Shown here piece by piece: positions 1 through 64,000 of a stretch of DNA of 64,000 bases (positions within the stretch are counted from its first letter, which is position 1; the number at the start of each line of letters is the position of its first letter). The position numbers and the translations under genes are program-made. The notes beneath the pieces were generated by a model. It had not been told where the DNA came from, searched no databases, and saw only the letters and a program-made list of their open reading frames with translations. The stretch is taken from the NCBI GenBank assembly GCA_028712375.1, contig JAQTQG010000001.1:110126-174125 (forward strand), in the 5' to 3' direction. This DNA is from Candidatus Omnitrophota bacterium. GTDB lineage: Bacteria > Omnitrophota > Gorgyraeia > Gygaellales > Profunditerraquicolaceae.

Positions 1-171
1 GAAGAGTATGAAAGCTGGCTTAAAGCATGTGCAATCCTGAGTAAGGACTACACCGTTATATCTGAAAAAAAATGGGGAGCGGATCCGGATTATAAATTAA
101 AGAAAAGATTCTTTAAAAAGAATTTTTTGCCTTATCGTATTATTGCGCAACTTTATGAACGCAAACTTTAA
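1..171 (+). CDS. 3' end of an upstream gene (C-terminal 56 aa, product unknown); stop TAA at 169-171
   Basis: Frame +1 is open from the window edge to TAA at 169-171. The next gene has an RBS (GGAGG) right after it. No recognisable family for the fragment. Confidence 0.3.
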   Translation, partial: EEYESWLKACAILSKDYTVISEKKWGADPDYKLKKRFFKKNFLPYRIIAQLYERKL

Positions 172-210
172 ATGGGTTCAGTAGTTTAAATTTAATATTC
201 GGAGGTTTTA

Positions 211-1314
211 ATGGGGATTAGTTTTTTCAATACCGATATTTCGCCGGAGGCAGTCAAAAGGGCTTCCCGGACGCTTAAGTCCACCTGGGTTAGCGAAGGT
301 AAGTTGGTTAAGCAGTTTGAAGCAGAATTAGCTGGGCGGTTAGGGCTAAAGAATCCGGTCGCTTTAAACAGCTGTACATCAGCATTGCATCTTGCTTTGG
401 CGGTTTCCGGAGTTGGCCCGGGCGATGAAGTGATTATTCCTGCCCAGACTTTTATTGCTACAGGTTTAGCAGTGTTAATGCAATCGGCAAAACCCGTATT
501 TGCTGACATACAGATTGATACCGGCAATATCGACCCGGAATCAGTCCGTAAAAAAATTACTGGCAAGACTAAAGCGATTATGCCTGTTCATTGGGGAGGT
601 TATCCTTGCGACCTGGATGAAATTAACGCGCTGGCTAAGCAATTTAAGTTGTCTGTTATTGAAGATGCTGCTCATGCATTAGGGGCGGTATATAAAAATA
701 AACCTATCGGGGCAGTATCCAGGTTTACCGCATTTTCTTTCCAGGCGATAAAGCATTTGACTACTGCCGATGGCGGAGCGTTGTGCTGTATGTCGGCTGT
801 TGATCTTAAGAAAGCAATGGCCCGGCGCTGGTTTGGAATAGATAGAAAAAACAGTAAACTTTCAATATTAGGAGAACGCCAGTATAATGTGCAGGAAGTA
901 GGCTATAAATATCATATGAATGATTTAAGTGCTGCTATTGGTTTGGGTAATTTGGTTGATTTTAAGGCGAACCTAAAACGGCGGCAAAAAATAGCTGAAT
1001 TTTATAGAAAAAAACTGGGTAATATTCCAGGACTTAAACTACTTAATTGCGCTAATGATCGTAAGAGCGCCTGTTGGTTATTTACACTTTTAGTAGAGGA
1101 TCGCTTAAATTTTATTAAAAAGTTGAGGGAGCATGGCATACCGGCATCGGTAGTGCACCAGAGAATAGATAAAAATGATGTTTTCGGGGGGATTTCTCCA
1201 GATCTAGTAAATCAAGCAGTCTTTAATGAGCACCAGATTTCTATTCCTTTGCATAATAAGCTAACTGATGGCCAGGTAAATAAAATAGTAAAGGTGATTA
1301 ATCAAGGATGGTAA
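211..1314 (+). CDS. DegT/DnrJ/EryC1/StrS family PLP-dependent sugar aminotransferase
   Basis: 367 aa. Motifs typical of sugar-nucleotide 4- or 3-aminotransferases (SCTSALHLAL, DEVIIPAQTF, SFQAIKHLTTADGGAL with the PLP lysine retained). GGAGG RBS 6 nt upstream. Confidence 0.85.
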   Translation: MGISFFNTDISPEAVKRASRTLKSTWVSEGKLVKQFEAELAGRLGLKNPVALNSCTSALHLALAVSGVGPGDEVIIPAQTFIATGLAVLMQSAKPVFADIQIDTGNIDPESVRKKITGKTKAIMPVHWGGYPCDLDEINALAKQFKLSVIEDAAHALGAVYKNKPIGAVSRFTAFSFQAIKHLTTADGGALCCMSAVDLKKAMARRWFGIDRKNSKLSILGERQYNVQEVGYKYHMNDLSAAIGLGNLVDFKANLKRRQKIAEFYRKKLGNIPGLKLLNCANDRKSACWLFTLLVEDRLNFIKKLREHGIPASVVHQRIDKNDVFGGISPDLVNQAVFNEHQISIPLHNKLTDGQVNKIVKVINQGW

Positions 1315-2222
1315 TTGATAATAAAATGATTCTTGAGCAATTCAAGCTGCGGCCGGCTAATGCGTTAGATGCTGCACAGTTTGTGGAAATTATGAATAGC
1401 CAGTATGCGCGTAAAAAAAACCAGGAATATTTTTATTGGCAGTATATTAATCCGCCTGAACCTACGGTTTTAATGTGTGCTTTCCAGGGTGATCAAATGT
1501 GCGGTATGTTTGGGTTAAAGAAAAGAAAATTGAATAATGGGGTGGTTATTGGCCAGGCGATCGACATGTTAATTGCCCCGGCCTGGAGGAAGAAAGGCCT
1601 TTTTCCCGAGCTTGCCAGGCAGGCGGTCCAATATTTTGGTAAGGAATTTGATGTTTTATCTGTTTTAGCTAATGCTGCAGGTAATCATGCTGTAGTAAGG
1701 TCGCTTGGCTGGCGTAATGCCGGCATAATAAAAACCTTTTTCTTAAAGAATCCGCAGAGCGTTACCTGCCGGCCGGATGGGACTGATGCGGGGGATTGTG
1801 CTGGTAAAGTTAGATTTCAAAAAGACCAAGATTACCGGAATTGGCGTTTTGACAAAAATCCCTGTTATTCTTATAAGGCGGTTTCTGTTGAAAATGCCAC
1901 TGCCTGGGTTAAAGTCTTTATCGATCCGCTGACAAACTTAAGGTATGGGGATATAGTGGATTTTGATATACCTTGCCTGGAGGCAATGAACTTTCGTAAT
2001 CTTTTTTATGCTGCCTGTGAATATTTGAAACTGCAGAAAGTTGAAGCGATTACGGTATGGGCATTGCCGGGTGGTTTATTAAGGAATATCGCAGAGTCTT
2101 TTGGCTTCCAAGAAACATCTCAAGAGCGCTATTTTTGTTTAAAAATTATTAGTCCGAAATGCGCATATCTTGATAAATTTATTAACTGGGATCTGTCAGA
2201 GGCGGATTCAGAGATATATTGA
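1308..2222 (+). CDS. GNAT-like N-acetyltransferase with a C-terminal extension (likely amino-sugar N-acyltransferase)
   Basis: 304 aa. GNAT motif A-like segment (IAPAWRKKGLFPELARQA). Overlaps the stop of the upstream aminotransferase by 7 nt. Aminotransferase plus acyltransferase pairing is typical for N-acyl amino sugars. Confidence 0.4.
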   Translation: MVIDNKMILEQFKLRPANALDAAQFVEIMNSQYARKKNQEYFYWQYINPPEPTVLMCAFQGDQMCGMFGLKKRKLNNGVVIGQAIDMLIAPAWRKKGLFPELARQAVQYFGKEFDVLSVLANAAGNHAVVRSLGWRNAGIIKTFFLKNPQSVTCRPDGTDAGDCAGKVRFQKDQDYRNWRFDKNPCYSYKAVSVENATAWVKVFIDPLTNLRYGDIVDFDIPCLEAMNFRNLFYAACEYLKLQKVEAITVWALPGGLLRNIAESFGFQETSQERYFCLKIISPKCAYLDKFINWDLSEADSEIY

Positions 2223-2244
2223 TGCTCATCCCTAAAGAGGGGGT

Positions 2245-3183
2245 ATGGTTATGAAGATTTTAGTTTTAGGCGGCCACGGTTTTGTGGGTAAAAATGTAGT
2301 AGATGTTTTAAAAAACTCTCAGCATGAGGTAATCCCTTTATCCTTGAGAGACGGTTTAGATTTAACTAATCTAGATTCTGCAAAAGAACATTTAGCTAAA
2401 ATAGGGCCGGAGATTATCATTAATTGCGCGGCTAAAGTTGGCAGCCTTAATTTAGTAACTCAGCAGGCTGCCGAGATTGTTGATTATAATATGAGGATTA
2501 TTCTGAATATTTATAAAGCGGCTCAGGAATGCATCCCGGCAGCTCATATTGTTAACCCGATTGCCAATTGTGTTTTTCCTGGGCATCTGGATAATTATGC
2601 TGAAGACAGAGTCTGGGATGGAGAGGTTCACCGTTCTGTTCTTTCATACGGGAGTACCCGCCGGATGATTTTAGTGTTAAGCGACTGTTATTTTATGCAG
2701 TATGGTTTGCGTTCGATAAATTTCTTTGTTCCGAATATGTATGGGCCGTTTGATTCGACTGACCCTAATAAGGCGCATGCGCTTAATGCCTTAATCAGTA
2801 AGATTGTAAAAGCAAAAGCTAAAGGCAGCGATGAATTTGAAGTTTGGGGGCGGGGTATTGCGATTAGAGAATGGCTTTTTGCCAAAGATTTTGCCAGGGT
2901 GTTGCTCGATACTCTCGAAAGGCTCAAAGGAAATGAGTTTACGGAACCGATCAATGTAGCGCAGAATTTTGGTTTAAGTGTGCGGGAACTGGTTGATCTG
3001 ATTATTTCTGAAATGAAATTTGATTGTAAGATTAAATGGAACAGTAAAATGCCGGATGGGGCGCCGGTAAAAGTTATGAATGATGAACGTTTTAAAAAAA
3101 TATATCCAAAGTTTGAGTTTACCGATTTAAAAAGCGGAATTGCCCAGACAATAAAATATTATGAATCAGTCTACCCATATTAA
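2245..3183 (+). CDS. NAD-dependent epimerase/dehydratase family protein, GDP-L-fucose synthase-like paralog
   Basis: 312 aa. N-terminal Rossmann motif (VLGGHGFVGKNV). Overall colinear with the Fcl family (CAAKVGS, YGP.D, VWG.G..RE). The usual YxxxK appears as YGSTR. The alternative start at 2251 (MKILVLGG) is better spaced from the AGAGGGGG RBS. Confidence 0.55.
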   Translation: MVMKILVLGGHGFVGKNVVDVLKNSQHEVIPLSLRDGLDLTNLDSAKEHLAKIGPEIIINCAAKVGSLNLVTQQAAEIVDYNMRIILNIYKAAQECIPAAHIVNPIANCVFPGHLDNYAEDRVWDGEVHRSVLSYGSTRRMILVLSDCYFMQYGLRSINFFVPNMYGPFDSTDPNKAHALNALISKIVKAKAKGSDEFEVWGRGIAIREWLFAKDFARVLLDTLERLKGNEFTEPINVAQNFGLSVRELVDLIISEMKFDCKIKWNSKMPDGAPVKVMNDERFKKIYPKFEFTDLKSGIAQTIKYYESVYPY

Positions 3184-3961
3184 TAGTAATCCGGATAATT
3201 CAAGGCCATATTCTTTTTCTTTGATCATGCCTGTTTATTATGAGGGCCCGCGGGTTATCCCGGTAATTATGACGCTCATTTATACAGTTAAGTACCCTTT
3301 TGAGCTCATTTTGGTTTATGATAAGGCGGATGATCCGACAATTGCAGTAGCAAAACAGATTGCCAAAAGGTATACCGGGATTAAGTTAGTCTGCAATAAT
3401 AATCCACCCGGAGTGGTTAGCGCGATCAAGACCGGAATAGAGCATAGCGATAGCGATAATATTGCTGTTTGGTGCGCTTATCATGTGGATCCCTACGGGA
3501 TGTTGAATAAAATGTATGAACTTATTTTAAGCGGTTGCGATGTGGTTTCGGCTAATAGGTTTATGAAAGTTAAAAGATATAACCGGGGAGGATTAATTAA
3601 GAAAATATTATCGCGGGGAGGGAACTTTATTTTATGGAAATTGGTCGGTAGCCCATTTGGCGACACGACGACTTCCATAAAGATGTACCGGAAAAGTTTT
3701 CTTTTAAAATATCCTATTGAAACGGAAAGGGCCGGAGGCTGGGCGCTGAGCTTGGAATTGGCGATTAAGGCTTCCATGTATGGCTATAAGCTGGGAGAAT
3801 TAGTACTTACACCTTTAAATATTAATCTTATTCAGGGATTATCAAATTTCAAAGTTTTTAAATTTCTCCCACATTATTTTAAGTGGGTTCTCTTCGGGTT
3901 GCGCAACCGCAGGAAGATTTCGGAAAATAAGTTGTTTAAGAGGATGGAAATTTTAGATTAA
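3161..3961 (+). CDS. Glycosyltransferase family 2 (soluble, DPM1/GtrB-like catalytic domain)
   Basis: 266 aa. GT2 N-terminal signature (FSLIMPVYYEG) and DxD-like region (SDSDNIAV). Confidence 0.55.
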   Translation: MNQSTHINSNPDNSRPYSFSLIMPVYYEGPRVIPVIMTLIYTVKYPFELILVYDKADDPTIAVAKQIAKRYTGIKLVCNNNPPGVVSAIKTGIEHSDSDNIAVWCAYHVDPYGMLNKMYELILSGCDVVSANRFMKVKRYNRGGLIKKILSRGGNFILWKLVGSPFGDTTTSIKMYRKSFLLKYPIETERAGGWALSLELAIKASMYGYKLGELVLTPLNINLIQGLSNFKVFKFLPHYFKWVLFGLRNRRKISENKLFKRMEILD

Positions 3962-3992
3962 TCAGGGTTTAATCTTTAAAAGGATCTTTGTT

Positions 3993-5597
3993 TTGAGAAA
4001 TAAAAATTTTTATTTAGTCATAGGCTTAATTTTTGTTTTAGGGGTTATTTTGCGGGTTGTATTTTCTCCTCCGATAAATTTCGAAACAGATTCGTTTTCC
4101 GTGCTTTTATCGGCAAAAAATATTGCAGAAGCCGGCAGGTACCTGATTCCGCCGGTCAGGTTAACGGATGGCAGCGGATATCAACCTTTTCCCGGTTGGG
4201 CGGTGGGGTGTCCGTTAACTCTGGCGGTATTTTTTAAATTATTGGGATATTCTGAGGCACTCGCCAGGCTTCTGACAATTTTGGCGGCTTCAGCTGTAAT
4301 TCCGATTATTGGATTATTGGGAAACAGGCTTTATGGGGAAAAATCAGGTATTATCGCCGCAATCTTTGTAGCATTGAATCCATTTTTAATATGCATTAAC
4401 AGCAGAATTCTTACCATAAACTTCAGTTTTTGTTTCTTTACTATTAGTATTGCGCTGCTTTTGTTATCCGCTTTAAGTTCAGATAAAACTGAGTTTATAA
4501 GCGCGCAGGTGATTTTTAGTTCAGTAAAGAGGTGGGTATTACTGTTGGTTTCATTTCTATTTTTAGGTTTTACGTTGGGAACAAGGGATGATTATGCGAT
4601 GTTTGTATTTGTTTTTATTATTATTTTGGCGGCTATAGTGAAAGCCAGCTATAAGCAGGCAGCAGAAAACAGGAGAATCAGCCTTCTAAAATTATTTTTA
4701 TTGGCAGCGGCATTAACTTTTATCGGATATTTACCTAATATTTATTTTAACTTTGTTAATTATGGCCGGTTTATTACTTCATCTCACTACGAATACGGCG
4801 GAAGGTTAAGCCTGGAATATTTCTTGCACGGCCCGCACACCGGACTCGGGCTGCCAGGCTGGATTGTTATGTTGTTGGCTGTTTTTATTTATGTTTTTCC
4901 TATTATGGGCATATTTTTACTTAATTTTAAAAGTAAAGCCAATCTATTGTTGGTTGCCATGATTTTTTTAATTATCCTGCCTGTTATTTTGATCGCAGGT
5001 GCGTATTTCACGGCTTCCAGCGGCGGGGCTCCCCGGTATATCCTTCCGGTTATTCCATTTGTGCTGCTTTCTGCCGGAGCGGTTTTTGCTACAGGCGGTG
5101 GCCCGGTTCGGTATTTTCTAAAAAGTATTTTTTTAACCTGCTTAATCTTCTGGAATGTTATTTTGTTTTATCCTCCAGTTGTGCTTTTTAAGGCTTACCC
5201 AAAAATTGCATATTTAACCCAATATTCGCCATGGTATAACCTGAATAACTTTTTAAACTATCCGCATCCAGTTAAAACTATGCTAGCCTGGGTAAAGAGC
5301 AATACTGCCGCTGATGCGGTGATCTTAAGTGATTATGACAGTTATCATTATTTTTTCTACGCTCAGCGCGATATTGCCAGCCGGGATAATCTTATGGAGG
5401 TAAAAAAGATTTTAACCTCCAGGCCGGTATTTTTTATTGAAGACCATCAGACCTTAAAAGATCCGGTGTCATTTTCCGCCTGGGCGCAAGAGCTGAGTAA
5501 ATATTCAATATCCATGGAGCAGAGATACAGTTTGCCGTTATTCAGTCCGCTTAAGGGGCAGGTGCAGTTAAAAATTTATGAATTAATAAATAAGTAG
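3993..5597 (+). CDS. GT-C fold polytopic membrane glycosyltransferase (ArnT/PMT-like, GT39/GT83-like)
   Basis: 534 aa, more than 10 predicted TM helices. Acidic residues in the first extracytoplasmic loop (FETDSF). Large C-terminal soluble domain. Sits immediately upstream of an ArnC-like GT2. TTG start with AAGGAT RBS. Confidence 0.5.
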   Translation: MRNKNFYLVIGLIFVLGVILRVVFSPPINFETDSFSVLLSAKNIAEAGRYLIPPVRLTDGSGYQPFPGWAVGCPLTLAVFFKLLGYSEALARLLTILAASAVIPIIGLLGNRLYGEKSGIIAAIFVALNPFLICINSRILTINFSFCFFTISIALLLLSALSSDKTEFISAQVIFSSVKRWVLLLVSFLFLGFTLGTRDDYAMFVFVFIIILAAIVKASYKQAAENRRISLLKLFLLAAALTFIGYLPNIYFNFVNYGRFITSSHYEYGGRLSLEYFLHGPHTGLGLPGWIVMLLAVFIYVFPIMGIFLLNFKSKANLLLVAMIFLIILPVILIAGAYFTASSGGAPRYILPVIPFVLLSAGAVFATGGGPVRYFLKSIFLTCLIFWNVILFYPPVVLFKAYPKIAYLTQYSPWYNLNNFLNYPHPVKTMLAWVKSNTAADAVILSDYDSYHYFFYAQRDIASRDNLMEVKKILTSRPVFFIEDHQTLKDPVSFSAWAQELSKYSISMEQRYSLPLFSPLKGQVQLKIYELINK

Positions 5598-5641
5598 AAT
5601 TTTGTTTAAGCGCTGTTTGTCAGGAAGGAGCCTATGGTATT

Positions 5642-6601
5642 ATGAGAAAAATTAAAAAACTATCTGTAGTTATTCCCTGTCATAATGAGCAGGAAGTTTT
5701 AGCGGCCACCTGCAGCAGATTAAGCAGTGTACTTGACCAATTGTGTGCGTCAGGCAAAATATCGGATTATGAATTGATTTTTGTGGACAATGGGTCTACC
5801 GATAATACTCTTGATGCGCTGAAAAAGATCCTGGAGGGGAATAAAAAACTCAAAATCGTTTCTTTGAGGCGTAATTTTGGTTATCAGGGGTCAATTTCCG
5901 CAGGCCTAAATTATGCTGATGGCGATGCCGCAGTGACTATTGATGCGGATTTGCAGGATCCTCCCGAGAAGATTGGAGAGATGGTGGATTTTTTTGAGCA
6001 AGGCTATGATTTGGTGCTGGGGATCCGGCAGGACCGTTTAAGCGATTCTTTTTTAAAGAGATTCTTCTCAGAGGGCTATTATAAGTTTCTGAAGTTAATC
6101 GGAGCCGAAGTGGTTTATAATCACGGAGATTTTCGCCTAATGTCTAAATCATTAGTCCAGGAGTTTAATATGCTGCAGGAGCGAAACCGGTTTATCCGGG
6201 CAATGGTTCTGCAGTTGGAGTCGCGTTACGCCAAAGTTTTTTATAGCCGCCTTCCCCGTACAGCGGGAAAATCAAAATTTAATATCAATTCTTTATTTTC
6301 CTTAGGTTTAGACGGGGTATTGTCGTTTAGTTATGTTCCTTTACGGCTGGCTTCTTTAGTGGGGATAATCTTATGTTTCTTTTCAATGCTGGGAGCGGGC
6401 TGGGTATTTTATATTAAAATTAAAACTAGCGTAATGCCCGGATGGGCGTCTACGCTTTTGCCTATTTTGGGTTTAGGAGGTTTTCAGCTGCTTATGCTGG
6501 GCTTAATCGGGGAATATATCGGCCGGCTTTATCTGGAAGTCAAAGCCAGGCCGCTGTTTATTATAAGAGAAATTTATACGAGCGGGAATAATGATAAATA
6601 A
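5642..6601 (+). CDS. GT2 polyprenyl-phosphate sugar synthase (ArnC/GtrB/DPM synthase-like), with C-terminal TM helices
   Basis: 319 aa. Motifs LSVVIPCHNE, FVDNGSTDNT, DADLQDPPE and C-terminal hydrophobic helices are hallmarks of the ArnC/GtrB family. GGAAGGAG RBS upstream. Confidence 0.75.
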   Translation: MRKIKKLSVVIPCHNEQEVLAATCSRLSSVLDQLCASGKISDYELIFVDNGSTDNTLDALKKILEGNKKLKIVSLRRNFGYQGSISAGLNYADGDAAVTIDADLQDPPEKIGEMVDFFEQGYDLVLGIRQDRLSDSFLKRFFSEGYYKFLKLIGAEVVYNHGDFRLMSKSLVQEFNMLQERNRFIRAMVLQLESRYAKVFYSRLPRTAGKSKFNINSLFSLGLDGVLSFSYVPLRLASLVGIILCFFSMLGAGWVFYIKIKTSVMPGWASTLLPILGLGGFQLLMLGLIGEYIGRLYLEVKARPLFIIREIYTSGNNDK

Positions 6602-7580
6602 AATTAAAAACGGGATAAAAGGTAAGAGGATTTTGGTAACCGGAGTTAATGGTTTTATCGGTTCTTATTTGAGCCGCCGGCTTTTACAGGAAGGCGCAAT
6701 CCTTCATGGATTGGCGATGAAAGGCACCAGCCTTGCCAGGATAAAAGAGTTATCCAGAAATATTACCGTGCATTATGGAGATTTAAGTGATTATAAAACG
6801 GTGTGTTCTTGTGTTAAGAAGGTTAAGCCGCAGATAATATATCATTTAGCTGCTTTGAGGGTTGTTGCGCGCGATTTAAAATTAGTTGACTCCATGATTA
6901 AGACAAATATTTTTGGAACGCTTAATATGCTTAAAGCAGTGGCTGATGAAAAAATTAAACTGGAAAGGTTTGTGAATACCGGTACCTGCGAAGAATATGG
7001 TGATGGGCCGGCTCCTTTTAAAGAAAGCCAGCGGGAAGTCCCTGTTTCGCCTTATTCTGCCAGCAAGGTGAGTGTGACTTATTTCTGCCAGATGTTTTAT
7101 AAAACCAATAATTTACCAATCGTAACCTTAAGGCCTTTTCTTACCTACGGCGCCGGCCAGGATCTAGATTTATTTATTCCTTCCTTGATTCATAGTTGTC
7201 TAAAGGGAAAAGATTTTTTTATGACCTCTGGCGACCAGACCAGGGAGTTTAATTATATTGATGATACGGTTGAGGGTTTTCTTCTGGCAGGGTCTGCACC
7301 AAAGGCTGTGGGGGAAATTATTAATATCGGCAATGGCCGGGAATATAAAATCAGAGATGTGGCGGTAAAGATTGTCCGTATGATGGGGAATCCGATTAAG
7401 CTGCATTTTAACGCGATGCCTAAACGTCCCGGGGAAGCAGCGCATTTTTTTTGTGATAACAAAAAAGCAAAACAGATCTTGGGATGGCGACCAAGGGTAG
7501 GTTTGGATCAGGGTTTAGAAAAAACTATCGCTTGGTTTAGGGCTCATCCGGATTTTTATTCAGGATGTTTACCAAAATAG
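6591..7580 (+). CDS. SDR-family GDP-sugar 4,6-dehydratase/reductase (Gmd/Rmd-like)
   Basis: 329 aa. ILVTGVNGFIGSYL, LHG and VHYGDLSD closely parallel Gmd (ITGxTGQDGSYL, HG, HYGDLSD). YSASK catalytic dyad present. Confidence 0.5.
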   Translation: MINKIKNGIKGKRILVTGVNGFIGSYLSRRLLQEGAILHGLAMKGTSLARIKELSRNITVHYGDLSDYKTVCSCVKKVKPQIIYHLAALRVVARDLKLVDSMIKTNIFGTLNMLKAVADEKIKLERFVNTGTCEEYGDGPAPFKESQREVPVSPYSASKVSVTYFCQMFYKTNNLPIVTLRPFLTYGAGQDLDLFIPSLIHSCLKGKDFFMTSGDQTREFNYIDDTVEGFLLAGSAPKAVGEIINIGNGREYKIRDVAVKIVRMMGNPIKLHFNAMPKRPGEAAHFFCDNKKAKQILGWRPRVGLDQGLEKTIAWFRAHPDFYSGCLPK

Positions 7581-7587
7581 GATAAAA

Positions 7588-8397
7588 ATGAATAATAGGG
7601 AAAGGTTTAAGTTCGGGAAGAACTGGAAACATTTTTTATCAGTACTTAATAACGGCAGAATTAATGAAGCGCAGCTTTCATTGCAGGAAATGCTGCAGGT
7701 TGAGAATTTACAGGATAAAACTTTTTTAGATATCGGTTCAGGCAGCGGGTTATTTTCTCTATGCGCCGCCCGGCTGGGGGCGCTAAAAGTCCATTCATTT
7801 GATTTTGACCAGCAAAGCGTCGCTTGTACCGCGGAATTAAAAAGAAGGTATTTTGATAATTCTCAAAACTGGATAGTGGAAAGCGGGTCTGTTCTAGATG
7901 CCGGCTATTTATCAAAACTCGGCCAATGGGATGTTGTTTATTCCTGGGGAGTTTTACATCATACCGGGGCAATGTGGCAAGCGTTAGAAAATACCGCTAT
8001 GCTGGTTAGAAAAGGCGGAAAGTTATATATCGCGATATATAATAAACAGAAATTTATGACTCCGGTTTGGACGAAGATTAAAAAGGCATACGTAAAGAGC
8101 AATGTGTTGTTTAGGTTCTTGATACTGGTTTTTTTTATTTTTTATTTTATTCTACGGGGACTGCTTATGGATTTAGCAACCCTGCGTAACCCCCTGAAAC
8201 GTTATACGCAATACGCCAGGCAGCGCGGAATGCATATGTTTTACGATTGGATTGACTGGATAGGAGGGTATCCTTTTGAGGCTGTCAAGCCGGAAGAAAT
8301 TTTTGATTTTTTCCGTAAAAGAGGTTTTATTTTAGATAAACTTAAGACGCAGTTTGGCAGTTCCGGATGCAATGAATTCGTTTTTCATAAGGGATAA
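7588..8397 (+). CDS. Class I SAM-dependent methyltransferase with a C-terminal hydrophobic segment
   Basis: 269 aa. SAM-binding motif I (FLDIGSGSGLFS). TM-like stretch (FLILVFFIFYFIL). Confidence 0.6.
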   Translation: MNNRERFKFGKNWKHFLSVLNNGRINEAQLSLQEMLQVENLQDKTFLDIGSGSGLFSLCAARLGALKVHSFDFDQQSVACTAELKRRYFDNSQNWIVESGSVLDAGYLSKLGQWDVVYSWGVLHHTGAMWQALENTAMLVRKGGKLYIAIYNKQKFMTPVWTKIKKAYVKSNVLFRFLILVFFIFYFILRGLLMDLATLRNPLKRYTQYARQRGMHMFYDWIDWIGGYPFEAVKPEEIFDFFRKRGFILDKLKTQFGSSGCNEFVFHKG

Positions 8398-8403
8398 ATC
8401 TAA

Positions 8404-10323
8404 ATGTGCAGAATAGCAGGCTTTTGGGATTTTAACTATAAAGGTAATTACGATTTTGAAAATACTATTGTAAGTATGCGGGATGTTTTAGCTTATGGCG
8501 GCCCGGACGATTGTGGTGTGTATGCTGATAAAGAACAGGGTATTGCTTTGGGCCACCGCCGGCTTTCTATTATAGACCTATCCGAACGCGGCCATCAGCC
8601 CATGCCTAATTGTGATAAAAGTTTATGGATAGCTTATAACGGAGAAGTTTATAATTTTCCGGAGATAAGAAAAGAGCTGGAGGCTAAAAGTTATCATTTT
8701 ATCAGTAACTCTGATACGGAAGTAATCCTCAAGGCTTACGAAGAATGGGGGATGGGGTCGGTCCATAAATTCAGAGGGATGTTTGCTTTTGCTTTATGGG
8801 ATAGAAAAAAAGAAAAGCTGATAATTTGTAGGGATAGGGCGGGAGTAAAACCTCTTTATTATTATCATAAAGACGGTTTGTTTATGTTTGCCAGCGAGCT
8901 AAAATCTTTTCACAAGCACTGCAAGTTTCTAAAACAGCTTGAAGAAAAATCGCTGGGTTTATACCTACAGTTTGGCTATATCGGCGCTCCCCATACAATT
9001 TTTAAGCATGCTTATAAGCTAAAGCCAGGGTATTATCTTGAAATAAATAAGCGGGGAGATGTAAAAGAAACAAAGTATTGGGATATACAGGAGTATTACC
9101 AAAAAGGGCTTATACTGCAAAAACAGGGATTTTTTGAGCATAAGAATCAGGATGATATTGCTCTTGAGCTTGAAAATATTCTGTTAGAAAGTTTTAAGCT
9201 GCGTTTGGTTTCAGATGTGCCTTTAGGGATATTTTTAAGCGGCGGGCTGGATTCTTCGCTGGTAACCGCTTTAATCCAAAAGGATGCAGCCATGCCGGTA
9301 AAAACATTTACTATCGGGTTTAAGGAAGAAAAATATAATGAAGCTGGCTGGGCAAGGGAGGTAGCCAAGCATCTTGGCACCGAACATACCGAGGTTTATT
9401 GTACATATAATGATGCTTTAAATAAAATTACAAAGTTGCCTGAAATATATGATGAACCGCTGGCAGACAGCTCTACGATACCTTCTATCCTTTTATCAAA
9501 CCTGGCAAAACAGCATGTTAAAGTTTGTTTGTCAGGAGACGGCGGGGATGAATTCTTTTGCGGTTATTCTAAGTATTGGATTATTAAAGAGAAAATGCTG
9601 CCTCTTGCCAGGTTCCCCTTTATGCCAGAGACAATTAATTTAATCTCACCGGATTTAATCTTTAATCTTTACCGGGTTTTTGAGGGTGTTGTGCCTAAGT
9701 GCCCGAACCTGAAGGATAGGTATAAAAAAATCCGCTCTATTTTGAATACTCAGGATCCGGTAAGCCAAAGCCTGCTGTATAGCAGTGTTTTTACTGAATC
9801 CGATCTGAAATTAATGGGTTTTGACCATCATGCTAAATTTTTTGAAGTTGCTAAAGAGTTTGATCCGGTTACTGCCATGATGCTTTATGATTCAAAAACC
9901 TATTTACCTGATGATATTCTGACAAAAGTTGACCGGGCGAGCATGTCGATAGCATTAGAGGCCAGGGAGCCTATGCTTGACCATCATATATTGGAATATA
10001 CGGCAAAACTACCGCTTCAATATAAATATCACAACAAGACAAGTAAATATATCCTCAGGAAAATCCTTTATAAATATGTGCCGGAAAAATTAGTCCGCCG
10101 GCCTAAAAAAGGTTTCGGCATGCCGGTTTATGAATGGTTTAAGACCGACCTGATAAATTATTATAAAAAATATTTAAATAAAGACAGGGTAGAGAACGAT
10201 GGTTTCTTGAATGCTTCGGTGGTCGATAATATGCTTAAACAATGCCTTAGCCGGCAGGGGGCAAGTCATAGTAAATTATGGCTGCTCTTAAATTTTCAGA
10301 TGTGGAAAGAAAAATGGATGTAA
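8404..10323 (+). CDS. asnB: Asparagine synthetase B family (glutamine-hydrolysing amidotransferase), WbpS-like
   Basis: 639 aa. Starts MCRIAG (Cys2 nucleophile of class II amidotransferases). PP-loop SGGLDSS. Embedded in a glycan cluster, so a sugar-acid amidation role is plausible. Confidence 0.85.
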   Translation: MCRIAGFWDFNYKGNYDFENTIVSMRDVLAYGGPDDCGVYADKEQGIALGHRRLSIIDLSERGHQPMPNCDKSLWIAYNGEVYNFPEIRKELEAKSYHFISNSDTEVILKAYEEWGMGSVHKFRGMFAFALWDRKKEKLIICRDRAGVKPLYYYHKDGLFMFASELKSFHKHCKFLKQLEEKSLGLYLQFGYIGAPHTIFKHAYKLKPGYYLEINKRGDVKETKYWDIQEYYQKGLILQKQGFFEHKNQDDIALELENILLESFKLRLVSDVPLGIFLSGGLDSSLVTALIQKDAAMPVKTFTIGFKEEKYNEAGWAREVAKHLGTEHTEVYCTYNDALNKITKLPEIYDEPLADSSTIPSILLSNLAKQHVKVCLSGDGGDEFFCGYSKYWIIKEKMLPLARFPFMPETINLISPDLIFNLYRVFEGVVPKCPNLKDRYKKIRSILNTQDPVSQSLLYSSVFTESDLKLMGFDHHAKFFEVAKEFDPVTAMMLYDSKTYLPDDILTKVDRASMSIALEAREPMLDHHILEYTAKLPLQYKYHNKTSKYILRKILYKYVPEKLVRRPKKGFGMPVYEWFKTDLINYYKKYLNKDRVENDGFLNASVVDNMLKQCLSRQGASHSKLWLLLNFQMWKEKWM

Positions 10324-10343
10324 AGTGTGCAAAGATCAAGATT

Positions 10344-11489
10344 ATGCATTTATGTTCTTACATCGGTTATGATGGCCCCAGCCGGGGGATTATGGGGCAA
10401 GCGAAATATACCGACAGGGAAAGATTTCATACTACGATTTGTGAAATTAAGCCGTCTCAAAATAAAGAACTGATCGAGAATATAATAAACATGGGATGTT
10501 CCCATCTAAGCTTGAATATTAAGAAGGCTTATAATATTGGCGCTATTTTTAAACTGGCGAAGGTATTAAGGGTCAATAAAATAGATATTTTGAATACTCA
10601 TAATACTCTTCCTTGCTGGTATGGCAATATTGCTGCCAGGATCGCGAAGATCCCGGTAGTTTTTACTTTAAGAAACCTGCAGAGCGAAAATTACAAGTTT
10701 TTGTTTAAAAGAAGTTTTTATTATAAGCCGATAAATTTTATTGATTGTTGGTCAATGAAATGTTCGGACCGAGTGGTTGCGGTTTCTCAAAGGCTGAAAA
10801 AATATTATGTGGAAAGAATGCGTATACCGCAAGAGAAAATATCAGTAATTAAAAATGCCATAGATTTCAGTTCGGTTGGCCTTGATCTTTGTAAAGAAAA
10901 GGCAAAGAATAACCTGTGTATTGGTTCTTCGGAAGTGGTAATCGGGATTATCGGAGATCTGGTGAAAAGGAAGAACCATGCTTGCTTGATTGAAGCGGCA
11001 AATATTGTTGTGAAAACATGCGCACAGGTGCGTTTTCTGGTAGTCGGAGAAGGCCCCTTAAAAGTAGCTCTCTTAAAAAATATTGCAACATTTGGCCTGG
11101 ATGATAAATTTATTTTTACCGGGCATACTAAAAACGTTAAATCATTTTTGTCGGCAATAGATATATTTGTGATGCCCTCTTTTGCTGAAGGGATTTCGCG
11201 GGCGCTGATGGAGTCTATGGCGATGGGGATTGTTTCTGTAGGTAGCGCCATCGATGGTAACCTGGAGGCGATTGAAGACGGTAAGACGGGGTTTATTTTT
11301 GAGTCGGATAATCATGCGGCTCTTGCTGAAAAATTGGTATTTTTGATTAAAAATCAGAAAGCCAGGCAGGCGATGGGGCAGGAGGCTAAACAAAAAGCAG
11401 AGAGAGAATTTGATATGGAAAAAGCCGCAGATGCGTACGAAGATTTATACTTAGAAGTTATTACTTTGCATAAACAAAAGGCCAAATGA
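10344..11489 (+). CDS. Glycosyltransferase family 4 (GT-B fold)
   Basis: The track ORF starts at 10278 inside asnB. The first in-frame ATG after the asnB stop is at 10344 (MHLCSY). C-terminal GT4 signature (FVMPSFAEGISRALMESMAMGIVSV..DGKTGF). Confidence 0.7.
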   Translation: MHLCSYIGYDGPSRGIMGQAKYTDRERFHTTICEIKPSQNKELIENIINMGCSHLSLNIKKAYNIGAIFKLAKVLRVNKIDILNTHNTLPCWYGNIAARIAKIPVVFTLRNLQSENYKFLFKRSFYYKPINFIDCWSMKCSDRVVAVSQRLKKYYVERMRIPQEKISVIKNAIDFSSVGLDLCKEKAKNNLCIGSSEVVIGIIGDLVKRKNHACLIEAANIVVKTCAQVRFLVVGEGPLKVALLKNIATFGLDDKFIFTGHTKNVKSFLSAIDIFVMPSFAEGISRALMESMAMGIVSVGSAIDGNLEAIEDGKTGFIFESDNHAALAEKLVFLIKNQKARQAMGQEAKQKAEREFDMEKAADAYEDLYLEVITLHKQKAK

Positions 11490-12463
11490 ATATGAAGATA
11501 CTGGTTACGGGCGGATCCGGATTTATCGGTACCAATTATACCGAATTTCTATTTAAAAATAAAGTTGAGTTTATTAACCTTGATGCTCAGCCGCCGCGCA
11601 ATCCGATGCTTAACGAATTTTGGCGCAAGTGCGATATCCTGGATTATCCGCGCCTGGAAAAGCTGATAAAAGATTTTGCGCCTACGCATGTTGTCCATCT
11701 GGCGGCAAAGACCGGGCTCAGTGAAACTAAATTAAGCCAATTTTCCGCTAATATCGAGGGGGTGCAGGGGCTGCTAAAAATACTTAAGGAAACTCCTTCG
11801 GTTAAACGGGCAATTTTTACTTCTTCACTGCTTGTTTGTCAGATGGGTTATGTTCCGAAATCTGATATTGAATATAAGCCAACTACATTATATGGACAGA
11901 GCAAGGTGGAAGGGGAAAAAATTATCCGGCGGGCTCAGGATATTGCGTTTGATTGGATAATTATACGCCCGATATCTGTTTGGGGCCCATGGCAGGAAGA
12001 ACCCTATATTAATTTTTTCAAGTCGGTTGCCAACAACTGGTATTTTCATATTGGATGCGGGCACTATAAAAGATCTATGGGGTATGTCGAGAATATGGCT
12101 TATCAAATTCATCAGCTATTATCGGCTCCGGCAGAGAAGGTAAACCGCAGGACTTTTTATCTGGGGGATAATTTACCGGTGGATCTTTATGTTTTGGCTA
12201 GCGAAATCCAGGAAATTACGAAAGCAAAAAAAATCCACCGTTTACCGCTTTGGATAGTTGAAACAGCAGCAAAGACCGGGGATATTTTAAAACGATGCGG
12301 TTGGCATAATTTTCCGTTAACCAGTTTTAGATTGAATAATATACGTACAGAATATGTTTTTGACCTTAGCCCGATTACGGGAATTACCGGGCCCTTACCT
12401 TATGATTTTAAAACGGCTGTCCAAAGGACCGTGCAATGGATGAAAAAAACGGGTGAAATTTAG
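11486..12463 (+). CDS. NAD-dependent epimerase/dehydratase family protein
   Basis: 325 aa. ILVTGGSGFIGTN Rossmann motif and YGQSK catalytic motif. ATGA start/stop overlap with the upstream GT4. Confidence 0.6.
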   Translation: MNMKILVTGGSGFIGTNYTEFLFKNKVEFINLDAQPPRNPMLNEFWRKCDILDYPRLEKLIKDFAPTHVVHLAAKTGLSETKLSQFSANIEGVQGLLKILKETPSVKRAIFTSSLLVCQMGYVPKSDIEYKPTTLYGQSKVEGEKIIRRAQDIAFDWIIIRPISVWGPWQEEPYINFFKSVANNWYFHIGCGHYKRSMGYVENMAYQIHQLLSAPAEKVNRRTFYLGDNLPVDLYVLASEIQEITKAKKIHRLPLWIVETAAKTGDILKRCGWHNFPLTSFRLNNIRTEYVFDLSPITGITGPLPYDFKTAVQRTVQWMKKTGEI

Positions 12464-12466
12464 AAT

Positions 12467-13180
12467 ATGGAGAAGTTGATAAAATATTGGGATAAAAAAT
12501 ATTATTCTGCTTATCCTGATAACTGGGATAATGTTTTATTCCGTAAATTAGTTTTAAACCATCTTTCTGCGGATAAGAAAATGCTCGATCTGGGCGCCGG
12601 GGCGGGGATATTGCCGCAAATGGATTTCAGTAAAGAGGCAAAGTTTGTTTGCGGCGTGGATTTGGATAAGCGCGTATTAAACAATCCTTTTTTGAATGAG
12701 GCAAAGGTGGCATCCGCAGAATGCCTGCCTTACCCTGATCAATCATTTGATTTGGTAGCTTGTAATAATGTTTTAGAGCACTTGCCTAATCCTGCGGCTG
12801 CATTTAAAGAAGTCCGGCGGGTGCTTAAAGACGGTGGAGTTTTTTTGATTAAAACTCCGAATAAATTCCATTATGTCCCCATATTTGCCAGGCTGACTCC
12901 GCATCGGTTTCACAAGTTTTATAATAAAATGCGGGGCAGGGATGAGGCGGATACTTTTCCTGTGCTGTATAGAGCCAATAGCCGTAATAAAATTAATTAT
13001 TACGCAAAAGAAGCAGGTTTTATTGTGGAAAGGCTGGAATCTATTGAGGGGCGGCCGGAGTATTTAAGGATAAATTGTTTTACTTATGCATTAGGTATTA
13101 TTTATGAGAGAATATTAAACAGCTGTAATTTGCTGAACGGTTTTAAAGTATTATTAACCGCTACTTTGAGGAAAAAATGA
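12467..13180 (+). CDS. Class I SAM-dependent methyltransferase (Methyltransf_11-like)
   Basis: 237 aa. LDLGAGAGIL motif I. DLVACNNVLEHL motif. Confidence 0.65.
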   Translation: MEKLIKYWDKKYYSAYPDNWDNVLFRKLVLNHLSADKKMLDLGAGAGILPQMDFSKEAKFVCGVDLDKRVLNNPFLNEAKVASAECLPYPDQSFDLVACNNVLEHLPNPAAAFKEVRRVLKDGGVFLIKTPNKFHYVPIFARLTPHRFHKFYNKMRGRDEADTFPVLYRANSRNKINYYAKEAGFIVERLESIEGRPEYLRINCFTYALGIIYERILNSCNLLNGFKVLLTATLRKK

Positions 13181-15333
13181 AACAGGTTATTCAAAATTAC
13201 AAGACAGGGAAACTTAAAATTAGCGATGTCGCTGTCCCGCTTTGCGGCCGCGGGAAAGTTTTAGTAAAAAACCATGCTTCGTTGATTAGTAGCGGCACAG
13301 AGCGCTCAATTTTAGAACTGGGGCGGAAAAGCTTGATAGGTAAAGCCAAGGCTAGGCCTGAACATTTTAAAAGGTTCATTGAAAAAGCTAAGAATGAAGG
13401 TTTTTTAAAGGTTTGGAAAGAAGCGATGGTCAGGTTGGATGAGGCTAAGCCATTAGGATACAGTTCTTCAGGGGAGGTTATCCAAACAGGAGAAGGGGTT
13501 AGTAATTTTAAGGTTGGCGATAAGGTTGCTTGTATCGGGGCTAACCATGCCACTCATTCTGAAATAATCGCTTTACCGGAGTGTTTATGCGCCAAGATTC
13601 CCGGGCAGGTTAGTTTTGAGGAAGCTTCTTTCGGGATGCTGGGGATAATTGCTTTGCAGGGAGTCAGGCTTGCTGAAATTAAGATCGGTGAAAAAGTAGC
13701 GGTTTTGGGTTTGGGCCTGCTTGGCCAGATTACGGTGCAGCTGCTTAAATATTTTGGCTGTAATGTGATTGGTATAGATTTAGATGAAGATAAGCTTAAG
13801 CTGGCCAGGTCACTTGATTGTGACCAGGCTGTTTTAATCAAGGATGCCGGGAGGGCGGTAGAGAATTTCTCGCAAGGAAAAGGTGTGGATAAAATTATTA
13901 TAACTGCTGCCTCTAAAACTAACCTGCCGATAATGCTGGCTTCGGAGATTGCCTCTTTTAGGGCTAAGATTATATTAGTGGGCGTGGTGGATATTCATAT
14001 CCCTAGGCAGATATTCTGGGAAAAGGAATTAGAATTTCAAGTATCTAAAGCCGGAGGATATAATCCGCTGGAAAAAGAATTTGATTATCCGGAATCTTAT
14101 AAGTCAGTATCTCAGCTGGAAAATCTTAAGCTATTTTTGGAATTAATTAATAAAGGGCAGGTGCAGGTTGCCCCGCTTATTACGCATAAGTTCTCAATCG
14201 CTAATGCCCTGCAGGCTTATCAAATGATTACTGCCAAGAAGCCCCAAGCAAAGTATATTGGAGTTATTCTGCAATATGATGAACAGGAAGTGCCGCAGAA
14301 AAGAATAATTGAGGTATCTTGCCCGGTATTAAAGAAAAATAATATGCACTCCATCGGCGTAATTGGTGCAGGTTTATTCGGAAGGTCGGTTATTTTGCCG
14401 GCATTAAAATCTGTTAAACACATTAAGTTTTTAGGGGTGGCTACTGCTAACAGTAATACCGGCAGGCAGATTGCCGACAGTTTTAAATTTGAATATTGTA
14501 CTACAGATTACGCGCAAATCTTAAACGATAAAGCAATAAAATCGGTTTTTATCTTAACCCGGCATAACCTGCACGCTAAAATTATAAAAGAAGCGTTAGA
14601 AGCCGGCAAGTGCGTGTTCGCGGAGAAACCGCTTGCCACTACTTTGAGTGATTTAAAAATGCTTTCTTCGGTGACTACCGCAAAAGAAGCCCGCCTGATG
14701 GTTGGTTTTAACCGGAGGTTTTCTCCGTTAGCTGTTGAAATAAAGAAAAGGATCTTAAACAATCACGGGCCATTGTTAATAAATATGCAGATTAATGCCG
14801 GGGATGTGCCGAAGGGGCATTGGGTTTTTGATGAACAAGAAGGTGGCGGGCGCATAATTTCAGAAATTTGTCATTTTGTGGACTTGGCCCAGTTTTTTAC
14901 CGGAGCAAATCCTGAAAGCGTGTTTACCCAAAATATCGAAATTAACAATACAAAGATCTGCCCTTATGATAATACCGTTTCGGTTATAAAGTTTAGTGAC
15001 GGATCAGTATGTAATATTTTATATACTTCAATTGGCAATCGTGCGTATGCGCGTGAAAAAATATCAATATTTGAAAATAACGCGGTATACGAAATTTCTG
15101 ATTTTCGAAGCGCGTTGGTACGTGCCCCGGGAGCAAGCCATTCTTGGAAATTAAGCAGCCAGGGGCTTGGCTATAAGGAAGAAATGAAGTTTTTCTTTAA
15201 AAACATGGTGAATAGCCGTATTTTAAATGGGCTTACCGCAGGGTATCTTTTGACTACTTTGACAACTTTTAAAATGATCGAATCTTTAAAAACCGGCCAA
15301 GTATGTAAGTTCAGCGTAAAGGATTTGCAATAA
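13177..15333 (+). CDS. Bi-domain oxidoreductase: N-terminal zinc-type alcohol dehydrogenase (MDR) fused to C-terminal Gfo/Idh/MocA oxidoreductase
   Basis: 718 aa. N-terminal half carries an MDR/GroES-like fold and Rossmann motif (GLGLLGQ). C-terminal half carries a Gfo/Idh/MocA N-terminal Rossmann (IGVIGAGLFGRS) and EKP motif (CVFAEKPLA). Confidence 0.7.
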   Translation: MKQVIQNYKTGKLKISDVAVPLCGRGKVLVKNHASLISSGTERSILELGRKSLIGKAKARPEHFKRFIEKAKNEGFLKVWKEAMVRLDEAKPLGYSSSGEVIQTGEGVSNFKVGDKVACIGANHATHSEIIALPECLCAKIPGQVSFEEASFGMLGIIALQGVRLAEIKIGEKVAVLGLGLLGQITVQLLKYFGCNVIGIDLDEDKLKLARSLDCDQAVLIKDAGRAVENFSQGKGVDKIIITAASKTNLPIMLASEIASFRAKIILVGVVDIHIPRQIFWEKELEFQVSKAGGYNPLEKEFDYPESYKSVSQLENLKLFLELINKGQVQVAPLITHKFSIANALQAYQMITAKKPQAKYIGVILQYDEQEVPQKRIIEVSCPVLKKNNMHSIGVIGAGLFGRSVILPALKSVKHIKFLGVATANSNTGRQIADSFKFEYCTTDYAQILNDKAIKSVFILTRHNLHAKIIKEALEAGKCVFAEKPLATTLSDLKMLSSVTTAKEARLMVGFNRRFSPLAVEIKKRILNNHGPLLINMQINAGDVPKGHWVFDEQEGGGRIISEICHFVDLAQFFTGANPESVFTQNIEINNTKICPYDNTVSVIKFSDGSVCNILYTSIGNRAYAREKISIFENNAVYEISDFRSALVRAPGASHSWKLSSQGLGYKEEMKFFFKNMVNSRILNGLTAGYLLTTLTTFKMIESLKTGQVCKFSVKDLQ

Positions 15334-16542
15334 ATGAACATTCTTTTAGTTACAGATTCTTACCCGCCTGAAATTCGTTCTGCTGCCCATTTAATGCAAG
15401 AATTAGCGGAAGAGTTATTCCGGGAAAAGCACGTAGTTACAGTTGTCACTTGCTATCCCCGCCATAATTTAGCCGGCGGCTCTACTCAGGCAAAGTTTGA
15501 TGAGGTTTTAGTAGAGAATGGCGTTAATGTTGTCCGGGTTGATGCCTTGCCTGTGCATAATATCGCCTTTATTCTTCGGGGCATAGCGCAGCTGCTTATG
15601 CCGGGCCGGTTTATCAAATCGATCAGAAAATTAAAGAGCAAAAAGATTGACATTGTAATCGTCTATAGCCCGCCTTTGACTTTGGCTAAGGTTGGGAAGT
15701 TTGTAAAAGAAAAGTACGGCGCTAAGTTTATACTTAATATTCAGGATATCTTTCCCCAGAATGCTATAGATCTGGGAATAATAAAAAACAGGCTGTTAAT
15801 CAGTATGTTTGAAGGGATTGAGTTCCGGGCTTACCGTAGCGCTGATAAAATTGCTGTTCACTCCAGAGGCAATAAACTTTTCCTGATTAATAAAAAATTT
15901 CAGCCAGAAGAAAAGGTTGAGGTGCTGCATAATTGGATTGACCCTTTGCCTTATATTTCTGCCAGGAGAACCGGATCTTTTCGGGAAAAATACGGGTTAC
16001 AGGGCAAGTTTATATTTCTTTTCGCCGGTGTAATTGGCCCATCGCAGGGGTTAGAGTTTTTAATTCAAACAGCAGCTTTGCTGAAAGAAAATCAGGATAT
16101 CCGCTTTCTCATAGTGGGGGATGGAATGCAAAAAAATAAGCTGATGAAATCGGTTGTTGAGCAGAAGCTTAACAATGTTATTTTTCAGCCATTTGTGGTA
16201 CAATCAGAGTACCCTTTACTGGTTAAAGATGCTGATGCTGGTTTGGTATGCCTAAGCAGTATGAATAAGACTCCTGTTGTACCTGGTAAAGTACTGGGGT
16301 TTATGGCCGCGGGATTGCCGGTATTGGCTTTATTGAACAAAGAAAGTGATGGGCATATTTTGATTAAAGACGCTCAATGCGGATATGCGGCAGTATCTAA
16401 TGACCCGCAAGAAGCTGCCCGGATAATATTGTCGATGCATACTGAAAAAAACTTAATCCAATTGGGGGCAAACGGATTCAATTATTTGCTGAAAAATTTT
16501 ACTAAAGAAATTTGCATCAAGCAGTTAGAAGGGATGTTTTAA
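15334..16542 (+). CDS. Glycosyltransferase family 4 (WcaI-like)
   Basis: 402 aa. Starts MNILLVTDSYPPE. C-terminal GT-B nucleotide-binding region. Confidence 0.75.
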   Translation: MNILLVTDSYPPEIRSAAHLMQELAEELFREKHVVTVVTCYPRHNLAGGSTQAKFDEVLVENGVNVVRVDALPVHNIAFILRGIAQLLMPGRFIKSIRKLKSKKIDIVIVYSPPLTLAKVGKFVKEKYGAKFILNIQDIFPQNAIDLGIIKNRLLISMFEGIEFRAYRSADKIAVHSRGNKLFLINKKFQPEEKVEVLHNWIDPLPYISARRTGSFREKYGLQGKFIFLFAGVIGPSQGLEFLIQTAALLKENQDIRFLIVGDGMQKNKLMKSVVEQKLNNVIFQPFVVQSEYPLLVKDADAGLVCLSSMNKTPVVPGKVLGFMAAGLPVLALLNKESDGHILIKDAQCGYAAVSNDPQEAARIILSMHTEKNLIQLGANGFNYLLKNFTKEICIKQLEGMF

Positions 16543-16562
16543 TTTATAAGGGAGATGCTCTT

Positions 16563-17597
16563 ATGCAGAATGAATATCTTGATTTTTATAAGGATAAAAT
16601 AATTTTAGTTACCGGAGGAGCGGGGGCTATTGGAAGCAACCTGTGCAGCGCTTTAGCAGATAATGGCGCAAAACTGGTTTTGATTCTTGATGATCTTTCT
16701 GCCGGGTATTCCTGGAATATACCTAAGAAAAAAAATATTATGTTTGTGCAAGGTAGTGTTACCGATGATATTGCTTTAAAAAGAGTTTTTTTCGAACAGC
16801 CGCAAATTGTTTTTCATCTGGCGGCATTCTTTGCCAATCAGAATTCCGTCGATTATCCGGAAAAAGATCTAAATGTTAACGGAGTGGGGACTCTTAAATT
16901 GCTTGAATATGCAACTTTAGCCAGAATTACCAAATTTGTTTATGCTTCTTCCGGTTGTTCAATCTATGGCAGTGCTGCTCCGCTTCCCTTAAAAGAAGAA
17001 TTCATGTCTATGAATTTAACTACTCCTTACCAGGTAACTAAAATGCTGGGCGAACTTTACTGTAATTTCTTTTATAATCATTATAAGCTCCCGGTGGTCA
17101 AAACCCGGTTTTTTAATTCCTACGGACCCGGGGAGGTCCCCGGGCAATACCGGAATGTAATACCGAATTTTATTTATTGGGCGATGCAGGGGCAGGCGTT
17201 GCCGATAACCGGTACGGGGGAAGAAACCCGGGATTTTACTTATGTTGGTGATTTAGTGGATGGTTTATTGGGCGCCGGATGCCGGGAAAATATCGCCGGG
17301 CAGGAATTTAACCTTGCTTCCGGTAAAGAGACCAAAATAATCGATCTTGCCAATATGGTCAATACAGCAGTCGGTAATAAAGCAGGGATTAAATTCGGCA
17401 TTAAAAGAAAGTGGGATACTAAATCCCGCCTTTTGGCTTCGATAGATAAAGCGCATAATTTGATAGGTTATCAGCCAAAGGTTGAGTTTAAAGAGGGTTT
17501 GTTGAATGCGGTGCAATGGTTTAAGGACAATTGGCAGGTAATTCAAAAAAGCGCATCTTTTGGCCCCGGCATATCTTCTGCGGTAAGGGATAAATGA
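16563..17597 (+). CDS. NAD-dependent epimerase/dehydratase (UDP-sugar epimerase/decarboxylase-like SDR)
   Basis: The track ORF begins at 16512 inside the upstream gene. ATG 16563 follows an AAGGGAG RBS and the upstream stop. [13 protein letters not shown] and YQVTK motifs. Confidence 0.65.
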   Translation: MQNEYLDFYKDKIILVTGGAGAIGSNLCSALADNGAKLVLILDDLSAGYSWNIPKKKNIMFVQGSVTDDIALKRVFFEQPQIVFHLAAFFANQNSVDYPEKDLNVNGVGTLKLLEYATLARITKFVYASSGCSIYGSAAPLPLKEEFMSMNLTTPYQVTKMLGELYCNFFYNHYKLPVVKTRFFNSYGPGEVPGQYRNVIPNFIYWAMQGQALPITGTGEETRDFTYVGDLVDGLLGAGCRENIAGQEFNLASGKETKIIDLANMVNTAVGNKAGIKFGIKRKWDTKSRLLASIDKAHNLIGYQPKVEFKEGLLNAVQWFKDNWQVIQKSASFGPGISSAVRDK

Positions 17598-18763
17598 AAA
17601 AGATATTAGTTGTATTTGGCACTCGGCCCGAAGCGATAAAATTATCCCCGGTAATCCAGCAGCTTAAAAGAAAGCCGGCGGATTTTCAGGTTAAGATTTG
17701 TGTAACTGCCCAGCATAGAGAAATGTTGGATCAGGTGTTGAAGATTTTTAAAATTGTCCCGGATTATGATTTAAACATTATGAAGCCCGGGCAGGATCTT
17801 TTTGAGGTTACTGGCAGTTGCCTGGCGGGGATAAAAAAAGTATTGAAAAAGGAAAAACCGCATTTGGTGATTGTGCAGGGGGATACAGCCACTGCTTTTA
17901 TTGTTGCGCTGGCAGCGTTTTATTTTAAGGTTCCCATAGCGCATGTTGAGGCAGGTTTGCGGACGCATAACAAATATAGCCCTTTTCCTGAAGAGGTAAA
18001 CAGGCGCTTAATCAGTGTGTTGGCGGACTATCATTTCGCCCCTACGGAAAGCTCCCGGTGTAATCTTTTACGCGAGGGTGTATCTGTAAGCAAGATTTGG
18101 GTAACCGGTAATACCGTAGTTGACGCCTTACTCTCTATTAAAGACAAGCATCGGGGGAGGGTAAATAAAACTGCCTGGATAAAGTATTTTAAAAAGCATT
18201 ACAATTTAAATTTGCAGGAAGATAGGAAGATTATTCTGGTAACCGGGCACCGGCGGGAAAGCTTCGGTGAAGGTTTTAGGAATATTTGTTTTGCTTTGAA
18301 AGAAATTGCGGGAAGAAGAAAAGATGCCGTTATTATTTATCCTGTGCATCTTAATCCCCATGTTCAGTTACCGGTAAAGAATATTTTAGGTAGCATCAAG
18401 AATATCCGCCTTATCAGGCCGTTAGAATATGAACCGTTTGTTTTTCTTATGCAGAGCGCGTATTTAATTCTTACTGATTCAGGCGGTATACAGGAAGAGG
18501 CTCCTTCTCTTGGGAAGCCGGTATTGGTGATGCGGCAGGTTACCGAAAGGCCCGAAGGCGTAAAAGCCGGGATGGTTAAGTTGGTAGGAACAGATAAAAA
18601 CTTAATTGTTAAGGAAACGCTGCGGTACCTGGAGAATAAAGTTCTGTATAAAAGGGCAGTTAATTCCGCTAATCCTTACGGGAACGGAAAAGCTTCCGCA
18701 AAAATAAGGGAGATTTTATCCCGAACCCCGGCCCCGGGAGTCGGGTTGCAGGCAGCTGTATAA
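17594..18763 (+). CDS. wecB: UDP-N-acetylglucosamine 2-epimerase (non-hydrolysing)
   Basis: 389 aa. Starts MKKILVVFGTRPEAIKLSPV. HVEAGLRT and DSGGIQEEAPSLGKPVLV motifs are diagnostic. Confidence 0.9.
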   Translation: MKKILVVFGTRPEAIKLSPVIQQLKRKPADFQVKICVTAQHREMLDQVLKIFKIVPDYDLNIMKPGQDLFEVTGSCLAGIKKVLKKEKPHLVIVQGDTATAFIVALAAFYFKVPIAHVEAGLRTHNKYSPFPEEVNRRLISVLADYHFAPTESSRCNLLREGVSVSKIWVTGNTVVDALLSIKDKHRGRVNKTAWIKYFKKHYNLNLQEDRKIILVTGHRRESFGEGFRNICFALKEIAGRRKDAVIIYPVHLNPHVQLPVKNILGSIKNIRLIRPLEYEPFVFLMQSAYLILTDSGGIQEEAPSLGKPVLVMRQVTERPEGVKAGMVKLVGTDKNLIVKETLRYLENKVLYKRAVNSANPYGNGKASAKIREILSRTPAPGVGLQAAV

Positions 18764-18768
18764 AGAGG

Positions 18769-19734
18769 GTGTTAAGTATGGATTACTTTTTTATTATCGC
18801 GGTAGCATTTATCATTGTATTTTTAATTACTCCGAATATCCGTTATGCGGCTTTAAAATTTTATGTGATTGATAAGGTTGGGCACCGTAAAATCCATAAA
18901 AAGCTGGTAACCAAGCTTGGTGGATTGGCAATTTATTTAGGTTTTTTAGGCGGCATATTTACTCTGGTGGTTTTTGATTTATTATTTTTTAAAATCAATT
19001 TTTATCCACTAACCAGCCTATTAATTGCTTCTTCGTTGATGTTGATTCTGGGTATCTATGATGATTTCCAGGGCAGCGGTGCTTGGATAAAGTTTAGTAT
19101 TCAAGTAATCGTTTCACTTTTAGTTATAAAATCGGGCTTTATATTAGAGAGTGTTTTTATCCCCGGCTTCATCGATCTGAAGCTTGGGATATTTAGTATT
19201 CCGGTGACTTTATTCTGGCTGGTCGGAATTACTAATGCCGCCAATCTTATCGATGGCTTGGATGGTTTGGCTGCCGGTATAATTGGCATTGCTTTATCTT
19301 TCATTGCTATTTTTGGTTTAATTTTAAATGACAACTTTATTATTTGTATTGCTTTGGCTTTATCTGCGGCGAGCCTTAGCTTTTTAAAATATAATTTTTT
19401 TCCGGCAAAAATATTCATGGGGGATACGGGGAGCTTGTTCTTAGGTTTGGTTATTGCTTGCCTGGCAATATACAGGCCATCCACACATTCAGGAAATCCA
19501 TATTTTATTCCTACTGTGATAGTCTTTTTTCTGCCCATATTAGACACGGCTCTTGCTATGGCAAGAAGGTTACTTAGAAAGCAAAATATATTTTCAGGCG
19601 ATTCTTCGCATATACATCATTATTTCCTGAAGCGTGGTTTTAGTCAGGCACAGACAGTGATGAGGTTTTATTTGATGACTTTTGTGCTGGGAGTGATGGC
19701 TTTATTTGTGTTATTTATGTCGATTCCTAGATGA
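18769..19734 (+). CDS. wecA: MraY/WecA family polyprenyl-phosphate N-acetylhexosamine-1-phosphate transferase (initiating transferase)
   Basis: 321 aa polytopic membrane protein. NAANLIDGLDGLAAG and MGDTGS motifs. Confidence 0.85.
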   Translation: MLSMDYFFIIAVAFIIVFLITPNIRYAALKFYVIDKVGHRKIHKKLVTKLGGLAIYLGFLGGIFTLVVFDLLFFKINFYPLTSLLIASSLMLILGIYDDFQGSGAWIKFSIQVIVSLLVIKSGFILESVFIPGFIDLKLGIFSIPVTLFWLVGITNAANLIDGLDGLAAGIIGIALSFIAIFGLILNDNFIICIALALSAASLSFLKYNFFPAKIFMGDTGSLFLGLVIACLAIYRPSTHSGNPYFIPTVIVFFLPILDTALAMARRLLRKQNIFSGDSSHIHHYFLKRGFSQAQTVMRFYLMTFVLGVMALFVLFMSIPR

Positions 19735-19762
19735 CCGGTTTAAAAGGTATGGAAAGCTGAAT

Positions 19763-21025
19763 ATGGATAAGAATAAAATTATAAAATATTGCGATAATGC
19801 AATAATGGTTTTTTTGTGTTTGTCAATTTTTTGCCTTCCTTTTTCAAAGGCGGCCCTGGAAAGCTTTCTTTGGTCAGCGATAGTAATCTTTGTTGCTAAG
19901 AGGATCCTGGGTTATCGGGGCAGTTGTTTTCGGGGGATGTTCCCCCAGACCCCGCTAAATAAGGTTCTGGGTATATTTTGTGCGGTTAATGTATTGTCAG
20001 TAATCTTTAGCGTCAATTTAGGATTATCACTGCGGGGTTTATTAGGCAAAGAATTTAAGTTCTTGGCTATATTTTTTATATTAACCGAGATTATTAATAG
20101 TAAAGAGCGCTTGCGTAACATTCTTATTGCAATCGTTGCTTCAGCAGCGTTGATTATCGCGGATGCGTGGGTACAATATTTTAGAGGGTTTGATTTTTTA
20201 AGAAGTTATCAGTATTCCCGCCTTACTGCTTCTTTTTCTGCGGCAAACGGATTGGCTGCCTGGTTAGTTATGGTTATTCCTTTGGTGACTGGTGTTTTTC
20301 TTTGGGTAAAAGTTATATACAGAAAGCTAAGGATTTCATTATTGGTAATGATTTTTCTTTTGTTTATTTGTTTGCTATTAACTTATTCCCGCGGTGCATG
20401 GCTAGGAATAATGTTGGCAGGAATTTTTATGAGTTTTTATATTTTAAAGAACTCTGATGCAAAAGCAAAAATCCGTTACTTAAGTTTTATTATTTGTTTA
20501 ATAATAGTATTTTTATTGACTTCAAAATTACTGAACATTAGTATGCGTAAGGTGGATAAAGTTAATTTTGATTCTGGGCAGACAGTTGGGGAACGCATAA
20601 AATCAATTGTTAATATAAATAGAGGGGCCAGCCTGGTTAGGCTTAATCTTTGGAAAGAAGCTTTAATGATTATCCGGGATTATCCTTTGACCGGCTGTGG
20701 AGTGAATACTTACTCAATTGTGGCCCGTAGTTACAAAGTTTCTGAAAGCGGCGGCATATATCCGCATAATTCATTTCTTCAGAAAGCTGCAGAAACAGGT
20801 TTATTAGGTTTATTTGTTTTTCTCTGGCTTATCGTTCAATTTTTTTGGGTAAGTTTCCAGAGCTTGAAACAAAATAAAAACATGCTGGTACTCGGGTTGT
20901 TATCAGGAATTTTAGCGTTTTTGGTGCAGGCTTTTTTCGATAACCACTTATATTCTTTACAGCTTGTGGTTTTGTTCTGGTTTATTTTAGGTTTAACGAT
21001 TGCGGTAATTAATCTGGAAACTTAA
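19763..21025 (+). CDS. O-antigen ligase/polymerase family membrane protein (Wzy/WaaL-like)
   Basis: About 420 aa from the ATG at 19763 (the track ORF at 19706 overlaps wecA). Many TM helices and a large loop with YSRGAWLG-type segment typical of the Wzy_C domain. Confidence 0.55.
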   Translation: MDKNKIIKYCDNAIMVFLCLSIFCLPFSKAALESFLWSAIVIFVAKRILGYRGSCFRGMFPQTPLNKVLGIFCAVNVLSVIFSVNLGLSLRGLLGKEFKFLAIFFILTEIINSKERLRNILIAIVASAALIIADAWVQYFRGFDFLRSYQYSRLTASFSAANGLAAWLVMVIPLVTGVFLWVKVIYRKLRISLLVMIFLLFICLLLTYSRGAWLGIMLAGIFMSFYILKNSDAKAKIRYLSFIICLIIVFLLTSKLLNISMRKVDKVNFDSGQTVGERIKSIVNINRGASLVRLNLWKEALMIIRDYPLTGCGVNTYSIVARSYKVSESGGIYPHNSFLQKAAETGLLGLFVFLWLIVQFFWVSFQSLKQNKNMLVLGLLSGILAFLVQAFFDNHLYSLQLVVLFWFILGLTIAVINLET

Positions 21026-21051
21026 TTTTAGTAAAATCCGGGGAGGATAAA

Positions 21052-21828
21052 ATGAAGGTAGTGATTCTGGCAGGCGGCAGAGGCACAAGGATTAGTGAAG
21101 AAACAGAAGTTTTGCCCAAGCCCATGGTGGAGATCGGCGGCAAGCCGATGATCTGGCATATTATGAAGCTGTATTCTCATTATGGTTTTAATGATTTTAT
21201 CATCTGCCTGGGATACCGTGGGTACATGATTAAAGAGTATTTCTCCCATTATTTTATGCATATGAGCGATTTAACCATTGATTTATCTAAAAATAAAACC
21301 AGGATTCATACTACGGTTTCTGAGCCCTGGAAGATTACTTTGGTGGATACGGGTTTAGAAACAATGACTGGCAGCAGGCTTAAAAGGGTGAAGAAATATA
21401 TTGGTAAGCAGCCTTTTCTATTGACTTATGGCGATGGACTGGCGGATATTAATATGAAAAAACTAGTTGAATTCCATAAGAAAAATAAAAGGCTGGCTAC
21501 TTTAACTGCGATACAGAATCTCGGCCGGTTTGGGGTTTTAGATATTGTTTCTGGCAGTAAAGTTTCTTCTTTTCTGGAGAAACCCAAAGGTGAAGGAGGT
21601 TGGATCAACGGCGGTTTTTTTGTCCTTGAGCCGGAGATATTTAATTATATAGATAATGATGATACCGTGGTTTGGGAGAATGAACCTTTGGAAAATCTGG
21701 CAAAGCAAGGCAAGCTAAGCGCTTATAAGCATGCTGGTTTTTGGGGTTGTATGGATACCTTAAGAGATAAGATGAATTTTGAAAAAATCTGGCAATCCGG
21801 AAATGCTCCTTGGAAGGCTTGGAAGTGA
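21052..21828 (+). CDS. rfbF: Glucose-1-phosphate cytidylyltransferase
   Basis: 258 aa. MKVVILAGGRGTRISEET..PKPMVEIGGKPMIWHIM matches the RfbF/DdhA N-terminus almost residue for residue. GGGGAGG RBS upstream. Confidence 0.85.
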   Translation: MKVVILAGGRGTRISEETEVLPKPMVEIGGKPMIWHIMKLYSHYGFNDFIICLGYRGYMIKEYFSHYFMHMSDLTIDLSKNKTRIHTTVSEPWKITLVDTGLETMTGSRLKRVKKYIGKQPFLLTYGDGLADINMKKLVEFHKKNKRLATLTAIQNLGRFGVLDIVSGSKVSSFLEKPKGEGGWINGGFFVLEPEIFNYIDNDDTVVWENEPLENLAKQGKLSAYKHAGFWGCMDTLRDKMNFEKIWQSGNAPWKAWK

Positions 21829-21833
21829 CCGCT

Positions 21834-22817
21834 ATGAATAATAAATTCTGGAAAAATAAAGTCGTTCTGGTTACGGGTTTTGAAGGTTTCTTAGGTTCCA
21901 ATCTAACTAAGTCGATTATTTCTTCCGGGGCAAAAGTTATCGGTTTGGATATTAAAACTTTTCGTAAACAAACTATTTTTTGCGCTCAAGATTATGAAAA
22001 AATAATTGTTTATAAGGGTAGCGTTGATAACCGCAGTTTAATCAGGGATATTTTCCGTAAGCATCCAATTGACATAATTTTTCATTTAGCTGCGGAAGCG
22101 ATTGTCAGCCGGAGCTACCAAAATCCACTTAAAGCTTTTGAATCTAACATTACCGGAACCTGGGAAATTTTGGAGGCTGTCCGCAAATACGGGAAAGTGC
22201 AGGCGGTTGTCGTGGCTTCCAGTGATAAGGCTTACGGCAGCCATAAAAAACTTCCTTATCGTGAAGACGCTCCTTTGATCGCTAACCATCCTTATGATGT
22301 TTCTAAAAGCTGCGCGGATTTGATCGCTAATACTTATTTGCATACTTATGATTTACCGGTGGCTATCACCCGCTGCGGTAATATCTACGGGCCGGGTGAT
22401 TTTAATTTTAGCCGGCTTATACCTGATGCAATGAGAAACTTAGCTTTAAATAAACAACTAAAGATACGCAGTGATGGAAAATTTGTGCGCGATTATGTTT
22501 ATGTTGAGGATATCGTTGCCGGTTATCTGCAAATAGCTGAGTTGTTAGCCAGGCGCAAGATTCCCGGTGATGCCTTTAATTTAAGCGATGAGCAGCCATT
22601 GACCGTGATTGGATTATTAAAAGAGATAAACCTGGCTTTGCCTGGAGCTAAGAAGTTAAAATATAAAATTATGAATACCGCCCGCTATGAAATTAAAAAA
22701 CAGTATCTTTCTTCAACGAAAGCCCGCCGCATTCTAGGTTGGAAGCCCAACTATACTTTAAAGGAAGGGCTGCGTAAAACGGGTCAGTGGTACGTGCAAT
22801 ATTTTAAACAGATATGA
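21834..22817 (+). CDS. rfbG: CDP-glucose 4,6-dehydratase
   Basis: N-terminus from ATG 21834 (MNNKFWKNKVVLVTGFEGFLGS) parallels DdhB (FWQGKRVFVTGHTGFKGSWL). YDVSK catalytic motif. Directly downstream of rfbF. Confidence 0.65.
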   Translation: MNNKFWKNKVVLVTGFEGFLGSNLTKSIISSGAKVIGLDIKTFRKQTIFCAQDYEKIIVYKGSVDNRSLIRDIFRKHPIDIIFHLAAEAIVSRSYQNPLKAFESNITGTWEILEAVRKYGKVQAVVVASSDKAYGSHKKLPYREDAPLIANHPYDVSKSCADLIANTYLHTYDLPVAITRCGNIYGPGDFNFSRLIPDAMRNLALNKQLKIRSDGKFVRDYVYVEDIVAGYLQIAELLARRKIPGDAFNLSDEQPLTVIGLLKEINLALPGAKKLKYKIMNTARYEIKKQYLSSTKARRILGWKPNYTLKEGLRKTGQWYVQYFKQI

Positions 22818-23554
22818 AACTATATTTTTTAGGAACAAGCGGTTGGTATGATACGGCTTTAGGCAATACGCTTTCGGTTTTACTGGATACAAAACAGGCT
22901 TATATTGTTTTTGACGCTGGAGGGGGTTTTTATAAGCTGGATAGATATGTAAAAGAGGAAAAACCGGTGATTGTCTTGCTTAGCCATTTCCATTTGGACC
23001 ATATTAGCGGTTTACATGCTTTAGCGAAATTTAATTTTACTCAAGGCATAAAAATATTGGGCCCTCAAGGCATAAAGAAGCTATTTAACCTTTTAATTAA
23101 TGCCCCTTATTCTATGCCGGTTAATAAACTGAAGACTAAATTAGTGGTGGGGGAATTTTTGAATAGCTTAAAATTGCCGGTAGATATTAAATATAAGGAA
23201 CTTCGCCATGTTGATGCCTGTTATGGGTATCGGGTCTCGACGGATAATAAAACCGTAGTTTTTTGCACAGATACCGGTCCTTGCAGAAATTTAAATGCTT
23301 TGGCGCAAGGAGCGGATGTTTTAATTGCGGAATCATCTTTACCTGCCGGCAGGATAGATAACCGTTGGCCGCATCTTAACCCTGAGCAGGCGGCTGTAGC
23401 TGCTAAGCAGGCAGGGGTTAAGAAATTGATTTTGACGCATTTTGATTCCGGTGTTTATACTAAATTAAAGGATAGGGCACAAGCTGGTAGAAGCGCTAGA
23501 AAAGTATTTAAAAATACTTTGGTTAGCTATGATGGCTTGGAGCTGGCTATATAA
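22814..23554 (+). CDS. MBL-fold metallo-hydrolase (RNase Z/PhnP-like phosphodiesterase fold)
   Basis: 246 aa. HFHLDHISGL metal-binding motif. C-terminal LTHFD. Confidence 0.6.
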   Translation: MKLYFLGTSGWYDTALGNTLSVLLDTKQAYIVFDAGGGFYKLDRYVKEEKPVIVLLSHFHLDHISGLHALAKFNFTQGIKILGPQGIKKLFNLLINAPYSMPVNKLKTKLVVGEFLNSLKLPVDIKYKELRHVDACYGYRVSTDNKTVVFCTDTGPCRNLNALAQGADVLIAESSLPAGRIDNRWPHLNPEQAAVAAKQAGVKKLILTHFDSGVYTKLKDRAQAGRSARKVFKNTLVSYDGLELAI

Positions 23555-23555
23555 G

Positions 23556-24533
23556 ATGAATCTTACCGCGATTTTAAAAAATAAACGGTGTTTTAAGTTG
23601 GTTTGCGGTGCCGGCAATGAGGACGCTGTGGAAGTAGAGAAATTGGTGGCGGTTTATGCTAAAGCCGGCGCTAATTATTTTGATCTTTCAGCCAGAGAAG
23701 ATATTGTCCGCGCTGCTAAGCGGGGTTTGGAGAGGGTAATTCCGAAAGGTAAGCCAACTAACTATTTTTTTAATGTCAGCGTTGGAATCGCCGGTGATCC
23801 GCATGTGCGCAAGGCTTTAATTACCGGGCAAAAATGTAAAGCCTGCGGCCTTTGTCAAAAAGTCTGCCAGCAAAAAGCGATTTTACCCGAAGGAAATAAA
23901 TATGCCGTGATTAAAACACGCTGTATTGGTTGTGGAGCGTGTGCTGAAGTTTGCCCGGTAGCAGCAATTTCGTTTACCACAGAGAATAAAGATTTAAATT
24001 TAGTGTTGCCTCCGTTAGTTAAGCTGGGGCTGGATTCCTTGGAGTTGCACGCTGTAACGGATGATGAAGAAACTGCTTATGCTCAGTGGCTGGCGATGAA
24101 TAAGATCTTTCCCGGTATTTTAAGCCTTTGCCTTGACCGTTCTCATTTGGGAGATAAGCAATTGATCGCACGTATTAAGCGTTTTATCGGCAGCAGGAAT
24201 GATTTTACTACAATAATTCAAGCTGATGGCGCGCCGATGAGCGGAGGGGATGATCGCTGCAATACTACTTTGCAGGCTTTAGCTACTGCGGATATTGTAA
24301 ATAAAGCCAAACTGCCGGTTTGGTTGCTTATTTCCGGAGGTACAAATAGTAAGACTGCTAAGCTGTCCAGATTATTTGAAATTAATGCCCAAGGTGTGGC
24401 GATTGGTTCGTTTGCCCGTAAGATTATCAGGAAATATATTGACCGGAGTGATTTTCTGGAAAATAAAAAAGTATTTAATCAGGCCTGCAAGATCGCTAAA
24501 CAGCTGGTTGATAAATCTTTAAAGTATCTATGA
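23556..24533 (+). CDS. Uncharacterised protein with two 4Fe-4S ferredoxin-type cluster motifs inserted in a TIM-barrel-like scaffold
   Basis: Two CxxCxxCxxxCP motifs (CKACGLCQKVC and CIGCGACAEVCP). No recognisable flavin or NAD motif. Family not identified. Confidence 0.45.
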   Translation: MNLTAILKNKRCFKLVCGAGNEDAVEVEKLVAVYAKAGANYFDLSAREDIVRAAKRGLERVIPKGKPTNYFFNVSVGIAGDPHVRKALITGQKCKACGLCQKVCQQKAILPEGNKYAVIKTRCIGCGACAEVCPVAAISFTTENKDLNLVLPPLVKLGLDSLELHAVTDDEETAYAQWLAMNKIFPGILSLCLDRSHLGDKQLIARIKRFIGSRNDFTTIIQADGAPMSGGDDRCNTTLQALATADIVNKAKLPVWLLISGGTNSKTAKLSRLFEINAQGVAIGSFARKIIRKYIDRSDFLENKKVFNQACKIAKQLVDKSLKYL

Positions 24534-25285
24534 TCAGCTTGTCTTCACCTTCCTGGAAGATTGAATCAATTGAGGCTGTCCTTTTTGATAAGGACGGCAC
24601 ATTAATCGACAGCCATATATATTGGGGCAGGATCATTCAAAAAAGAAGCCGGGCGCTGATTAAGATGTTGAACCTTAAAGATGAAGTGCATCCTGTTCTT
24701 TGCCAGAAAATGGGGTTTTCCCTGGAAAGGAAGATTTTGTTGCCTGAGGGTCCGATCGCCCTGGTCAGCCGCGAAAAAGTAATTGCAATACTTCTGGATT
24801 TTTTAATCAAGCAGGGCGTAGCGGTTACTTTTGGCCAGATAGACAGCTTATTTATAGAAGTCCACTCTGATTTTTTAAATGAGATTAATAGCTATATAAA
24901 AATATTGCCGGGTGTCGAAGAGTTTCTGAAAAAAATCAAGGATAAAAAAATTAAGACAGCGGTAGTGACTACTGATAGCATTAAGAATACCCGGGAGATA
25001 GTGAAATTCCTGAATATCGACAAATATTTCGATGTGCTTTTAGGTAAAGAAGCAACGCCCTTACCTAAAATAAGTGGTGAGCCCGCGTTGATTGCGCTAA
25101 GGCAGTTAGACCTAGAGCCTGATTTGGCTATCGCCATTGGTGATTCTGCGATGGATATTACGATGGCTAAGCAAGCGCATTTAAAGGCGGCAGTTGGGGT
25201 GGCTTTAGGGCAGGTGCCTTTCGAAGCATTAAAAAAAGAAACTGCCTTTGTTGTTAAGGGGTATGATGAATTAAGCATAAATTAA
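24530..25285 (+). CDS. HAD-superfamily hydrolase (subfamily IA phosphatase-like)
   Basis: 251 aa. Motif I VLFDKDGTL and C-terminal IGDSAMDI motif. Confidence 0.65.
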   Translation: MISLSSPSWKIESIEAVLFDKDGTLIDSHIYWGRIIQKRSRALIKMLNLKDEVHPVLCQKMGFSLERKILLPEGPIALVSREKVIAILLDFLIKQGVAVTFGQIDSLFIEVHSDFLNEINSYIKILPGVEEFLKKIKDKKIKTAVVTTDSIKNTREIVKFLNIDKYFDVLLGKEATPLPKISGEPALIALRQLDLEPDLAIAIGDSAMDITMAKQAHLKAAVGVALGQVPFEALKKETAFVVKGYDELSIN

Positions 25286-25292
25286 TTTACAA

Positions 25293-27014
25293 ATGAAAAT
25301 TAAAATCATTGATTGCACAATCCGGGATGGCGGGCATTTAAACAAGTGGCAGTTTCAGGACCGCTTAGTAAGATCCGCTTATTTTGCGGCGCAAAAAGGC
25401 CGGGTGGATTATTTTGAGATTGGTTATAAAAATGATCCGGCTAAAAGCGGTTTGGGCGCTTATGGGTATTGTGATGAACAGCAGATAAGCGGGCTTTTTA
25501 AATGTTCTGCAGAATGTAAGCTGCTTTTTATGCTGGATGCAGGTAAATATACCGGATATGAAATTCCCGATTGCAAGGAAGGTAAAACCCCTTTTTCAGG
25601 AGTAAGAATTGCCGCTTACCCTTATGAGGCCGGTATTGCAATTGATTTGGTTGAGAAGATGCATAAAAAAGGCTATGAAGTTTTTCTTAACCTGATGGCC
25701 AGCAGTGAATGGACGGATAAAGATTTGGCAGTGTTAAAGAGTTGGAAGCATAAAGATGCGCTTAAGGCGGTTTATTTTGCGGATAGTTTCGGCGCATATG
25801 GCCCGGCTGAAATATCTGCGCTTATTAAAAAATTAAAAAAAATCGGGTTTAAGCATATCGGATTTCATGCTCATAATAATTTACAGATGGCATTTGCTAA
25901 TACGATGCATGCGATTAAAGAAGGGGCTACTTACGTGGATGCTTCTATTTATGGTATGGGCAGAGGCGCGGGAAATTTACCGGTTGAAATTCTTTTGAGC
26001 TATCTGAGTAAGCATAAAAATAATGAGTATAATGTTGTTCCTTATTTGGATGTGATCCAGAGGTTTTTTGTCCGGCTTTTCGAGCAATACCGCTGGGGGT
26101 ATTCGCTAAATTCCCTTTTAGGCGGGATAAGCAACGTGCATCCTTATTATATCGATGAACTTTTTCATTCACATAATTATACGATTGAGGAAATTTGGAA
26201 TATTTTAGAAGTGATTAAAGAAAAATGCCCGATTTCTTTCTCGGGGGAGAAGCTAAAGCGCGCGCTGGGGGAAAGGTTTTATATCCCGAATGTTACGCAA
26301 ACCCGCCGCACTATTGCGGAAATCGAGAAAGACCTGAAAATTATCCCGGCCAAAGATAGTTTTTTATTGCGTAGGCTTGCGTTTAAAAATAAACATAAGG
26401 GCAGAAGTTTTTTAATTATTGCCAATGGTCCTTCAATTGTCAAGTATAAGGATAAAATTAATGAGTTGATCAGTAAAAAGAATTTAATTACTATTGGCTG
26501 TAATTTTCTAAATGAAATTTATGTTCCAGATTACCATTTGTTTGTAAATAAAAGAAGGTTTCTTAAGTATGTTTCTTCTGTATTAAAAAAGAGCATATTG
26601 CTGGTGCCTACTTTTTTCGGGAAACGCCTGGTTACGGAAAATTATAGCGGAGATTATGAATTTATTCAGATTGCTGCGGAACATAATCTTAAGGCCTTGC
26701 CGGTAAAAGGAATCCGCCAGCAGGCTGCATATCTTAACGTGGCTACCGCTGCCATCCTGGCTGCTTTTCAGATGGGGGCGCGTGAAATTATGGCGGTGGG
26801 AATGGATGGATATCAAAGCCAGGAGGCCGGAAAAGTGGTTTATTTTTATAATGAAAAAGATGTCCCCGATGACAAAATTACTGCCTCTGTGCGTTATGAG
26901 AACATGGCAATTGAATTAAAAAGAGTGGCGGATTTTTTACATGAGCAGGGCATATCGTTTTCCATTATTACTCCTACATCTCATAAGAGATATTATCAGG
27001 ATATTTTAGTTTAA
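25293..27014 (+). CDS. Fusion protein: N-terminal DmpG-like class II (DRE-TIM) pyruvate aldolase plus C-terminal DUF115/Maf-like (MptE-like) domain
   Basis: 573 aa. N-terminal IIDCTIRDGGH and FHAHNNLQMAFANT..GMGRGAGN match the 4-hydroxy-2-oxovalerate aldolase (DmpG/MhpE) metal-binding signatures. C-terminal FLIIANGPS..ITIGCNF resembles the DUF115 domain of motility-associated-factor putative glycosyltransferases. Confidence 0.5.
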   Translation: MKIKIIDCTIRDGGHLNKWQFQDRLVRSAYFAAQKGRVDYFEIGYKNDPAKSGLGAYGYCDEQQISGLFKCSAECKLLFMLDAGKYTGYEIPDCKEGKTPFSGVRIAAYPYEAGIAIDLVEKMHKKGYEVFLNLMASSEWTDKDLAVLKSWKHKDALKAVYFADSFGAYGPAEISALIKKLKKIGFKHIGFHAHNNLQMAFANTMHAIKEGATYVDASIYGMGRGAGNLPVEILLSYLSKHKNNEYNVVPYLDVIQRFFVRLFEQYRWGYSLNSLLGGISNVHPYYIDELFHSHNYTIEEIWNILEVIKEKCPISFSGEKLKRALGERFYIPNVTQTRRTIAEIEKDLKIIPAKDSFLLRRLAFKNKHKGRSFLIIANGPSIVKYKDKINELISKKNLITIGCNFLNEIYVPDYHLFVNKRRFLKYVSSVLKKSILLVPTFFGKRLVTENYSGDYEFIQIAAEHNLKALPVKGIRQQAAYLNVATAAILAAFQMGAREIMAVGMDGYQSQEAGKVVYFYNEKDVPDDKITASVRYENMAIELKRVADFLHEQGISFSIITPTSHKRYYQDILV

Positions 27015-27032
27015 AATAAGGAGATTAAATAG

Positions 27033-27797
27033 ATGAAAAACATCAAACAAACTTTAAAAGAGCGCCTGCAGGCTGGAAAAAATGTTTTGGGGACCTGGTG
27101 TCTTTTGCCTTCTGAGGCGGTAGTGAATGTTATTGCTAAAGCCGGGCTTGATTTTGTGTTGATTGATTTAGAGCATGGGGCAATCAGCCCGGAATGTGCT
27201 TTACGGATGGTGATGGCAGCGCAGGCTGATGGGTCGGAAGCGGTAATCCGGGTTTCTTGCAATGATGAATCGGAAGTGGCTAAAGCGCTAGATATCGGAA
27301 GTAATGGAGTGATCGTACCGCATATTGAAACACCCCGGGAATGCAGAGATGCTTTGTCGTTTATTAAGTATCCTCCTTCAGGGGTACGGGGGTTTTCTCC
27401 TTATGTCAGGTCGGGCGGTTATGCCCAGACTAAAGGGTATGTTTCCAAAGAAAACCAGCGTATTCTTTCAGGTATCATTATCGAAGGCTTAGAAGGTATT
27501 GTCAATATTGATTCAATTATTGCCGATACCCGCCTGGATTTAGTTTATATCGGGGCTTATGATATCTCGGTAGCATTGGGTGTGCCCGGAGAAATTAGTA
27601 ATCCGAAGGTAGTAAAAATTATTAAGGAATGTGTAAAAAAGATTCGGGCCCATAAAAAAGCTGCCGGGGCTCTGTTTCATTCAGAGCAGGAGTTAAGGTT
27701 ATTTAAGTCTATCGGCATACAGTTTTTATGTTATCGGGTTGATTCAGATATTCTTTACAGTGCATTCAATACCATCGTAAATAATTTTGGGAGATAA
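27033..27797 (+). CDS. HpcH/HpaI family class II pyruvate-dependent aldolase
   Basis: 254 aa. Colinear with 2-keto-3-deoxy-acid aldolases (VLIDLEHG, GVIVPHIET, GVRGFSP). AAGGAG RBS. Confidence 0.75.
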   Translation: MKNIKQTLKERLQAGKNVLGTWCLLPSEAVVNVIAKAGLDFVLIDLEHGAISPECALRMVMAAQADGSEAVIRVSCNDESEVAKALDIGSNGVIVPHIETPRECRDALSFIKYPPSGVRGFSPYVRSGGYAQTKGYVSKENQRILSGIIIEGLEGIVNIDSIIADTRLDLVYIGAYDISVALGVPGEISNPKVVKIIKECVKKIRAHKKAAGALFHSEQELRLFKSIGIQFLCYRVDSDILYSAFNTIVNNFGR

Positions 27798-27805
27798 GTT
27801 ATAAG

Positions 27806-29611
27806 ATGATTAGACTTTCGGAGTATGTGATTAAATTTCTGGCTAAAGAAAAGATTAAGCATGTTTTTATGGTTTCCGGAGGCGGCGGGATGTTTTTAAT
27901 CGATTCTTTAGGCCGTAGCAAGGATATTCAGTATGTTTGTAATCACCATGAGCAGGCTTGCGCGATGAGCGCAGAAGGTTATCAGCGGGTTACCGGTAAT
28001 CTGGGCGCGGCTTTAGTTACTACCGGCCCGGCAGGGACTAATGTGATTACGGGGTTAATGTGTTCATGGAACGATTCTATTCCGGTAATTATTATTTCCG
28101 GGCAGGTAGCTTCAAGATTTTTAATTGGAAATACAGGTTTGCGCCAAAGGGGTACGCACGAGGCTAATATTACTAAGATTGTTGAATCCATAACAAAATA
28201 TGCGGTTACGGTAACTGATGCCGGCATGATTCGCTATCATTTGGAAAAAGCGCTATATTTGGCGCGCCATGGCCGGCCAGGACCGGTATGGCTGGATATA
28301 CCTCTGGATATTCAGGCGGCAATGATTAATGAAGATACGCTAGCGCATTTTTCTGCGGAAAAAGAAAATTTTATTGGTGCCTCTGAAACTGATGAAACAA
28401 AAATTAAAGAAATCTGCGGGCTTTTGTCAGCATCTAAACGCCCGGTGATTATTGCGGGAAACGGAATCCGGATTGCCGGCATGCAGGAAGAGTTTATCCG
28501 CTTTATTGAAACTTATCGTATTCCCGTAGTGACTACTAAGCTGGGTTTTGACCTTATTTATGATGAGCATGAACTTTTGGCCGGCAGGATAGGAACCTAT
28601 GGCCAGCGGGCCGGAAATTTTGCGGTGCAAAACGCGGATTTTGTTTTAGTACTCGGTTCGCGCCTGGCGTTTACCACTATTGGCTATCAAACAGAATGGT
28701 TTGCCCGCGGGGCAAAAAAGGTAGTTGTGGATATTGATCAGCAACAGCTGAAATATCCGAATATAAAAATTGATATATCTGTCCGGGCCAATCTTAAAGA
28801 TTTTTTTCCTATCTTGAACAAAGCGCTTAAAGCTAAAGCTCTATCTGTCGGCGATTGGATTAGCTGCTGCCAAAATTGGCGTAAGAAATACCCGGCGGTA
28901 TTACCGCAATGGCGCAAAGAAAAAAAATATGTTAATCCTTATTATTTTTTTGAAGCGCTTTCTGAAAAGCTGGGCCATGACGATATAGTAATTACGGATC
29001 AAGGGGCTACTTTTTACTGCTCAACTCCGGCATTTAAATTAAAAAAAGGCCAACGCCTGTTTACTAACGGGGGTTTTTCCCCGATGGGGTTTGGGCTTCC
29101 CGCGGCAATCGGGGCATGTTTTGCTAATAATAAAAAACGGGTTATTTGTGTGCATGGTGATGGTGGGCTGGAATTAAATATTCAGGAGTTGCAGACAATT
29201 GTGCATTATAAATTACCGGTCAAGCTTTTTGTATTTAATAATCAGGGGTATTTGAGTATAAAACATACGCAAAACGCCTACTTTAATGGTTTTTTTGTGG
29301 GTTCTGACCCATCAAGCGGAGTAAGTTGCCCGGATACGGTTAAAATTGCCCGGGCTTACGGCATAGCTTCTTTAAGTATTAAAAATCATAAACAAATGCA
29401 TGTTCAGATTAGAAAAGCATTAAAGGCTAAAGGAGCGATGATTATCGATGTAACATTGCATCCGATGCAGCCATTTGCTCCCCGGGTTATTTCGGAGCGT
29501 AAATCAAGCGGGGTAATGGTATCTAAGCCCCTAGAAGATATGTACCCTTTTTTAAACCGGAAAGAGTTTTTATCCAATATGATTGTTGCTCCTGTTGAGG
29601 ATAAAAATTAA
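27806..29611 (+). CDS. Thiamine diphosphate-dependent enzyme of the acetolactate synthase large-subunit family (YerE-like candidate branched-chain sugar synthase)
   Basis: 601 aa. TPP N-terminal Pyr domain (HEQACAMSAEGY), central domain, and C-terminal PP domain with the GDGG motif (VHGDGGLELNIQEL). Confidence 0.75.
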   Translation: MIRLSEYVIKFLAKEKIKHVFMVSGGGGMFLIDSLGRSKDIQYVCNHHEQACAMSAEGYQRVTGNLGAALVTTGPAGTNVITGLMCSWNDSIPVIIISGQVASRFLIGNTGLRQRGTHEANITKIVESITKYAVTVTDAGMIRYHLEKALYLARHGRPGPVWLDIPLDIQAAMINEDTLAHFSAEKENFIGASETDETKIKEICGLLSASKRPVIIAGNGIRIAGMQEEFIRFIETYRIPVVTTKLGFDLIYDEHELLAGRIGTYGQRAGNFAVQNADFVLVLGSRLAFTTIGYQTEWFARGAKKVVVDIDQQQLKYPNIKIDISVRANLKDFFPILNKALKAKALSVGDWISCCQNWRKKYPAVLPQWRKEKKYVNPYYFFEALSEKLGHDDIVITDQGATFYCSTPAFKLKKGQRLFTNGGFSPMGFGLPAAIGACFANNKKRVICVHGDGGLELNIQELQTIVHYKLPVKLFVFNNQGYLSIKHTQNAYFNGFFVGSDPSSGVSCPDTVKIARAYGIASLSIKNHKQMHVQIRKALKAKGAMIIDVTLHPMQPFAPRVISERKSSGVMVSKPLEDMYPFLNRKEFLSNMIVAPVEDKN

Positions 29612-29653
29612 ATATTTCGCATTCTTTTTTGGTAATTAAAATTAAGAGGAATC

Positions 29654-30703
29654 ATGCATTTAATTGTTAAGGAAGACTTAGAATTCATAACCGCAACTGG
29701 TATCCATTGGGATAAGCTGGAAGGCAGGAATATCCTGGTTACCGGAGCCAATGGCTTTTTGCCCGCATATATGATTGAAACAATTTTGTTTTTAAATGAA
29801 CATCGATTTAAAAAGAAAGCTAAAATTTTTGCTTTGGCACGCAATAAGGAGAGGGTCCAAAAGAGGTTTTCCGGTTACCGCGGAAATAAAAATATTGTTT
29901 TTATTATTCAAGATGTTTGCGCTCCGCTTAAAATTCATAAAAAAATGGATTTTATTATTCATGCTGCCAGCCAGGCTAGCCCAAAGTTTTATGGTTCGGA
30001 TCCGGCAGGGACTATTTCGGCTAATACGCTTGGCACAGCAAATCTTTTAGCTTTAGCCGCTAAACATAAAAGCCAGGGGTTTCTGTTCTTTAGCAGTGGC
30101 GAAGTATACGGGGAGGTAGCTGTTGACCAGGTTCCTATTAGAGAAGATACTTATGGCTTAGTGGATCCAATGCTTTTGCGTTCTTGTTATGCAGAAGGTA
30201 AGCGTGCCGGTGAAAATATGTGTGTTTCTTGGAGCCATCAATATGGAATACCGGTAAAAATCATCCGCCCTTTTCATACCTATGGGCCGGGAATGCGGCT
30301 GGATGATGGAAGGGTGTTTGCGGATTTTGTCTGCGATGTTGTGGCAGGCAGGGATATTATAATGAAAAGCGACGGCAGCGCAGTGAGGGCCTTTTGTTAT
30401 CTGGCTGACGCAGTTGCCGGGTTTTTTACGGTACTTTTGGAAGGCAGTTCTGCGCAAGCTTATAATGTTGGAAATGATGAGGGGATTAGCATAGCCGGCC
30501 TGGCTAAGATATTGGTTGATTTGCGCCCGGAAAAACATTTAAAGGTTATTCAGAGGGAAAGTGATTGCATCGGCGGGTATATAAAAAGCCGGATACCGGT
30601 GAGCGTGCCGGATACCACTAAGATCAGGCGGTTAGGTTGGAAACCGTTTTATTCCATAAAAGAAGGGTTTGGGCGTACGGTAAGGAGCTTTGAAAGTGAG
30701 TAA
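29654..30703 (+). CDS. NAD(P)-dependent epimerase/dehydratase family reductase (YerF-like candidate)
   Basis: 349 aa. VTGANGFL Rossmann motif. YAEGK catalytic motif. Confidence 0.6.
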   Translation: MHLIVKEDLEFITATGIHWDKLEGRNILVTGANGFLPAYMIETILFLNEHRFKKKAKIFALARNKERVQKRFSGYRGNKNIVFIIQDVCAPLKIHKKMDFIIHAASQASPKFYGSDPAGTISANTLGTANLLALAAKHKSQGFLFFSSGEVYGEVAVDQVPIREDTYGLVDPMLLRSCYAEGKRAGENMCVSWSHQYGIPVKIIRPFHTYGPGMRLDDGRVFADFVCDVVAGRDIIMKSDGSAVRAFCYLADAVAGFFTVLLEGSSAQAYNVGNDEGISIAGLAKILVDLRPEKHLKVIQRESDCIGGYIKSRIPVSVPDTTKIRRLGWKPFYSIKEGFGRTVRSFESE

Positions 30704-31619
30704 GTTAGTAGAAATTGAAAAACAATATAAAACCGGCTGCGTTGGCAAAGAAACCTACATAAACTTAATGCATAAACGCCACCTTATGCTTGAGGATTAT
30801 CCGAAGTTGATTAAGAATAAAAATGTTGCTGCCATTGAAATTAGCCAAGGTAAGATTATCTTAAAGACAAAAGATGGTGTTAGCTTATTCTGTGATTTTT
30901 TAGATAAACGGCATATATCTATGGAGATTTTAAATTTTGGTAATTATGAATCTGCCGAACTACAAATGATTAAGCGTTTTTTAAAAAAAGACAGCGTGAT
31001 ATTGGATATTGGCGCAAATATCGGATGGTATTCGATTAATCTTTCCAGAAGTGTTCCGCGGGGCAGGATAATTGCTTTTGAACCAATTCCTAAAACCTAC
31101 AATTGCTTAATTAAGAATGTTGCTTTGAACCAGTTGCCTAATATCAAGGCATATAATATCGGATTATTCAATAAATCAGGCCGCTTTAATTTTTATTATA
31201 ACCGTTCCTACACCGGAGCGACATCTTTGAAGGACATTATTCATAAGCACGATACGGTCTTAATTAAATGCCGGGTGGAAAAATTAGATGATTTTTTGAA
31301 AAAAATAAAGATTGGGCAGGTAGATTTTATTAAATGTGATGCGGAGGGTGCTGAAAAATTTGTTATTGAAGGCGGGTTAAACTTAATTAAAAAGTATAAA
31401 CCGGTTATTTTTGTGGAATTATTAAGAAAGTGGGCGGCTAAATTTGACTATCATCCGAATAGCGTAATTAGCCTTCTTAAACAGATAGGGTACGAATGCT
31501 ACGTAATTAATAAGGCAAAACTTAAGAAAATTAGAGAAATCACGGAAACTACGCAGCAAACTAATTTTTATTTTTTACCTGTTTCTAAGTATTCTAAATT
31601 ATTAAGCAGGTTAACCTGA
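30696..31619 (+). CDS. FkbM-family methyltransferase
   Basis: LDIGANIGWYS motif of the FkbM family. The track start is TTG at 30690. GTG at 30696 is better spaced from the TAAGGAG RBS. Confidence 0.6.
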   Translation: MSKLVEIEKQYKTGCVGKETYINLMHKRHLMLEDYPKLIKNKNVAAIEISQGKIILKTKDGVSLFCDFLDKRHISMEILNFGNYESAELQMIKRFLKKDSVILDIGANIGWYSINLSRSVPRGRIIAFEPIPKTYNCLIKNVALNQLPNIKAYNIGLFNKSGRFNFYYNRSYTGATSLKDIIHKHDTVLIKCRVEKLDDFLKKIKIGQVDFIKCDAEGAEKFVIEGGLNLIKKYKPVIFVELLRKWAAKFDYHPNSVISLLKQIGYECYVINKAKLKKIREITETTQQTNFYFLPVSKYSKLLSRLT

Positions 31620-32932
31620 TGGCTATGGCGAAAACACTAAGAAAAAAAATCCAGGCAGATGTAAAACGTTTATGCAGATTATCTTTTGCAAAAGCAAAGT
31701 TTGTTCCCGGCCAGACACCGGTTAGTTATGCCGGCAGGGTTTATGATGAAAAAGAAATGTTTAATTTAGTTGATGCTTCCCTGGATTTTTGGTTAACTGC
31801 CGGCAGATACGCTGCAGAGTTTGAAAAAAGGCTCGCAGAGTTCATTAAAGTAAAATATTGCCTTTTAACTAATTCCGGTTCTTCGGCGAATTTGCTGGCG
31901 ATTTCCGCCTTAACTTCACCCTTGTTAAAAGAACGGCAACTGAAAAAAGGCGATGAAGTTATTACAACTGCTTGCGGTTTTCCCACTACGCTCAATCCTA
32001 TTCTACAAAATAATCTTGTGCCTGTATTTATCGATGTGGAGCTGGGGACATATAACATACGGGCGGAGTTGGTTGAGCGGGCGATTACTAAAAAGACCAA
32101 AGCCATATTTGTCCCGCACACTTTAGGCAATCCGGCAAACATTGCATTGATTCTAAAAATAGCTAAAAAATATAATCTTTGGTTTATAGAAGATAATTGC
32201 GATGCTTTGGGGTCAATTTATAAAGGCAGGCTTACCGGTTCATTCGGCGATATCGCTACTTGCAGTTTTTATCCTGCGCACCACATTACGATGGGTGAAG
32301 GAGGGGCAGTCTTAACCAGTAACCCGCTCTTAAAAAGAATAATTATGTCTTTTCGCGACTGGGGAAGGGATTGTTATTGCGGCCCCGGCCTGGATAATAC
32401 CTGTCGGAAAAGATTTTCTCAAAAATTCGGTAATCTTCCGCAGGGTTATGATCATAAATATGTTTATTCGCATATTGGTTATAATTTAAAAGTAACGGAT
32501 ATGCAGGCGGCAGTAGGAGTGGCACAGTTGGATAAGTTAGGAGGTTTTATTAAGTCCAGGAGGGAGAATTTTTCATTTCTCAAAAAATCCCTTAAAGGTT
32601 ATCAAAAGTATTTGGTTTTACCGGAGCCTTCAGAAGAATCAATGCCCAGCTGGTTTGGTTTTCCTATTTTAGTTAAGGAAAACGCCCCTTTTACCAGGAA
32701 TGGTCTGGTAACTTATCTGGAGCAGCGTAAAATTGCTACGCGTATGCTTTTTGGAGGGAATTTAACCAAGCAGCCGGCATATGAAGATACCAGATACAGG
32801 ATTTTCGGATCGTTGCAGCATACTGATATGGTGATGAACAATCTTTTCTGGATTGGAGTCTACCCCGGGCTTAAGCTTGAACAGTTAACCTATATGAAAA
32901 ATACAATTATTGGCTTCCTAGAAAAAATATGA
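31619..32932 (+). CDS. rfbH: CDP-6-deoxy-D-xylo-4-hexulose-3-dehydrase (E1; RfbH/DdhC family)
   Basis: 437 aa, DegT fold. The PLP lysine position reads YPAHHITMGEGG (His instead of Lys), as in E1. It also has DCYCGPGLDNTC, a CxCx7C iron-sulfur motif characteristic of E1. Confidence 0.8.
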   Translation: MAMAKTLRKKIQADVKRLCRLSFAKAKFVPGQTPVSYAGRVYDEKEMFNLVDASLDFWLTAGRYAAEFEKRLAEFIKVKYCLLTNSGSSANLLAISALTSPLLKERQLKKGDEVITTACGFPTTLNPILQNNLVPVFIDVELGTYNIRAELVERAITKKTKAIFVPHTLGNPANIALILKIAKKYNLWFIEDNCDALGSIYKGRLTGSFGDIATCSFYPAHHITMGEGGAVLTSNPLLKRIIMSFRDWGRDCYCGPGLDNTCRKRFSQKFGNLPQGYDHKYVYSHIGYNLKVTDMQAAVGVAQLDKLGGFIKSRRENFSFLKKSLKGYQKYLVLPEPSEESMPSWFGFPILVKENAPFTRNGLVTYLEQRKIATRMLFGGNLTKQPAYEDTRYRIFGSLQHTDMVMNNLFWIGVYPGLKLEQLTYMKNTIIGFLEKI

Positions 32933-33627
32933 AACTTACAATTCTGATATTTTGTTTTAATGAAAAATCCACTATTTCCAGCGTTATTGAAGATGCTAAG
33001 CAAATTACCCTGGATAAAGAAATAATTGTTATCGATAATTTCTCTACTGACGGCACCAGGGAAATATTAAAAACTTATAGTGAAGATAAAGCATTAAAAA
33101 TAATATTGCATGATAAAAACATGGGAGCCGGCTATTCTGTGCGCGAAGGGATTGCTCTTGCCCAAGGTGATTATTTGTATGCGCCGGGAGCGGACCTGGA
33201 ATATAAGATGGATGATGTATATAAGATGGTGGAGAAGCTGGAAAAAGAAAAGCTGGATGTAGTTTTTGGGTCAAGGTTATCCGGCCGAAAAGAAGTTTCC
33301 ACTATTGAGCTGATCAAGGAAAGGCCTTACTGGCTGGGAACAATTATCGCTACGTTTTTAATAAACCTCTTTTATGGCAGGAAGTTCACGGATATAATCG
33401 CCACTAAATTGATCAAGGCTGACATTTTAAAAAACCTGGGCTGCCAAGCGAGTGATCCGTCTTTTGAATTTGAGTTGGTCAGCCGGTTATGTAAAAAGAA
33501 ATATAAAATCGGCGAACTGCCTGTTTGGTATAAGGCGCGTTCTCATAGAGAAGGCAAAACTATTAAAGCCATTCATATGCTTCCGGCGTTGTGGGCGATA
33601 TTCAGGATTAAGTTTCTGGTTAGATAA
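32929..33627 (+). CDS. Glycosyltransferase family 2
   Basis: 232 aa. LTILIFCFNE..IIVIDNFSTDGT N-terminal GT2 signature. Confidence 0.65.
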   Translation: MKLTILIFCFNEKSTISSVIEDAKQITLDKEIIVIDNFSTDGTREILKTYSEDKALKIILHDKNMGAGYSVREGIALAQGDYLYAPGADLEYKMDDVYKMVEKLEKEKLDVVFGSRLSGRKEVSTIELIKERPYWLGTIIATFLINLFYGRKFTDIIATKLIKADILKNLGCQASDPSFEFELVSRLCKKKYKIGELPVWYKARSHREGKTIKAIHMLPALWAIFRIKFLVR

Positions 33628-33651
33628 TCAAAATAATACGGGAAAGCACTG

Positions 33652-34635
33652 ATGATTTTGACTAAAAAAAGAAAAGCGAAACTGTTTAAATTGTTCAGGG
33701 CAAGGCAGCTTCCTTATCTGCCTTATAGCCTGGGGATTGATCCGGGGAATATCTGTAATCTTAAATGCCCGCTATGCCCTACAGGTTTGGGGGATTCGGG
33801 CGCTCAGAAGAGTTTTTTAGAGTTTAGCCTATTTAAGCTAGTATTTGATCAGCTTAAAGAAAGTCTATCCGAAATAAATATGTTTAATTGGGGTGAGCCG
33901 CTTTTGAATAAAGATTTAACGAAAATGATCCGATATGCCAAAGAGGTAAAACCGCTGATTTATGTTATCACCAGCACTAATTTAAATATAAATAATGATA
34001 ATTTATTAGAAGAAGTAATGAATTCCGGCATTGATAAGATTATTGTCTCTTGCGACGGGACAACCAAAGAATCTTACGGAAAGTACCGTGTCGGAGGAGA
34101 TTTTGGGCTGGTAATGAGGAATCTGCGTTTTTTGGCTGAGAAAAACAGCAAATTAGCGAGGAAAGTTTTGATTGTCTGGAATTTTATTGTGTTTAAGCAT
34201 AATGAGCATGAGGTAGAAATTGTTAAAAAGATGTCCAAAGACATAGGAGTGGACTGCAATATCGGATTAATGAGAACTTCTTTGAAAGATGAAATACTTA
34301 AGCCTCATCACGAGGGCATAGCTAAAGACATGGACCTGATACCGGATAATCCTATTTATAGCGCGTATGATAAATGCAGCCTTACAGTTAAAAAAGTATT
34401 AAAGACTTGCAAAAAGCCGTGGCAGTCAATTGCGGTTAACTCTAATGGTTTAGTTTTTCCTTGTTGCGCGGTTTATGAAGAAAAATATAGTTTTGGTGAT
34501 GTAAAGAAGGATTCTATTAAAGATATCTGGAACAACCGTAAGTTTGTTTTAGCCCGGCAGGAGATTTTGAACAAAAAACGCCCTGCATGCACAATTTGCG
34601 GGACATGCCGGAATAACGGGTTTATGCATATGTAA
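33652..34635 (+). CDS. Radical SAM protein with a C-terminal Cys-rich (SPASM/twitch-like) domain
   Basis: 327 aa. CNLKCPLC radical SAM motif near the N-terminus. C-terminal PCCAVYEE...CTICGTC cysteine cluster. Confidence 0.7.
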   Translation: MILTKKRKAKLFKLFRARQLPYLPYSLGIDPGNICNLKCPLCPTGLGDSGAQKSFLEFSLFKLVFDQLKESLSEINMFNWGEPLLNKDLTKMIRYAKEVKPLIYVITSTNLNINNDNLLEEVMNSGIDKIIVSCDGTTKESYGKYRVGGDFGLVMRNLRFLAEKNSKLARKVLIVWNFIVFKHNEHEVEIVKKMSKDIGVDCNIGLMRTSLKDEILKPHHEGIAKDMDLIPDNPIYSAYDKCSLTVKKVLKTCKKPWQSIAVNSNGLVFPCCAVYEEKYSFGDVKKDSIKDIWNNRKFVLARQEILNKKRPACTICGTCRNNGFMHM

Positions 34636-34691
34636 TTTATGCATGAAAATCTTCATGTATAAAGTTTATATCTGGACCAAAGGAGCTTATT

Positions 34692-35396
34692 ATGGAAGAT
34701 AGCTATTTTATTAATCAACCGATTTTTCTGAAATATAAAAGACGTTTTGATTGGCGCGCATTAAAACACAAGCCATTTATTAAAAAAGCCTTGCTTAATG
34801 AGCGGATTATCGAAATTCCCTTTGCGATTAATGCTTTGTCCGGAATACCTAAAACCAGTAAAGTTTTAGACCTTGGCTGCATGGAAAGTGTTTTACCGTT
34901 ATTTCTTGCCGGTCTTGGTTTCCAGGTTACCGGTTTTGATTTCCGGCAGTATCCATACCGGGTTCCTAATTTTAACTTTGTTCAGGGCAGCATTCTGGAG
35001 CTGCCTTTTGAGGGAGAATTTTTTGACGCTGTAACTTGCGTATCAACAATTGAGCATATCGGGATCGGTTTCTACAGCGACCCTAAAGATAATCTTTCTT
35101 CGGATGTTAAGGGGATATTAGAGGCCAAAAGGGTTTTAAAGCTTGGGGGGCTGTTAATCCTGACTGTTCCTTTTGGCCGGGCATTTATTAATGCTCAGCA
35201 GCGGATTTATGATAAACAGGGGTTGGATAAATTACTTGCTGGTTTTTTAGTGAATACGATTAAGTTTTTTAAAAATAATCAGATGAGCAGCGGGAACAAT
35301 TATTGGGAAGAGATTTCTTTAGGGCAGGCGGAGTCTTTGAGTTATGCCAACGGCACGGAATGTGTTTGTTGTTTAAGCGCTTTAAGGAGCAGTTAA
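34692..35396 (+). CDS. Class I SAM-dependent methyltransferase
   Basis: 234 aa. VLDLGCMES..GFQVTGFD motif I/II. GGLLILTVP. Confidence 0.55.
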   Translation: MEDSYFINQPIFLKYKRRFDWRALKHKPFIKKALLNERIIEIPFAINALSGIPKTSKVLDLGCMESVLPLFLAGLGFQVTGFDFRQYPYRVPNFNFVQGSILELPFEGEFFDAVTCVSTIEHIGIGFYSDPKDNLSSDVKGILEAKRVLKLGGLLILTVPFGRAFINAQQRIYDKQGLDKLLAGFLVNTIKFFKNNQMSSGNNYWEEISLGQAESLSYANGTECVCCLSALRSS

Positions 35397-35400
35397 TCCG

Positions 35401-36189
35401 ATGAAAAAGATAAAAATATTTTTTTCTTTACTTATTTTGTCTTTGGGGATGTTTTATTTTTTCTGGCTTTCTCCAAAATATACGGTGCCTATTTTGATGT
35501 ACCATAACATAGGCTATGAAGAGGGGAGTTTTTATGTTGCTCCCGAAAATTTCGCCAAACAGATGGAATATATTAAGAATAAGGGTTATGAGGTAATAAC
35601 TTTAGATGAGTTGGTGCAAGGCATAAAGAACAATAAGAGCTTTAAGAGAAACAAGGTTGTGATTACGTTTGATGATGGTTACAGGGATAACTTTCAGTAT
35701 GCTTATCCGGTTTTAAAAAAGTTTGGTTTTCCGGCTACCATATTTATTATTTCGGATTTTGTAGGTAAATCTTTTGGTAACGGCAAGGAATTTTTAAATT
35801 GGGATCAGATTATTTTGATGTCTAAAGATGATATTTCTTTTGGCGCGCATACTAAAACTCATTTTAACCTAGGCAGCCGAGTGGATGAGCCGGTAGCGCA
35901 AGAAGAGATTATGGGTTCGAAAAACGCAATTGAGGAAAAAATAAAATTACCGGTAGAGTATTTTTGCTATCCTTCCGGAGGATTTAATGAGAAAACAAAA
36001 GAAATGATCAAACAGGCGGGTTTTAAGGGGGCTTGTTCAACTAACCGCGGATTTGCTAAATTTAACCGCGATGAATATGAGCTTAAAAGAATTAAAGTGA
36101 CAAATTCCGATATGACAAAACCGTTTAGTTTTTATGCCAAACTTTCGGGGTTTTATACTATTTTTAAACGCAACAGGGATCCATATTAG
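35401..36189 (+). CDS. Polysaccharide deacetylase (NodB homology domain), N-terminal signal/TM anchor
   Basis: 262 aa. VVITFDDGYRDN (NodB motif 1), HTKTH, and a hydrophobic N-terminus. Confidence 0.75.
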   Translation: MKKIKIFFSLLILSLGMFYFFWLSPKYTVPILMYHNIGYEEGSFYVAPENFAKQMEYIKNKGYEVITLDELVQGIKNNKSFKRNKVVITFDDGYRDNFQYAYPVLKKFGFPATIFIISDFVGKSFGNGKEFLNWDQIILMSKDDISFGAHTKTHFNLGSRVDEPVAQEEIMGSKNAIEEKIKLPVEYFCYPSGGFNEKTKEMIKQAGFKGACSTNRGFAKFNRDEYELKRIKVTNSDMTKPFSFYAKLSGFYTIFKRNRDPY

Positions 36190-36216
36190 TTTTGTTGCTT
36201 AAAAAGGAGCATCTTA

Positions 36217-37452
36217 ATGCAGAAATTAAGTAAGATGTTAGAAAACATAAATTATTGGGCGATAATTTTACTGCCCTTTTCGGTGGCAATTGCTCCGGGT
36301 GTTTCTAATACCGTTATCGGGATAATGATTGGTTCGTTCCTGCTTGAAAAATTACTAAAAAAAGAAAAACTTTGCGCACTTTCTTTGCCGCTTATTATTT
36401 TCGGGGCGTTTATGTTGATTGGTGCGTTTTCTTTCATAAATTCAATTGATCGCGGAGATAGTTTAAAGGGTATGTTTAAGCTGTTAAAATACTTGATGAT
36501 TTTTCTGGTTTGCAGCCAGAATATAAAAAACCGTGAACATTTTAGGAGGATAGCCATCTCCAGCGCCTGCGCTATTTCTCTTATTGGCATTGATGCGCTT
36601 TGGCAGATATTTTCGGGGAGGGATTTTATCCGTGGTAATGTGCTTAATGGTAATATCGGGTTAGCTCGCGCTACAGCATCTTTTCCCGGTTGTAATGCTA
36701 TGGGAATTTACCTTACCGCTTTAACTCCTCTGGTTGCCGGAGTAGCTTTGTTTTTTCAGCAGATAAAAATCAGGGTATTTTTTACTGGGGCTGCTTTAAT
36801 TGGATGCTTAGGTGTTTATTTATCTTTGTCGCGGGGAGCCGCCCTGGGGCTTTTTATAAGTATACTATTTTTAAGTTTGATCAGGAAAAATAAAATTATA
36901 ATTACCGGGCTTATTTTATTGCTTACGGTTTATCCTTTTGTCATGCCTAAAAATATTAAAGAATGGGCTAAGAGCGTTAATTATAACCCTCTGGTTATGC
37001 TTACTGATAACGTGAGATTGAGCATTTATCGCAATACTATATATATGATCAGCCAACATCCGGTTATCGGTGTAGGCATTAATACCTTTTCTAAAAATTA
37101 TGGTAAATATAAATTAGCTGCCGTGGAAGCGCGAACCGGGACCCAGGATACTATTTATGCGCATAATAGCTATTTGCAAATGGCTGGAGAGGTGGGTTTG
37201 TTGGGTATCGGGTTATTTTTCATTTTTCTATTTTTTGTACTCAGGGGCGCCTGGCGGGCTTTTAAGGTAAATGATGAACCTTTTTTAAAAGCAATGTCAA
37301 TATCGGTATTTGCTTCGATTATCGCTTATCTTATTAACAGCTTGACTGAAACCAGCCTTTATCATTCTCGGTTAGTGATGATTTTTTGGTTTCTCGTTGG
37401 TTTGGCATTAGCTTTAGGTAAAATTTCCGATAGAGTGGTTGAAAAAAAATAG
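36217..37452 (+). CDS. O-antigen ligase/polymerase family membrane protein (second Wzy/WaaL-like)
   Basis: 411 aa. About 10 TM helices. LSLSRGAALG-type Wzy_C loop. Confidence 0.55.
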   Translation: MQKLSKMLENINYWAIILLPFSVAIAPGVSNTVIGIMIGSFLLEKLLKKEKLCALSLPLIIFGAFMLIGAFSFINSIDRGDSLKGMFKLLKYLMIFLVCSQNIKNREHFRRIAISSACAISLIGIDALWQIFSGRDFIRGNVLNGNIGLARATASFPGCNAMGIYLTALTPLVAGVALFFQQIKIRVFFTGAALIGCLGVYLSLSRGAALGLFISILFLSLIRKNKIIITGLILLLTVYPFVMPKNIKEWAKSVNYNPLVMLTDNVRLSIYRNTIYMISQHPVIGVGINTFSKNYGKYKLAAVEARTGTQDTIYAHNSYLQMAGEVGLLGIGLFFIFLFFVLRGAWRAFKVNDEPFLKAMSISVFASIIAYLINSLTETSLYHSRLVMIFWFLVGLALALGKISDRVVEKK

Positions 37453-37464
37453 GAGTTAAAGAAA

Positions 37465-38067
37465 ATGATTTCTGTAATTTTGCCGGTTTTTAACCAGGAG
37501 AGTAGTATTGAAGCAGCAGTGAATAGCGTTAACAGCCTGCCTGTTGAAAAAGAAATTATTGTGGTTAATGATGGTTCGCAGGATAATACCGCGGTAGTTT
37601 TAAGGGGATTGGTTTTGAATAATTTAAAAGTAATTCACCATGTCAGCAGCCGAGGTAAAGCGGCGGCAGCGCGAACGGGGATGGAAAATGCCAGCGGCGA
37701 GTTTGTAATTATACAAAGTGCTGATTTAAGCAGCGGTAATGATTATCTTCAGCTTTTAGAGGCGATAACTAATTCCGGGGCGGATATGGTATTGGGCGCG
37801 CGTTTTAGCAAAATGTCTCAAGGGGTGCGCGTCCCGAGGGTGAAGAGTTATTTCCTAACCTATTTTTTAAATGTTTTATTTGGCGTCAAGCTGCATGATT
37901 GGTTTACCCATTTCCAGCTTTTACGCCGGGAAAAATTCTTGGATTTATTTTCCGGATTAAAAAGCACGGATACGTTTTTTGAAATTCTCACCAAGGCTGT
38001 GCATAAAAAAATGCGTATAATTGAAGTGCCTATTTTATATGATCAAAAAAATACTTGTCATTCGTAA
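37465..38067 (+). CDS. Glycosyltransferase family 2 (short, about 200 aa)
   Basis: ISVILPVFNQE..IIVVNDGSQDNT N-terminal GT2 signature. Confidence 0.55.
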   Translation: MISVILPVFNQESSIEAAVNSVNSLPVEKEIIVVNDGSQDNTAVVLRGLVLNNLKVIHHVSSRGKAAAARTGMENASGEFVIIQSADLSSGNDYLQLLEAITNSGADMVLGARFSKMSQGVRVPRVKSYFLTYFLNVLFGVKLHDWFTHFQLLRREKFLDLFSGLKSTDTFFEILTKAVHKKMRIIEVPILYDQKNTCHS

Positions 38068-38932
38068 TGACCGGTTTGGTGAATTTTTATTGAATATCCC
38101 GGCAATCCGCGCGTTGAAGGAAGCATATCCGCTAGCTGAGCTTACTTTGGGGGTAAATTCTGCAGTTTGTGAGTTGGGTAATGCTGTGGAGTGTGCGGAT
38201 CAGGTAGCGGATTGGGAAAAGATTAGAAAAAGATTAAGGCAATACAGGTTTGATCTTTGTATTGTTCTGAACCCCACTAAAGAAGCGCATCAGAGTATTT
38301 TTTTGGCGGGTATTCCTGTGCGGGTCGGCTATGATAGAAAATTTGGTTTTTTGCTTACCCATAAATTAAAAGATACCAAACACTTCGGCAACCGGCATGA
38401 AGTTGATTGCAATCTGGAATTGGTAGGGTTACTGGGAATAAAAACTTCTGATAAATCTGTACGCCTTAGAGTAGACGGCAGTTTATATAAATATTTTATT
38501 AGTCAAAAGGTGGTTATTGTCCATCCTTTTACCAGTGATCCAGTTAAGCAGTGGCCGATGGAAAGGTTTGTTCATCTGGCGCAGCGTATTAAAACAGAAT
38601 TAGGCGTAAAAGTGGTGATTGCCGGCCGTTCAGAAAAAGTTCTTCAGTTAGGCGAAAATATCATTAACATGGTTAATCAAACTTCTTTGCCGGAATTAGC
38701 GGCATTATTGAAGCGGGGTTGTTTGCTGGTTTCAGGAGATAGCGGGCCAATGCATTTGGCTGCTGCTGTGGGGATTCCGGTTATAGCATTATTCAGGAAC
38801 GATTTGGTTGGTAAAACTGCGCAGCGCTGGGGCCCCTGGGGCAGCGGGCATGTGGTAATTGAAAAACAAAGTTTAGAGGATATAACTGTGGATGAGGTTT
38901 TTGATAAGGTTAAGGAGGTATTGAGCAGATGA
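38039..38932 (+). CDS. Glycosyltransferase family 9 (LPS heptosyltransferase-like)
   Basis: Start moved to ATG 38039 (MIKKILVIRNDRFGEF, typical GT9 N-terminus). The track ORF begins at a TTG at 38021. SGDSGPMHLAAAVGIPV C-terminal GT9 motif. Confidence 0.7.
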   Translation: MIKKILVIRNDRFGEFLLNIPAIRALKEAYPLAELTLGVNSAVCELGNAVECADQVADWEKIRKRLRQYRFDLCIVLNPTKEAHQSIFLAGIPVRVGYDRKFGFLLTHKLKDTKHFGNRHEVDCNLELVGLLGIKTSDKSVRLRVDGSLYKYFISQKVVIVHPFTSDPVKQWPMERFVHLAQRIKTELGVKVVIAGRSEKVLQLGENIINMVNQTSLPELAALLKRGCLLVSGDSGPMHLAAAVGIPVIALFRNDLVGKTAQRWGPWGSGHVVIEKQSLEDITVDEVFDKVKEVLSR

Positions 38933-40311
38933 ATTATGCGGTAATCCTGGCCGGTGGAGTGGGGAGCAGGTTTTGGCCGTTTTCCCGCGAGCTTGAGCCT
39001 AAGCAGTTTATAAAAATTATCGGCCAGCATAGCCTGCTGCAGGCAACTATTCAGCGATTAAAGGGGCTGGTGGATCCATCTTGCACTTATATTATCACGA
39101 ACAAGATTTATTTTTATGAAGTTAAAGCCCAGGTTGCCAAATTCAAAATTCCGGACAAGAATATAATTTTAGAGCCGCAGGGTAAGAATACCGCTCCGGC
39201 AGTGGGGTTATGCGCAAAACTAATCAACAAATTTGATCAGGACGCGGTACTTTTGGTTTTACCTTCCGACCATTATATCAAGAAGGTAGGAAATTTTAAA
39301 AAGACGCTTAAAAAAGCGATTGTTTGTGCTAAAAACAATCTTTTGGTTACTCTGGGGATTAAGCCTGTTGCAGCGTCTACCGGATATGGTTATATAAGAG
39401 TGGGTGCAAAAAAGAATGGTTATTGCCAGGTTAAGGCGTTTTTAGAAAAACCGGATTTAAATAAAGCCGGAAGGTATTTTAAAGATAAACGTTTTTACTG
39501 GAATAGCGGTATGTTTATCTGGAAAGCTTCTGTGTTCCTAGAGGAAGTAAAAAAATATTTACCAGGCCTGTATTCTAATTTGCAATTGATAAATTCCGTC
39601 GACGATATTGCCGGAGTTTGGCCCCGGATTGAAGCAATATCGGTTGATTATGGGATTATGGAACATTCTAAACGTATCGGGCTCATTCCCGCTGATTTTT
39701 ATTGGACGGATTTAGGAAGTTGGGAGGCTTTGTCTGAGATATTTCCAAAAGATAAAGGCGGCAATATTGTAAGCGGTAATGTCCTGAATTTAGACAGTCA
39801 GGGAGTTTGCGTGTTCTCCAGGGGAAACCGTTTGGTTTCGACTATTGGTATAAAAAATGCAATTATCGCAGATACTCCGGATGCTTTATTGGTTTGCGAT
39901 AGAGATCAGACTCAGGATGTGAAGAAGCTGGTAGGGTTGATGAAAACTTTAAACCGTAAAGAACGCCTGGTACATTTAACGGAAAGAAGGCCTTGGGGAT
40001 CGTTTACGGTCTTACAGCAAGGAATGGGTTTTAAAATCAAGCTTATTGAAATTACCCCGCATAAACGGTTAAGTTTACAGCGGCACAAGGATCGGGCTGA
40101 GCATTGGGTGGTAGTTTCCGGGATCGCTAAAGTGGTAAGCGGAAGAAAAACTTCTTTAGTGCATAGCAATCAGAGTATTTACATACCTAGGGGCAAGAAG
40201 CACCGTTTGGAAAATTCCACTAATCAGCCTTTGAGGATTGTGGAAGTGCAGACCGGAAATTATCTGGGCGAAGATGATATCGAAAGATTCGATGATGATT
40301 TTAAAAGATGA
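38929..40311 (+). CDS. manC: Mannose-1-phosphate guanylyltransferase / mannose-6-phosphate isomerase (bifunctional, cupin C-terminus)
   Basis: 460 aa. MNYAVILAGGVGSRFWP nucleotidyltransferase N-terminus and C-terminal cupin (RPWGSF..HWVVVSG). Confidence 0.85.
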   Translation: MNYAVILAGGVGSRFWPFSRELEPKQFIKIIGQHSLLQATIQRLKGLVDPSCTYIITNKIYFYEVKAQVAKFKIPDKNIILEPQGKNTAPAVGLCAKLINKFDQDAVLLVLPSDHYIKKVGNFKKTLKKAIVCAKNNLLVTLGIKPVAASTGYGYIRVGAKKNGYCQVKAFLEKPDLNKAGRYFKDKRFYWNSGMFIWKASVFLEEVKKYLPGLYSNLQLINSVDDIAGVWPRIEAISVDYGIMEHSKRIGLIPADFYWTDLGSWEALSEIFPKDKGGNIVSGNVLNLDSQGVCVFSRGNRLVSTIGIKNAIIADTPDALLVCDRDQTQDVKKLVGLMKTLNRKERLVHLTERRPWGSFTVLQQGMGFKIKLIEITPHKRLSLQRHKDRAEHWVVVSGIAKVVSGRKTSLVHSNQSIYIPRGKKHRLENSTNQPLRIVEVQTGNYLGEDDIERFDDDFKR

Positions 40312-41378
40312 AAAAATTCTTAATTATTAATCCTTTCGGTATCGGTGATGTTTTGTTTACTACCCCGGTGATTAAAGCGTTAAGGCACCAGCATCCGGAT
40401 AGTTTTATTGGTTATTGGTCGAACTTGCGGGTTAAGCCTATTTTGGAAAGTAACCTTCAGATTAACAAGGTTTTTGCCCTTTCCCGGGGAGACCTTAAAA
40501 AGATCTATCGGGAATCATTTTTTAAGGGCATCTGGATGGCGTTTAAATTATTTTGGGAAATAAAAAAAGAAGGATTTGATATTTGTCTTGATTTCTCTTT
40601 AGATCACCGCTATAGTTTATTGGCAAAAATAGCCGGAATTAAAAAACGGATAGGGTTTAATTACAAGGGCAGAGGCAGGTTTCTTACCGGTAAAATTGAT
40701 ATTGAAGGTTATGCGGATAAGCACGCGGTAGATTATTATCTGGGATTACTTAAATTCCTGAATATCCCGGCAGCGGATAAAACGTTATGTTTACCTGTTT
40801 CGGCGGAAGGTGAATTAAAAGCAAGAAAGATTTTCGCTTCGGTTGGAATTGAAAAAACAGATTCTGTAATCGGAATTTTTCCTGGCGCCGGAGGTAGTTG
40901 GGGCAAAGATGCCGCAGCAAAACATTGGCCGGCGCTAAAGTTTGCCCAGACAGCCAGTAAGCTGATGGAACATTTCGCAGCCAAAGTCGTGATTTTGGGT
41001 GATGAATCTGAGCGTAAGATTGCAGAAGTAATTGTGCATGCTATGGTTAAGAAACCGATAGATCTGACCGGAAAAATAGGGTTAGATAGCTTACCGGCAG
41101 TAATTAAAAATTGTAATTTATTGCTTACTAATGATGGCGGTCCGATGCATATGGCAGTGGCTTTAGGAGTAAAATCTGTTTCGATTTTTGGCCCGGTCAG
41201 CGAAATAATTTATGGCCCCTATCCGGCTGATAATGAGCATCTCGTTTTAAAAAGCAGCCTGGAGTGCAGGCCTTGCTATCATAATTTTCGCCTGGCGGCC
41301 TGCGATAAAGATAGGGAATGTTTGAAACGCGTGAGTGTGGATGAGGTGTTCAATGCAGCCGTTAAGTTGTTAAATTGA
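40308..41378 (+). CDS. Glycosyltransferase family 9 (LPS heptosyltransferase-like)
   Basis: 356 aa. MKKFLIINPFGIGDVLFTTP and NDGGPMHMAVALGV motifs. Confidence 0.7.
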   Translation: MKKFLIINPFGIGDVLFTTPVIKALRHQHPDSFIGYWSNLRVKPILESNLQINKVFALSRGDLKKIYRESFFKGIWMAFKLFWEIKKEGFDICLDFSLDHRYSLLAKIAGIKKRIGFNYKGRGRFLTGKIDIEGYADKHAVDYYLGLLKFLNIPAADKTLCLPVSAEGELKARKIFASVGIEKTDSVIGIFPGAGGSWGKDAAAKHWPALKFAQTASKLMEHFAAKVVILGDESERKIAEVIVHAMVKKPIDLTGKIGLDSLPAVIKNCNLLLTNDGGPMHMAVALGVKSVSIFGPVSEIIYGPYPADNEHLVLKSSLECRPCYHNFRLAACDKDRECLKRVSVDEVFNAAVKLLN

Positions 41379-41383
41379 GGAGA

Positions 41384-41407
41384 TTAATATAGTTTAAACT
41401 ATATTAA
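41384..41407. repeat. Perfect 24-bp palindrome TTAATATAGTTTAAACTATATTAA in the intergenic gap before the aminotransferase gene
   Basis: The reverse complement is identical to the forward sequence. It lies between a stop (41378) and a start (41419). Candidate operator or hairpin. Confidence 0.85.
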
Positions 41408-41418
41408 TAACTGGAAAG

Positions 41419-42540
41419 ATGAAAATATCAGCGTTAGATTTAAAGAAACAGATTGCCCCGATTCGACAGGAATTGGATGCCGCAGTAAAAGAGGTGATCG
41501 ATAATGCTAGTTTTATTTTGGGAGCGGGAGTGGAAAAATTTGAACAGCATATTGTTGAATATTCGGGCGCAAAATATGCGATTGGGGTTTCTAACGGTAC
41601 GGATGCTATAAGTTTGGGCTTGTTGGCGTTAGGGATTAAGCCGGGTGACGGGGTGGTTTGCCCGGCGTTTACTTATTATGCTACTGCCGGAGCTGCGGCA
41701 AATATCGGAGCGCGTCCGGTTTTTGCGGATATTGATGAAGATACTTATAATATTTCCCTTACAAGTATAGAAAAGGTATTGGCTAAAAAGAGCAAACTTA
41801 AGATTAAGGCGATTATCCCGGTACATCTTTATGGGGCTTGTGCGGATATGGATGAGATATTAAGATTGGCGCGTAAATATAAAATTAAAGTTCTTGAAGA
41901 TACCGCTCAGGCATTTGGGGCTGAGTATAAAGGGGCAAAAGCCGGCACATTGGGTGATTGCGGGGCAGTAAGTTTCTATCCTGGTAAAAATTTAGGCGCT
42001 TTTGGCGATGCGGGATTGATTTTGACGAATAATAAAACGCTGGCTGAAAAATTGAAAATTTTACGCAATCAGGGGAATAAGGATAAATACTACCATTCGG
42101 TTTTGGGCCGCAATAACCGCATGGATACTATTCAGGCGGTGGTATTGGATATCAAGTTAAAGTATTTGGATTTTTGGAATAGATCCAGGCAGGAAGTGGC
42201 CCGGTATTATAATAATAATTTATCCGGCTGGAATATTAAGCTGCCGGTTGTTCCGGATGGCTCTACGCATATCTACCATCAATATGTGCTCAGGTCTTCG
42301 CTTTCCAATAAGTTGTTTATGAATTACCTGCAAAAAAAAGGAATAGATTCCCGGGTGTTTTATCCGGTTCCTTTACATTTGCAGAAATGTTTTAAATATT
42401 TAGGGTATAAAGCCGGAGATTTTGTGCAAGCCGAACAGGCGGCAAAGCAGACATTTACTTTACCTGTTTATCCGGAGTTGACCGTAGAGCAAAGGGATTA
42501 TATTATTAAAACTGTAAAGGAGTTTATGCATGGCCAATAA
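41419..42540 (+). CDS. DegT/DnrJ/EryC1/StrS family PLP-dependent sugar aminotransferase
   Basis: 373 aa. GVSNGTDA, SFYPGKNLGAFGDAG (PLP Lys present). Confidence 0.85.
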   Translation: MKISALDLKKQIAPIRQELDAAVKEVIDNASFILGAGVEKFEQHIVEYSGAKYAIGVSNGTDAISLGLLALGIKPGDGVVCPAFTYYATAGAAANIGARPVFADIDEDTYNISLTSIEKVLAKKSKLKIKAIIPVHLYGACADMDEILRLARKYKIKVLEDTAQAFGAEYKGAKAGTLGDCGAVSFYPGKNLGAFGDAGLILTNNKTLAEKLKILRNQGNKDKYYHSVLGRNNRMDTIQAVVLDIKLKYLDFWNRSRQEVARYYNNNLSGWNIKLPVVPDGSTHIYHQYVLRSSLSNKLFMNYLQKKGIDSRVFYPVPLHLQKCFKYLGYKAGDFVQAEQAAKQTFTLPVYPELTVEQRDYIIKTVKEFMHGQ

Positions 42541-43294
42541 GCTATCGGTAATGATTTTGACCAAGAATGAAGAGTCTTGTATTGCAGATTGCCTGGAATC
42601 GGTAAAGTGGGCGGATGAAATTATTGTAGTGGATGATGAAAGTTCGGATAAGACGGTTGAGATTGTAAAGAAATATAATGTTAAACTTTTCTTCCGTAAG
42701 ATGGATATCGAAGGTAAGCACCGCAATTGGGGGTATGCCCAGGCAAGGAATCAGTGGGTGCTAAGCTTGGATGCGGATGAAGTAGTTACTCCAGAGTTAA
42801 AAATAGAGATTGAGCAGGCGATTGAATCCACGGAATTCGCGGCTTACGATATTCCCTTGCGTAATTTTATCAGTAATTATTGGGTAAAATACGGCGGTTG
42901 GTATCCGGCGGCTAAGGTGCGGCTTTTTCAAAAAGATAAATTCAAATATGAAGAGGCGCAAGTGCATCCGCGGGCATTTATCGATGGGCCTTGCGGGCAT
43001 TTAAAAGCGGACATTATTCACCGGGGTTACCCGGATTTAGAGCATTTTCTGAACAGCGTTAACCGCCAGTCAACATTGGAAGCTGAAAAGTGGATTAAAA
43101 CCGGCCGCAAAATGACTTTGTTGTGGGCTGCCTGGAGAGCGGTAGATCGTTTCTTTAGAAGGTATCTTAGGAAGAAGGCGTATAAGGACGGGATGTATGG
43201 CTTTATTATTTCATTCTTCGATACGCTATATCAAATATTAAGCTATGCTAAGTTCCGGGAGATGCAGAATAGGAATAAGCAGAATGCATCTTAA
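42530..43294 (+). CDS. Glycosyltransferase family 2 (LPS core-type, WaaE/KdtX-like)
   Basis: 254 aa. [27 protein letters not shown] motif. Confidence 0.65.
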
Positions 43295-43332
43295 AACAGT
43301 CATCTGTCTGTAGCGGGAGAATCTGCCGGTCT

Positions 43333-44268
43333 ATGATTGATTTAAAAAATAAGCATATTTTAGTTACTGGCGGGGCAGGTTTTCTGGGAAAGCATCTTGT
43401 TGCCCGGTTGCGAGAATGTGGTTGCCGTAATATTTTTGTGCCGCGTTCGGATAATTATAATTTAGTGGAGTCAGAAGCAGTAAAACGTCTTTATTCTGAT
43501 GCCCAGCCTGAGATTGTAATACATTTGGCTGCTCAAGGAGGTGGCATTGGTGCTAATCTTGATAATCCCGCTAAGTTTTTTTATGATAATTTGATGATGG
43601 GGGCGTTAATGATGGAAACCGGGCGTGCCCGGGGTATCGAAAAGTTTGTAGCACTAGGGACTGTTTGCGCTTATCCTAAATTTACCGCGGTTCCTTTTGA
43701 GGAGAAAAATTTCTGGGACGGCTACCCGGAAGAGATAAATGCTCCTTATGCTTTGGCGAAGAAAATACTCCTTGTGCAGTCGCAGGCATATCGAAAGCAG
43801 TATGGATTTAACTCTATCTTTTTACTGCCGGGCAACCTTTATGGCCCGGGTGATAATTTTGATTTGGATTCAGCGCATGTTATTCCCGCGCTGATAAGGA
43901 AATGTTTAGAAGCGCAAGAGAAAGATCGTAAAGAAGTTTTAATTTGGGGTACCGGAAAAGCTACCCGGGAATTTCTTTATGTTGAAGATGCGGCCGAGGC
44001 AATTATTCTGGCGGCGGAACAATATGATAAGTCCGAGCCGGTAAACATTGGCTCAGGCTTTGAAATATCGATTAAAGATTTGGTTAAGCTTATTGCTAGG
44101 TTTACCGGATTTAAGGGTAAAATAGCCTGGGATAAGACTAAGCCTGACGGACAGTTAAGAAGAAGGTTAAATACTGTAAAAGCTTATCGTGAGTTTGGTT
44201 TTAAAGCCAGAATGGGCCTTGAAGAAGGGCTGAAAAGGACTATTGATTGGTATAAAACAAATTTTTAA
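43333..44268 (+). CDS. fcl: GDP-L-fucose synthase (GDP-4-keto-6-deoxy-D-mannose-3,5-epimerase-4-reductase)
   Basis: 311 aa. Colinear with Fcl over the whole length ([70 protein letters not shown]). Confidence 0.85.
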
Positions 44269-44297
44269 TAAATAACCCGGGGGGAAGATTTATAATT

Positions 44298-44837
44298 ATG
44301 AAAGTCGTATTTTTAGATAGGGATGGCGTGATAAATAAATATCCAGGAGACAAGCTTTACGTTACTTCTTTAGCCAAATTTAGATTTTTATCCAAAGCTA
44401 AGAAAGCAATTGCTTTGTTGAGCAAAGCAGGATGCAGGGTATTCGTGGCTTCTAATCAGGCCGGGGTAGGTAAAGGTACCTATAGCCAGAAAACTCTTGA
44501 TCTAATTACTGCTAACATGCTTAAAAGTATTGCAGCGGAAGGCGGTTTGATTCAGCAGGTTTATTATTGTACGCACCGCAAAGAAGCAAGCTGCTCCTGC
44601 CGTAAACCAAAGCCGGGGCTATTGAAAAAAGCCGCGGATAAGTTCGGGTTTAATTTAAAAACCGCTTATTTTATCGGCGATACAATTCGTGACGTGGCTA
44701 CCGCGCGGGCAGCTGGATGTAAATCAATCTTGGTGCTAACCGGTAAAGAGAAGCTGGTTAATCAGAAAAACTGGGAAATTAAGCCGGATTTTGTATTTAA
44801 AGATCTCCTGGCAGCCGCAAAATTTTTAACTAAATAA
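44298..44837 (+). CDS. gmhB: D-glycero-D-manno-heptose 1,7-bisphosphate 7-phosphatase (HAD IIIA)
   Basis: 179 aa. VFLDRDGVIN motif I. Zinc-binding CxH..CxCRKPKPG motif typical of GmhB. Confidence 0.8.
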   Translation: MKVVFLDRDGVINKYPGDKLYVTSLAKFRFLSKAKKAIALLSKAGCRVFVASNQAGVGKGTYSQKTLDLITANMLKSIAAEGGLIQQVYYCTHRKEASCSCRKPKPGLLKKAADKFGFNLKTAYFIGDTIRDVATARAAGCKSILVLTGKEKLVNQKNWEIKPDFVFKDLLAAAKFLTK

Positions 44838-44841
44838 AATT

Positions 44842-45933
44842 ATGAAAGTATTGATTATTCATGCTTCAGCCGGAGCCGGTCACCGCAGGGCGGCGGAAGC
44901 AATCTATAGTTATTTAAAAGAGAATTCTCCGGAACTGGATCTGGTGCTTCTGGATGCTTTGGATAAGACTAATGCTTTATTCAAATTTGATTATACTAAA
45001 GGGTATTCGTTTTTAGTGCACTATGCCACCAAACTGTGGCATTGGGCTTTTTTGGCGACCGATTGCAAGTTTTTGCGCCCGGTCAGCCGGGCTTTGGCGC
45101 GCATAATTAATTCTATTAATTCGCAAAAGTTAATTCAGTATTTTATTCATGAAAATCCCGACGTTATTGTTTCCACGCATTTTCTCCCTTCGGAGCTGGC
45201 GGCCGATTTAAAGAATCAACATAGGATTAGTTCAAAATTAATTACGGTTATTACGGATTACGGAGTACATCCTTTTTGGATTTCCGGGGGAACCGATTTG
45301 TATGTAGTTGCGTCGGATTTTACTAAAGAGCGGCTGGTAATGGAGGGGGTGGATGCCGGCAGAGTCAGTGTTTTGGGACTGCCTTTTGACCCGAAATTTT
45401 TAAGGCATTTTGACCGCAGGATTCTTTGTCATAAGCTTGGAATAGACCACAAGCAATTCACTGTTTTATTAATGACCGGTTCTTTTGGCTTGGGTCCGCT
45501 TGAGGAAATTACCGAAGCTTTACATAAAGATTGCCAGGTTTTAGTGGTTTGCGCCGGGAATGAAAAACTTTACGAGAAATTGCTTAAACGTAACCTGGAG
45601 AATGTTAAAGTTTTTGGCTTTATTTCAAATACTGAAGAGCTGATGGCTGCCGCACAGGTAATTATTACTAAACCAGGCGGTGCTACGATTACTGAGGTGT
45701 TGATTATGGAGCTGCCGGTTGTGTTTATTAGCGCTATTCCGGGGCAGGAAACAGCTAACGTAGAAGCGTTGTCCGGATATGGTATCGGAATAACTCCTAA
45801 AAATATTGAAGAAATTAAAAGATACATCTTGTTTTTAAAAAACAACCCGCAAAAAATATTGGAATTGCGACAAAAGATCAGGGAAGTTCAAAAGCCGTTT
45901 GCGTGTAAGGAGTTGGCTAGTGTTATACGCTAA
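44842..45933 (+). CDS. MGDG-synthase/diacylglycerol glycosyltransferase-like GT28 family glycosyltransferase
   Basis: 363 aa. N-terminal MKVLIIHASAGAGHRRAAEAI matches the MGDG_synth/UgtP-like domain. C-terminal GT28 domain (ITKPGGATITE). Confidence 0.6.
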   Translation: MKVLIIHASAGAGHRRAAEAIYSYLKENSPELDLVLLDALDKTNALFKFDYTKGYSFLVHYATKLWHWAFLATDCKFLRPVSRALARIINSINSQKLIQYFIHENPDVIVSTHFLPSELAADLKNQHRISSKLITVITDYGVHPFWISGGTDLYVVASDFTKERLVMEGVDAGRVSVLGLPFDPKFLRHFDRRILCHKLGIDHKQFTVLLMTGSFGLGPLEEITEALHKDCQVLVVCAGNEKLYEKLLKRNLENVKVFGFISNTEELMAAAQVIITKPGGATITEVLIMELPVVFISAIPGQETANVEALSGYGIGITPKNIEEIKRYILFLKNNPQKILELRQKIREVQKPFACKELASVIR

Positions 45934-47731
45934 TGTTGTGTTGGGCTTACCGGTTGAAGGGCCGTTTGATTATCTTGTGCCGGTGGATTTAGAAAGTAAG
46001 GTTAAGGTTGGTTCAAGGGTTTGGGTGAATTTCCGCAATAAAAAAGAAGTTGCCTACATCGTAGAATTAAACAATAAAACTAAAATTAAAAAAATAAAAG
46101 AAATCGCTTCAGTGATCGATATTTTTCCGGTTCTAGATGAACCCATGTTTTTATTAACCAGGAAGCTGGCGCAATATTATTGCTGTTCTTGGGGTGAGGC
46201 AATTGAAGCGGCGCTGCCGGATGAGCTAAGAAAAGGCAGGCGTTTGGAGGCGCGCCTGCCGGAGGCAAGCCAGTTTTTTGATAAAGCAGTAAATGAACAA
46301 GAGCAGCGTTTACTTTTTGTGCAGGGTTTTAGCCGGATGCCGGTTTATTTAAGGGAAATCAAAAAATCCCTGGCGTCTAAGAAATCAGTAATTGTCCTGT
46401 GCAGTAATATCTTAATTGCGGAGAAATTCAAAGCGGTTATTCAGGTTGGTCTGGAAGCGGAAGTTTTTATTGCTCACCGTAAGCAGGCGGCCGAATTAGA
46501 GGTTTGGAAAAAAATCAAACAAGCAGGCTTTTGTGTAGTGGTGGGGACGCGTTCAAACATTTTCTCGCCGGTTAATAATTTAGGATTGATAATTGTCGAT
46601 CAGGAGGAAGACCAGGTATACAAGCAGGAACAGGCTCCGCATTATCATGCCCGGGAAGTCGCGCTGATGCGCGCGCAAATTCAGGGCGCAAAGGTTATTT
46701 TGGGCAGTCATTGTTTATCTCTTGAAGGATTTTATTTAATGCAAAAAGACAAGCTGGACCTGGAAGTTATTTCTGCGCAACAGGCCTATCCTCAAGTAAA
46801 AGTTATTGACGTGCGCCGCCTGGCTTACGCGGACAGAAAGAACAAGTCCATATTTTCTAAATTTCTGGTAGACGCGATACAGGCTGTTTTGGTTGAAAAA
46901 GGTAAAGTTTTATTAGTGATTAACCGCAAAGGTTTTGCTACAACCGTTGCCTGCCATAATTGTGGTGTGGCTTTAAAATGTCCGCGTTGCGATATTAATC
47001 TGGTGCTGCATTTTGATCAAGATGAATTAAGGTGCCATCATTGTAATTTTAAAATGCCGCTGCCTAAGATTTGCCCGAACTGTAACGCCGGGTATATTAA
47101 ATATTTCGGCCTGGGTACGGAAAAGGTGGAAAGTGAATTGTCCAGGATTTTTCCGCAAGCGCGTATCGGCCAGGATATTATAGTGGCAACCGGTTCAATA
47201 GCCAGCCAGCAGGGGCTAAGTTTTGATTTGATCGGAGTGATGGTAATCGACGATTCTCTTAACCGGGTAGATTACCGGGCAGCAGAAAAGACCTTTTCCA
47301 TGCTTTCCGGAATCATTAATTTGACTTTTAAAAAGGTGATTATTCAAAGCTCTAATGCCAGCCATCCCTGTTTTCAGGCTTTGATAAAAAACGATCCGCA
47401 GCTTTTTTTAAAAGAAGAGTTGAAGGCGCGCAAGCAGCTGAATTTTTCTCCTTTTGGCCATATGATTTTACTTAAGATCCGGGGGAGAGATTTGGAAAGA
47501 ACTAAAAAATCCTCCCAAGATTTATTCCAGAGATTAAACGGAATTAAAACCAGCAGCTTGAAGTTGCTTGCTCTTAATCCTGCCCAACCGGCAAAATTGC
47601 GGGGGAATTTTTACTATCAAATATTGATGCGCACTCTTCACGTAGAAAAAGCCGTTCATTTTTTAAAATTACACTTAAAAGAAGGGCATTATTCGGGTAT
47701 AATAGTTACCGTAGATGTGGATCCGGTTTAG
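45899..47731 (+). CDS. priA: Primosomal protein N' homolog (PriA) with degenerate helicase ATPase motifs
   Basis: 610 aa. Colinear with PriA, including the Cys4 zinc-binding region (CHNCGVALKCPRCD...CHHCNF...CPNCN). Walker A reads QGFSRMPV instead of GVTGSGKT. Walker B reads DQEE instead of DEEH. Motif VI is not recognisable. The start may be GTG 45920 (VLYANVVLGLPV). Confidence 0.75.
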   Translation: MRVRSWLVLYANVVLGLPVEGPFDYLVPVDLESKVKVGSRVWVNFRNKKEVAYIVELNNKTKIKKIKEIASVIDIFPVLDEPMFLLTRKLAQYYCCSWGEAIEAALPDELRKGRRLEARLPEASQFFDKAVNEQEQRLLFVQGFSRMPVYLREIKKSLASKKSVIVLCSNILIAEKFKAVIQVGLEAEVFIAHRKQAAELEVWKKIKQAGFCVVVGTRSNIFSPVNNLGLIIVDQEEDQVYKQEQAPHYHAREVALMRAQIQGAKVILGSHCLSLEGFYLMQKDKLDLEVISAQQAYPQVKVIDVRRLAYADRKNKSIFSKFLVDAIQAVLVEKGKVLLVINRKGFATTVACHNCGVALKCPRCDINLVLHFDQDELRCHHCNFKMPLPKICPNCNAGYIKYFGLGTEKVESELSRIFPQARIGQDIIVATGSIASQQGLSFDLIGVMVIDDSLNRVDYRAAEKTFSMLSGIINLTFKKVIIQSSNASHPCFQALIKNDPQLFLKEELKARKQLNFSPFGHMILLKIRGRDLERTKKSSQDLFQRLNGIKTSSLKLLALNPAQPAKLRGNFYYQILMRTLHVEKAVHFLKLHLKEGHYSGIIVTVDVDPV

Positions 47732-47749
47732 AGTTTATGGGGAATTGAC

Positions 47750-48694
47750 ATGAGAATAATATTTTTCGGCAGCGCACATTTTGGAACTTTAGCGCTTAAA
47801 GCGCTGATTAAAAGCCGGCATGAATTAGTCTGCGTAGTGACTCAACCGGATAAACAAAAAGGCAGGCATTTGCAGTTAGCAGCTACGGATGTTAAGAATA
47901 CGGCGTTGGCCTCCGGGCTTAAAATTTTTCAGCCGGAGAATATTAATAGTAAAGAAAGTGAAGAATTATTGCATAGCCTGGATGCGGATATTTTTGTCAT
48001 TGCGGCTTATGGCCAAATATTATCCCAGAAGATTCTGGATATTCCCAAGATTATGCCGGTTAATATTCATGCTTCGTTGCTGCCGCGTTACCGGGGTGCT
48101 GCTCCGATCAACTGGTCAATAATTAACGGTGATAAGAAAACCGGAGTTACGATAATGTATGTAACCCGAAAAATGGATTCCGGCCCGATAATTATGCAGA
48201 AAGAAGTAAGGATTGAGGATAAAGATACTGCTGTCAGCCTTGAGGAGAAGTTAAGTATTTGCGGGGCAGGCCTTTTAATGGAGGCATTGGCTATTATTGA
48301 TAGCCGTAATTATCGTCTAGTGGAGCAGGATGAAGAAAAAGTTATTTATGCTCCGAAGATGAAAAAAGATGTTGGTTTAATTGACTGGAATACTTCCGCG
48401 GTGAATATCCATAATCAGATAAAAGGAGTTGTTCCCTGGCCGGGAGCATTTACCAGTTATCGCAAGAAATTGCTTAAGATATTTCAGGCACAAGTTTTAC
48501 CGATATTCCCTGGGTATAAGCCTAGCCCCGGACAGGTAATCAGGGCTGATAAGCATGGTATTGTTGTGGCTTGCGCCAAAGGTTTTTTAGAGATTAAAGA
48601 ATTGCAGCTGGAAGCGGGAAAGCGTATGCCGGCTCAAAATTTCATTATTGGCCACAGGCTGGTTGCAGGGGAAATCTTAGGGGAAAACAAATAA
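47750..48694 (+). CDS. fmt: Methionyl-tRNA formyltransferase
   Basis: 314 aa. MRIIFFGS..FG, IAAYGQIL, NIHASLLPRYRGAAPI (formyltransferase SLLP motif), C-terminal Fmt domain. Confidence 0.9.
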   Translation: MRIIFFGSAHFGTLALKALIKSRHELVCVVTQPDKQKGRHLQLAATDVKNTALASGLKIFQPENINSKESEELLHSLDADIFVIAAYGQILSQKILDIPKIMPVNIHASLLPRYRGAAPINWSIINGDKKTGVTIMYVTRKMDSGPIIMQKEVRIEDKDTAVSLEEKLSICGAGLLMEALAIIDSRNYRLVEQDEEKVIYAPKMKKDVGLIDWNTSAVNIHNQIKGVVPWPGAFTSYRKKLLKIFQAQVLPIFPGYKPSPGQVIRADKHGIVVACAKGFLEIKELQLEAGKRMPAQNFIIGHRLVAGEILGENK

Positions 48695-48724
48695 TTTACG
48701 TCATTGCGGGATATTAGAAACTTA

Positions 48725-48752
48725 TTGCAACTTTTAGGGGTTCTGTTATAAT
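48725..48752 (+). promoter_or_regulatory. Candidate sigma70-type promoter TTGCAA-16-TATAAT with the -10 only 8 nt from the downstream ATG (possible leaderless transcript)
   Basis: TTGCAA at 48725-48730 and TATAAT at 48747-48752. The ATG of the downstream GalT-like gene is at 48761. No SD sequence fits between them. Confidence 0.3.
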
Positions 48753-48760
48753 ACTTTTCT

Positions 48761-49786
48761 ATGCCAGAATTAAGGAAAGATCCAATTATAGGTAGGTGGG
48801 TAATTATTGCCACTGAACGCGCGCGCCGCCCTGATCAGTTTGTTGGCCAGTTTAAGGAGCAGGAGGATGAGTCGGCCTGCCCATTTTGTGAAGGTAAGGA
48901 GGCAAATACGCCGCCTGAAATTTATGCTATCCGGCCGCGTAATTCCGCACATAATGGCCCGGGTTGGGATCTGCGCGTTATTCCCAGTATTTCTCCTTTT
49001 TTGAGGGTTGAAGGTGATCTTGACCGCCGCGGAAATGGTGTTTATGATGTAATGAACGGCGTGGGAGCGCATGAGATTGTTATTGAGACTAATCAGCATG
49101 TCGCTAATATGGCGGATTTAAGCGAGGAACAGATTGCCCGGGTGCTTAACTGCTATTCTGATAGAATCCTGGACTTAGAAAAAGATACCCGCCTGAAGTA
49201 TGTTTTAGTATTTAAAAATTACGGTAAGGGTTCCGGAGGCACGGGGATCAGGCATGCGCGTTCGCAATTAATTGCTACTCCGGTTAATCCTAAACGGGTA
49301 AAGGAAGAGCTAGCCGGAGCCCGGCTTTATTACGAGTATCATGAACGGTGCGTATTTTGCGATTTAATTAAACAGGAAATAGCACAAAAAGAACGTATCA
49401 TTCTGGATTATGACGGTTTTGTCGCGGTTAGCCCTTTTGCCGCCAGGTTTCCTTTTGAGACCTGGATTTTGCCTAAGAAGCACTGTAGTGATTTTACTTG
49501 TATGGATGCGCAGACCCGAAAAAATTTATCCCGGGTGCTTAAAGCGGTACTTTTAAAACTGAAAATCGGATTGAATGACCCGGATTATAATTATGTTATT
49601 CATACTGCGCCTTTTCGCCGGCAGAAAGTCGGTTATTGGAAAACTATTGACCAGGATTACCATTGGCATATCGAGATTATGCCGCGTTTAACTAAAGTGG
49701 CAGGTTTTGAATGGGGAACGGGTTTTTATATCTGCCCGCTTCCACCTGAAGATACAGCTAAGTTTTTAAGAGAGGTGGAGATTTAA
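48761..49786 (+). CDS. GalT-like HIT-superfamily nucleotidyltransferase paralog 1 (galactose-1-phosphate uridylyltransferase family), nucleophile His replaced
   Basis: 341 aa. CPFC zinc motif conserved. At the HPH active-site position it reads RHARSQ, whereas paralog 2 has HPHTQ. About 45% identical to the downstream paralog by eye. Confidence 0.65.
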   Translation: MPELRKDPIIGRWVIIATERARRPDQFVGQFKEQEDESACPFCEGKEANTPPEIYAIRPRNSAHNGPGWDLRVIPSISPFLRVEGDLDRRGNGVYDVMNGVGAHEIVIETNQHVANMADLSEEQIARVLNCYSDRILDLEKDTRLKYVLVFKNYGKGSGGTGIRHARSQLIATPVNPKRVKEELAGARLYYEYHERCVFCDLIKQEIAQKERIILDYDGFVAVSPFAARFPFETWILPKKHCSDFTCMDAQTRKNLSRVLKAVLLKLKIGLNDPDYNYVIHTAPFRRQKVGYWKTIDQDYHWHIEIMPRLTKVAGFEWGTGFYICPLPPEDTAKFLREVEI

Positions 49787-50787
49787 TGGGTGAATTAAGA
49801 AGAGACCCGGTGGTCGGCCGCTGGGTAATTGTAGATACAGATCGTCCAAAGAAGCCGGAAGATTTTAAATATGAACAACATATTCCCAATGGCGGTTTGT
49901 GCCCTTTTTGTTATGGTAATGAATTTATGACTCCGCCGGAAATAAGTTGTTTCCGTGACCCGGGTACAGGAGCCAATGCTCCGGGTTGGCAGGTGCGTGT
50001 GGTGGCTAATAAATTTCCTGCTTTGCAGATTGAAGGCGAGCTTGACCGCCGGGGATTAGGTATTTATGATATGTCTAACGGAATCGGCGCGCATGAAGTT
50101 TTAATTGAAAGCCCCTACCATAATAAAGATATTTCGGATCTCCTGCCTCAGGAAATTGAAAGTTACCTGAAGATGTGTTGTGTGCGTACGGCGGATTTAA
50201 GAAAAGACAGCCGTTTTAAATATATTATGGTTTTTCGTAATTATGGCTCAGCCGCAGGGGCATCTTTGGAGCATCCGCATACTCAGTTAGTTGCTTTGCC
50301 GATGGTGCCTAAAAATGCGTTGGAGGAAATTCGCGGAGCGCAGGATTATTATAATTACCGTGAACGTTGTATTTTTTGCGATATTATACGCCAGGAAATC
50401 CAGGATAAATCACGGATAATTTTAGAGAATAAATATTTTATTTCTTTTTGTCCTTTTGTTTCCCGGTTTCCCTTTGAGATTATGATTATGCCCAGGCAGC
50501 ATAGCAGTTATTTTTATCATATTTCCCCGGAGGAAACTGCGGCGCTGGCGCAAATCTTGAAGGATACTTTAACGAAACTAAAAAAAGTATTTGTAAATTT
50601 ATCATATAATTATATAATTCATTCTGCGCCTATTAATGGCGATGTGGGTGTAGAGTATTACCATTGGCATCTTGAAATTATGCCTAAGTTAACGCAAGTT
50701 GCAGGTTTTGAGTGGGGGACCGGTTTCTACCTAGATCCAACCTCTCCAGAGTTAGCCGCGCAATATTTAAAAGCCGTAAAAGACTAA
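49786..50787 (+). CDS. GalT-like HIT-superfamily nucleotidyltransferase paralog 2 (canonical HPH motif)
   Basis: 333 aa. CPFC, LEHPHTQLVALP, FEWGTGF motifs of the GalT family. Confidence 0.7.
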   Translation: MGELRRDPVVGRWVIVDTDRPKKPEDFKYEQHIPNGGLCPFCYGNEFMTPPEISCFRDPGTGANAPGWQVRVVANKFPALQIEGELDRRGLGIYDMSNGIGAHEVLIESPYHNKDISDLLPQEIESYLKMCCVRTADLRKDSRFKYIMVFRNYGSAAGASLEHPHTQLVALPMVPKNALEEIRGAQDYYNYRERCIFCDIIRQEIQDKSRIILENKYFISFCPFVSRFPFEIMIMPRQHSSYFYHISPEETAALAQILKDTLTKLKKVFVNLSYNYIIHSAPINGDVGVEYYHWHLEIMPKLTQVAGFEWGTGFYLDPTSPELAAQYLKAVKD

Positions 50788-50870
50788 TAATATTAATCTA
50801 AAATAGGTAGAGTATAGCAGCCCAGGGTTTAGTAAAATTATTATTAATTAAAATTAAGAGGAGGAGTAAG

Positions 50871-51923
50871 ATGGCGGTAAAAGTCGGAATCAATGGTTTT
50901 GGAAGGATTGGCCGTTTAGTGGCTCGGGCAATTTTGGAGAAAAATAGTAAAGATATTGAACTGGTAGCAATCAATGATTTAACGGATGCTAAAAGTAATG
51001 CCTATCTTTTTAAATATGATTCTGTGCATGGGCGTTTTAATGGTGAGGTTAAAGCTACCGCTGATGATGTGATTTCAGTTAATGGCAAAGAAATTAAAGT
51101 TTTAAGCAAGAGAGACCCTTCGGAACTTCCCTGGAAAGATTTGGGGGTTGAGATCGTCGTGGAGTCAACGGGATTATTTACCGTTAAAAAAGACGGAGTA
51201 AATAAGAAGGGCAAGGAAGTTAAGGGTGCAGAGAACCATATTACTAAAGGCGGTGCCAAGAAAGTTATTATTTCTGCTCCGGCTGAGGGTGAGGATATAA
51301 CTATTGTTTTAGGAGTAAATGAATCAAAATATGACCCTAAAAACCACCACGTGATTTCCAATGCTTCTTGTACCACTAACTGTCTTGCACCAGTGGCTAA
51401 AATAATGCAGGATAATTGGGGGATAGTTAAGGGTTTAATGACTACGATCCATTCCTATACTAACGACCAAAAAGTGCAGGATATGGCGCATTCTGATTTA
51501 CGCCGTTCACGCGCTGCCGCGGTTTCCATGATTCCTACATCTACCGGTGCCGCTAAGGCTATATCGTTGGTCATTCCGGAATTAAAAGGGAAGCTCGACG
51601 GTTTTGCTATCCGTGTTCCCACTCCGAACGTATCGGTCGTAGACTTAACCGTGACTTTGGCTAAAAAAGCAACGGCTGAAGAATTGAATGCTGCTTTTAA
51701 GGCCGCCGCGGAAGGAAAGATGAAAGGCATACTTGGATATACCGAGGATCCGGTGGTTTCGATAGATTTTAACCACTGTCAATTAAGTTCGATTCTTGAT
51801 GCCAAGCTCACCAAGGTTATTCAGGATGATTTCGTCAAAGTTCTTTCCTGGTATGATAATGAATGGGGTTATTCCAATCGCGTAGTAGATCTGTGCGAGT
51901 ATATTGTTAAAAAGGGGTTATAA
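50871..51923 (+). CDS. gap: Glyceraldehyde-3-phosphate dehydrogenase (type I)
   Basis: 350 aa. [20 protein letters not shown] active site. An insertion of about 12 residues ([16 protein letters not shown]) relative to typical GapA. AAGAGGAGGAG RBS. Confidence 0.9.
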
Positions 51924-51932
51924 AAGCATATT

Positions 51933-52011
51933 GTCATGGCGAGGAGCGAAGCGGCTAAGCAATTAAAAAAAGAGCAAGATTGCTTAGGGCACTAGGTGCC
52001 ATCGCCATGAC
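51933..52011 (+). other. Nested stem-loop in the gap-pgk intergenic region (outer 10-bp stem GTCATGGCGA/TCGCCATGAC enclosing an inner 9-bp stem CTAAGCAAT/ATTGCTTAG)
   Basis: Inverted repeats read directly from the sequence. Not followed by a U-tract. The pgk RBS and start follow at 52022-52033. Confidence 0.5.
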
Positions 52012-52030
52012 AAAGAATATTGGAGAGCAG

Positions 52031-53209
52031 ATGTCAAAATTGACCTTAAAAGATATTGATTTAAAAAATAAAACAGTTTTGGTGCGGGCGGATTTTAATG
52101 TGCCGCAGGATGCCGATCTTAAGATTACCGACGATACGCGTATTCGTGCCACGCTGCCCACTTTAAAATATATTTTAGAACAAGGGGCCAAGAAATTAGT
52201 GATCATAAGCCACTTGGGGCGCCCGGACGGAAAAGTTGCAGCCAAATACAGCCTTAAGCCGGTAAGCCTGCGTTTAAAAGAGCTTATGGGCGAGGATGTA
52301 TTGTTCCTTAGCGAGTGTGTCGGCGATGATATTAAGCCGGCAATCGATAAATCCCGGGAAAAGGTCATTTTGCTTGAGAATTTACGTTACCATGCCGAAG
52401 AGGAAGCAAATGACGCAGGTTTCGCGAAAAAGTTAGCCAGTGTAGCGGATATCTTTGTCAATGATGCTTTTGGCACAGCCCACCGGGCACATGCTTCGAC
52501 CGAAGGGGTAACACATTTTCTAAAATCCGCCGCAGGTTTTCTTCTAGAGAAAGAAATTAAATATATCGGCGGCGCAGTGAGTAACCCGGCTAAGCCTTTT
52601 GTGATAATTTTAGGGGGAGCGAAAGTTTCAGATAAAATAGGGATGATCGAAAACTTGCTTCCTAAGTGCGATGCGGTAATTATCGGCGGCGGGATGGCGT
52701 ATACTTTTTTAAAAGCGCAAGGCGAACCGATTGGTAATTCTAAACTGGAGAAAGAAAAATTAGAATTAGCCAAATCTATTCTTGAACAAGCAAAAACATT
52801 AAAAAAAGATGTTTTATTGCCGGTTGATCATCTGGTGGTTGATGCTGTGGATGTTAAAGCTCAAGTGCAGACAGTTGACCGGATACCTGATGGTAAGATC
52901 GCCGTGGATATTGGGCCCAAGACCATTAAGTTGTTTGAAGAAAAGTTAAAATCCGCCCAGACCATTGTTTGGAACGGCCCTTTAGGGATTTTTGAGATGG
53001 AGCCTTTCAGCCGCGGTACGCAGGCGGTAGCTAACTTTATCGGGGCCTTGAAAGCTATATCCATAATCGGCGGAGGGGATACGGCTGCGGCGATTGCGAA
53101 GTTTAATTTAGAAGATAAAATGTCACATATTTCAACGGGAGGAGGGGCAAGCCTGGAGTTTTTAGAAGGGAAAAATTTACCCGGGATTGCTGCGCTTACG
53201 GACAAATGA
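52031..53209 (+). CDS. pgk: Phosphoglycerate kinase
   Basis: Start set at ATG 52031 (MSKLTLKDIDLKNKTVLVRADFNVP matches the canonical PGK N-terminus) with a GGAGAG RBS. The track ORF at 51980 would run through the upstream hairpin. Confidence 0.9.
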   Translation: MSKLTLKDIDLKNKTVLVRADFNVPQDADLKITDDTRIRATLPTLKYILEQGAKKLVIISHLGRPDGKVAAKYSLKPVSLRLKELMGEDVLFLSECVGDDIKPAIDKSREKVILLENLRYHAEEEANDAGFAKKLASVADIFVNDAFGTAHRAHASTEGVTHFLKSAAGFLLEKEIKYIGGAVSNPAKPFVIILGGAKVSDKIGMIENLLPKCDAVIIGGGMAYTFLKAQGEPIGNSKLEKEKLELAKSILEQAKTLKKDVLLPVDHLVVDAVDVKAQVQTVDRIPDGKIAVDIGPKTIKLFEEKLKSAQTIVWNGPLGIFEMEPFSRGTQAVANFIGALKAISIIGGGDTAAAIAKFNLEDKMSHISTGGGASLEFLEGKNLPGIAALTDK

Positions 53210-53979
53210 GAAAACCGATTATTGCGGGAAACTGGAAAATGTATAAAACGATCAATGAAGCTATTGATCTGGCTAATGGGTTAAAACGCGAATTTTTTAA
53301 GTTAGATTTTGCCAAAGTAGATGCAGTATTATGCCCGGCATTTACCGCTTTAAGTGAAGTGGCCGAAGTATTGAATGAAACGGATATCGGTTTAGGTGCC
53401 CAGGATGTTTATTGGCAGGATGAGGGGGCTTTTACCGGTGAGGTTTCTCCGGCGATGTTGAAGGATGCGGGTTGCCAGTATGTGATTATCGGGCACTCCG
53501 AGCGCAGGCAGTTTTTCGGCGAAACCAATGAAGCGGTAAATAAAAAAATCAAAGCCAGTTTAAAACACGGATTGGCTCCGATTATTTGTGTTGGCGAAAA
53601 TTTGCAGGAAAGAGAATCTAACCAGACTTTTAAAGTTATTCAGGACCATGTTCAGGGTAGTCTGTCTGGTATCAGCGCGGATGATTTGGCAAAAACTGTG
53701 ATTGCTTATGAGCCGGTTTGGGCGATTGGGACGGGTAAAACCGCTACTCCGGAACAGGCGCAGGAAGTGCATAAATACATACGGGACTTATTAGCTAATT
53801 TGTATAATCAGGAGGTTGCTGATAGTATCAGGATTCAGTATGGCGGAAGCGTGAAGCCTGAAAATATTACAGAGTTAATTGGAAAACCTGATGTTGATGG
53901 TGCCCTGGTGGGTGGAGCGAGTTTAAAGGTGGATAGTTTTAGCGTAATCGTTATGCGAGCCAGCGAGGTTGTAAAATGA
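53206..53979 (+). CDS. tpiA: Triosephosphate isomerase
   Basis: 257 aa. IAGNWKM, IIGHSERR, AYEPVWAIGTG motifs. ATGA overlap with pgk. Confidence 0.9.
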   Translation: MRKPIIAGNWKMYKTINEAIDLANGLKREFFKLDFAKVDAVLCPAFTALSEVAEVLNETDIGLGAQDVYWQDEGAFTGEVSPAMLKDAGCQYVIIGHSERRQFFGETNEAVNKKIKASLKHGLAPIICVGENLQERESNQTFKVIQDHVQGSLSGISADDLAKTVIAYEPVWAIGTGKTATPEQAQEVHKYIRDLLANLYNQEVADSIRIQYGGSVKPENITELIGKPDVDGALVGGASLKVDSFSVIVMRASEVVK

Positions 53980-54347
53980 TGACATTTTTGATAGCGATAC
54001 ATGTAACGGCTTGTGTGGTTTTAATTGTTTTAGTCCTGATTCAGCGCGGAAGAGGTGCGGGGTTGGTAGAGAGTTTTGCCGGGGTTGAGTCGATGTTTGG
54101 CACTAAGACCAGCGTTTTTTTAACCCGTACGACCACTATTATGTCGGTAGTTTTTTTTATCACTTGTTTAGCTTTGGCAGTTTTATCGGTTAAGCAGAGT
54201 AAGTCTTTAATGCGTAATATTCAGCCTGAAGCAGTTAAAACTTCTGAGGCCGATAAGGCCCAACCAGTTAAAACTGAAGCAGGCAAGGATCAGGCCGCTG
54301 CTGTTACAGCAGAAAAAGTGAATCCTGATGCGGCAAAAGCCCAATAA
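53976..54347 (+). CDS. secG: Preprotein translocase subunit SecG with an extended low-complexity C-terminal tail
   Basis: 123 aa. Two TM helices with the conserved LVLIQRGRGAG motif. A-, K- and Q-rich tail of about 45 aa. Conserved position after tpiA. Confidence 0.7.
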   Translation: MMTFLIAIHVTACVVLIVLVLIQRGRGAGLVESFAGVESMFGTKTSVFLTRTTTIMSVVFFITCLALAVLSVKQSKSLMRNIQPEAVKTSEADKAQPVKTEAGKDQAAAVTAEKVNPDAAKAQ

Positions 54348-54360
54348 CAATCTTAATAAA

Positions 54361-54426
54361 AGAGACCGTTTCTATTTTTTTTCCGAGAATAGTCCTAGAA
54401 AAATAGAAACGGTCTTTTTTATTTTT
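54361..54426 (+). terminator. Rho-independent terminator after secG (16-bp perfect stem GACCGTTTCTATTTTT/AAAAATAGAAACGGTC followed by a T-run)
   Basis: Perfect inverted repeat 54364-54379 and 54399-54414, followed by TTTTTTATTTTT. Confidence 0.7.
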
Positions 54427-54450
54427 AACCGACTCCTTTAATCTTTTGGT

Positions 54451-55596
54451 ATGAAAAATAAAAATCTCTTTTGGGTATTTGCTTTGAGCAGCGCGGTTTA
54501 TTTTACGCAAGGTATAGAAGGGCTGCCTGCGCAAAGCCTGTTTTATTATTTTAAGGAGACGCTAAAATTTCCTGCTGAAAAAATTATGTTCATCAGCAGC
54601 CTGACTGCTTTTGCCTGGCTGGTTAAGCCTTTGATTGGCTATTTAGTGGATAGTTTGTTCAGTAAGCGGGCATGGATATTTATTTCATTAGCTTTAGATA
54701 TAGTTTTTGTTTTATTGTTAGGGTTGCTGCAAATGCCATTTTTTATTTTATTGGCTTTGTTGTTGGTTAGTTCCGGTAGTGCAGCGTTCCGTGATGTAGC
54801 TACTGATGGAATTATGTGCGTGGAAGGCAAGAAGTACCAGGTTACCGGTAAAATTCAGAGTATCCAGTGGGCATCTCTTTTAGCCGCCGGTATTTTCACT
54901 GGTTTAGGCGGGGCTTTTATTGCCCAGCATTGGGGTTATCAGGCAGGGTTTCTCTGTTTAATACCGGTTTATTTACTGGTAGGGTTACCGGTGTGCCTAT
55001 ACCGTGAGGAAATACTGGAAAGAAGGAAATCGACTTTATTCGCAGATTTAAGGGTGCTTTTTAGCAGCAAAGAGATTTTGATTATCGGTTTATTTATATT
55101 TTTATATAAATATGCTCCTTCTTTTGGCACTCCATTATTTTATATCCAACGCGATAGCTTTAAGTGGGATAAAATGTGGATTGGGATGTTATCTACATTG
55201 AGCATAGTGTTTGGTATTATTGGAGCATTGCTTTATTACAGGTTTAGCCAGAAAATAAATATTAAGAAATGGTTGTATTATTCAGTATTTCTCGGAGGCT
55301 TAACTACGTTAAGCTACCTGTATTATACTCCGGTAACCGCGGTAGTATATGATATAGTTTATAGCCTTTTAGGAATGTTTATATTCTTGATGATTATGGA
55401 TTTTATGGCGCGCCATTCGGTGAAGGGCTTGGAAGCCACTTCGTTTGCTTTTCTGTGCAGTTTAAATAATTTAGCCGGGGTGACTGGTAATTTATCCGGA
55501 GCTTTTTTGCTTCCGCTTATTGGATTAAAGTGGCTGATTGTTTTGTCGGCGTTTACCAGCTTCCTTTGTTTGTTGCTGATTAATAAGATAGAATAG
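54451..55596 (+). CDS. Polytopic membrane transporter (MFS-like; possibly folate-biopterin transporter family)
   Basis: 381 aa with about 11-12 hydrophobic helices. N-terminal segment FTQGIEGLPAQSLFYYFKETLKF resembles BT1/MFS transporters. No firm family call. Confidence 0.4.
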   Translation: MKNKNLFWVFALSSAVYFTQGIEGLPAQSLFYYFKETLKFPAEKIMFISSLTAFAWLVKPLIGYLVDSLFSKRAWIFISLALDIVFVLLLGLLQMPFFILLALLLVSSGSAAFRDVATDGIMCVEGKKYQVTGKIQSIQWASLLAAGIFTGLGGAFIAQHWGYQAGFLCLIPVYLLVGLPVCLYREEILERRKSTLFADLRVLFSSKEILIIGLFIFLYKYAPSFGTPLFYIQRDSFKWDKMWIGMLSTLSIVFGIIGALLYYRFSQKINIKKWLYYSVFLGGLTTLSYLYYTPVTAVVYDIVYSLLGMFIFLMIMDFMARHSVKGLEATSFAFLCSLNNLAGVTGNLSGAFLLPLIGLKWLIVLSAFTSFLCLLLINKIE

Positions 55597-55634
55597 ATTA
55601 AATAAAGGGATGGTTATCTTGAACTGGTTTTAGA

Positions 55635-55662
55635 ATAAGAGAACTGTTCTCTTTATTTTGGA
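55635..55662 (+). terminator. Possible rho-independent terminator (AAGAGAAC/GTTCTCTT hairpin followed by TATTTTG)
   Basis: Short inverted repeat with U-rich tail downstream of the transporter gene. The stem is short. Confidence 0.3.
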
Positions 55663-55709
55663 TAGTTCGTTGAGGATATTAGGAAAGTAGATTACCCTAA
55701 TTATTTCTA

Positions 55710-55738
55710 TTGCCATTTTATGGACTATTCTATATAAT
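55710..55738 (+). promoter_or_regulatory. Candidate sigma70 promoter TTGCCA-17-TATAAT, -10 element 8 nt before the marC ATG
   Basis: TTGCCA at 55710-55715, 17-nt spacer, TATAAT at 55733-55738. ATG at 55747. Confidence 0.3.
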
Positions 55739-55746
55739 AATTAATC

Positions 55747-56346
55747 ATGATGGAAGCGCTTAAGCCCTATATACTTAGCTTTGTTCCGCTGTTTGTGGCG
55801 GTGGATGCGATTGCTAATATTCCTATTTTTTTGTCTTTGGTTGAACATACTTCCAAACCGGCCAGAAGAAAGACTGTTCGGGAGGCAGTAATTACTGCCA
55901 CCGCAGTAGCGATCATTTTTATGTTTGTCGGTAAATGGGTTTTTGCTTTGCTGGGCGTGACAATTCCTGATTTTCAAATTGCCGGCGGCGTACTTTTATT
56001 TGTGATTGCCGTGCGCCTTCTGTTGCCCGGAGCACAGAAAAGCGTTCTAACTAGTTGTCCGGATAAAAGTATGGGAGTATTTCCACTAGGCACGCCATTG
56101 ATTACCGGGCCGGCAGTTTTGACCACTACGCTGATGATGATGAATAGCTATGGCACTTGGGCGACCCTGGTGGCAGTAATATTAAATATGTTTTTTGTTT
56201 GGGTTTCCTTGCTTAAGGCCGATTTGATTATGAAAGTTGTCGGGCCAAATGGTACGCGGGCATTCTCTAAAATAATGTATATATTGTTAGTAGCCATTGC
56301 GGTAATGATGGTTCGCCATGGCATAACCGGGGCATTTTTACAATGA
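55747..56346 (+). CDS. marC: MarC family (UPF0056) integral membrane protein
   Basis: 199 aa, 6 TM helices. The N-terminus (YILSFVPLFVAVDAIANIPIFLSL) matches the MarC family signature. Confidence 0.7.
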   Translation: MMEALKPYILSFVPLFVAVDAIANIPIFLSLVEHTSKPARRKTVREAVITATAVAIIFMFVGKWVFALLGVTIPDFQIAGGVLLFVIAVRLLLPGAQKSVLTSCPDKSMGVFPLGTPLITGPAVLTTTLMMMNSYGTWATLVAVILNMFFVWVSLLKADLIMKVVGPNGTRAFSKIMYILLVAIAVMMVRHGITGAFLQ

Positions 56347-57566
56347 TGCGTAAAGTTTTAACATTTATTATGGCTGGCGGGAAAGGTGAGCGCTTGTTGC
56401 CTTTAACCAAAGACCGCACCAAGCCGGCGGTGCCTTTTGGCGGGATTTACCGGATTATTGATTTTACTTTAAGCAATTGCATTAATTCCGGGATGCGTAA
56501 AATATATATACTCACTCAATATAAATCCGCTTCTTTGCAAAGGCATATTCGTTTAGGCTGGAACTTCCTTCCTTCGGAACTGGGGCAGTTTATTGAGTTG
56601 CTTCCTGCCCAGCAGAGGATCGGGGATTCCTGGTATATGGGTACGGCGGATGCCATTTATCAGAATTTATATACATTAGAAATGGACCGCCCGGATGAAG
56701 TTTTGATTTTAGCCGGTGACCATATCTATAAAATGAATTATTATTCTATGATTGATGTGCATCGTGAGCAAAACGCGGATTTGACTGTAGGAGTGGTGGA
56801 GATTGATAAGTTCAAATCTAAACACTTGGGAGTAGTAGAGACAGATGTTCAGGGGAGGGTTACCGGTTTTCAGGAAAAACCGGCTAATCCTAAGACAATT
56901 CCGGGAAAACCTGATAAGATTTTTGGCTCAATGGGTATTTATGTTTTTAATCAATCGGTATTGATGCAGGAATTATTGGAGGATGCTAAAAATAGTAAAT
57001 CCGCGCATGATTTTGGCAAAGACATTATCCCTCAGATGTTAAAAAAGGGGATGAAAATCGTGGCGTATAACTTCCGTGATAAAGATAATGGTGAGGAATA
57101 TTGGCGGGATATTGGGACTATTGATGCTTATTATGATGCAAATATGGAATTAATCCAGGTTAATCCCACTTTCAACCTTTATGATCAGGAATGGCTGATC
57201 CGGACTTTTCAAGAGCAGTATCCCCCGGTTAAAACCGTGCATTCCGGAGATAAAGAAGAGGGCCGGGTGGGGCTAGTGTTGGATTCTATTGTTTCCGAAG
57301 GATGCGTGGTTAGCGGAGGGCGGGTACAGCGTTCCATACTTTCGCCGAATGTGCGCATAAACAGTTTCTCCGAGGTCTATGATTCAATCTTAATGGAAAG
57401 TGTCCATGTCGGCAGGCATGCAAAAGTTAAACGGGCGATTATTGATAAAGATGTAAGCATCCCGCAGGGCATGGTTATCGGTTTTAATTTAGAGGAAGAT
57501 AGAAAAAGATTTTTTGTCAGCGAATCGGGTATTGTGGTAGTAGCCAAGGGCACAGAGATTAAATAG
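56343..57566 (+). CDS. glgC: Glucose-1-phosphate adenylyltransferase (ADP-glucose pyrophosphorylase)
   Basis: 407 aa. IMAGGKGERLLPLT..KPAVPFGGIYRIIDFTLSNCINSG. C-terminal left-handed beta-helix region. Confidence 0.9.
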   Translation: MMRKVLTFIMAGGKGERLLPLTKDRTKPAVPFGGIYRIIDFTLSNCINSGMRKIYILTQYKSASLQRHIRLGWNFLPSELGQFIELLPAQQRIGDSWYMGTADAIYQNLYTLEMDRPDEVLILAGDHIYKMNYYSMIDVHREQNADLTVGVVEIDKFKSKHLGVVETDVQGRVTGFQEKPANPKTIPGKPDKIFGSMGIYVFNQSVLMQELLEDAKNSKSAHDFGKDIIPQMLKKGMKIVAYNFRDKDNGEEYWRDIGTIDAYYDANMELIQVNPTFNLYDQEWLIRTFQEQYPPVKTVHSGDKEEGRVGLVLDSIVSEGCVVSGGRVQRSILSPNVRINSFSEVYDSILMESVHVGRHAKVKRAIIDKDVSIPQGMVIGFNLEEDRKRFFVSESGIVVVAKGTEIK

Positions 57567-57576
57567 TTTAGAATAT

Positions 57577-58026
57577 ATGATTAGAAAAGCCAAAATTAAG
57601 GATATAAAACAGATCCAGGAATTAATCGGCACTTTTGCCAAACTGGATGTAATGTTGCCGCGTTCACTCAATGAGCTTTATGAGAATATCCGCGATTTTT
57701 GGGTTTATGAGGATAAAGATAAGGTGTGTGGCTGCGCTGCTTTACATATTGCCTGGGATGATTTAGCTGAAATTAAATCTTTAGCTGTTGCTAAGAATAA
57801 GCAAGGTAAGGGGCTGGGCCAGGATTTGGTTGCCGCCTGCCTAGCGGAAGCCAAGGTGATGGGGGCAAAGAAAATTTTTGTGCTCACTTATAAGCCGGAT
57901 TTTTTTAAAAAGCTGGGTTTTAAAAAAGTTAAGCATGAAGCTCTCCCGCATAAGATCTGGGCGGAGTGTATCAACTGCTGTAAATTCCCCAACTGCCAAG
58001 AGATTGCATTGCTAAAAATATTGTAA
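57577..58026 (+). CDS. GNAT-family N-acetyltransferase with a C-terminal Cys-rich tail
   Basis: 149 aa. GNAT motif A (KNKQGKGLGQDLV). C-terminal CINCCKFPNC. Confidence 0.7.
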   Translation: MIRKAKIKDIKQIQELIGTFAKLDVMLPRSLNELYENIRDFWVYEDKDKVCGCAALHIAWDDLAEIKSLAVAKNKQGKGLGQDLVAACLAEAKVMGAKKIFVLTYKPDFFKKLGFKKVKHEALPHKIWAECINCCKFPNCQEIALLKIL

Positions 58027-58048
58027 AATAATCTTTTTATGTTATAAT
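58021..58048 (+). promoter_or_regulatory. Candidate sigma70 promoter TTGTAA-16-TATAAT upstream of the bcd-etfBA operon
   Basis: TTGTAA at 58021-58026, TATAAT at 58043-58048. About 85 nt leader to an AGGAGG RBS and ATG at 58135. Confidence 0.35.
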
Positions 58049-58134
58049 TCTTCAATTGCCGATTTTTGGAAAGTTTTAAGCAGTAAGCTTTAAGTTTAGC
58101 ACTTGCAGCTTATGACTTATTAATAGGAGGAAAA

Positions 58135-59286
58135 ATGGATTATCTGTTGACCGATGAACAAAAAATGATTAAAGATTTGGCGCATAAGATAGCTGAAGAA
58201 AAAATCCGGCCGGTAGCCGCTAAATATGATATTAGTGAAGAGTATCCCTGGGAAGTTTTAAAAGTGATGGGTGAATCAGATATGTTTGGTTTGTTTATTC
58301 CTGAAGAGTACGGCGGTTTTGCTAATAGCACCATGAATTTATGTTTGGCGACTGAAGAGTTTTCCCGCGCTTGCGGTGGCATTGCGGTTTGCTATGCGGC
58401 CAGCGCTCTAGGAACAATTCCGATTGTTTTATTTGGTACTGATGAGCAGAAGAAAAAATATTTACCGGATTTAGCCAGCGGAAAAAAAGTAGCGGCGTTT
58501 GCGGTTACCGAACCGGAAGCCGGCAGTGATGCTTCGGGGATTAAAACAGTGGCTAAAAAAGTAGGGGATCATTATGTTTTGAACGGCCTGAAACATTTTA
58601 TTACCAATGGCGGCGATGCTGAAACTTATGTTGTGATTGCGATGACCGATAAAACCAAGGGTGCCCGCGGCGCTACAGCTTTTATTGTTGAGAAAGGTAC
58701 ACCGGGATTTACTTTTGGCAAAAAGGAAGATAAATTCGGAATTCGAGCTTCCAGCACGCGTGAATTGATTTTTACTGATTGTAAGATTCCGGCGGCAAAT
58801 TTGTTAGCTAAAGAAGGCATGGGGTTTATTGTGACTATGCGGACTTTTGATATGTCCCGTCCGGGAGTTGCGGCGCAGGCTTTAGGTATTGCCCAGGGGG
58901 CGTTAGAGTTATCGGTTAAGTATGTGCATGAAAGAGTCCAGTTTGGTAAGCCAATTTCCACTTTTCAGGGTATTCAGTGGATGATTGCGGATATGGCCAC
59001 GGAAGTAGAAGCTGCGCGCGGTTTGGTTTATTCGACCGCTAGAATGGTAGACGCTGGGATCAAGGATGTGTCTAAGGAATCAGCGATGGCTAAGATGTAT
59101 GCTTCAGATGTAGCAATGAAGGTGACGGTGGATGCTTTGCAGTTATTCGGCGGTTATGGTTATATGAAAGATTATCCGATTGAGAAATATGTGCGTGATG
59201 CTAAAATTACCCAGATCTATGAGGGGACTAATCAGGTGCAGCGCGGTATTATTGCTTTAAAGATAATTAAGGAAATGGCCAAATAA
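58135..59286 (+). CDS. bcd: Acyl-CoA dehydrogenase (short-chain/butyryl-CoA dehydrogenase-like)
   Basis: 383 aa. Colinear with Bcd (LTDEQKMI, AFAVTEPEAGSD, C-terminal YEGTNQVQR). Confidence 0.85.
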   Translation: MDYLLTDEQKMIKDLAHKIAEEKIRPVAAKYDISEEYPWEVLKVMGESDMFGLFIPEEYGGFANSTMNLCLATEEFSRACGGIAVCYAASALGTIPIVLFGTDEQKKKYLPDLASGKKVAAFAVTEPEAGSDASGIKTVAKKVGDHYVLNGLKHFITNGGDAETYVVIAMTDKTKGARGATAFIVEKGTPGFTFGKKEDKFGIRASSTRELIFTDCKIPAANLLAKEGMGFIVTMRTFDMSRPGVAAQALGIAQGALELSVKYVHERVQFGKPISTFQGIQWMIADMATEVEAARGLVYSTARMVDAGIKDVSKESAMAKMYASDVAMKVTVDALQLFGGYGYMKDYPIEKYVRDAKITQIYEGTNQVQRGIIALKIIKEMAK

Positions 59287-59323
59287 GCGCGAACCTAGTT
59301 TTAATAGATAAAAGGAAAACCAA

Positions 59324-60106
59324 ATGAATATCATTGTTTGTATAAAACAGGTCCCTGAAACTACCGAAGTAAGGATTAATCCTGAAACCAATACTTTAAT
59401 GCGTGAGGGAGTGAAGTCAATTATCAATCCTTTTGATATGTACGCGATTGAAGAAGCGGTGCGTCTTAAGGAAAGATTCGGCGGCAAGATCAGTGTGGTA
59501 ACTATGGGGCCTCCTCAGGCAGATAGCGCTTTGCGGGAAGCAATTTCCATGGGCGCTGATGAAGGATTCCTGGTTTGCGACCGGGCTTTTGCCGGGAGCG
59601 ATACCTGGGCGACCAGCTATACTTTAGCCGGGGCGATTAAGAAGCTGGGGGTTTTTGATTTAATAATTTGCGGTAAACAGGCTTCTGACGGGGATACGGC
59701 ACAGGTTGGCCCGGGCATTTCCACGCATTTAAATATTCCACAAGTAACTTATGTAAAAAAAGTGGAAGAGGCTACTGATAAATCCATGCGCTTAGAAAGG
59801 ATGCTGGAGGAAGGTTATGAAATTATTGAAACCCCCTTACCTGCGCTTTTAACTGTAGTTAAAGAGATTAATGAGCCGAGAATTCCTTCATTAAAAGGTT
59901 TGATGCGCGCAAAAAGCGCTAAAATAACTACGCTTACACAGAAAGAATTAAATTTAGACCCGCAGCAGATTGGTTTGTGCGGTTCACCTACCCAAGTTGT
60001 GAAAATTTTTACTCCTACTCCCAGGGTTGGCGGCCAGATACTTAAAGGAGAAATCCCCGATATCGCCAAAGAGCTTGTGGATTTAGTTAAAGGGGAGGTT
60101 AATTAA
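59324..60106 (+). CDS. etfB: Electron transfer flavoprotein beta subunit
   Basis: 260 aa. MNIIVCIKQVPET start, VKSIINPFDMYAIEEAVRLKE. Typical EtfB. Confidence 0.85.
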   Translation: MNIIVCIKQVPETTEVRINPETNTLMREGVKSIINPFDMYAIEEAVRLKERFGGKISVVTMGPPQADSALREAISMGADEGFLVCDRAFAGSDTWATSYTLAGAIKKLGVFDLIICGKQASDGDTAQVGPGISTHLNIPQVTYVKKVEEATDKSMRLERMLEEGYEIIETPLPALLTVVKEINEPRIPSLKGLMRAKSAKITTLTQKELNLDPQQIGLCGSPTQVVKIFTPTPRVGGQILKGEIPDIAKELVDLVKGEVN

Positions 60107-60107
60107 G

Positions 60108-61310
60108 ATGCCCATTTCCATTATTATTGAAAAATGCACCGGTTGTTCTTTATGTGTTAAAGCTTGCCCTTTTGATGCTATCAGGATAATGGATAAAAAA
60201 GCGTCCATTGATTTGCATAAATGCACTCTTTGTGGTGCCTGTAAAGATGCCTGTAAATTTAAAGCTGTTCTATTAGAAAAAACTCCGGCTACATGCAATT
60301 TGCCGGATATAAAAGATTATAAAGGAATATGGGTGTTTATTGAGCAGAAAAACGGCCGGGTTCAATCTGTTTCATATGAATTATTAGGCAAAGCCAATGA
60401 ATTATCTAAAAAGCTGGGTTGCCAGGTAAGCGGGGTCTTAATTGGTAATAAATTGGAAGATCAACTGGATGAGTTGATCTTTTGCGGTGCGGATAATATT
60501 TATTTGGTAGAAGCGCCGGAGTTGGCGAATTTCCAGGATGAGCCTTACACCAATATTCTAGTAGAATTAATCAAAAAATATAAACCGGAAATTCTTTTAT
60601 GCGGGGCAACAAATATCGGCAGGTCTTTAATTTCCCGCGTGGCCATTAATATCAAGGCTGGTTTAACCGCGGATTGTACGGGGTTGGATATTGACCCGGA
60701 TAAAAAGATTTTATTGCAAACGCGCCCGGCTTTCGGCGGCAATATTATGGCGACAATTGTTTCTCCGAATTACCGCCCGCAGATGTCTACAGTAAGGCAT
60801 AAAGTGTTTGCGCCTATGCCCGCAGATAAAAAGCGCAAAGGTAAAATCATTAGAGAGAGTTTTGACCCGCAATTATATATTTCGCGGACTAAACTTTTAG
60901 ATATTGTGGAAGAAATTGAATCTACGATTAATTTATCTGAAGCTGATATTATTGTCTCCGGAGGGCGCGGAATGGGTGGGCCGGAGAATTTTAAGTTATT
61001 AGAAGAATTGGCGCATGTTTTAGGAGCAGCAGTAGGTTCTAGCCGTGCGGCAGTGGATGCCGGTTGGATGCCGTATTCTCATCAGGTGGGCCAGACCGGG
61101 CGTACGGTGGGGCCTAAGATTTATTTTGCCTGTGGTATCAGCGGCCAAATTCAGCATCTTGTAGGGATGCAGTCTTCAAAAATTATTATTGCTATCAACA
61201 AAGACCCCGAAGCCCCGATTTTTAAAGTCGCCACTTACGGGATTGTCGGAGATCTTTTCCAGGTCGTTCCTGCTTTAACACAAGCTTTCAAAACCGCCCT
61301 TCGGAAATAA
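60108..61310 (+). CDS. etfA: Electron transfer flavoprotein alpha subunit with an N-terminal 2x[4Fe-4S] ferredoxin domain
   Basis: 400 aa. N-terminal CTGCSLCVKACP and CTLCGACKDAC motifs, followed by the EtfA domains (SGGRGMG, FACGISGQIQH FAD-binding region). Confidence 0.85.
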   Translation: MPISIIIEKCTGCSLCVKACPFDAIRIMDKKASIDLHKCTLCGACKDACKFKAVLLEKTPATCNLPDIKDYKGIWVFIEQKNGRVQSVSYELLGKANELSKKLGCQVSGVLIGNKLEDQLDELIFCGADNIYLVEAPELANFQDEPYTNILVELIKKYKPEILLCGATNIGRSLISRVAINIKAGLTADCTGLDIDPDKKILLQTRPAFGGNIMATIVSPNYRPQMSTVRHKVFAPMPADKKRKGKIIRESFDPQLYISRTKLLDIVEEIESTINLSEADIIVSGGRGMGGPENFKLLEELAHVLGAAVGSSRAAVDAGWMPYSHQVGQTGRTVGPKIYFACGISGQIQHLVGMQSSKIIIAINKDPEAPIFKVATYGIVGDLFQVVPALTQAFKTALRK

Positions 61311-61401
61311 TAAACTATTCCTGTTTTTACATCTTTCTGCACTAATCTGCCCTGCATTGACTAAGTTTGTATCTATATGTTAAAGAATGTAAATATTTTC
61401 C

Positions 61402-61430
61402 TTGACAAAATTTACCTATTTGATTATAAT
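61402..61430 (+). promoter_or_regulatory. Perfect consensus sigma70 promoter TTGACA-17-TATAAT
   Basis: TTGACA at 61402-61407, 17-nt spacer, TATAAT at 61425-61430. About 46 nt upstream of the small HTH gene. Confidence 0.5.
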
Positions 61431-61476
61431 GCAATCATAATAATGTAGAAAGTAATTTAATAATTTGAGGGAATAA

Positions 61477-61656
61477 ATGGTTAATAGCAATTTAATGACG
61501 ATTGAAGATCTGGCGGATTATTTAAAAGTTACCCGTCGGACTATTTATGATTGGTTAAAACATAATAAGATTCCTGCGCTAAAATTAGTCGGCCAGTGGC
61601 GGTTTAAGAAAGATAAAATTGATGATTGGCTGGAAAGCCAATCGCAACTACATTAA
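61477..61656 (+). CDS. Small helix-turn-helix DNA-binding protein, excisionase/MerR-superfamily (AlpA/Xis-like) type (59 aa)
   Basis: ORF not in the supplied track because it is under 60 aa. MVNSNLMTIEDLADYLKVTRRTIYDWLKHNKIPALKLVGQWRFKKDKIDDWLE matches the excisionase-family HTH domain pattern. GAGGG RBS upstream. Confidence 0.55.
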   Translation: MVNSNLMTIEDLADYLKVTRRTIYDWLKHNKIPALKLVGQWRFKKDKIDDWLESQSQLH

Positions 61657-61715
61657 TTTCAGATCTACCGCGTTAAGTAAGCGGTTATGCCCTTAAGGGG
61701 TAAGGAGATAGTATT

Positions 61716-64000
61716 ATGTATTTTAAAAGACTAGAGTTGGTTGGTTTTAAATCATTCTGTGATAAGACTACGCTTAATTTCGAACCGGGTATTACTGCGG
61801 TAGTCGGGCCGAATGGTTGCGGTAAATCTAATATTTTTGATTCCATCCGCTGGGTTTTGGGTGAGCAATCCGCAAAATCATTACGCGGCTCTGAAATGCT
61901 GGATGTTATTTTTAATGGTACGGATCAAAAAGAACCATTAAGCATGGCGGAGGTAAGCCTGGCATTTGATAATTCCAGCCGTTTTTTTAATGTGGATAAT
62001 TCGGAAGTGTTGATTACCCGCAGGCTCTTTAGGTCCGGTGAAAGTGAGTATATGCTGAATAAAGCCACCGTGCGGCTTAAAGATATTTTAGATTTATTAT
62101 TAGGCACAGGTATCGGGGCGGAAAGCTATTCGATTATTGCCCAGGGAAAAATCGATTTGGTTTTGAGTTCCCGCCCGGAAGACCGCCGGGTAGTTTTTGA
62201 TGAAGCCAGCGGAATAAGTAAATATAAGGCCCAGAAGAGAGAAACCACGCGAAAGTTAGAAGAGACAGAGCAAAATCTTTTACGTGTAAATGATATCGTG
62301 ACCGAAGTTAAGCGCCAGATTGGTTCCCTGGAACGCCAGGCGAACAAAGCCCGCCGTTATAAGGAAGTTTTTGAAGAATTAAAACTAAAGGAAACGAATG
62401 CTGCCAGTTTAGATAAAAATAATCTGCGGGCAGAAAAAGAAGGAGTGCTCGGGCAGTTGGCGGATTTGAAAAAAGAAGAAGCATCTTTAATTGAATTAAT
62501 CGCGCAGCAGGAAGCGAAAATTGCCAATCGCCAGTCGGAATTAAAAAGCCTTGAGGAAGCAATGATGGATGCGCGCAGCCAGATACTTAATTTGGAGAAT
62601 AGCCTGGTGCGCAATAATGAGCACATCAGTTTTAATCAGCAGCGGATTAATGAATTGATCCAGAATAACCAGGTTTTAGAAGGACAGATTGAACAGGCTA
62701 AAGCTAAGCTTCTGCAGGATGAAGAAAAGCTACAGCAGGTACGCGATGAATACGCTAATCTTAAACAGAACATAGAGGCAAAACAGTCCAGCTTAACGCA
62801 GAAAGAAGAAGAGATTGATAAGCTTAGTTTAAGTATAAAGAATTCGCTGGAACTGATTACCGAATGCAAGAAGGTTATTTTAGAATTAGAAAATTCAATT
62901 TCAAATACTAATAATCAAATCGGGGATTTTAATTCTAAGCATCAGGTTTATCTAGCCCGTAAAAAAAGGCTGGAAATTGAAAAGGCCAAAGTGTTTGAGG
63001 ATAAGGTGATTACCGAGGAGGCTTTAAATAAAGTCACCCAGGAATTAGAGGATACGCGGGCACAGGTGCTTGAGTTTAAACAGAAAATTTCCGATGTAAA
63101 GAGCAGCCTTCAGCGTGAAGGCCAAAATTTAGAGGAGATTAACCAGGGGATTTTGAACCTGGGGAATGAAAAGCTTACCCTGGTTTCCCACAAAGAATTT
63201 TTAGAAAAACTAAAAACTAAATATGAAGATATTGGTGAGTCATCCAATGCGGTTATTTTTCTGGATAAGATGCCCAATGAGAGCCTGACGGGCTTAGTAG
63301 TAAAAATTCAGGATCAGCTGGCTTTAAGTCCGCAGGACCGGGCGCATTTGAGTACTGCTGCTTTTAAAATAAGCGGTGAGGCTAAGCCGATTGAATTAGA
63401 TACGCAGAAAATTGATGAAAAGATTGCCAGGCTGGAAGAGAATATCGGTGAATTGCGTAATCGGATGGTGCTGCGGCAGGCTTGTATTTCGGAGCTAACC
63501 AAAACTTCCGATGATCTAGAGCTGGAGTTACGTAATTACGAGATTGCTTTAGCGAATAAAGAATCCAGCCACGCCGCAATCCAGGAGCAATTTGATAAAA
63601 TAAAAGAAGAAGAAGATGTGATTGTGATGGAATTGACTGATGTGGCGCGGGAAATTTCCGTGATCGAGCAGAATTTAACCAGCGCTCAGAGTACGCTGGC
63701 GGATTTAAATAACCAGGAAAGGTTAAGGCAAGACAAGATTGTTCAGGAAGAGGATGCTATTTCTTTAAATAGCAAATTACGTGAAGAGGTGCTGGTGTTT
63801 ATCACCCAGACTAAAACCGAGATTGAAGCTTTGAATAGGCGTTTTAGTTCCGATGCGGAAACTTTAAAGATACTGGATCAGACTTATGCGCAGGATAAAT
63901 CCAGCCTGGAAAATATTCAACGCCAGATTACTGAGGCTAAAGAGCGCCAGGAAGGTTTAAATAATGAAATTACTGAGTGTCAGTATGCTAATCAGCAGTC
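61716..64000 (+). CDS. smc: Chromosome segregation protein SMC (5' portion; continues beyond the window)
   Basis: The open frame runs from ATG 61716 (RBS AAGGAG) to the window edge. N-terminal Walker A head (MYFKRLELVGFKSF...AVVGPNGCGKSNI) followed by long coiled-coil sequence. Absent from the ORF track only because no stop falls inside the window. Confidence 0.9.
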   Translation, partial: MYFKRLELVGFKSFCDKTTLNFEPGITAVVGPNGCGKSNIFDSIRWVLGEQSAKSLRGSEMLDVIFNGTDQKEPLSMAEVSLAFDNSSRFFNVDNSEVLITRRLFRSGESEYMLNKATVRLKDILDLLLGTGIGAESYSIIAQGKIDLVLSSRPEDRRVVFDEASGISKYKAQKRETTRKLEETEQNLLRVNDIVTEVKRQIGSLERQANKARRYKEVFEELKLKETNAASLDKNNLRAEKEGVLGQLADLKKEEASLIELIAQQEAKIANRQSELKSLEEAMMDARSQILNLENSLVRNNEHISFNQQRINELIQNNQVLEGQIEQAKAKLLQDEEKLQQVRDEYANLKQNIEAKQSSLTQKEEEIDKLSLSIKNSLELITECKKVILELENSISNTNNQIGDFNSKHQVYLARKKRLEIEKAKVFEDKVITEEALNKVTQELEDTRAQVLEFKQKISDVKSSLQREGQNLEEINQGILNLGNEKLTLVSHKEFLEKLKTKYEDIGESSNAVIFLDKMPNESLTGLVVKIQDQLALSPQDRAHLSTAAFKISGEAKPIELDTQKIDEKIARLEENIGELRNRMVLRQACISELTKTSDDLELELRNYEIALANKESSHAAIQEQFDKIKEEEDVIVMELTDVAREISVIEQNLTSAQSTLADLNNQERLRQDKIVQEEDAISLNSKLREEVLVFITQTKTEIEALNRRFSSDAETLKILDQTYAQDKSSLENIQRQITEAKERQEGLNNEITECQYANQQ

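What the first reader, a model, noticed from the sequence alone, without database searches (positions are those of the whole stretch)
21052..32932. Split CDP-3,6-dideoxyhexose pathway with a YerE/YerF-like branch: candidate yersiniose-type branched-chain sugar
rfbF (21052) and the CDP-glucose 4,6-dehydratase (21834) sit about 9 kb upstream of a clear E1/DdhC (31619; His replacing the PLP Lys, CxCx7C Fe-S motif). Immediately before E1 are an ALS-like TPP enzyme (27806), an SDR reductase (29654) and an FkbM methyltransferase. In Yersinia, ddhABC plus the TPP enzyme YerE and the reductase YerF make CDP-yersiniose, a 4-C-branched 3,6-dideoxyhexose. This gene content would allow a similar, possibly O-methylated, branched dideoxy sugar. 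Branched-chain sugars of this type are rarely reported.
Basis: partly seen in the sequence, partly recalled or inferred. Interest (0 to 1): 0.65.

Follow-up and report, generated by a model that had tools for sequence, protein, structure and literature searches.

The report
Gene cassette for a long-branched dideoxy sugar
This is a single 11-gene operon that most likely builds a CDP-activated 3,6-dideoxy sugar with a carbon side chain at C-4. The side chain is probably longer than the two carbons of yersiniose, and the same cassette recurs in many uncultivated phyla and next to the flagellin gene of Clostridium botulinum.

Summary
21052 is a glucose-1-phosphate cytidylyltransferase and 21834 a 4,6-dehydratase. 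31619 is a true E1/DdhC, with His221 in place of the PLP lysine and an intact C-X57-C-X-C-X7-C motif. 27806 is a ThDP enzyme that is not an acetolactate synthase. Its best solved relative is JanthE, a YerE-like carboligase.

The interpretation needs two corrections.

1. The pathway is not split. The five intervening genes belong to a conserved cassette: MBL hydrolase, LdpA-like Fe-S TIM barrel, HAD phosphatase, DmpG-type aldolase fused to an MptE/Maf-like domain, and HpcH aldolase. The LdpA/HAD/aldolase/ThDP core recurs in 15 loci: Magasanikbacteria, Melainabacteria, Elusimicrobia, a Geobacter-named metagenome contig, and the C. botulinum flagellin island. One relative fuses the HpcH aldolase to the ThDP enzyme.
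2. Aldolases beside a YerE-like enzyme are the published signature of longer acyl branches (erwiniose, caryophyllose). There a 4-hydroxy-2-oxoacid, not pyruvate, is the donor.

No E3/DdhD reductase gene lies in the window or in any of the 84 related loci scanned.

The general scheme is known. This donor module and its product are not described in any paper I could search. Verdict: a new variant of a known kind.

The parts
21052..21828 (+). ddhA/rfbF, glucose-1-phosphate cytidylyltransferase (makes CDP-glucose)
   Evidence: TIGR02623 scores 415.5 bits against a cut-off of 300. Homologues at 41-64% identity lie beside the ThDP gene in 55 of 80 genome loci.
21834..22817 (+). NDP-glucose 4,6-dehydratase, inferred to act on CDP-glucose; not a canonical DdhB
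   Evidence: TIGR02622 scores 218.5 bits, below the 278 cut-off. PDB best hit is the dTDP-glucose dehydratase 6bi4 at 172 bits; the CDP-glucose dehydratases 1wvg and 1rkx score 135 and 126. It carries GxxGxxG, an SSDK dyad and YDVSK. An alternative TTG start lies at 21810.
22814..23554 (+). MBL-fold metallo-hydrolase, role unknown
   Evidence: Lactamase_B_2 scores 72.5 bits and the HFHLDH motif is intact. Its start overlaps the dehydratase stop by 4 bp. Homologues at 42-45% identity sit between ddhB and the ThDP gene in L032, L052, L053, L070, L076 and L081.
23556..24533 (+). LdpA-family Fe-S protein: a TIM barrel with an inserted 2x[4Fe-4S] ferredoxin domain. Part of the donor-supply module; role unknown.
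   Evidence: Pfam LdpA_C, Fer4 and DUF561. NF045992 LdpA scores 140 bits over the full length, below its cut-off. The start at 23556 follows the NCBI gene call (P0241). Eight ferredoxin cysteines plus C12, C17, C192 and an SGGTNS loop are invariant in 30 homologues. The AF2 model has pLDDT 88.6. Foldseek gives only generic TIM-barrel and sugar-phosphate aldolase matches at TM about 0.45. It co-occurs with the aldolase-MptE gene, not with E1.
24530..25285 (+). HAD-IA phosphatase
   Evidence: Pfam Hydrolase scores 95 bits and HAD_2 85 bits. The DKDGT motif is intact. HAD genes recur in the cassette in 9 of 12 subclade loci. They also occur in distant versions: C. concisus L037, L008 and L085.
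25293..27014 (+). Fusion protein. N-terminal half is a DmpG/BphI-type class II pyruvate aldolase (HMGL-like). C-terminal half is an MptE/Maf-like (DUF115) Rossmann domain.
   Evidence: HMGL-like scores 78.5 bits; MptE-like scores 29.9 bits, below its gathering score. 4-hydroxy-2-oxovalerate aldolase models score 125 and 109 bits, below their cut-offs. PDB: 3dxi scores 179 bits and DmpG-type aldolases about 75. Foldseek to 3dxi gives TMt 0.87. RDGGH and HAH metal/catalytic motifs are invariant. AF2 pLDDT is 85.6. A profile of the C-domain finds nothing in the PDB. It was found at >=40% identity in 11 of the 80 genome loci, always beside a relative of the ThDP gene by construction. In two independent look-ups, started from the fusion protein itself, a ThDP gene lay beside it; in a third the contig ended one gene after it.
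27033..27797 (+). HpcH/HpaI-family class II pyruvate aldolase
   Evidence: HpcH_HpaI scores 92.9 bits. HpaI, GarL and related models score about 153 bits, below their cut-offs. PDB: HpcH/HpaI 123 bits, YfaU 107. The DLEH, R73, E152 and D177 motifs are present. It is fused to the ThDP enzyme in P0115, at loci L003 and L004.
27806..29611 (+). YerE-like (JanthE-like) ThDP-dependent carboligase: the inferred branching enzyme
   Evidence: TPP_enzyme_N, M and C domains are present. TIGR00118 acetolactate synthase scores 372.8 bits, below the 538 cut-off. PDB: JanthE 8rph 456 bits, PpYerE 5ahk 273, E. coli AHAS I 251. Identities are 38%, 32% and 27%. The GDG-X24-NN motif is intact. The alignment to JanthE runs to residue 594, while those to PpYerE and AHAS stop near 560.
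29654..30703 (+). Extended SDR for nucleotide sugars; inferred YerF-like side-chain ketoreductase
   Evidence: Epimerase scores 140 bits. PDB best hit is UDP-glucuronate decarboxylase at 158 bits. GxxGxxP, SSGE and YAEGK motifs are present. Homologues at 46-76% identity follow the ThDP gene in L005, L007-L010, L012, L013, L016 and L025. L013 has no ddh genes nearby.
30690..31619 (+). FkbM-family SAM methyltransferase; inferred O-methylation of the sugar or its side chain
   Evidence: Methyltransf_21 scores 75.7 bits and RfbT-like 32 bits. Homologues at 41-70% identity occur in L005, L007, L008 and L025. There are two FkbM genes in L085.
31619..32932 (+). E1/DdhC/RfbH, CDP-6-deoxy-L-threo-D-glycero-4-hexulose-3-dehydrase
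   Evidence: NF011936 scores 713.9 bits against a cut-off of 423. PDB 3bcx scores 559 bits at 56% identity. His221 and C194-X57-C252-X-C254-X7-C262 are present.
32929..33627 (+). Small GT2 glycosyltransferase, a candidate transferase for the product (weak assignment)
   Evidence: Glycos_transf_2 scores 97.7 bits. Its start overlaps the E1 stop by 4 bp. GT2 homologues at 28-42% identity occur in several related loci.

Best explanation
The genes from 21052 to 32932 (perhaps to 33627) form one operon for a CDP-activated, 4-C-acyl-branched 3,6-dideoxyhexose.

**Acceptor arm.**
- DdhA makes CDP-glucose.
- The 4,6-dehydratase gives CDP-4-keto-6-deoxyglucose.
- E1 removes the 3-OH to give CDP-4-keto-3,6-dideoxyglucose. 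Its electrons come from a reductase not encoded here.

**Donor arm.**
- The DmpG-type aldolase-MptE fusion and the HpcH aldolase condense pyruvate with an aldehyde. The product is a hydroxylated 4-hydroxy-2-oxoacid.
- The LdpA-like Fe-S TIM barrel, the HAD phosphatase and possibly the MBL hydrolase help in some way. They may work through phosphorylated intermediates.

**Joining and finishing.**
- The JanthE/YerE-like ThDP enzyme decarboxylates the oxoacid. It then adds the acyl anion equivalent to the C-4 ketone, creating a tertiary alcohol.
- The SDR reduces the side-chain ketone, as YerF does.
- The FkbM enzyme O-methylates.
- A glycosyltransferase puts the sugar into the surface polysaccharide encoded by the surrounding 46 kb locus.

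**Shown:** gene identities, intact catalytic motifs, conserved synteny and the gene fusion.
**Inferred:** every reaction, the identity of the donor, and the length of the branch.
For: **Acceptor genes.** ddhA and E1 pass curated equivalog cut-offs, and E1 keeps His221 and the Fe-S motif.

**ThDP enzyme.**
- It fails the acetolactate synthase cut-off. It is closest to the two solved YerE-like enzymes.
- JanthE couples C3-C6 2-oxoacids, including 4-hydroxy-2-oxovalerate, to acceptors that include ketones (PMC12188165).
- Relatives at 45-79% identity sit with ddhA and/or E1 in 42 of 48 well-flanked genome loci.

**Conserved cassette.**
- The LdpA/(HAD)/aldolase-MptE/(HpcH)/ThDP core recurs in 15 loci (13 keep HAD, 11 keep HpcH). 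These are C. botulinum L001/L002, L003/L004, Magasanikbacteria L009, Aquicultor L010, Melainabacteria/Gastranaerophilales L011, L012, L014, L016 and L017, Elusimicrobia L013 and L015, L086 (contig ends before any ThDP gene), and the Geobacter-named L087.
- L005, L007, L008 and L085 keep the aldolase-MptE/ThDP pair without LdpA.
- HpcH is fused to the ThDP enzyme in P0115.

**Integrity.** All catalytic motifs of both aldolases, HAD and MBL are intact. Genes overlap or are separated by at most 42 bp.

**Published precedent** (PMC9306805; PMC12247030).
- A BphI-like aldolase (ErwI) or an HpcH-family aldolase (MMAR_2331) beside a YerE-like enzyme supplies a 4-hydroxy-2-oxoacid donor for erwiniose and caryophyllose.
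- ErwE rejects pyruvate.
- The R. palustris cluster also carries a SAM methyltransferase.

**Variable donor modules.** Other versions of the cluster swap in different modules built on aldolases. C. concisus L037 has HAD plus an HpcH-like gene. L053 has two HpcH-like genes, an adh_short SDR and a DHQS-like gene.
Against: - No E3/DdhD/AscD-type reductase is encoded in the window or in any of 84 related loci. The C-3 deoxygenation therefore depends on an unidentified electron donor.
- The dehydratase is below the CDP-glucose 4,6-dehydratase cut-off. By raw score it is nearer to dTDP-glucose dehydratases.
- JanthE is only 38% identical to the window enzyme, and its physiological substrates are unknown.
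- PpYerE scores only slightly better than AHAS (273 against 251 bits).
- Three subclade loci (L011, L013, L014) have the donor module and the ThDP gene but no ddhA or E1 within 10 kb. The acceptor need not always be the dideoxy sugar.
- The roles of LdpA, HAD, MBL and the MptE-like domain are guesses.
- No sugar chemistry exists for any organism carrying this cassette.
Confidence: 0.68

Rival explanations
1. Yersiniose-type pathway. The ThDP enzyme uses pyruvate directly and installs a C2 acetyl branch, which the SDR reduces to 1-hydroxyethyl. The aldolases, LdpA, HAD and MBL would serve another purpose.
For: The ddhA, dehydratase, E1, ThDP enzyme and SDR match the ddhABC + YerE + YerF logic. 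JanthE also accepts pyruvate, though poorly.
Against: Two intact pyruvate aldolases are translationally coupled directly upstream of the ThDP gene and conserved in synteny. One is fused to the ThDP enzyme in P0115. In characterised clusters an adjacent aldolase marks donors longer than pyruvate, and ErwE rejects pyruvate. In the review's table JanthE gives 20-26% conversion with C4-C5 donors against 7% with pyruvate.
Confidence: 0.12
2. There are two independent products. ddhA, the dehydratase, E1 and an SDR make an ordinary unbranched 3,6-dideoxyhexose of the paratose or abequose type. The LdpA/HAD/aldolase/ThDP module makes a separate oxoacid-derived or acyloin substituent, or acts on a different keto sugar.
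For: L011, L013, L014 and L085 carry the donor module with the ThDP gene but no ddhA or E1 within 9-10 kb. A recent survey annotated Clostridium flagellin-island ddh genes simply as 3,6-dideoxyhexose or paratose genes (PMC13317340).
Against: 42 of 48 well-flanked loci join the ThDP gene to ddhA or E1. The SDR tracks the ThDP gene even where E1 is absent, as in L013. It gave no match to paratose or abequose synthase models or to CDP-tyvelose epimerase. In the window and in L009 the module is nested between ddhA/B and E1 in one operon.
Confidence: 0.12
3. The ThDP enzyme is a biosynthetic acetolactate synthase that happens to lie in a polysaccharide locus.
For: The best NCBIfam model by name is acetolactate synthase large subunit, at 372.8 bits. 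Public annotations call its homologues acetolactate synthase.
Against: It scores 165 bits below the TIGR00118 cut-off, and far below every AHAS equivalog cut-off. It is 27% identical to E. coli AHAS I against 38% to JanthE. No small regulatory subunit or ilv gene lies nearby. Linkage to ddh genes is almost universal.
Confidence: 0.02

Closest known systems
Erwiniose cluster of Pectobacterium atrosepticum (ErwE ThDP enzyme, ErwF reductase, ErwI BphI-like aldolase, ErwJ acetaldehyde dehydrogenase; PMC9306805)
   Same: A YerE-like ThDP enzyme lies next to a DmpG/BphI-type pyruvate aldolase, a reductase and genes for CDP-4-keto-3,6-dideoxyglucose. The donor there is an aldolase-made 4-hydroxy-2-oxoacid.
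   Different: There is no ErwJ-type acylating aldehyde dehydrogenase here. The aldolase is fused to an MptE/Maf-like domain. A second (HpcH) aldolase, an LdpA-like Fe-S protein, a HAD phosphatase, an MBL hydrolase and an FkbM methyltransferase are added. I could not retrieve the ErwE sequence to measure identity.
Caryophyllose cluster of Mycobacterium marinum (MMAR_2331 aldolase, MMAR_2332 ThDP enzyme, MMAR_2333 glycosyltransferase), with the related R. palustris CGA009 cluster
   Same: An HpcH/citrate-lyase-family aldolase is adjacent to the ThDP enzyme. The R. palustris version also has a SAM methyltransferase and yields a methylated C6-branched sugar.
   Different: The organism and envelope differ. 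Here there are two aldolase types plus the LdpA/HAD module. The product is unknown.
Yersiniose A pathway of Yersinia pseudotuberculosis (DdhA-D, YerE, YerF)
   Same: The acceptor chemistry is the same. E1 is 56% identical, with the same His and Fe-S motif. The logic of a ThDP carboligase followed by a reductase is the same.
   Different: Yersiniose uses pyruvate directly and needs no aldolase. Yersinia encodes the E3 reductase DdhD, which is absent here. The window enzyme is only 32% identical to the solved YerE homologue PpYerE.
JanthE of Janthinobacterium sp. HH01 (PDB 8rph, 8rpi, 8rpj)
   Same: It is the closest solved and characterised relative (456 bits, 38% identity). The alignment covers the C-terminal ~35 residues that do not align to PpYerE or AHAS.
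   Different: JanthE has a CDG ThDP motif, where the window enzyme has the canonical GDG. Its physiological substrates are unknown.

Membership tests
CDP-3,6-dideoxyhexose pathway (DdhA/B/C/D = RfbF/G/H/I) | Glucose-1-phosphate cytidylyltransferase (DdhA) | tested here: met
   TIGR02623 equivalog scores 415.5 bits against a cut-off of 300.
CDP-3,6-dideoxyhexose pathway (DdhA/B/C/D = RfbF/G/H/I) | CDP-glucose 4,6-dehydratase (DdhB) | tested here: inconclusive
   TIGR02622 is the best model, but 218.5 bits is below the 278 cut-off. PDB dTDP-glucose dehydratases score higher than the CDP enzymes. The SSDK dyad resembles the Asp-Lys pair that I recall from CDP-glucose dehydratases (from memory, not tested). 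CDP specificity is inferred from coupling to ddhA.
CDP-3,6-dideoxyhexose pathway (DdhA/B/C/D = RfbF/G/H/I) | E1/DdhC: PMP enzyme with His in place of the PLP lysine, and the C-X57-C-X1-C-X7-C [2Fe-2S] motif | tested here: met
   NF011936 scores 713.9 bits against a cut-off of 423. His221 and C194/C252/C254/C262 are present. It is 56% identical to 3bcx.
CDP-3,6-dideoxyhexose pathway (DdhA/B/C/D = RfbF/G/H/I) | E3/DdhD/AscD: NADH-dependent [2Fe-2S] flavoprotein reductase for E1 | tested here: not met
   No ORF with a plant-type ferredoxin motif or FNR motifs occurs in the 64 kb window or in 84 related loci. Pfam scans of all 56 window ORFs of at least 150 aa show no such protein. It could lie elsewhere on the 182 kb contig.
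YerE-like ThDP-dependent carboligases | ThDP-binding GDG-X(24-27)-NN motif and the three-domain decarboxylase-superfamily architecture | tested here: met
   GDGGLE...FNN begins at residue 451. TPP_enzyme_N, M and C domains are present.
YerE-like ThDP-dependent carboligases | Closer to characterised YerE-like enzymes than to acetohydroxyacid synthases | tested here: met
   JanthE scores 456 bits, PpYerE 273 and the best AHAS 251. Identities are 38%, 32% and 27%. The enzyme fails TIGR00118. The margin over AHAS is small for PpYerE.
YerE-like ThDP-dependent carboligases | Encoded with genes for a nucleotide-activated 4-keto deoxysugar acceptor | tested here: met
   42 of 48 well-flanked loci have ddhA or E1 within 10 kb, and 34 have both.
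YerE-like ThDP-dependent carboligases | Catalyses addition of a 2-oxoacid-derived acyl anion to a ketone, forming a tertiary alcohol | not testable with these tools
   This needs an enzyme assay.
Yersiniose-type (C2, pyruvate-derived) branch specifically | Pyruvate is the direct donor, so no dedicated donor-forming aldolase is needed | tested here: inconclusive
   Two intact aldolases are adjacent, and an HpcH::ThDP fusion exists in a relative. This argues against a C2 branch, but donor preference was not measured.
Longer acyl-branched sugar scheme (erwiniose/caryophyllose/gastriose; Steitz et al. 2022) | A pyruvate aldolase gene in the same cluster as the ThDP enzyme | tested here: met
   A DmpG/BphI-type aldolase lies at 25293 and an HpcH-type aldolase at 27033. 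Both have conserved active-site motifs.
Longer acyl-branched sugar scheme (erwiniose/caryophyllose/gastriose; Steitz et al. 2022) | An NAD(P)H-dependent reductase (YerF/ErwF/MygF type) next to the ThDP enzyme | tested here: inconclusive
   An extended SDR lies directly downstream and is co-conserved with the ThDP gene. Homology to YerF or ErwF could not be tested because those sequences are not held.
Longer acyl-branched sugar scheme (erwiniose/caryophyllose/gastriose; Steitz et al. 2022) | A dedicated aldehyde supplier such as the ErwJ acylating acetaldehyde dehydrogenase | tested here: not met
   No aldehyde dehydrogenase lies in the cassette. An LdpA-like Fe-S protein, HAD and MBL occupy that place, and their function is unknown.
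Biosynthetic acetolactate synthase (IlvB/G/I) | Passes the equivalog model and is accompanied by a small regulatory subunit or ilv genes | tested here: not met
   TIGR00118 scores 372.8 bits against a cut-off of 538.35, and all NF00xxxx AHAS models are far below their cut-offs. The neighbours are sugar genes.

The most novel reading that the evidence does not exclude
The LdpA-like Fe-S TIM barrel, the HAD phosphatase and the aldolase-MptE/Maf fusion form an undescribed route to a functionalised 2-oxoacid. That route may run through phosphorylated intermediates or involve Fe-S-dependent reductive or dehydrating chemistry. The cassette would then make a structurally new long-branched dideoxy sugar. 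This sugar would decorate surface glycans across Omnitrophota, CPR bacteria, Melainabacteria and Elusimicrobia, and the flagellin of Clostridium botulinum. It would also give the first enzymatic role for the LdpA family, known so far only as a cyanobacterial circadian redox sensor.
Probability: 0.35. Interest if true: 0.72.

Novelty: new variant of a known kind. Interest (0 to 1): 0.55.

Why it matters
- **Rarity of the chemistry.** Only a handful of 4-C-acyl-branched sugars are chemically known: yersiniose, erwiniose, caryophyllose, gastriose, aurantose and the R. palustris sugar. They sit in immunodominant surface glycans.
- **A widespread unknown.** This cassette shows that one particular, uncharacterised version is spread over many phyla that have never been cultivated. 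It also reaches the flagellin glycosylation island of a toxigenic Clostridium, where it can be tested. Recent Clostridium surveys annotated the ddh genes there as making a plain 3,6-dideoxyhexose and did not note the branching enzyme.
- **Biocatalysis.** The ThDP enzyme belongs to a class sought for making chiral tertiary alcohols, and its natural donor is unknown.
- **Open biochemical questions.** These include E1 enzymes that consistently lack an E3 partner, and an LdpA-family protein in a biosynthetic operon.

Tried and rejected
1. **LdpA-like protein as a substitute for the missing E3.**
   - I considered this because it combines a TIM barrel with 2x[4Fe-4S].
   - I ranked it low. E1 occurs without LdpA in most of the more distant loci (43 have E1, one has LdpA). 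LdpA occurs without E1 in L011, L013 and L014. It tracks the aldolase-MptE gene instead.
2. **E3 motif searches.** Searches for a plant-type 2Fe-2S motif with FNR motifs in the window and 84 loci found nothing.
3. **Structure libraries.**
   - Foldseek on the aldolase-MptE model reported only the N-domain.
   - A profile of the C-domain alone found no PDB sequence. The MptE/Maf assignment therefore rests on a sub-threshold Pfam hit and the ANGPS loop.
   - Foldseek on the LdpA model gave only generic TIM-barrel hits.
4. **Papers I could not read.** The JanthE discovery paper and the 2024 survey of more than 200 YerE-like clusters are not held. The supplements of Steitz 2022 are not held either. 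I could not check whether this cassette is already listed, or compare sequences with YpYerE, ErwE/F or MMAR_2332.
5. **Literature searches.** Searches on C. botulinum flagellin islands, aurantose and LdpA/DUF561 found no description of this module.
6. **RNA scans.** tRNA and Rfam scans of the window found nothing.
7. **Acetolactate synthase reading.** Rejected.

Full report
**1. What is in the sequence.**

The window is a long run of genes on the + strand. Composition is uniform (GC 0.37-0.44) and GC skew is positive throughout. Positions 1-45.9 kb form one polysaccharide locus. It holds many glycosyltransferases, two Wzy_C genes, sugar-modifying SDRs and aminotransferases, ManC and heptosyltransferases. 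Housekeeping genes follow. The ThDP protein is 100% identical to an NCBI entry from a Candidatus Omnitrophica MAG on a 182 kb contig.

The genes named in the finding are all there:
- **21052-21828:** glucose-1-phosphate cytidylyltransferase, above its equivalog cut-off (TIGR02623, 415.5 bits against 300).
- **21834-22817:** a 4,6-dehydratase-type SDR.
  - Its best model is CDP-glucose 4,6-dehydratase, but below cut-off (218.5 bits against 278).
  - By raw PDB score it is nearer to dTDP-glucose dehydratases.
  - It has an SSDK dyad and YxxxK.
- **31619-32932:** an unambiguous E1.
  - NF011936 scores 713.9 bits against a cut-off of 423.
  - It is 56% identical to the Yersinia pseudotuberculosis E1 structure.
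  - His221 stands in place of the PLP lysine, and C194-X57-C252-X-C254-X7-C262 is present.
- **27806, 29654 and 30690:** a three-domain ThDP enzyme, an extended SDR and an FkbM methyltransferase.

**2. The ThDP enzyme is YerE-like, not an acetolactate synthase.**

It scores 372.8 bits on the biosynthetic acetolactate synthase equivalog, whose cut-off is 538, and it fails every other AHAS model.

Among solved structures:

| Structure | Bits | Identity |
|---|---|---|
| JanthE (8rph) | 456 | 38% |
| PpYerE (5ahk) | 273 | 32% |
| E. coli AHAS I (6lpi) | 251 | 27% |

- JanthE is described as a YerE-like enzyme. It couples C3-C6 2-oxoacids, including 4-hydroxy-2-oxovalerate, to acceptors that include ketones. 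Its physiological substrates are unknown (PMC12188165).
- The alignment to JanthE runs to residue 594, whereas those to PpYerE and AHAS stop near 560.
- The sequence margin between PpYerE and AHAS is small, so genomic context carries most of the weight.

**3. Context test.**

A scan of one genome per species confirmed 554 stretches that encode relatives. I kept the best 80, at 44-79% identity. They come from Planctomycetota, Verrucomicrobiota, Melainabacteria, Elusimicrobia, Campylobacter concisus, Sulfuricurvum, Nitrosospira, Sulfuriferula, Nitrospirota, Chlorobium, many CPR lineages and two archaeal MAGs.

tblastn of the window proteins against these loci gave the following:
- ddhA is present in 55 loci and E1 in 49.
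- Among the 48 loci with at least 6 kb on both sides, 42 have ddhA or E1 and 34 have both.

This ThDP clade is therefore tied to the CDP-3,6-dideoxyhexose genes, as expected for a branching enzyme acting on CDP-4-keto-3,6-dideoxyglucose.

**4. The pathway is not split.**

The five genes between the dehydratase and the ThDP gene overlap or lie within 18 bp of each other. They are:
- **22814:** an MBL hydrolase.
- **23556:** an LdpA-family Fe-S protein.
- **24530:** a HAD phosphatase.
- **25293:** a 573-residue fusion of a DmpG/BphI-type pyruvate aldolase with an MptE/Maf-like domain.
- **27033:** an HpcH/HpaI pyruvate aldolase.

The closest relatives of the ThDP enzyme (52-79% identity) carry the same set:
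- Among the 12 such genome loci, 10 have the aldolase-MptE gene, 8 LdpA, 9 HpcH, 9 HAD and 8 the SDR. Among the 68 more distant loci the counts are 1, 1, 2, 1 and 1.
- In Magasanikbacteria L009 the order is ddhA, ddhB, LdpA, HAD, aldolase-MptE, HpcH, ThDP, SDR, E1. This matches the window.
- Two Clostridium botulinum assemblies carry ddhA, SDR, LdpA, aldolase-MptE, HpcH, ThDP, SDR and E1. The cassette ends about 1.6 kb upstream of a flagellin gene, and flagellar basal-body genes follow.
- In a metagenomic relative the HpcH aldolase is fused to the N-terminus of the ThDP enzyme (P0115, 742 aa).
- Three look-ups that started from the aldolase-MptE protein gave the same picture. Two found a ThDP gene beside it. 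In the third the contig ended one gene after it.

Catalytic motifs are intact in both aldolases, HAD and MBL.

**5. What this implies.**

Steitz et al. (PMC9306805) showed that longer 4-C-branched sugars follow one scheme:
- A pyruvate aldolase in the cluster makes a 4-hydroxy-2-oxoacid. The aldolase is BphI-like ErwI for erwiniose and HpcH-family MMAR_2331 for caryophyllose.
- A YerE-like enzyme ligates that acid to CDP-4-keto-3,6-dideoxyglucose.
- A reductase finishes the side chain.
- ErwE does not accept pyruvate.
- The R. palustris cluster adds a SAM methyltransferase.

The window has both aldolase types, the ThDP enzyme, an SDR that tracks the ThDP gene even where E1 is absent (L013), and an FkbM methyltransferase. 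The best reading is therefore a sugar with a branch longer than C2, hydroxylated and possibly O-methylated, rather than yersiniose.

More distant versions keep the ddh genes and the ThDP enzyme but exchange the donor module:
- C. concisus has HAD, a divergent HpcH and an SDR.
- An Omnitrophota relative, L053, has two HpcH-like genes, an adh_short SDR and a DHQS-like gene.

The window's dehydratase and E1 are most similar to those of L053 and L076 (59% and 68-70%). Its ThDP enzyme, however, belongs to the other subclade. This indicates shuffling of modules.

**6. Unresolved parts.**

*(a) E3 is missing.*
- No ferredoxin-FNR-type ORF occurs in the window or in any of the 84 loci scanned.
- E1 keeps its Fe-S ligands, so it needs an electron donor.
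- From memory, the E1 homologue SpnQ works with general ferredoxin or flavodoxin reductases, so this gap need not be fatal.

*(b) The LdpA-like protein.*
- It is homologous over its full length to the cyanobacterial clock protein LdpA (140 bits, below cut-off).
- In 30 homologues, C12, C17, C192 and an SGGTNS loop are invariant, in addition to the eight ferredoxin cysteines.
- The AF2 model (pLDDT 88.6) is a TIM barrel with an inserted ferredoxin domain. It has no close solved relative; the best TM-score is about 0.45, to sugar-phosphate aldolases and TIM.
- Its distribution follows the aldolase-MptE gene, not E1. I therefore place it in donor supply rather than as an E3 replacement.

*(c) The C-terminal domain of the fusion protein.*
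- It is Rossmann-like with an ANGPS loop.
- It matches MptE-like only below threshold and has no sequence relative in the PDB.
- It could bind ATP or the CDP-sugar.

*(d) HAD phosphatases* recur in several versions of the cluster. This hints at phosphorylated intermediates.

None of these assignments is shown.

**7. Novelty.**

The kind of system is known. A 2024 study that I could not read reportedly lists more than 200 YerE-like clusters. I found no description of this donor module. A 2026 survey of Clostridium flagellin islands predicts only a 3,6-dideoxyhexose and does not mention a ThDP enzyme.

I rate it a new variant of a known kind. It is of moderate to good interest because the product is unknown, the cassette is widespread, and it is testable in cultivable Clostridium and Campylobacter strains.

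Noticed in passing
window 23556-24533; homologues P0241-P0360: A full-length homologue of the cyanobacterial circadian redox sensor LdpA sits inside a sugar-biosynthesis operon. Besides the two 4Fe-4S motifs it has three further invariant cysteines (C12, C17, C192) and a phosphate-loop-like SGGTNS motif. This hints that the LdpA family has an enzymatic origin.
   Followed up: partly
L001 4707-16689 and L002 (Clostridium botulinum assemblies): The same cassette (ddhA, SDR, LdpA, aldolase-MptE, HpcH, ThDP, SDR, E1) ends about 1.6 kb upstream of a flagellin gene and flagellar basal-body genes. It therefore lies in the flagellin glycosylation island, which implies a branched dideoxy sugar on flagellin.
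   Followed up: partly
L003 8090-10318 and L004 3938-6166 (protein P0115): A natural fusion joins an HpcH/HpaI aldolase domain to the N-terminus of the ThDP enzyme (742 aa). In the same loci the LdpA homologue is called as a shorter 209-aa gene with a small ORF upstream of it.
   Followed up: partly
window 21834-22817 and 31619-32932, compared with L053 and L076: The window's dehydratase and E1 are most similar (59% and 68-70%) to those of clusters whose ThDP enzyme is only 47-48% identical. In L053, the one checked, the donor module is also different. The acceptor and donor modules seem to recombine independently.
   Followed up: partly
window, whole 64 kb, and loci L001-L084: E1 genes with intact Fe-S ligands are never accompanied by an E3/AscD-type reductase gene in this clade of clusters.
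   Followed up: yes
window 19706-21025 and 36217-37452: Two separate Wzy_C (O-antigen ligase/polymerase-type) membrane proteins flank the cassette within one locus.
   Followed up: no
window 13177-15333: A 718-residue protein combines a zinc-type alcohol dehydrogenase domain with a GFO/IDH/MocA oxidoreductase domain inside the polysaccharide locus.
   Followed up: no
window 33652-36189: A radical SAM/SPASM protein, a class I methyltransferase and a polysaccharide deacetylase lie just downstream of E1 and the GT2 gene. The radical SAM and methyltransferase found only a few weak tblastn matches (23-27% identity) in the related loci. The deacetylase was not queried. Their link to the cassette is unclear.
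   Followed up: partly
window 48761-50787: Two tandem paralogues of a GalT/HIT-like (DUF4921) nucleotidyltransferase lie next to a GAPDH-PGK-TPI glycolytic operon.
   Followed up: no
window 58135-61310: An acyl-CoA dehydrogenase is followed by EtfB and by an EtfA carrying an N-terminal 2x[4Fe-4S] ferredoxin domain. This arrangement is typical of electron-bifurcating Bcd/Etf-type systems.
   Followed up: no
L085 6499-18754: A Bacteroidota-like version of the module has aldolase-MptE, two adh_short SDRs, ThDP, two FkbM genes, an SDR, HAD and GT2. It lies next to a YfhO-type GT-C glycosyltransferase and has no ddh genes within 9 kb.
   Followed up: no

Follow-up and report, generated by a model that had tools for sequence, protein, structure and literature searches.

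What is made by a glycan locus of an Omnitrophota bacterium that encodes two class II pyruvate aldolases, a HAD phosphatase, an Fe-S protein and an MBL-fold hydrolase among genes of the ddh type? In the window, that is, the whole stretch of 64,000 nucleotides that was analysed, a first-pass annotation had regarded these five genes as an insert wedged into the ddh pathway. Profile searches recovered the five open reading frames with the domains assigned to them, all on the + strand (22814-23554, 23529-24533, 24530-25285, 25293-27014 and 27033-27797; the database start of the Fe-S protein, the second of these, is 23556), and inspection of the sequences revealed intact catalytic motifs in all five proteins. 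The genes belong to one tightly packed operon spanning 21052-33627, with the following order:

21052..21828, + strand: RfbF/DdhA, glucose-1-phosphate cytidylyltransferase (TIGR02623)
21810..22817, + strand: extended SDR, probable CDP-glucose 4,6-dehydratase, DdhB-like (TIGR02622, below cutoff)
22814..23554, + strand: MBL-fold hydrolase, RNase Z / PhnP / phosphodiesterase-like (Lactamase_B_2)
23556..24533, + strand: LdpA-like TIM barrel with an inserted 2x[4Fe-4S] ferredoxin domain (LdpA_C)
24530..25285, + strand: HAD-IA phosphatase (PF00702)
25293..27014, + strand: fusion of a DRE-TIM class II pyruvate aldolase and an MptE-like/DUF115 domain (HMGL-like)
27033..27797, + strand: HpcH/HpaI-family class II pyruvate aldolase (PF03328)
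27806..29611, + strand: YerE-like ThDP-dependent carboligase (PDB match JanthE, 8rph)
29654..30703, + strand: extended SDR, proposed YerF-like side-chain ketoreductase (Epimerase family)
30690..31619, + strand: FkbM-family methyltransferase (TIGR01444)
31619..32932, + strand: DdhC/RfbH (E1), CDP-6-deoxy-L-threo-D-glycero-4-hexulose 3-dehydrase (NF011936)
32929..33627, + strand: small GT2, polyprenyl-phosphate sugar synthase type (GT2 domain)

From RfbF to GT2 the intergenic gaps range from -19 to +42 bp, and the five-gene block is compositionally alike (GC 0.41 versus ~0.40). Because the five genes overlap or abut their neighbours and show no distinct GC content, they are part of the operon rather than a recent insert.

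We propose, with a probability of roughly 0.6, that the segment 21052-33627 is a single operon whose product is a 3,6-dideoxyhexose, CDP-activated and acyl-branched, of the yersiniose, erwiniose and caryophyllose class, as judged from sequence comparison and analogy. This would most likely be a rare sugar of the cell surface that bears a long carbon chain as its side branch. This kind of pathway was published in 2022; new here are several additional, so far unstudied enzymes. In the erwiniose/caryophyllose scheme, the hydroxy-alpha-keto acid comes from pyruvate aldolases; YerE-like enzymes use such aldolase-made gamma-hydroxy-alpha-keto acids as donors and ligate them decarboxylatively to CDP-4-keto-3,6-dideoxyglucose (PMC9306805). 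In the window, RfbF and the adjacent SDR would yield CDP-4-keto-6-deoxyglucose, and DdhC/E1 would remove O-3 to give CDP-4-keto-3,6-dideoxyglucose. The supposed insert would serve as the donor-supply module, in which the aldolase domain of the fusion protein would convert pyruvate and an aldehyde to a 4-hydroxy-2-oxo (2-keto-3-deoxy) acid, with help from the HpcH aldolase in certain lineages. The presence of a HAD phosphatase points to a phosphorylated aldehyde that is trimmed later. By analogy with ErwE/ErwF, the YerE-like enzyme would decarboxylate the keto acid and join the resulting acyl anion to the CDP-keto sugar at C-4. The SDR would then reduce the branch carbonyl, and FkbM would methylate the product, which the small GT2 would hand on. 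It counts against the proposal that the published scheme has no place for an Fe-S protein, an MptE-like domain, a HAD or an MBL, so that four of the five genes have inferred or unexplained roles only.

The combination had been considered to be without precedent, but ddh clusters in which an aldolase feeds a YerE-like enzyme are known, with the DmpG/BphI-type ErwI in Pectobacterium and the HpcH/citrate-lyase-type MMAR_2331 in M. marinum (PMC9306805). We compared the operon with the erwiniose cluster of Pectobacterium atrosepticum (ErwE/F/I/J), the caryophyllose cluster of Mycobacterium marinum (MMAR_2331/2332) and the clusters of R. palustris and M. gastri (Steitz et al. 2022, PMC9306805). Common to them are ddh-type genes for a CDP-keto-deoxyhexose, a YerE-like ThDP carboligase with an adjacent NAD(P)H reductase, at least one class II pyruvate aldolase and, as in R. 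palustris, a methyltransferase; the likeness proposed here is that the keto acid from the aldolase ends up as the C-4 branch. In contrast, the main aldolase of the window falls into a different DRE-TIM subfamily (3dxi-like) and carries an MptE-like domain, the window lacks both an ErwJ/DmpF aldehyde dehydrogenase and DdhD/E3, and it contains the LdpA-like Fe-S TIM-barrel protein, HAD and MBL. Moreover, the hosts are uncultured anaerobes, and the target in C. botulinum is flagellin and not LPS/LOS. The yersiniose A pathway of Yersinia pseudotuberculosis (DdhA-D, YerE, YerF) likewise shares RfbF/DdhA, a DdhB-like SDR, DdhC/E1, a YerE-like enzyme and a reductase; however, it requires no aldolase, as its donor is pyruvate, and it employs the DdhD/E3 that is missing here.

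The genes for the acceptor sugar lie where the first-pass annotation had placed the ddh pathway, with RfbF/DdhA and the dehydratase-like SDR upstream of the block and the ThDP enzyme, SDR, FkbM and DdhC/E1 downstream of it, but no DdhD/E3 gene was found in the whole 64 kb, nor was an E3-type gene found in the annotated orthologous loci. RfbF and E1 are identified by their family membership. RfbF scores 415.5 bits with TIGR02623 (cutoff 300), its predicted product is CDP-glucose, and its gene overlaps that of the dehydratase-like SDR by 19 bp. E1 scores 713.9 bits with NF011936 (cutoff 423) and 558.9 bits with PDB 3bcx, the active-site His (YPAHH) and the cluster Cys residues being aligned. The SDR at 21810..22817 reaches 218.5 bits with TIGR02622 (cutoff 278) and 198.9 bits with the dTDP-glucose dehydratase model; given its adjacency to RfbF and its co-occurrence with E1 it is probably a CDP-glucose 4,6-dehydratase. 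Among the points against an acyl-branched product are the absence of DdhD/E3, canonical on the route to the acceptor sugar, and the score of the dehydratase-like SDR below its equivalog cutoff.

Which genes form a unit was assessed in 15 independent loci with fusion orthologues of at least 49% identity. The LdpA-like gene is present in 14 of the 15, as is HAD, which is absent from C. botulinum and recurs in the sister clade, whose fusion N-domains are 26-41% identical; HpcH is found in 9 of 14. The conserved unit is not the five-gene block of the first-pass annotation: MBL (Lactamase_B_2, 72.5 bits, motif HFHLDH) occurs among these loci only in L001 and as a weaker copy in L011 (2/15) and is a peripheral, lineage-specific accessory. 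The ThDP enzyme and the SDR, formerly counted as the rest of the ddh pathway, are instead the steadiest partners of the fusion gene, the ThDP enzyme adjoining it in all 13 loci that reach that far. RfbF, the dehydratase and E1 accompany the module in eight loci, the C. botulinum island among them, and L086 shows exactly the gene order of the window minus MBL. In C. botulinum (assembly GCA_011016775.1) the module is set between flagellin genes, in the flagellin glycosylation island, and in Geobacter in an LPS locus. Neither RfbF nor E1 lies within 10 kb in L004, L007, L085, L087 and L090; the acceptor sugar may therefore differ there or be encoded elsewhere.

The fusion protein belongs to a family with 1717 matches and comprises a DRE-TIM class II pyruvate aldolase (approximately residues 1-330; HMGL-like, 78.5 bits; motifs DCTIRDGGH and HAHNN) and an MptE-like/DUF115 nucleotide-binding domain (approximately residues 345-573; AF2 model of the fusion, pLDDT 84). 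Among PDB entries, 3dxi, a 'putative aldolase' that is itself uncharacterised, scores highest (178.6 bits), as against ~75 bits for DmpG. This low DmpG score and the missing DmpG_comm domain and DmpF partner place the aldolase domain outside the orthologues of ErwI/DmpG, so that the likeness is at the superfamily level. With DmpG-DmpF and BphI-BphJ it shares the DRE-TIM fold, the metal-binding His-x-His, the Asp/Arg signature and a tightly linked redox partner gene. However, it is only ~23% identical, lacks the communication domain (DmpG_comm) and a DmpF partner, lies in a biosynthetic and not a catabolic context, and is accompanied by an Fe-S TIM-barrel protein and not by an acylating aldehyde dehydrogenase. 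The C-terminal domain matches the Pfam family of Maf transferases and archaeal MptE (PF01973) and shares with Maf the setting of the C. botulinum flagellin glycosylation island. In the window its score of 29.9 bits is below the gathering score of 34.6, yet the match recurs in 14 of 14 family members tested (best E 1.5e-10); unlike Maf/MptE, the domain is fused to an aldolase, and the window holds no genes for CMP-sugar synthesis. No solved relative is detectable by sequence. The domain possibly acts as a (pyro)phosphokinase paired with HAD (PF00702, 95.4 bits, motif DKDGT), which suggests a phosphorylated intermediate.

The HpcH aldolase, an accessory second aldolase, scores 92.9 bits with PF03328 and ~153 bits with the HpaI, GarL and YfaU models, in each case below the cutoff, and alignment by eye shows that the HpaI active-site residues are kept (DLEHG, R73, E151, D177). 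In view of the published scheme, the pyruvate aldol C-C chemistry suggested earlier is probably right, and since both aldolases retain their catalytic residues, pyruvate aldol addition could reasonably yield a 2-keto-3-deoxy acid as an intermediate.

The Fe-S protein, previously deemed unclassifiable, is LdpA-like (LdpA_C, 56.3 bits). It shares LdpA_C, two 4Fe-4S motifs and a DUF561-like N-terminus with the cyanobacterial circadian input protein LdpA. However, its low score with the clock protein model (140 bits, equivalog cutoff 450) and its setting in sugar operons of non-photosynthetic anaerobes indicate a paralogous, enzyme-like family. As no E3 gene is found in the window, it may also or instead supply electrons to E1. 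That it is simply the missing E3 (DdhD), reducing the [2Fe-2S] cluster of E1 as a ferredoxin-type electron donor of anaerobes and unconnected with the aldolases, is rather unlikely. Its two ferredoxin-type clusters, the retained cluster Cys ligands of E1, the lack of E3-type genes in the window and the annotated orthologous loci, and its position directly or nearly directly after E1 in L083, L088 and L089 would fit such a role. Nevertheless, the gene persists in L004, L007, L085 and L090, where no E1 lies within 10 kb, as well as in the sister clade, and L087 has two classical SDRs in its place. Moreover, its TIM barrel is complete and highly conserved, with many invariant polar residues, which would be superfluous for a mere electron carrier. 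In Melainabacteria it forms an overlapping two-gene unit with an aldolase-only gene, with no E1, ThDP enzyme or cytidylyltransferase, which ties it to the aldolase. By analogy to ErwJ/DmpF with ErwI/DmpG, it is most likely an aldolase partner that supplies or redox-tailors the aldehyde or keto acid.

The ThDP enzyme has JanthE (8rph) as its best PDB match (456 bits, E 1.6e-135), as against at most 251 bits for acetolactate synthases, and reaches 372.8 bits with the AHAS equivalog model (cutoff 538). JanthE, its closest solved relative, is termed a YerE-like ketone-accepting enzyme and accepts pyruvate (PMC12188165), as would be expected if the order of events were reversed, the YerE-like enzyme first adding acetyl from pyruvate as in yersiniose and the aldolases then extending the branch or otherwise acting on the CDP-sugar, with CDP held by the MptE-like domain. 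An aldolase fused to a nucleotide-binding domain would be sensible for a nucleotide-sugar substrate, and Steitz et al. raised this order as a formal alternative; they rejected it for ErwE, which did not accept pyruvate (PMC9306805). In addition, the sister clade and Melainabacteria have fusion and LdpA-like genes with neither a ThDP enzyme nor NDP-sugar genes, so that the substrate is probably a small free metabolite, and we consider the reversed order improbable. A self-contained pathway of the five genes to an ulosonic acid, a 3-deoxy-2-keto higher-carbon sugar acid formed by aldol addition of pyruvate, with dephosphorylation by HAD and transfer by the DUF115/Maf-like domain independently of the ddh and YerE genes, is very improbable for this window. 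It could draw on two intact pyruvate aldolases plus HAD, on a C-domain family that includes Maf nonulosonic-acid transferases, and on the sister clade, where the module directly adjoins a CMP-Kdo/NeuAc-type cytidylyltransferase (PF02348), has no NeuB/KdsA synthase nearby, and where the proposal indeed fits better. However, PF02348 is absent from the window and all 15 close loci, leaving no activation step, and NeuB/KdsA is likewise absent from the window; the ThDP enzyme consistently adjoins the fusion gene. Moreover, conservation of the C-domain roughly equals that of the aldolase domain with or without a CMP-transferase at the locus, which argues against CMP-sugar dependence, and ~50% identity of the protein between LPS and flagellin contexts is odd for an acceptor-specific transferase. 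A catabolic aldolase operon for aromatic or sugar-acid degradation, lying in the glycan locus by chance, is hardly credible: although the best named NCBIfam matches are 4-hydroxy-2-oxovalerate aldolase, HpaI and GarL, none comes near its equivalog cutoff, genes for DmpF, a hydratase, a dioxygenase or a transporter were not found, and translational coupling ties the block to glycan genes. In agreement with the earlier view of a biosynthetic, glycan-associated block, they are conserved together in glycan and flagellin-glycosylation loci across phyla, with no DmpF or meta-cleavage genes in any locus compared; the neighbourhood data effectively refute the catabolic operon.

For the proposed acyl-branched sugar, the ThDP enzyme is placed, by analogy, at the step that joins the keto acid, once decarboxylated, to the CDP-keto sugar at C-4; the order of the aldolase and ThDP steps in the window is putative. 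The SDR at 29654..30703 (Epimerase family, 140.3 bits) accompanies it with 47-55% identity in L004, L005 and L008 and is seen in further loci. The FkbM methyltransferase (TIGR01444, 110 bits) probably methylates the sugar or its branch; the same gene occupies the same position in L086, FkbM genes occur also in L085 and L087, and a SAM methyltransferase belongs to the R. palustris cluster (PMC9306805). The small GT2 (97.7 bits, with weak matches to the AglJ and PpgS models) is a candidate for transferring the completed CDP-sugar. Its gene shares 4 bp with that of E1, and a GT2 gene likewise follows the module in L085, L087, L088 and L090.

The five open reading frames that the first-pass annotation had singled out at 22814-27797 are present on the + strand, and each domain call was upheld by both Pfam and NCBIfam, with complete catalytic motifs in all five proteins. 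In gene order, the block comprises:

first gene, + strand: MBL-fold protein, Lactamase_B_2 72.5 bits, motif HFHLDH
second gene, start 23529 (mechanical ORF) or 23556 (database protein), + strand: LdpA-like protein, LdpA_C 56.3 bits (GA 22.2), two 4Fe-4S motifs
third gene, + strand: HAD-IA phosphatase, 95.4 bits, motif DKDGT
25293-27014, + strand: fusion of a DRE-TIM aldolase domain and an MptE-like domain
27033-27797, + strand: HpcH aldolase

For the LdpA-like gene, 23556 is the probable start and the one given in the database; the mechanical ORF extends 26 bp into the MBL gene, and the database protein and all homologues begin at the ATG 1 bp past the MBL stop. The block had been described as an insert wedged into the ddh pathway, which the gene arrangement does not bear out. 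It belongs to one operon extending from RfbF (21052) to GT2 (33627), in which some neighbouring genes overlap and no intergenic gap exceeds 42 bp, and the GC content is flat across this region of the window. With no GC shift, no tRNA and overlapping genes, a recent insertion was rejected. Likewise, the gene context led us to reject a catabolic operon lying inside the glycan locus. This single-strand locus spans positions 1 to about 45.9 kb of the window and holds Wzy-like genes together with genes for GT9 heptosyltransferases and numerous enzymes that modify sugars. The window comes from a Candidatus Omnitrophica MAG, with a 100% match to PHS66_00655.

Steitz et al. proposed, and partly demonstrated, a unifying scheme for acyl-branched sugars, in which a gamma-hydroxy-alpha-keto acid, the product of a pyruvate aldolase, is joined with decarboxylation to CDP-4-keto-3,6-dideoxy-D-glucose by a YerE-like ThDP enzyme, and the branch is completed by a YerF-like reductase (PMC9306805). 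The Pectobacterium aldolase ErwI is DmpG/BphI-like and paired with the acetaldehyde dehydrogenase ErwJ, the M. marinum aldolase MMAR_2331 belongs to the aldolase/citrate-lyase (HpcH) family, the R. palustris cluster contains an extra SAM methyltransferase, and ErwE accepts 4-hydroxy-2-oxo acids and rejects pyruvate (PMC9306805). When compared with this scheme, the window contains a member of, or a candidate for, every gene class except DdhD, and both aldolase types are represented.

The glucose-1-phosphate cytidylyltransferase RfbF/DdhA (415.5 bits, cutoff 300) and the 3-dehydrase DdhC/E1 (713.9 bits, cutoff 423) were assigned by scores above cutoff, and DdhC/E1 aligned with PDB 3bcx (559 bits), with its active-site His and its cluster cysteines in register. 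The SDR resembling CDP-glucose 4,6-dehydratase (DdhB-like) scored 218.5 bits, under the cutoff of 278. A DdhD/E3-type reductase was absent among the window ORFs scanned, and none of the annotated orthologous loci contained an E3-type gene. Both aldolase genes immediately precede the ThDP gene, and an extended SDR, a candidate YerF/ErwF-like reductase, is located 3′ of the ThDP gene in the window and in most orthologous loci. The genes flanking the block in the window also include one for an FkbM methyltransferase.

The best solved relative of the ThDP enzyme is JanthE (8rph; 456 bits, E 1.6e-135, full length). In comparison, acetolactate synthases reached at most 251 bits, and the cutoff of the AHAS equivalog was not attained. 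The cluster thus encodes a YerE-like ThDP carboligase that would be expected to accept ketones. PDB 5ahk, which may be the Pseudomonas protegens YerE, was left out of the evidence. The window enzyme carries the canonical GDG motif, whereas JanthE has CDG. As a carboligase, JanthE is classed as YerE-like, accepts ketones and uses a broad range of alpha-keto-acid donors (PMC12188165).

Taken together, an acyl-branched sugar cluster is the best-supported explanation of the operon (probability roughly 0.6), with the locus-specific steps inferred by us. The ThDP enzyme would use the keto acid made by the aldolase as donor, yielding a sugar with an acyl branch at C-4. In these terms, the locus is probably a cluster for an acyl-branched sugar, with several widely conserved components that the scheme leaves unexplained. 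The in silico survey of Krug et al. 2024 reportedly covers more than 200 YerE-like clusters, and the type of cluster found in the window may already be catalogued among them.

Among the unexplained components, the fusion protein represents a family whose members are about 575 aa long and which gave 1717 hits in the database. Its N-terminal domain scored 78.5 bits against HMGL-like (GA 29) and contains the motifs DCTIRDGGH and HAHNN, as expected for a DRE-TIM metallolyase, and Foldseek matched the aldolase domain to 3dxi and DmpG with a probability of 1.00. The nearest structure, 3dxi, is uncharacterised. The scores against the 4-hydroxy-2-oxovalerate aldolase models TIGR03217 (109.3 bits, cutoff 286) and PRK08195 (125.2 bits, cutoff 229) were both below cutoff, the DmpG_comm Pfam domain was not found in the fusion protein, and a DmpF-type dehydrogenase gene was absent from the window ORFs scanned and from the annotated orthologous loci. 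Judged from these sequence comparisons (about 75 bits, no DmpG_comm, no DmpF partner), the aldolase domain is not an orthologue of ErwI/DmpG. The HpcH aldolase is a member of its family (PF HpcH_HpaI 92.9 bits, GA 25) and carries DLEHG, R73, E151 and D177, whose equivalence to the HpaI residues was read by eye from the sequence; against the HpaI, GarL and YfaU equivalogs it reached about 153 bits, with cutoffs of 369-407.

The C-terminal MptE-like/DUF115 domain (PF01973) of the window protein scored 29.9-32.5 bits, compared with a GA of 34.6. The model matched 14/14 members of the fusion family tested (best E 1.5e-10), and most fusion homologues carry a precomputed PF01973 call. A sequence search of the PDB with the whole fusion yielded matches to the N-terminal domain only (3dxi, DmpG), a profile search of the PDB with the C-terminal domain alone returned nothing significant, and with the whole fusion model only TIM-barrel structures appeared among the best 50 Foldseek matches listed. 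Across contexts, the MptE-like domain is about as conserved as the aldolase domain, and the HAD gene travels with it. One may reasonably guess, but no more, that the two are a kinase and a phosphatase working as a pair on a phosphorylated intermediate; we found nothing in the literature on the combination of MptE-like and aldolase domains.

The first-pass annotation had moreover treated the five genes as the unit. To compare gene content, 80 genome loci and ten Pfam-annotated contigs were fetched and partner genes were tabulated by tblastn; partners were counted in 15 independent loci with a fusion orthologue of at least 49% identity, hereafter close loci. Their hosts include Planctomycetales, Elusimicrobiales, Aquicultor, Microgenomates, Gastranaerophilales, Geobacter, where the module sits among LPS core genes, a Sphingobacterium-labelled genome and C. 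botulinum. The ThDP enzyme adjoins the fusion in all 13 close loci long enough to show it. The LdpA-like and HAD genes were each found in 14/15, the HpcH aldolase in 9/14, and RfbF, the dehydratase and E1 together in eight. The MBL gene, present in only two close loci, is lineage-specific, and one locus (L086) reproduces the gene order of the window exactly, minus MBL. The conserved unit therefore differs from the five genes: it consists of the LdpA-like, HAD and fusion genes, sometimes HpcH, the ThDP enzyme and the SDR, commonly accompanied by RfbF, the dehydratase and E1. In a Bacteroidota-like locus (L087 10001-19754), the fusion, ThDP enzyme, SDR, FkbM genes and GT2 are kept, two classical adh_short reductases occupy the usual position of the LdpA-like gene, and there are no ddh genes nearby.

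The block had also been interpreted as an aldolase route to a 3-deoxy-2-keto sugar acid distinct from the known ulosonic-acid pathways. This interpretation is partly supported. For the window, the activation and transfer of such an acid find no support, as CMP activation genes are lacking; the idea does fit a sister clade, in which the fusion N-terminal domain is 26-41% identical and stands beside a PF02348 cytidylyltransferase. Neither a NeuB/PseI/LegI synthase nor a PF02348 cytidylyltransferase was detected in a scan of 50 window ORFs (211-53979), and a PF02348-type gene was not found in any of the 15 close loci. Accordingly, the window lacks the PEP-condensing synthase and CMP activation of a Kdo/Neu5Ac/Pse/Leg-type pathway, as well as the co-located genes for CMP-ulosonic-acid synthesis of a Maf nonulosonic-acid glycosyltransferase system. 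In the sister clade, a PF02348 (CMP-Kdo/CMP-NeuAc-type) cytidylyltransferase is very often immediately adjacent to the fusion homologue, as in the following loci:

L009 6493-12447: sister-clade locus with adjacent PF02348 gene
L010 5487-14292: sister-clade locus with adjacent PF02348 gene
L017 287-5360: sister-clade locus with adjacent PF02348 gene

Further sister-clade loci are L011, L012, L015, L016, L022, L028 and many Firmicutes loci, often with LdpA-like, HAD and HpcH genes; the full LdpA-like/HAD/fusion/HpcH set occurs in Scalindua, Bdellovibrionales and an archaeal MAG. Neither a ThDP enzyme nor E1 is encoded nearby, and no NeuB/KdsA gene was present in the flanks examined. The sister clade could make a CMP-activated keto-deoxy acid by way of an aldolase, and its context suggests that the common product of the module is a 2-keto-3-deoxy acid, used in two different ways. 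A search of the literature on HMGL-like proteins together with cytidylyltransferases returned nothing relevant.

It is conceivable, if somewhat unlikely, that the LdpA-like protein, the DRE-TIM aldolase (fused to the MptE-like domain) and the HAD phosphatase form an unrecognised, widespread 2-keto-3-deoxy-acid module that uses an Fe-S-dependent TIM-barrel enzyme of a new type, with two product fates. In the clade of the window, the YerE-like enzyme would attach the acid to a CDP-deoxyhexose as its long C-4 branch; the sister clade (Scalindua, Bdellovibrionales, Micrarchaeota, many Firmicutes) would CMP-activate it. If true, the sister clade would reach ulosonic-type sugars through a pyruvate aldolase, independently of NeuB/KdsA.

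With 140.4 bits against the clock-protein equivalog NF045992 (cutoff 450), the LdpA-like protein is not the circadian LdpA. To our knowledge, the LdpA-like family is so far known only from the cyanobacterial clock-input protein, and we found nothing in the literature on LdpA-like enzymes in sugar pathways; work on the locus could give the family its first enzymatic function. As its main role, substitution for E3, the electron partner of DdhC/E1, was downgraded given the gene pairs in Melainabacteria and the loci without E1. In Melainabacteria/Gastranaerophilales (L019 9040-10903; also L021, L024 and L029), the LdpA-like gene overlaps an aldolase-only gene (302 aa) without the MptE-like domain, and this duo stands alone, outside large glycan clusters.

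Acyl-branched sugars are rare surface antigens. The scheme for their synthesis was put forward as recently as 2022, on the basis of a few Proteobacteria and mycobacteria (PMC9306805). The type of locus described here extends it to Omnitrophota, Elusimicrobia, candidate-phyla bacteria, Geobacter and C. botulinum flagellin, where the aldolase is of another family and three or four further enzymes take part in as yet unassigned roles. The structure of the product would predict new antigens, for which C. botulinum offers a culturable host, and the YerE-like enzyme with its cognate keto-acid supply may provide new carboligation biocatalysts. In C. botulinum (L081/L082; GCA_011016775.1, contig SWVQ01000023.1), RfbF, SDR, LdpA-like, fusion, HpcH, ThDP enzyme, SDR and E1 genes are located between two flagellin genes, without HAD and without MBL, and adjoin genes for a TagF-like CDP-glycerol-type transferase and a 1243-aa GT2/methyltransferase/hexapeptide protein. 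This arrangement implies that the flagellin bears a branched deoxy-sugar.

A radical SAM gene accompanies the module in several loci, being of the SPASM type in the window (33652-34635) and of the B12-binding type in L086 (17658-19349), L009 (2935-4497) and L010 (7610-9142), which hints at a further radical modification, e.g., C-methylation of the sugar or the branch. Two Wzy_C (O-antigen ligase/polymerase-like) genes are present in the one glycan locus, at 19706-21025, just upstream of RfbF, and at 36217-37452; they may reflect two glycan assembly systems, or a polymerase and a ligase. The locus also encodes a 718-aa protein (13177-15333) in which a zinc-type alcohol dehydrogenase is fused to a GFO/IDH/MocA oxidoreductase, with a weak inositol 2-dehydrogenase-like match. 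The ORFs 3993-5597 (534 aa) and 1308-2222 (304 aa) had no Pfam match; the AT skew is strongly negative at 4-5 kb, around the former, and a membrane glycosyltransferase or flippase of a novel kind may be encoded there. The glycan locus is closely followed by two tandem GalT/HIT-like genes (48761-50787; galactose-1-phosphate uridylyltransferase family, DUF4921-like), after which come the genes for GAPDH, PGK and TIM.

What the first reader, a model, noticed from the sequence alone, without database searches (positions are those of the whole stretch)
25293..27014. Unusual domain fusion: DmpG-type aldolase fused to a DUF115 (Maf/MptE-like) domain
The N-terminal 300 aa carry the DmpG/MhpE metal-binding signatures (RDGGH, HAHNNL...GMGRGAGN). 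The C-terminal 250 aa resemble the DUF115 domain found in Campylobacter/Helicobacter motility-associated factors, which are thought to transfer nonulosonic acids onto flagellin. A covalent fusion of a sugar-acid-forming aldolase to a putative transferase domain would couple synthesis and transfer. I am not aware of this architecture being characterised.
Basis: partly seen in the sequence, partly recalled or inferred. Interest (0 to 1): 0.6.

Follow-up and report, generated by a model that had tools for sequence, protein, structure and literature searches.

The report
Aldolase fused to sialyltransferase-like domain
This is a real, widespread but uncharacterised two-domain enzyme: a pyruvate aldolase that makes a sugar-acid building block, joined to a diverged sialyltransferase-like domain. 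Here it sits in a pathway for an unusual branched cell-surface sugar, not in a flagellin sialic-acid-type pathway.

Summary
Window 25293-27014 (+) is an intact 573-aa ORF with an N-terminal DmpG-like metal aldolase (aa 1-300), a helical linker and a C-terminal MptE-like/DUF115 domain (aa 366-573). It is not a frameshift artefact. Uninterrupted homologues occur in hundreds of species genomes across many bacterial and some archaeal phyla.

Family-wide, this aldolase, a CMP-sugar synthetase and the GT42/Maf-like domain recur together as fusions or adjacent genes. Stand-alone domains have a CMP-synthetase nearby in 32 of 32 well-flanked loci. That fits "make, activate, transfer" of a 3-deoxy-2-ulosonic acid.

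The window's own subfamily is different. It has a CMP-synthetase in 0 of 23 loci and a YerE-like ThDP carboligase in 18 of 23. The window also encodes CDP-glucose synthase, a 4,6-dehydratase and RfbH. This is the published acyl-branched-sugar scheme (erwiniose/caryophyllose type), and there are no flagellin or nonulosonate genes.

In this subfamily the C-terminal domain carries Asn482 and Tyr535, where the other subfamily has Thr and His. Thr482 matches a GT42/Maf-type residue. His535 does so only through a moderate-confidence alignment. The subfamily's profile no longer detects GT42 enzymes. The aldolase role is well supported. The C-terminal role is unresolved.

The parts
25293..27014 (+). 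Whole fusion ORF, 573 aa, including the stop codon
   Evidence: ORF; 100% match to a Candidatus Omnitrophica MAG protein, and full-length homologues
25293..26192 (+). N-terminal class II (DRE-TIM, DmpG/BphI/ErwI-like) pyruvate aldolase barrel, aa 1-300. The metal ligands D12, H192 and H194 and the catalytic R11 are invariant
   Evidence: (alignments to 3dxi, 8ih7 and 1nvm)
26193..26387 (+). Helical linker, aa 301-365. It is conserved within the subfamily and modelled at pLDDT 65-80
26388..27011 (+). C-terminal MptE-like/DUF115 (GT42/Maf superfamily) alpha/beta domain, aa 366-573. Motifs: ANGPS (377-381), N404, R422, GMDGY (503-507), TPT (560-562). Subfamily-specific residues: N482 and Y535
23529..24533 (+). 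LdpA-like protein (DUF561 barrel with a 2x[4Fe-4S] insert). It is the most constant neighbour of the aldolase. Its role is unknown; supplying the aldehyde is a guess
24530..25285 (+). HAD-IA phosphatase-like protein, part of the conserved module
27033..27797 (+). Second pyruvate aldolase, HpcH/HpaI/GarL type
27806..29611 (+). YerE-like ThDP-dependent carboligase
   Evidence: best PDB match is 8rph at E 1.6e-135; 8rph is JanthE, a YerE-like enzyme
29654..30703 (+). SDR, the candidate side-chain or 4-keto reductase (YerF/ErwF role)
   Evidence: The role is inferred from PMC9306805
21052..21828 (+). Glucose-1-phosphate cytidylyltransferase (makes CDP-glucose)
   Evidence: TIGR02623, 415.5 bits against a cut-off of 300
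21810..22817 (+). CDP-glucose 4,6-dehydratase-like SDR
   Evidence: the best hit is TIGR02622 at 218 bits, below its 278 cut-off. Also
31619..32932 (+). RfbH (E1), the CDP-6-deoxy-4-hexulose 3-dehydrase that gives CDP-4-keto-3,6-dideoxyglucose
   Evidence: NF011936, 713.9 bits against a cut-off of 423
30690..31619 (+). FkbM-family methyltransferase, possibly for tailoring

Best explanation
The protein is the keto-acid-forming enzyme of an acyl-branched-sugar pathway in a surface-glycan (LPS/O-antigen-type) cluster of an Omnitrophota bacterium.

Well supported, by homology and context rather than biochemistry: the N-terminal domain is a metal-dependent class II pyruvate aldolase. It condenses pyruvate with an aldehyde to give a gamma-hydroxy-alpha-keto (3-deoxy-2-ulosonic) acid.

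Inferred from context and the published scheme: this acid, possibly extended or complemented by the adjacent HpcH-type aldolase, is the donor for the adjacent YerE-like ThDP carboligase. That enzyme decarboxylates it and grafts the acyl chain onto C4 of CDP-4-keto-3,6-dideoxyglucose, which is made by the neighbouring CDP-glucose synthase, 4,6-dehydratase and RfbH. An SDR then reduces the side chain. The result is a CDP-activated long-branched 3,6-dideoxyhexose of the erwiniose/caryophyllose type.

Supported by sequence and fold comparison: the C-terminal domain derives from the cytidine-nucleotide-sugar-binding GT42/Maf/MptE-like fold. In the sister subfamily and in stand-alone relatives it always accompanies a CMP-sugar synthetase. 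There it most likely transfers the CMP-activated ulosonic acid.

Inferred, low confidence: in the window's subfamily the CMP route has been replaced by the ThDP/CDP-hexose route. Position 482 is Asn and position 535 is Tyr, where subfamily B has Thr and His. My best guess is that the domain kept cytidine-nucleotide binding and now works on the CDP-linked sugar, most likely as the transferase for the finished CDP-branched sugar.
For: Aldolase: HMGL-like 78.5 bits. Best NCBIfam hits are 4-hydroxy-2-oxovalerate aldolases over aa 2-254. 3dxi matches at E 2e-51 and DmpG-type structures at about 1e-20, with R11, D12, H192 and H194 aligned to the catalytic Arg and the metal ligands. These residues are invariant in 61 homologues.

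Pathway: G1P cytidylyltransferase and RfbH both score above their curated cut-offs, and the 4,6-dehydratase is the best hit for 21810. The ThDP neighbour scores 456 bits to JanthE (8rph, a YerE-like enzyme) against 273 bits for the next entry, 5ahk, deposited as an acetolactate synthase II large subunit. PMC9306805 shows that ErwE, MMAR_2332 and MyGE use aldolase-made gamma-hydroxy-2-oxo acids, and that DmpG-type (ErwI) or HpcH-type (MMAR_2331) aldolases sit beside them.

Conserved module across 80 loci: LdpA-like 47-48, HAD 43, HpcH 30-31, ThDP 19. ThDP and CMP-synthetase are mutually exclusive: 19 loci have ThDP only, 36 have the CMP-synthetase only, none has both. Subfamily A: ThDP 18 of 23, CMP-synthetase 0 of 23. 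The same module lies between two flagellin genes in C. botulinum.

C-terminal domain: PF01973 at E 5.8e-7. The model has pLDDT 90.3. The best Foldseek PDB match is the archaeal MptE kinase 8sd5. The family profile hits GT42 sialyltransferases at E 2e-5 to 1e-3 across the MGAxxIYxxGxDGY motif. The GNGPS motif also lines up with Cst-II, but only in a weak, non-significant stretch. Stand-alone relatives have a CMP-synthetase nearby in 32 of 32 well-flanked loci, a DmpG-type aldolase in 17 (median gap 15 bp) and an HpcH-type aldolase in 11. An aldolase-CMP-synthetase fusion exists in L087. The C-terminal domain is under selection in subfamily A: mean identity 48%, with N404, R422, D505, Y519, E521, Y535, T560 and T562 invariant.
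Against: No biochemistry exists for any family member. The aldehyde substrate is unknown, and no DmpF/ErwJ-type aldehyde dehydrogenase is present. I cannot say why two aldolases, an Fe-S/DUF561 protein and a HAD are needed.

For the C-terminal transferase idea: no GT42-fold enzyme is known to use a CDP-hexose. The subfamily-A profile finds no GT42 at E <= 10. Position 482 is Asn where Cst-II has Thr131; by spacing, the catalytically required Ser of Maf falls at the same position. Position 535 is Tyr where GT42 probably has its SYHSK His; that alignment has posterior probability of only about 0.6-0.7.

Other glycosyltransferases in the cluster could do the transfer: several GT2 genes, GT4, and a possible GT-C in related loci. 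The domain is about as conserved across phyla, and across very different acceptors (flagellin in Clostridium, LPS here), as a small-molecule enzyme would be. The top structural hit is a kinase, not a transferase.
Confidence: 0.4

Rival explanations
1. The aldolase makes a nonulosonic or ulosonic acid, which is CMP-activated by an enzyme encoded elsewhere, and the C-terminal domain transfers it to flagellin or a glycan.
For: This is the best reading for subfamily B and for the stand-alone relatives. A CMP-synthetase is nearby in 36 of 47 and 32 of 32 loci. NeuB is present in only 6 of 47 subfamily-B loci, so the aldolase is the likely synthase. The subfamily-B C-terminal profile hits GT42 sialyltransferases almost exclusively (9 of 10 PDB hits) and has Thr482 and His535. 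Maf and GT42 enzymes share this fold and use CMP-ulosonic acids.
Against: The window has no CMP-synthetase, NeuB or flagellin gene. Subfamily A has a CMP-synthetase in 0 of 23 loci, against ThDP in 18 of 23. Asn482, Tyr535 and the loss of GT42 profile similarity all argue against it.
Confidence: 0.1
2. The C-terminal domain is a cytidine-nucleotide-sugar hydrolase, a functional analogue of PseG, LegG or NeuC. It frees an aldose from a CDP-sugar and hands it to the fused aldolase as the aldehyde substrate. This would give a nine-carbon 3-deoxy-ulosonic acid.
For: It would make the two fused domains catalyse consecutive steps. The canonical nonulosonate trio is hydrolase, synthase and CMP-synthetase (general knowledge of the neuABC and pse/leg pathways). 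That pattern matches the triad equally well. CDP-glucose pathway genes lie nearby in 12 of 23 subfamily-A loci and 9 of 47 subfamily-B loci. The high cross-phylum conservation suits a small-molecule enzyme.
Against: There is no precedent in this fold. The constant partner of the stand-alone domain is the CMP-synthetase (32 of 32), not NDP-sugar genes or any one synthase type. Most subfamily-B loci show no NDP-hexose genes within 10 kb.
Confidence: 0.2
3. The C-terminal domain is an MptE-like (pyro)phosphokinase. It phosphorylates the aldehyde precursor or the aldol product, and the neighbouring HAD removes the phosphate later. This is the logic of animal sialic-acid synthesis: kinase, synthase, phosphatase.
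For: The top Foldseek PDB hit is M. jannaschii HPPK/MptE (8sd5, E 2.6e-5, TM about 0.5). HAD presence tracks the C-terminal domain among LdpA-containing loci (38/2/0/7, Fisher p 6e-7).
Against: That correlation is confounded, because aldolase-only loci also lack HpcH, ThDP and the CMP-synthetase. C. botulinum has the fusion but no HAD. Stand-alone relatives have a HAD in only 1 of 32 loci. Sequence profiles are closer to GT42 than to MptE (E 2e-5 against 0.011).
Confidence: 0.07
4. In this subfamily the C-terminal domain is no longer catalytic. It would be a nucleotide-binding, scaffolding or oligomerisation module, for example docking the aldolase to the ThDP ligase or sensing CDP-sugar.
For: Position 482 is Asn and position 535 is Tyr, and GT42 profile similarity is lost. 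Aldolase-only relatives of about 326 aa exist and evidently work without the domain.
Against: Many polar residues remain invariant in subfamily A (N404, R422, D505, E521, Y535, T560, T562, H564). That is more than a scaffold usually needs.
Confidence: 0.15
5. The fusion is an assembly or frameshift artefact that joins two genes.
For: None found.
Against: Uninterrupted homologues occur in hundreds of independent genomes and metagenomes, and the linker is conserved.
Confidence: 0.01

Closest known systems
ErwI (Pectobacterium atrosepticum), a BphI/DmpG-type pyruvate aldolase of the erwiniose cluster, and the acyl-branched-sugar scheme of Steitz et al. 2022 (PMC9306805)
   Same: A DRE-TIM class II pyruvate aldolase encoded next to a YerE-like ThDP carboligase, an SDR reductase and the genes for CDP-4-keto-3,6-dideoxyglucose. 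Its proposed job is to make the gamma-hydroxy-2-oxo acid donor.
   Different: ErwI works with an acylating acetaldehyde dehydrogenase (ErwJ), and none is present here. The window protein falls below the DmpG/MhpE equivalog cut-offs. It carries an extra 270-aa linker plus GT42-like domain. It also comes with an LdpA-like Fe-S protein, a HAD and a second, HpcH-type aldolase.
PDB 3dxi, 'putative aldolase' (structural genomics; from memory, the N-terminal domain of Bacteroides vulgatus BVU_2661)
   Same: The closest solved structure: E 2e-51 over aa 1-307. Same family of HOA-like DRE-TIM aldolases of unknown function.
   Different: It contains only the barrel. It has the RDGGY motif typical of subfamily B, not the RDGGH of the window. 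No function has been assigned.
GT42 sialyltransferases (Campylobacter Cst-I and Cst-II; 1ro7, 2p2v, 9c08)
   Same: The motif MGAxxIYxxGxDGY corresponds to Cst-II ALGYKEIYLSGIDFY. GNGPS and the terminal TP/SP strand also line up. The family profile reaches E 2e-5 and the subfamily-B profile about 5e-4.
   Different: The window's subfamily profile does not detect GT42. Thr131 is Asn482 here, and the SYHSK His is probably Tyr535. No CMP-sugar synthetase is encoded. The domain is fused to an aldolase.
Maf flagellin nonulosonic-acid glycosyltransferases (PF01973 central domain; 5mu5, CbMaf, GkMaf)
   Same: Same Pfam family and a GT42-like donor site. In C. botulinum the fusion module lies in the flagellar glycosylation island.
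   Different: Maf proteins are larger, with flanking domains, and act on flagellin using CMP-Pse, CMP-Leg, CMP-Neu5Ac or CMP-Kdo. No Maf structure was hit by any of the profiles. The window has no flagellin genes.
MptE (MJ1634), archaeal 6-hydroxymethyl-7,8-dihydropterin pyrophosphokinase (8sd5)
   Same: Best structural match for the C-terminal model (Foldseek E 2.6e-5, TM 0.49/0.53). It gives its name to PF01973.
   Different: Only 14% identity. The sequence profile matches just the N-terminal nucleotide loop (E 0.011). The genomic context has nothing to do with pterins.

Membership tests
DmpG/MhpE/BphI 4-hydroxy-2-oxovalerate aldolase (equivalog) | Scores above the curated NCBIfam cut-offs (TIGR03217, 286 bits; PRK08195, 229 bits) | tested here: not met
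   109.3 and 125.2 bits
DmpG/MhpE/BphI 4-hydroxy-2-oxovalerate aldolase (equivalog) | Catalytic Arg and the Asp/His/His metal ligands of the DRE-TIM barrel | tested here: met
   alignments: R11 and D12 in RDGGH, H192 and H194 in HAHNN; invariant in 61 sequences
DmpG/MhpE/BphI 4-hydroxy-2-oxovalerate aldolase (equivalog) | Partner acylating aldehyde dehydrogenase (DmpF/BphJ/ErwJ) encoded alongside, and a DmpG communication domain | tested here: not met
   No such gene or domain in any annotated window ORF. Pfam reports only HMGL-like for the N-terminal half
Acyl-branched-sugar (YerE/ErwE-type) biosynthetic cluster | Genes for CDP-4-keto-3,6-dideoxyglucose: G1P cytidylyltransferase, 4,6-dehydratase and E1/RfbH | tested here: met
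   No E3/RfbI reductase was found
Acyl-branched-sugar (YerE/ErwE-type) biosynthetic cluster | YerE-like ThDP carboligase adjacent to a pyruvate aldolase and an SDR | tested here: met
   (8rph, JanthE, 456 bits)
Acyl-branched-sugar (YerE/ErwE-type) biosynthetic cluster | The carboligase uses the aldolase product as donor, and a branched sugar is present in the glycan | not testable with these tools
   Needs enzymology and glycan structure determination
GT42 sialyltransferases | Detectable sequence similarity across the donor-binding motifs | tested here: inconclusive
   A mixed profile (E 2e-5) and the subfamily-B profile detect GT42. The window's own subfamily profile does not
GT42 sialyltransferases | Thr131/Ser132-type donor contact and a catalytic His (Cst-II His188) | tested here: not met
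   Asn482 and Tyr535 in subfamily A. The His alignment has moderate confidence only
GT42 sialyltransferases | CMP-activated ulosonic-acid donor available (a CMP-synthetase in the pathway) | tested here: not met
   none in the window, and 0 of 23 in the subfamily
Maf / PF01973 (MptE-like, DUF115) | Pfam gathering score of 34.6 bits | tested here: not met
   29.9 bits (32.5 for the isolated domain). E 5.8e-7, and relatives do pass, so superfamily membership is credible but the curated threshold is missed
Maf / PF01973 (MptE-like, DUF115) | Flagellin and nonulosonate genes in the neighbourhood, and flanking Maf domains | tested here: not met
   Met only for the C. botulinum orthologue's location, and there without nonulosonate genes
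MptE pterin pyrophosphokinase | Kinase activity and a pterin-pathway context | not tested
   Only fold similarity is available. The context is glycan biosynthesis

The most novel reading that the evidence does not exclude
The fusion marks a large, undescribed and NeuB-independent way of making activated 3-deoxy-2-ulosonic acids. Class II pyruvate aldolases (DmpG-type or HpcH-type, interchangeably) would act as the synthase, followed by a CMP-synthetase and a small GT42-like transferase. The system is present in hundreds of mostly uncultured bacterial and archaeal species and on very large viral contigs. In the window's branch the same keto acid would be diverted to a YerE-like ligase. The GT42-like domain would have been re-tooled (Thr to Asn, His to Tyr) into the first enzyme of this fold that works on a CDP-hexose, or into a channelling partner for the aldolase.
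Probability: 0.25. Interest if true: 0.8.

Novelty: new variant of a known kind. Interest (0 to 1): 0.6.

Why it matters
Long acyl-branched sugars such as erwiniose, caryophyllose and gastriose, and the ulosonic acids, are major determinants of bacterial surface antigenicity. Their biosynthesis is known from only a handful of organisms. This family links the two chemistries through one keto-acid-forming module. It suggests that pyruvate aldolases replace PEP-dependent NeuB/KdsA-type synthases in many lineages. It also offers a natural experiment: the same GT42-like domain appears in a CMP-sugar context (Thr/His) and in a CDP-sugar/ThDP context (Asn/Tyr).

The system is directly testable. A cultured organism, Clostridium botulinum, carries the module in its flagellar glycosylation island. 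The aldolase and the YerE-like enzymes are also of practical interest as C-C bond-forming biocatalysts.

Tried and rejected
1. Frameshift or misassembly: rejected.
2. A genuine DmpG/MhpE catabolic aldolase: rejected. It falls below the equivalog cut-offs, has no DmpF partner, and sits in a glycan context.
3. A nonulosonate (Pse/Leg/Neu) locus: rejected for the window. There is no NeuB and no CMP-synthetase by Pfam annotation or tblastn.
4. A specific HAD to C-terminal-domain link (kinase/phosphatase pair): the statistic is strong (p 6e-7) but confounded. It is contradicted by C. botulinum and by the stand-alone loci.
5. Literature searches for MptE-like or DUF115 plus aldolase, for 3DXI, and for aldolase plus flagellin glycosylation found nothing relevant.
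6. The 2024 survey of more than 200 YerE-like clusters (Krug et al., Angew. Chem. e202403535) could not be read. It may already list clusters of this type.
8. The solved-structure search for the LdpA-like protein returned only ferredoxin-insert matches, so its barrel remains unassigned.
9. The diverse stand-alone alignment (A4) was too variable for locus retrieval. A tighter subgroup (A5) worked.
Full report
**1. What is there**

Window 25293-27014 (+) is a single intact ORF of 573 aa.

Pfam gives a clear HMGL-like (DRE-TIM metallolyase) match: 78.5 bits against a cut-off of 29. It also gives a sub-threshold MptE-like/DUF115 match over aa 364-505 (29.9 bits against a cut-off of 34.6, E 5.8e-7). 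NCBIfam's best hits for aa 2-254 are the 4-hydroxy-2-oxovalerate aldolases, but far below their equivalog cut-offs.

The nearest solved structure is 3dxi, a structural-genomics 'putative aldolase' (E 2e-51 over aa 1-307). True DmpG-type aldolases follow at about 1e-20. The catalytic Arg and the Asp/His/His metal ligands are aligned.

AlphaFold models show a TIM barrel (aa 1 to about 270), a helical linker (to about 365) and a compact alpha/beta domain. The full-length model has pLDDT 87.9. The C-terminal domain modelled alone has pLDDT 90.3 and pTM 0.89, with one floppy loop after the GMDGY motif.

**2. It is not an artefact and not rare**

A 100% identical protein is deposited from a Candidatus Omnitrophica MAG. 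The 120 best database homologues are 50-100% identical and nearly all 570-585 aa long (a few are fragments of 495-535 aa), and most carry both Pfam domains.

In one genome per species, at least 588 stretches encode a relative. Seventy of the best 80 loci have the C-terminal domain joined to the aldolase. They come from many bacterial phyla and two archaeal lineages. Both halves and the linker are conserved.

Ten loci (Gastranaerophilales/Melainabacteria and Brachyspira) encode an aldolase-only version of about 326 aa. They have no C-terminal-like sequence within 10 kb.

**3. Surroundings in the window**

All large ORFs are on the + strand. From about 0.2 to 45.9 kb they form one surface-glycan cluster. 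It contains GT2, GT4 and GT9 glycosyltransferases, two Wzy_C genes, a WecA-like gene, aminotransferases, methyltransferases and an AsnB-like gene. Housekeeping genes follow (priA, fmt, glycolysis, ETF). No flagellin, NeuB or CMP-sugar synthetase is present.

The immediate neighbours are:

- glucose-1-P cytidylyltransferase (415 bits against a cut-off of 300)
- a CDP-glucose 4,6-dehydratase-like SDR
- an MBL-fold protein
- an LdpA-like Fe-S/DUF561 protein
- a HAD
- **the fusion**
- an HpcH/HpaI aldolase
- a ThDP enzyme
- an SDR
- an FkbM methyltransferase
- RfbH (714 bits against a cut-off of 423)

The ThDP enzyme's best solved relative by far is 8rph (456 bits). The next entry, 5ahk, is deposited as an acetolactate synthase II large subunit and scores 273 bits. 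8rph is JanthE, a characterised YerE-like carboligase.

**4. The known framework**

Steitz et al. 2022 (PMC9306805) proposed how long acyl-branched sugars are made, tested the key enzymes with substrate analogues, and drew on earlier M. marinum knockouts. A pyruvate aldolase makes a gamma-hydroxy-2-oxo acid. This is DmpG/BphI-type ErwI together with the dehydrogenase ErwJ in Pectobacterium, and HpcH-type MMAR_2331 in M. marinum. A YerE-like ThDP enzyme then ligates the acid to CDP-4-keto-3,6-dideoxyglucose, and an SDR reduces the side chain.

The window encodes every element of that scheme. I therefore assign the N-terminal domain the ErwI-like role. What the scheme does not explain is the C-terminal domain, the LdpA-like protein, the HAD, and the need for two aldolases.

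**5. Comparative genomics of the fusion**

Across 80 loci the conserved neighbours are LdpA-like (47-48), HAD (43), HpcH (30-31), 4,6-dehydratase-type SDRs, the cytidylyltransferase (22) and ThDP (19).

The family splits in two.

- **Subfamily A** (42% identity or more to the window; 23 loci) has the order LdpA-HAD-fusion-(HpcH)-ThDP-SDR.
- **Subfamily B** (about 35% identity; 47 loci) has fusion-LdpA-HAD-HpcH followed by a PF02348 cytidylyltransferase of the CMP-Kdo/CMP-NeuAc synthetase family. It also has unannotated proteins of about 610-650 aa weakly related to the LIC13510 and BFO_1060 transferase families, often a B12-radical SAM enzyme, and sometimes a KDG-kinase-like PfkB.

ThDP ligase and CMP-synthetase are mutually exclusive. 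Nineteen loci have only ThDP, 36 have only the CMP-synthetase, none has both and 15 have neither. Subfamily A has ThDP in 18 of 23 and the CMP-synthetase in 0 of 23. Subfamily B has 1 of 47 and 36 of 47.

NeuB-like genes occur in only 6 subfamily-B loci. The aldolases are therefore the likely ulosonic-acid synthases there.

In Clostridium botulinum a subfamily-A module lies between two flagellin genes. It comprises the cytidylyltransferase, an SDR, LdpA, the fusion, HpcH, ThDP, an SDR, RfbH-like DegT and a TagF-like gene, with no HAD.

**6. The C-terminal domain**

An exhaustive HMMER search of 1.84 billion representatives with aa 330-573 found only 264 relatives. Many are stand-alone proteins of 205-260 aa, and these hit PF01973, some above cut-off.

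Invariant across fused and stand-alone forms are N404, G503, D505, G506, T560 and P561. G379, Y414, R422, M494, G495 and T562 are nearly invariant.

A profile of the family hits GT42 sialyltransferases in the PDB (9c08 at E 2e-5; Cst-II at about 1e-3). The significant match covers 'MGAxxIYxxGxDGY', which corresponds to Cst-II 'ALGYKEIYLSGIDFY156'. The N-terminal 'GNGPS' also lines up with Cst-II, but only in a weak, non-significant stretch. The archaeal kinase MptE scores only E 0.011. Foldseek nevertheless ranks MptE (8sd5) first. Maf proteins, the best-known PF01973 members, are described as GT42-like in the donor site.

**7. Context of the stand-alone relatives**

In seven database loci and 86 further metagenomic or viral loci, the stand-alone gene is tied to a CMP-synthetase. 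Among the 32 loci with at least 4 kb on both sides:

| Neighbour | Loci of 32 | Note |
|---|---|---|
| PF02348 CMP-synthetase | 32 | median distance 1.7 kb |
| DmpG-type aldolase of this family | 17 | median gap 15 bp |
| HpcH-type aldolase | 11 | |
| B12-radical SAM | 12 | |
| NeuB | 6 | |
| ThDP ligase | 0 | |
| HAD | 1 | |

In the split versions the order is usually GT42-like gene then aldolase (14 against 2). That is the reverse of the fusion. One locus has an aldolase-CMP-synthetase fusion (L087).

The three functions are therefore linked in several independent arrangements. The constant partner of the GT42-like protein is the CMP-synthetase, while the synthase type varies. This is best explained by a small sialyltransferase-like enzyme acting on a CMP-activated, aldolase-made ulosonic acid.

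**8. Why the window's protein differs**

Besides lacking any CMP-synthetase, subfamily A differs from B at a handful of fixed positions.

In the aldolase domain these are H15 (Tyr in B), Y109, P110 and F166. They probably reflect a different aldehyde.

In the C-terminal domain there are two:

- **Position 482** aligns with Cst-II Thr131. By spacing it also aligns with the Ser that is essential in CbMaf. It is Thr in 37 of 41 subfamily-B proteins and Thr or Ser in 28 of 33 stand-alone proteins, but Asn in 18 of 20 subfamily-A proteins.
- **Position 535** aligns with the His of the GT42 'SYHSK' segment, which from memory is the Cst-II general base His188. The HMM alignment supporting this has posterior probability of only about 0.6-0.7, so the match is tentative. 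The position is His in 36 of 41 subfamily-B proteins and Tyr in 20 of 20 subfamily-A proteins.

Consistently, a profile of subfamily-B C-terminal domains retrieves GT42 enzymes almost exclusively from the PDB: 9 of its 10 hits at E <= 10, the tenth being a weak SteA match at E 0.68. The subfamily-A profile, which includes the window, retrieves none even at E <= 10.

The subfamily-A domain is nevertheless clearly under purifying selection. Mean identity to the window is 48%, and many polar residues are invariant. I conclude that it is a re-tooled GT42-like domain.

**9. Mechanism and confidence**

- **High confidence (about 0.8):** the N-terminal domain is an active class II pyruvate aldolase that makes a 3-deoxy-2-oxo acid for glycan biosynthesis.
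- **Good confidence (about 0.65):** in this locus that acid feeds the YerE-like ligase to build an acyl-branched 3,6-dideoxyhexose.
- **Low confidence:** the role of the C-terminal domain.

Approximate ranking for the C-terminal role:

| Role | Confidence |
|---|---|
| Cytidine-nucleotide-dependent transferase now using the CDP-linked branched sugar | about 0.3-0.35 |
| Nucleotide-sugar hydrolase feeding the aldolase (PseG/NeuC analogue) | 0.2 |
| Non-catalytic binding or scaffold module | 0.15 |
| Classical CMP-ulosonate transferase with a distal synthetase | 0.1 |
| Kinase | 0.07 |

The roles of the LdpA-like Fe-S protein, the HAD and the second aldolase remain unexplained. An E3-type reductase for RfbH was not found.

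**10. Novelty**

The pathway type is known, and so are the two folds. I could not find any description of the following:

- the fusion itself
- its conserved LdpA/HAD/HpcH module
- the family-wide triad of aldolase, CMP-synthetase and GT42-like domain
- the clean ThDP-versus-CMP bifurcation with its correlated residue switches

There is a caveat. I rate the finding as a new variant of a known kind, of moderate-to-good interest and readily testable.

Noticed in passing
window 23529-24533: The LdpA-like protein (DUF561 barrel with two 4Fe-4S motifs) is the most constant neighbour of this aldolase family. It is present in 47 of 80 loci and 7 of 10 aldolase-only loci. Its barrel has no solved homologue and its role is unknown.
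   Followed up: partly
window 31619-32932 and the whole window: RfbH (E1) is present, but no E3/RfbI-type [2Fe-2S] flavoprotein reductase was seen. The electron donor for 3-deoxygenation is unidentified. Candidates are the LdpA-like Fe-S protein and the ETF pair at 59324-61310.
   Followed up: no
L087:9417-11186: A 589-aa fusion of an HMGL-like aldolase of this family with a PF02348 CMP-sugar-type cytidylyltransferase. It sits next to a HAD and a stand-alone GT42-like gene.
   Followed up: partly
L091 and L093 (IMG/VR contigs of 548 kb and 298 kb); L085, L086, L088, L089: Stand-alone GT42-like genes occur on very large viral contigs. They also occur on phage-like contigs with HNH and Lar-family genes, usually preceded by a TOD1_MUCI70-family gene and an unannotated ORF of about 145-170 aa, with a CMP-synthetase and an aldolase nearby. 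Viruses appear to carry this ulosonic-acid kit.
   Followed up: partly
window 59324-61310; L014, L016, L068: An ETF beta/alpha pair, with an N-terminal ferredoxin domain on alpha, lies in the window. It also lies beside the aldolase module in three Gastranaerophilales loci. This could be coincidence or a redox partner.
   Followed up: no
window 13177-15333: A 718-aa protein that combines a zinc-type alcohol dehydrogenase domain with a GFO/IDH/MocA oxidoreductase domain. This is another fusion in the same glycan cluster.
   Followed up: no
window 3993-5597: A 534-aa ORF with no Pfam or NCBIfam match, immediately upstream of a GT2 (5642-6601). Homologues of that GT2 follow the module in several related loci, where a PMT_2-like membrane protein of about 700 aa is also present. 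This may be a Gtr-like lipid-linked transfer system.
   Followed up: no
L029, L031, L033 (Brocadia and Flavobacteria MAGs): A third arrangement has the order: unannotated 640-aa protein, short PF02348 cytidylyltransferase, fusion, KDG-kinase-like PfkB. It lacks LdpA, HAD and HpcH.
   Followed up: partly
window 22814-23554: An MBL-fold hydrolase gene is inserted between the 4,6-dehydratase and the LdpA-like gene, but only in the four closest relatives.
   Followed up: no
window 19706-21025 and 36217-37452; 38021-38932 and 40308-41378: The single co-directional cluster of about 45 kb contains two Wzy_C/O-antigen-ligase-like genes and two GT9 heptosyltransferases. This suggests combined core and O-antigen assembly.
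   Followed up: no
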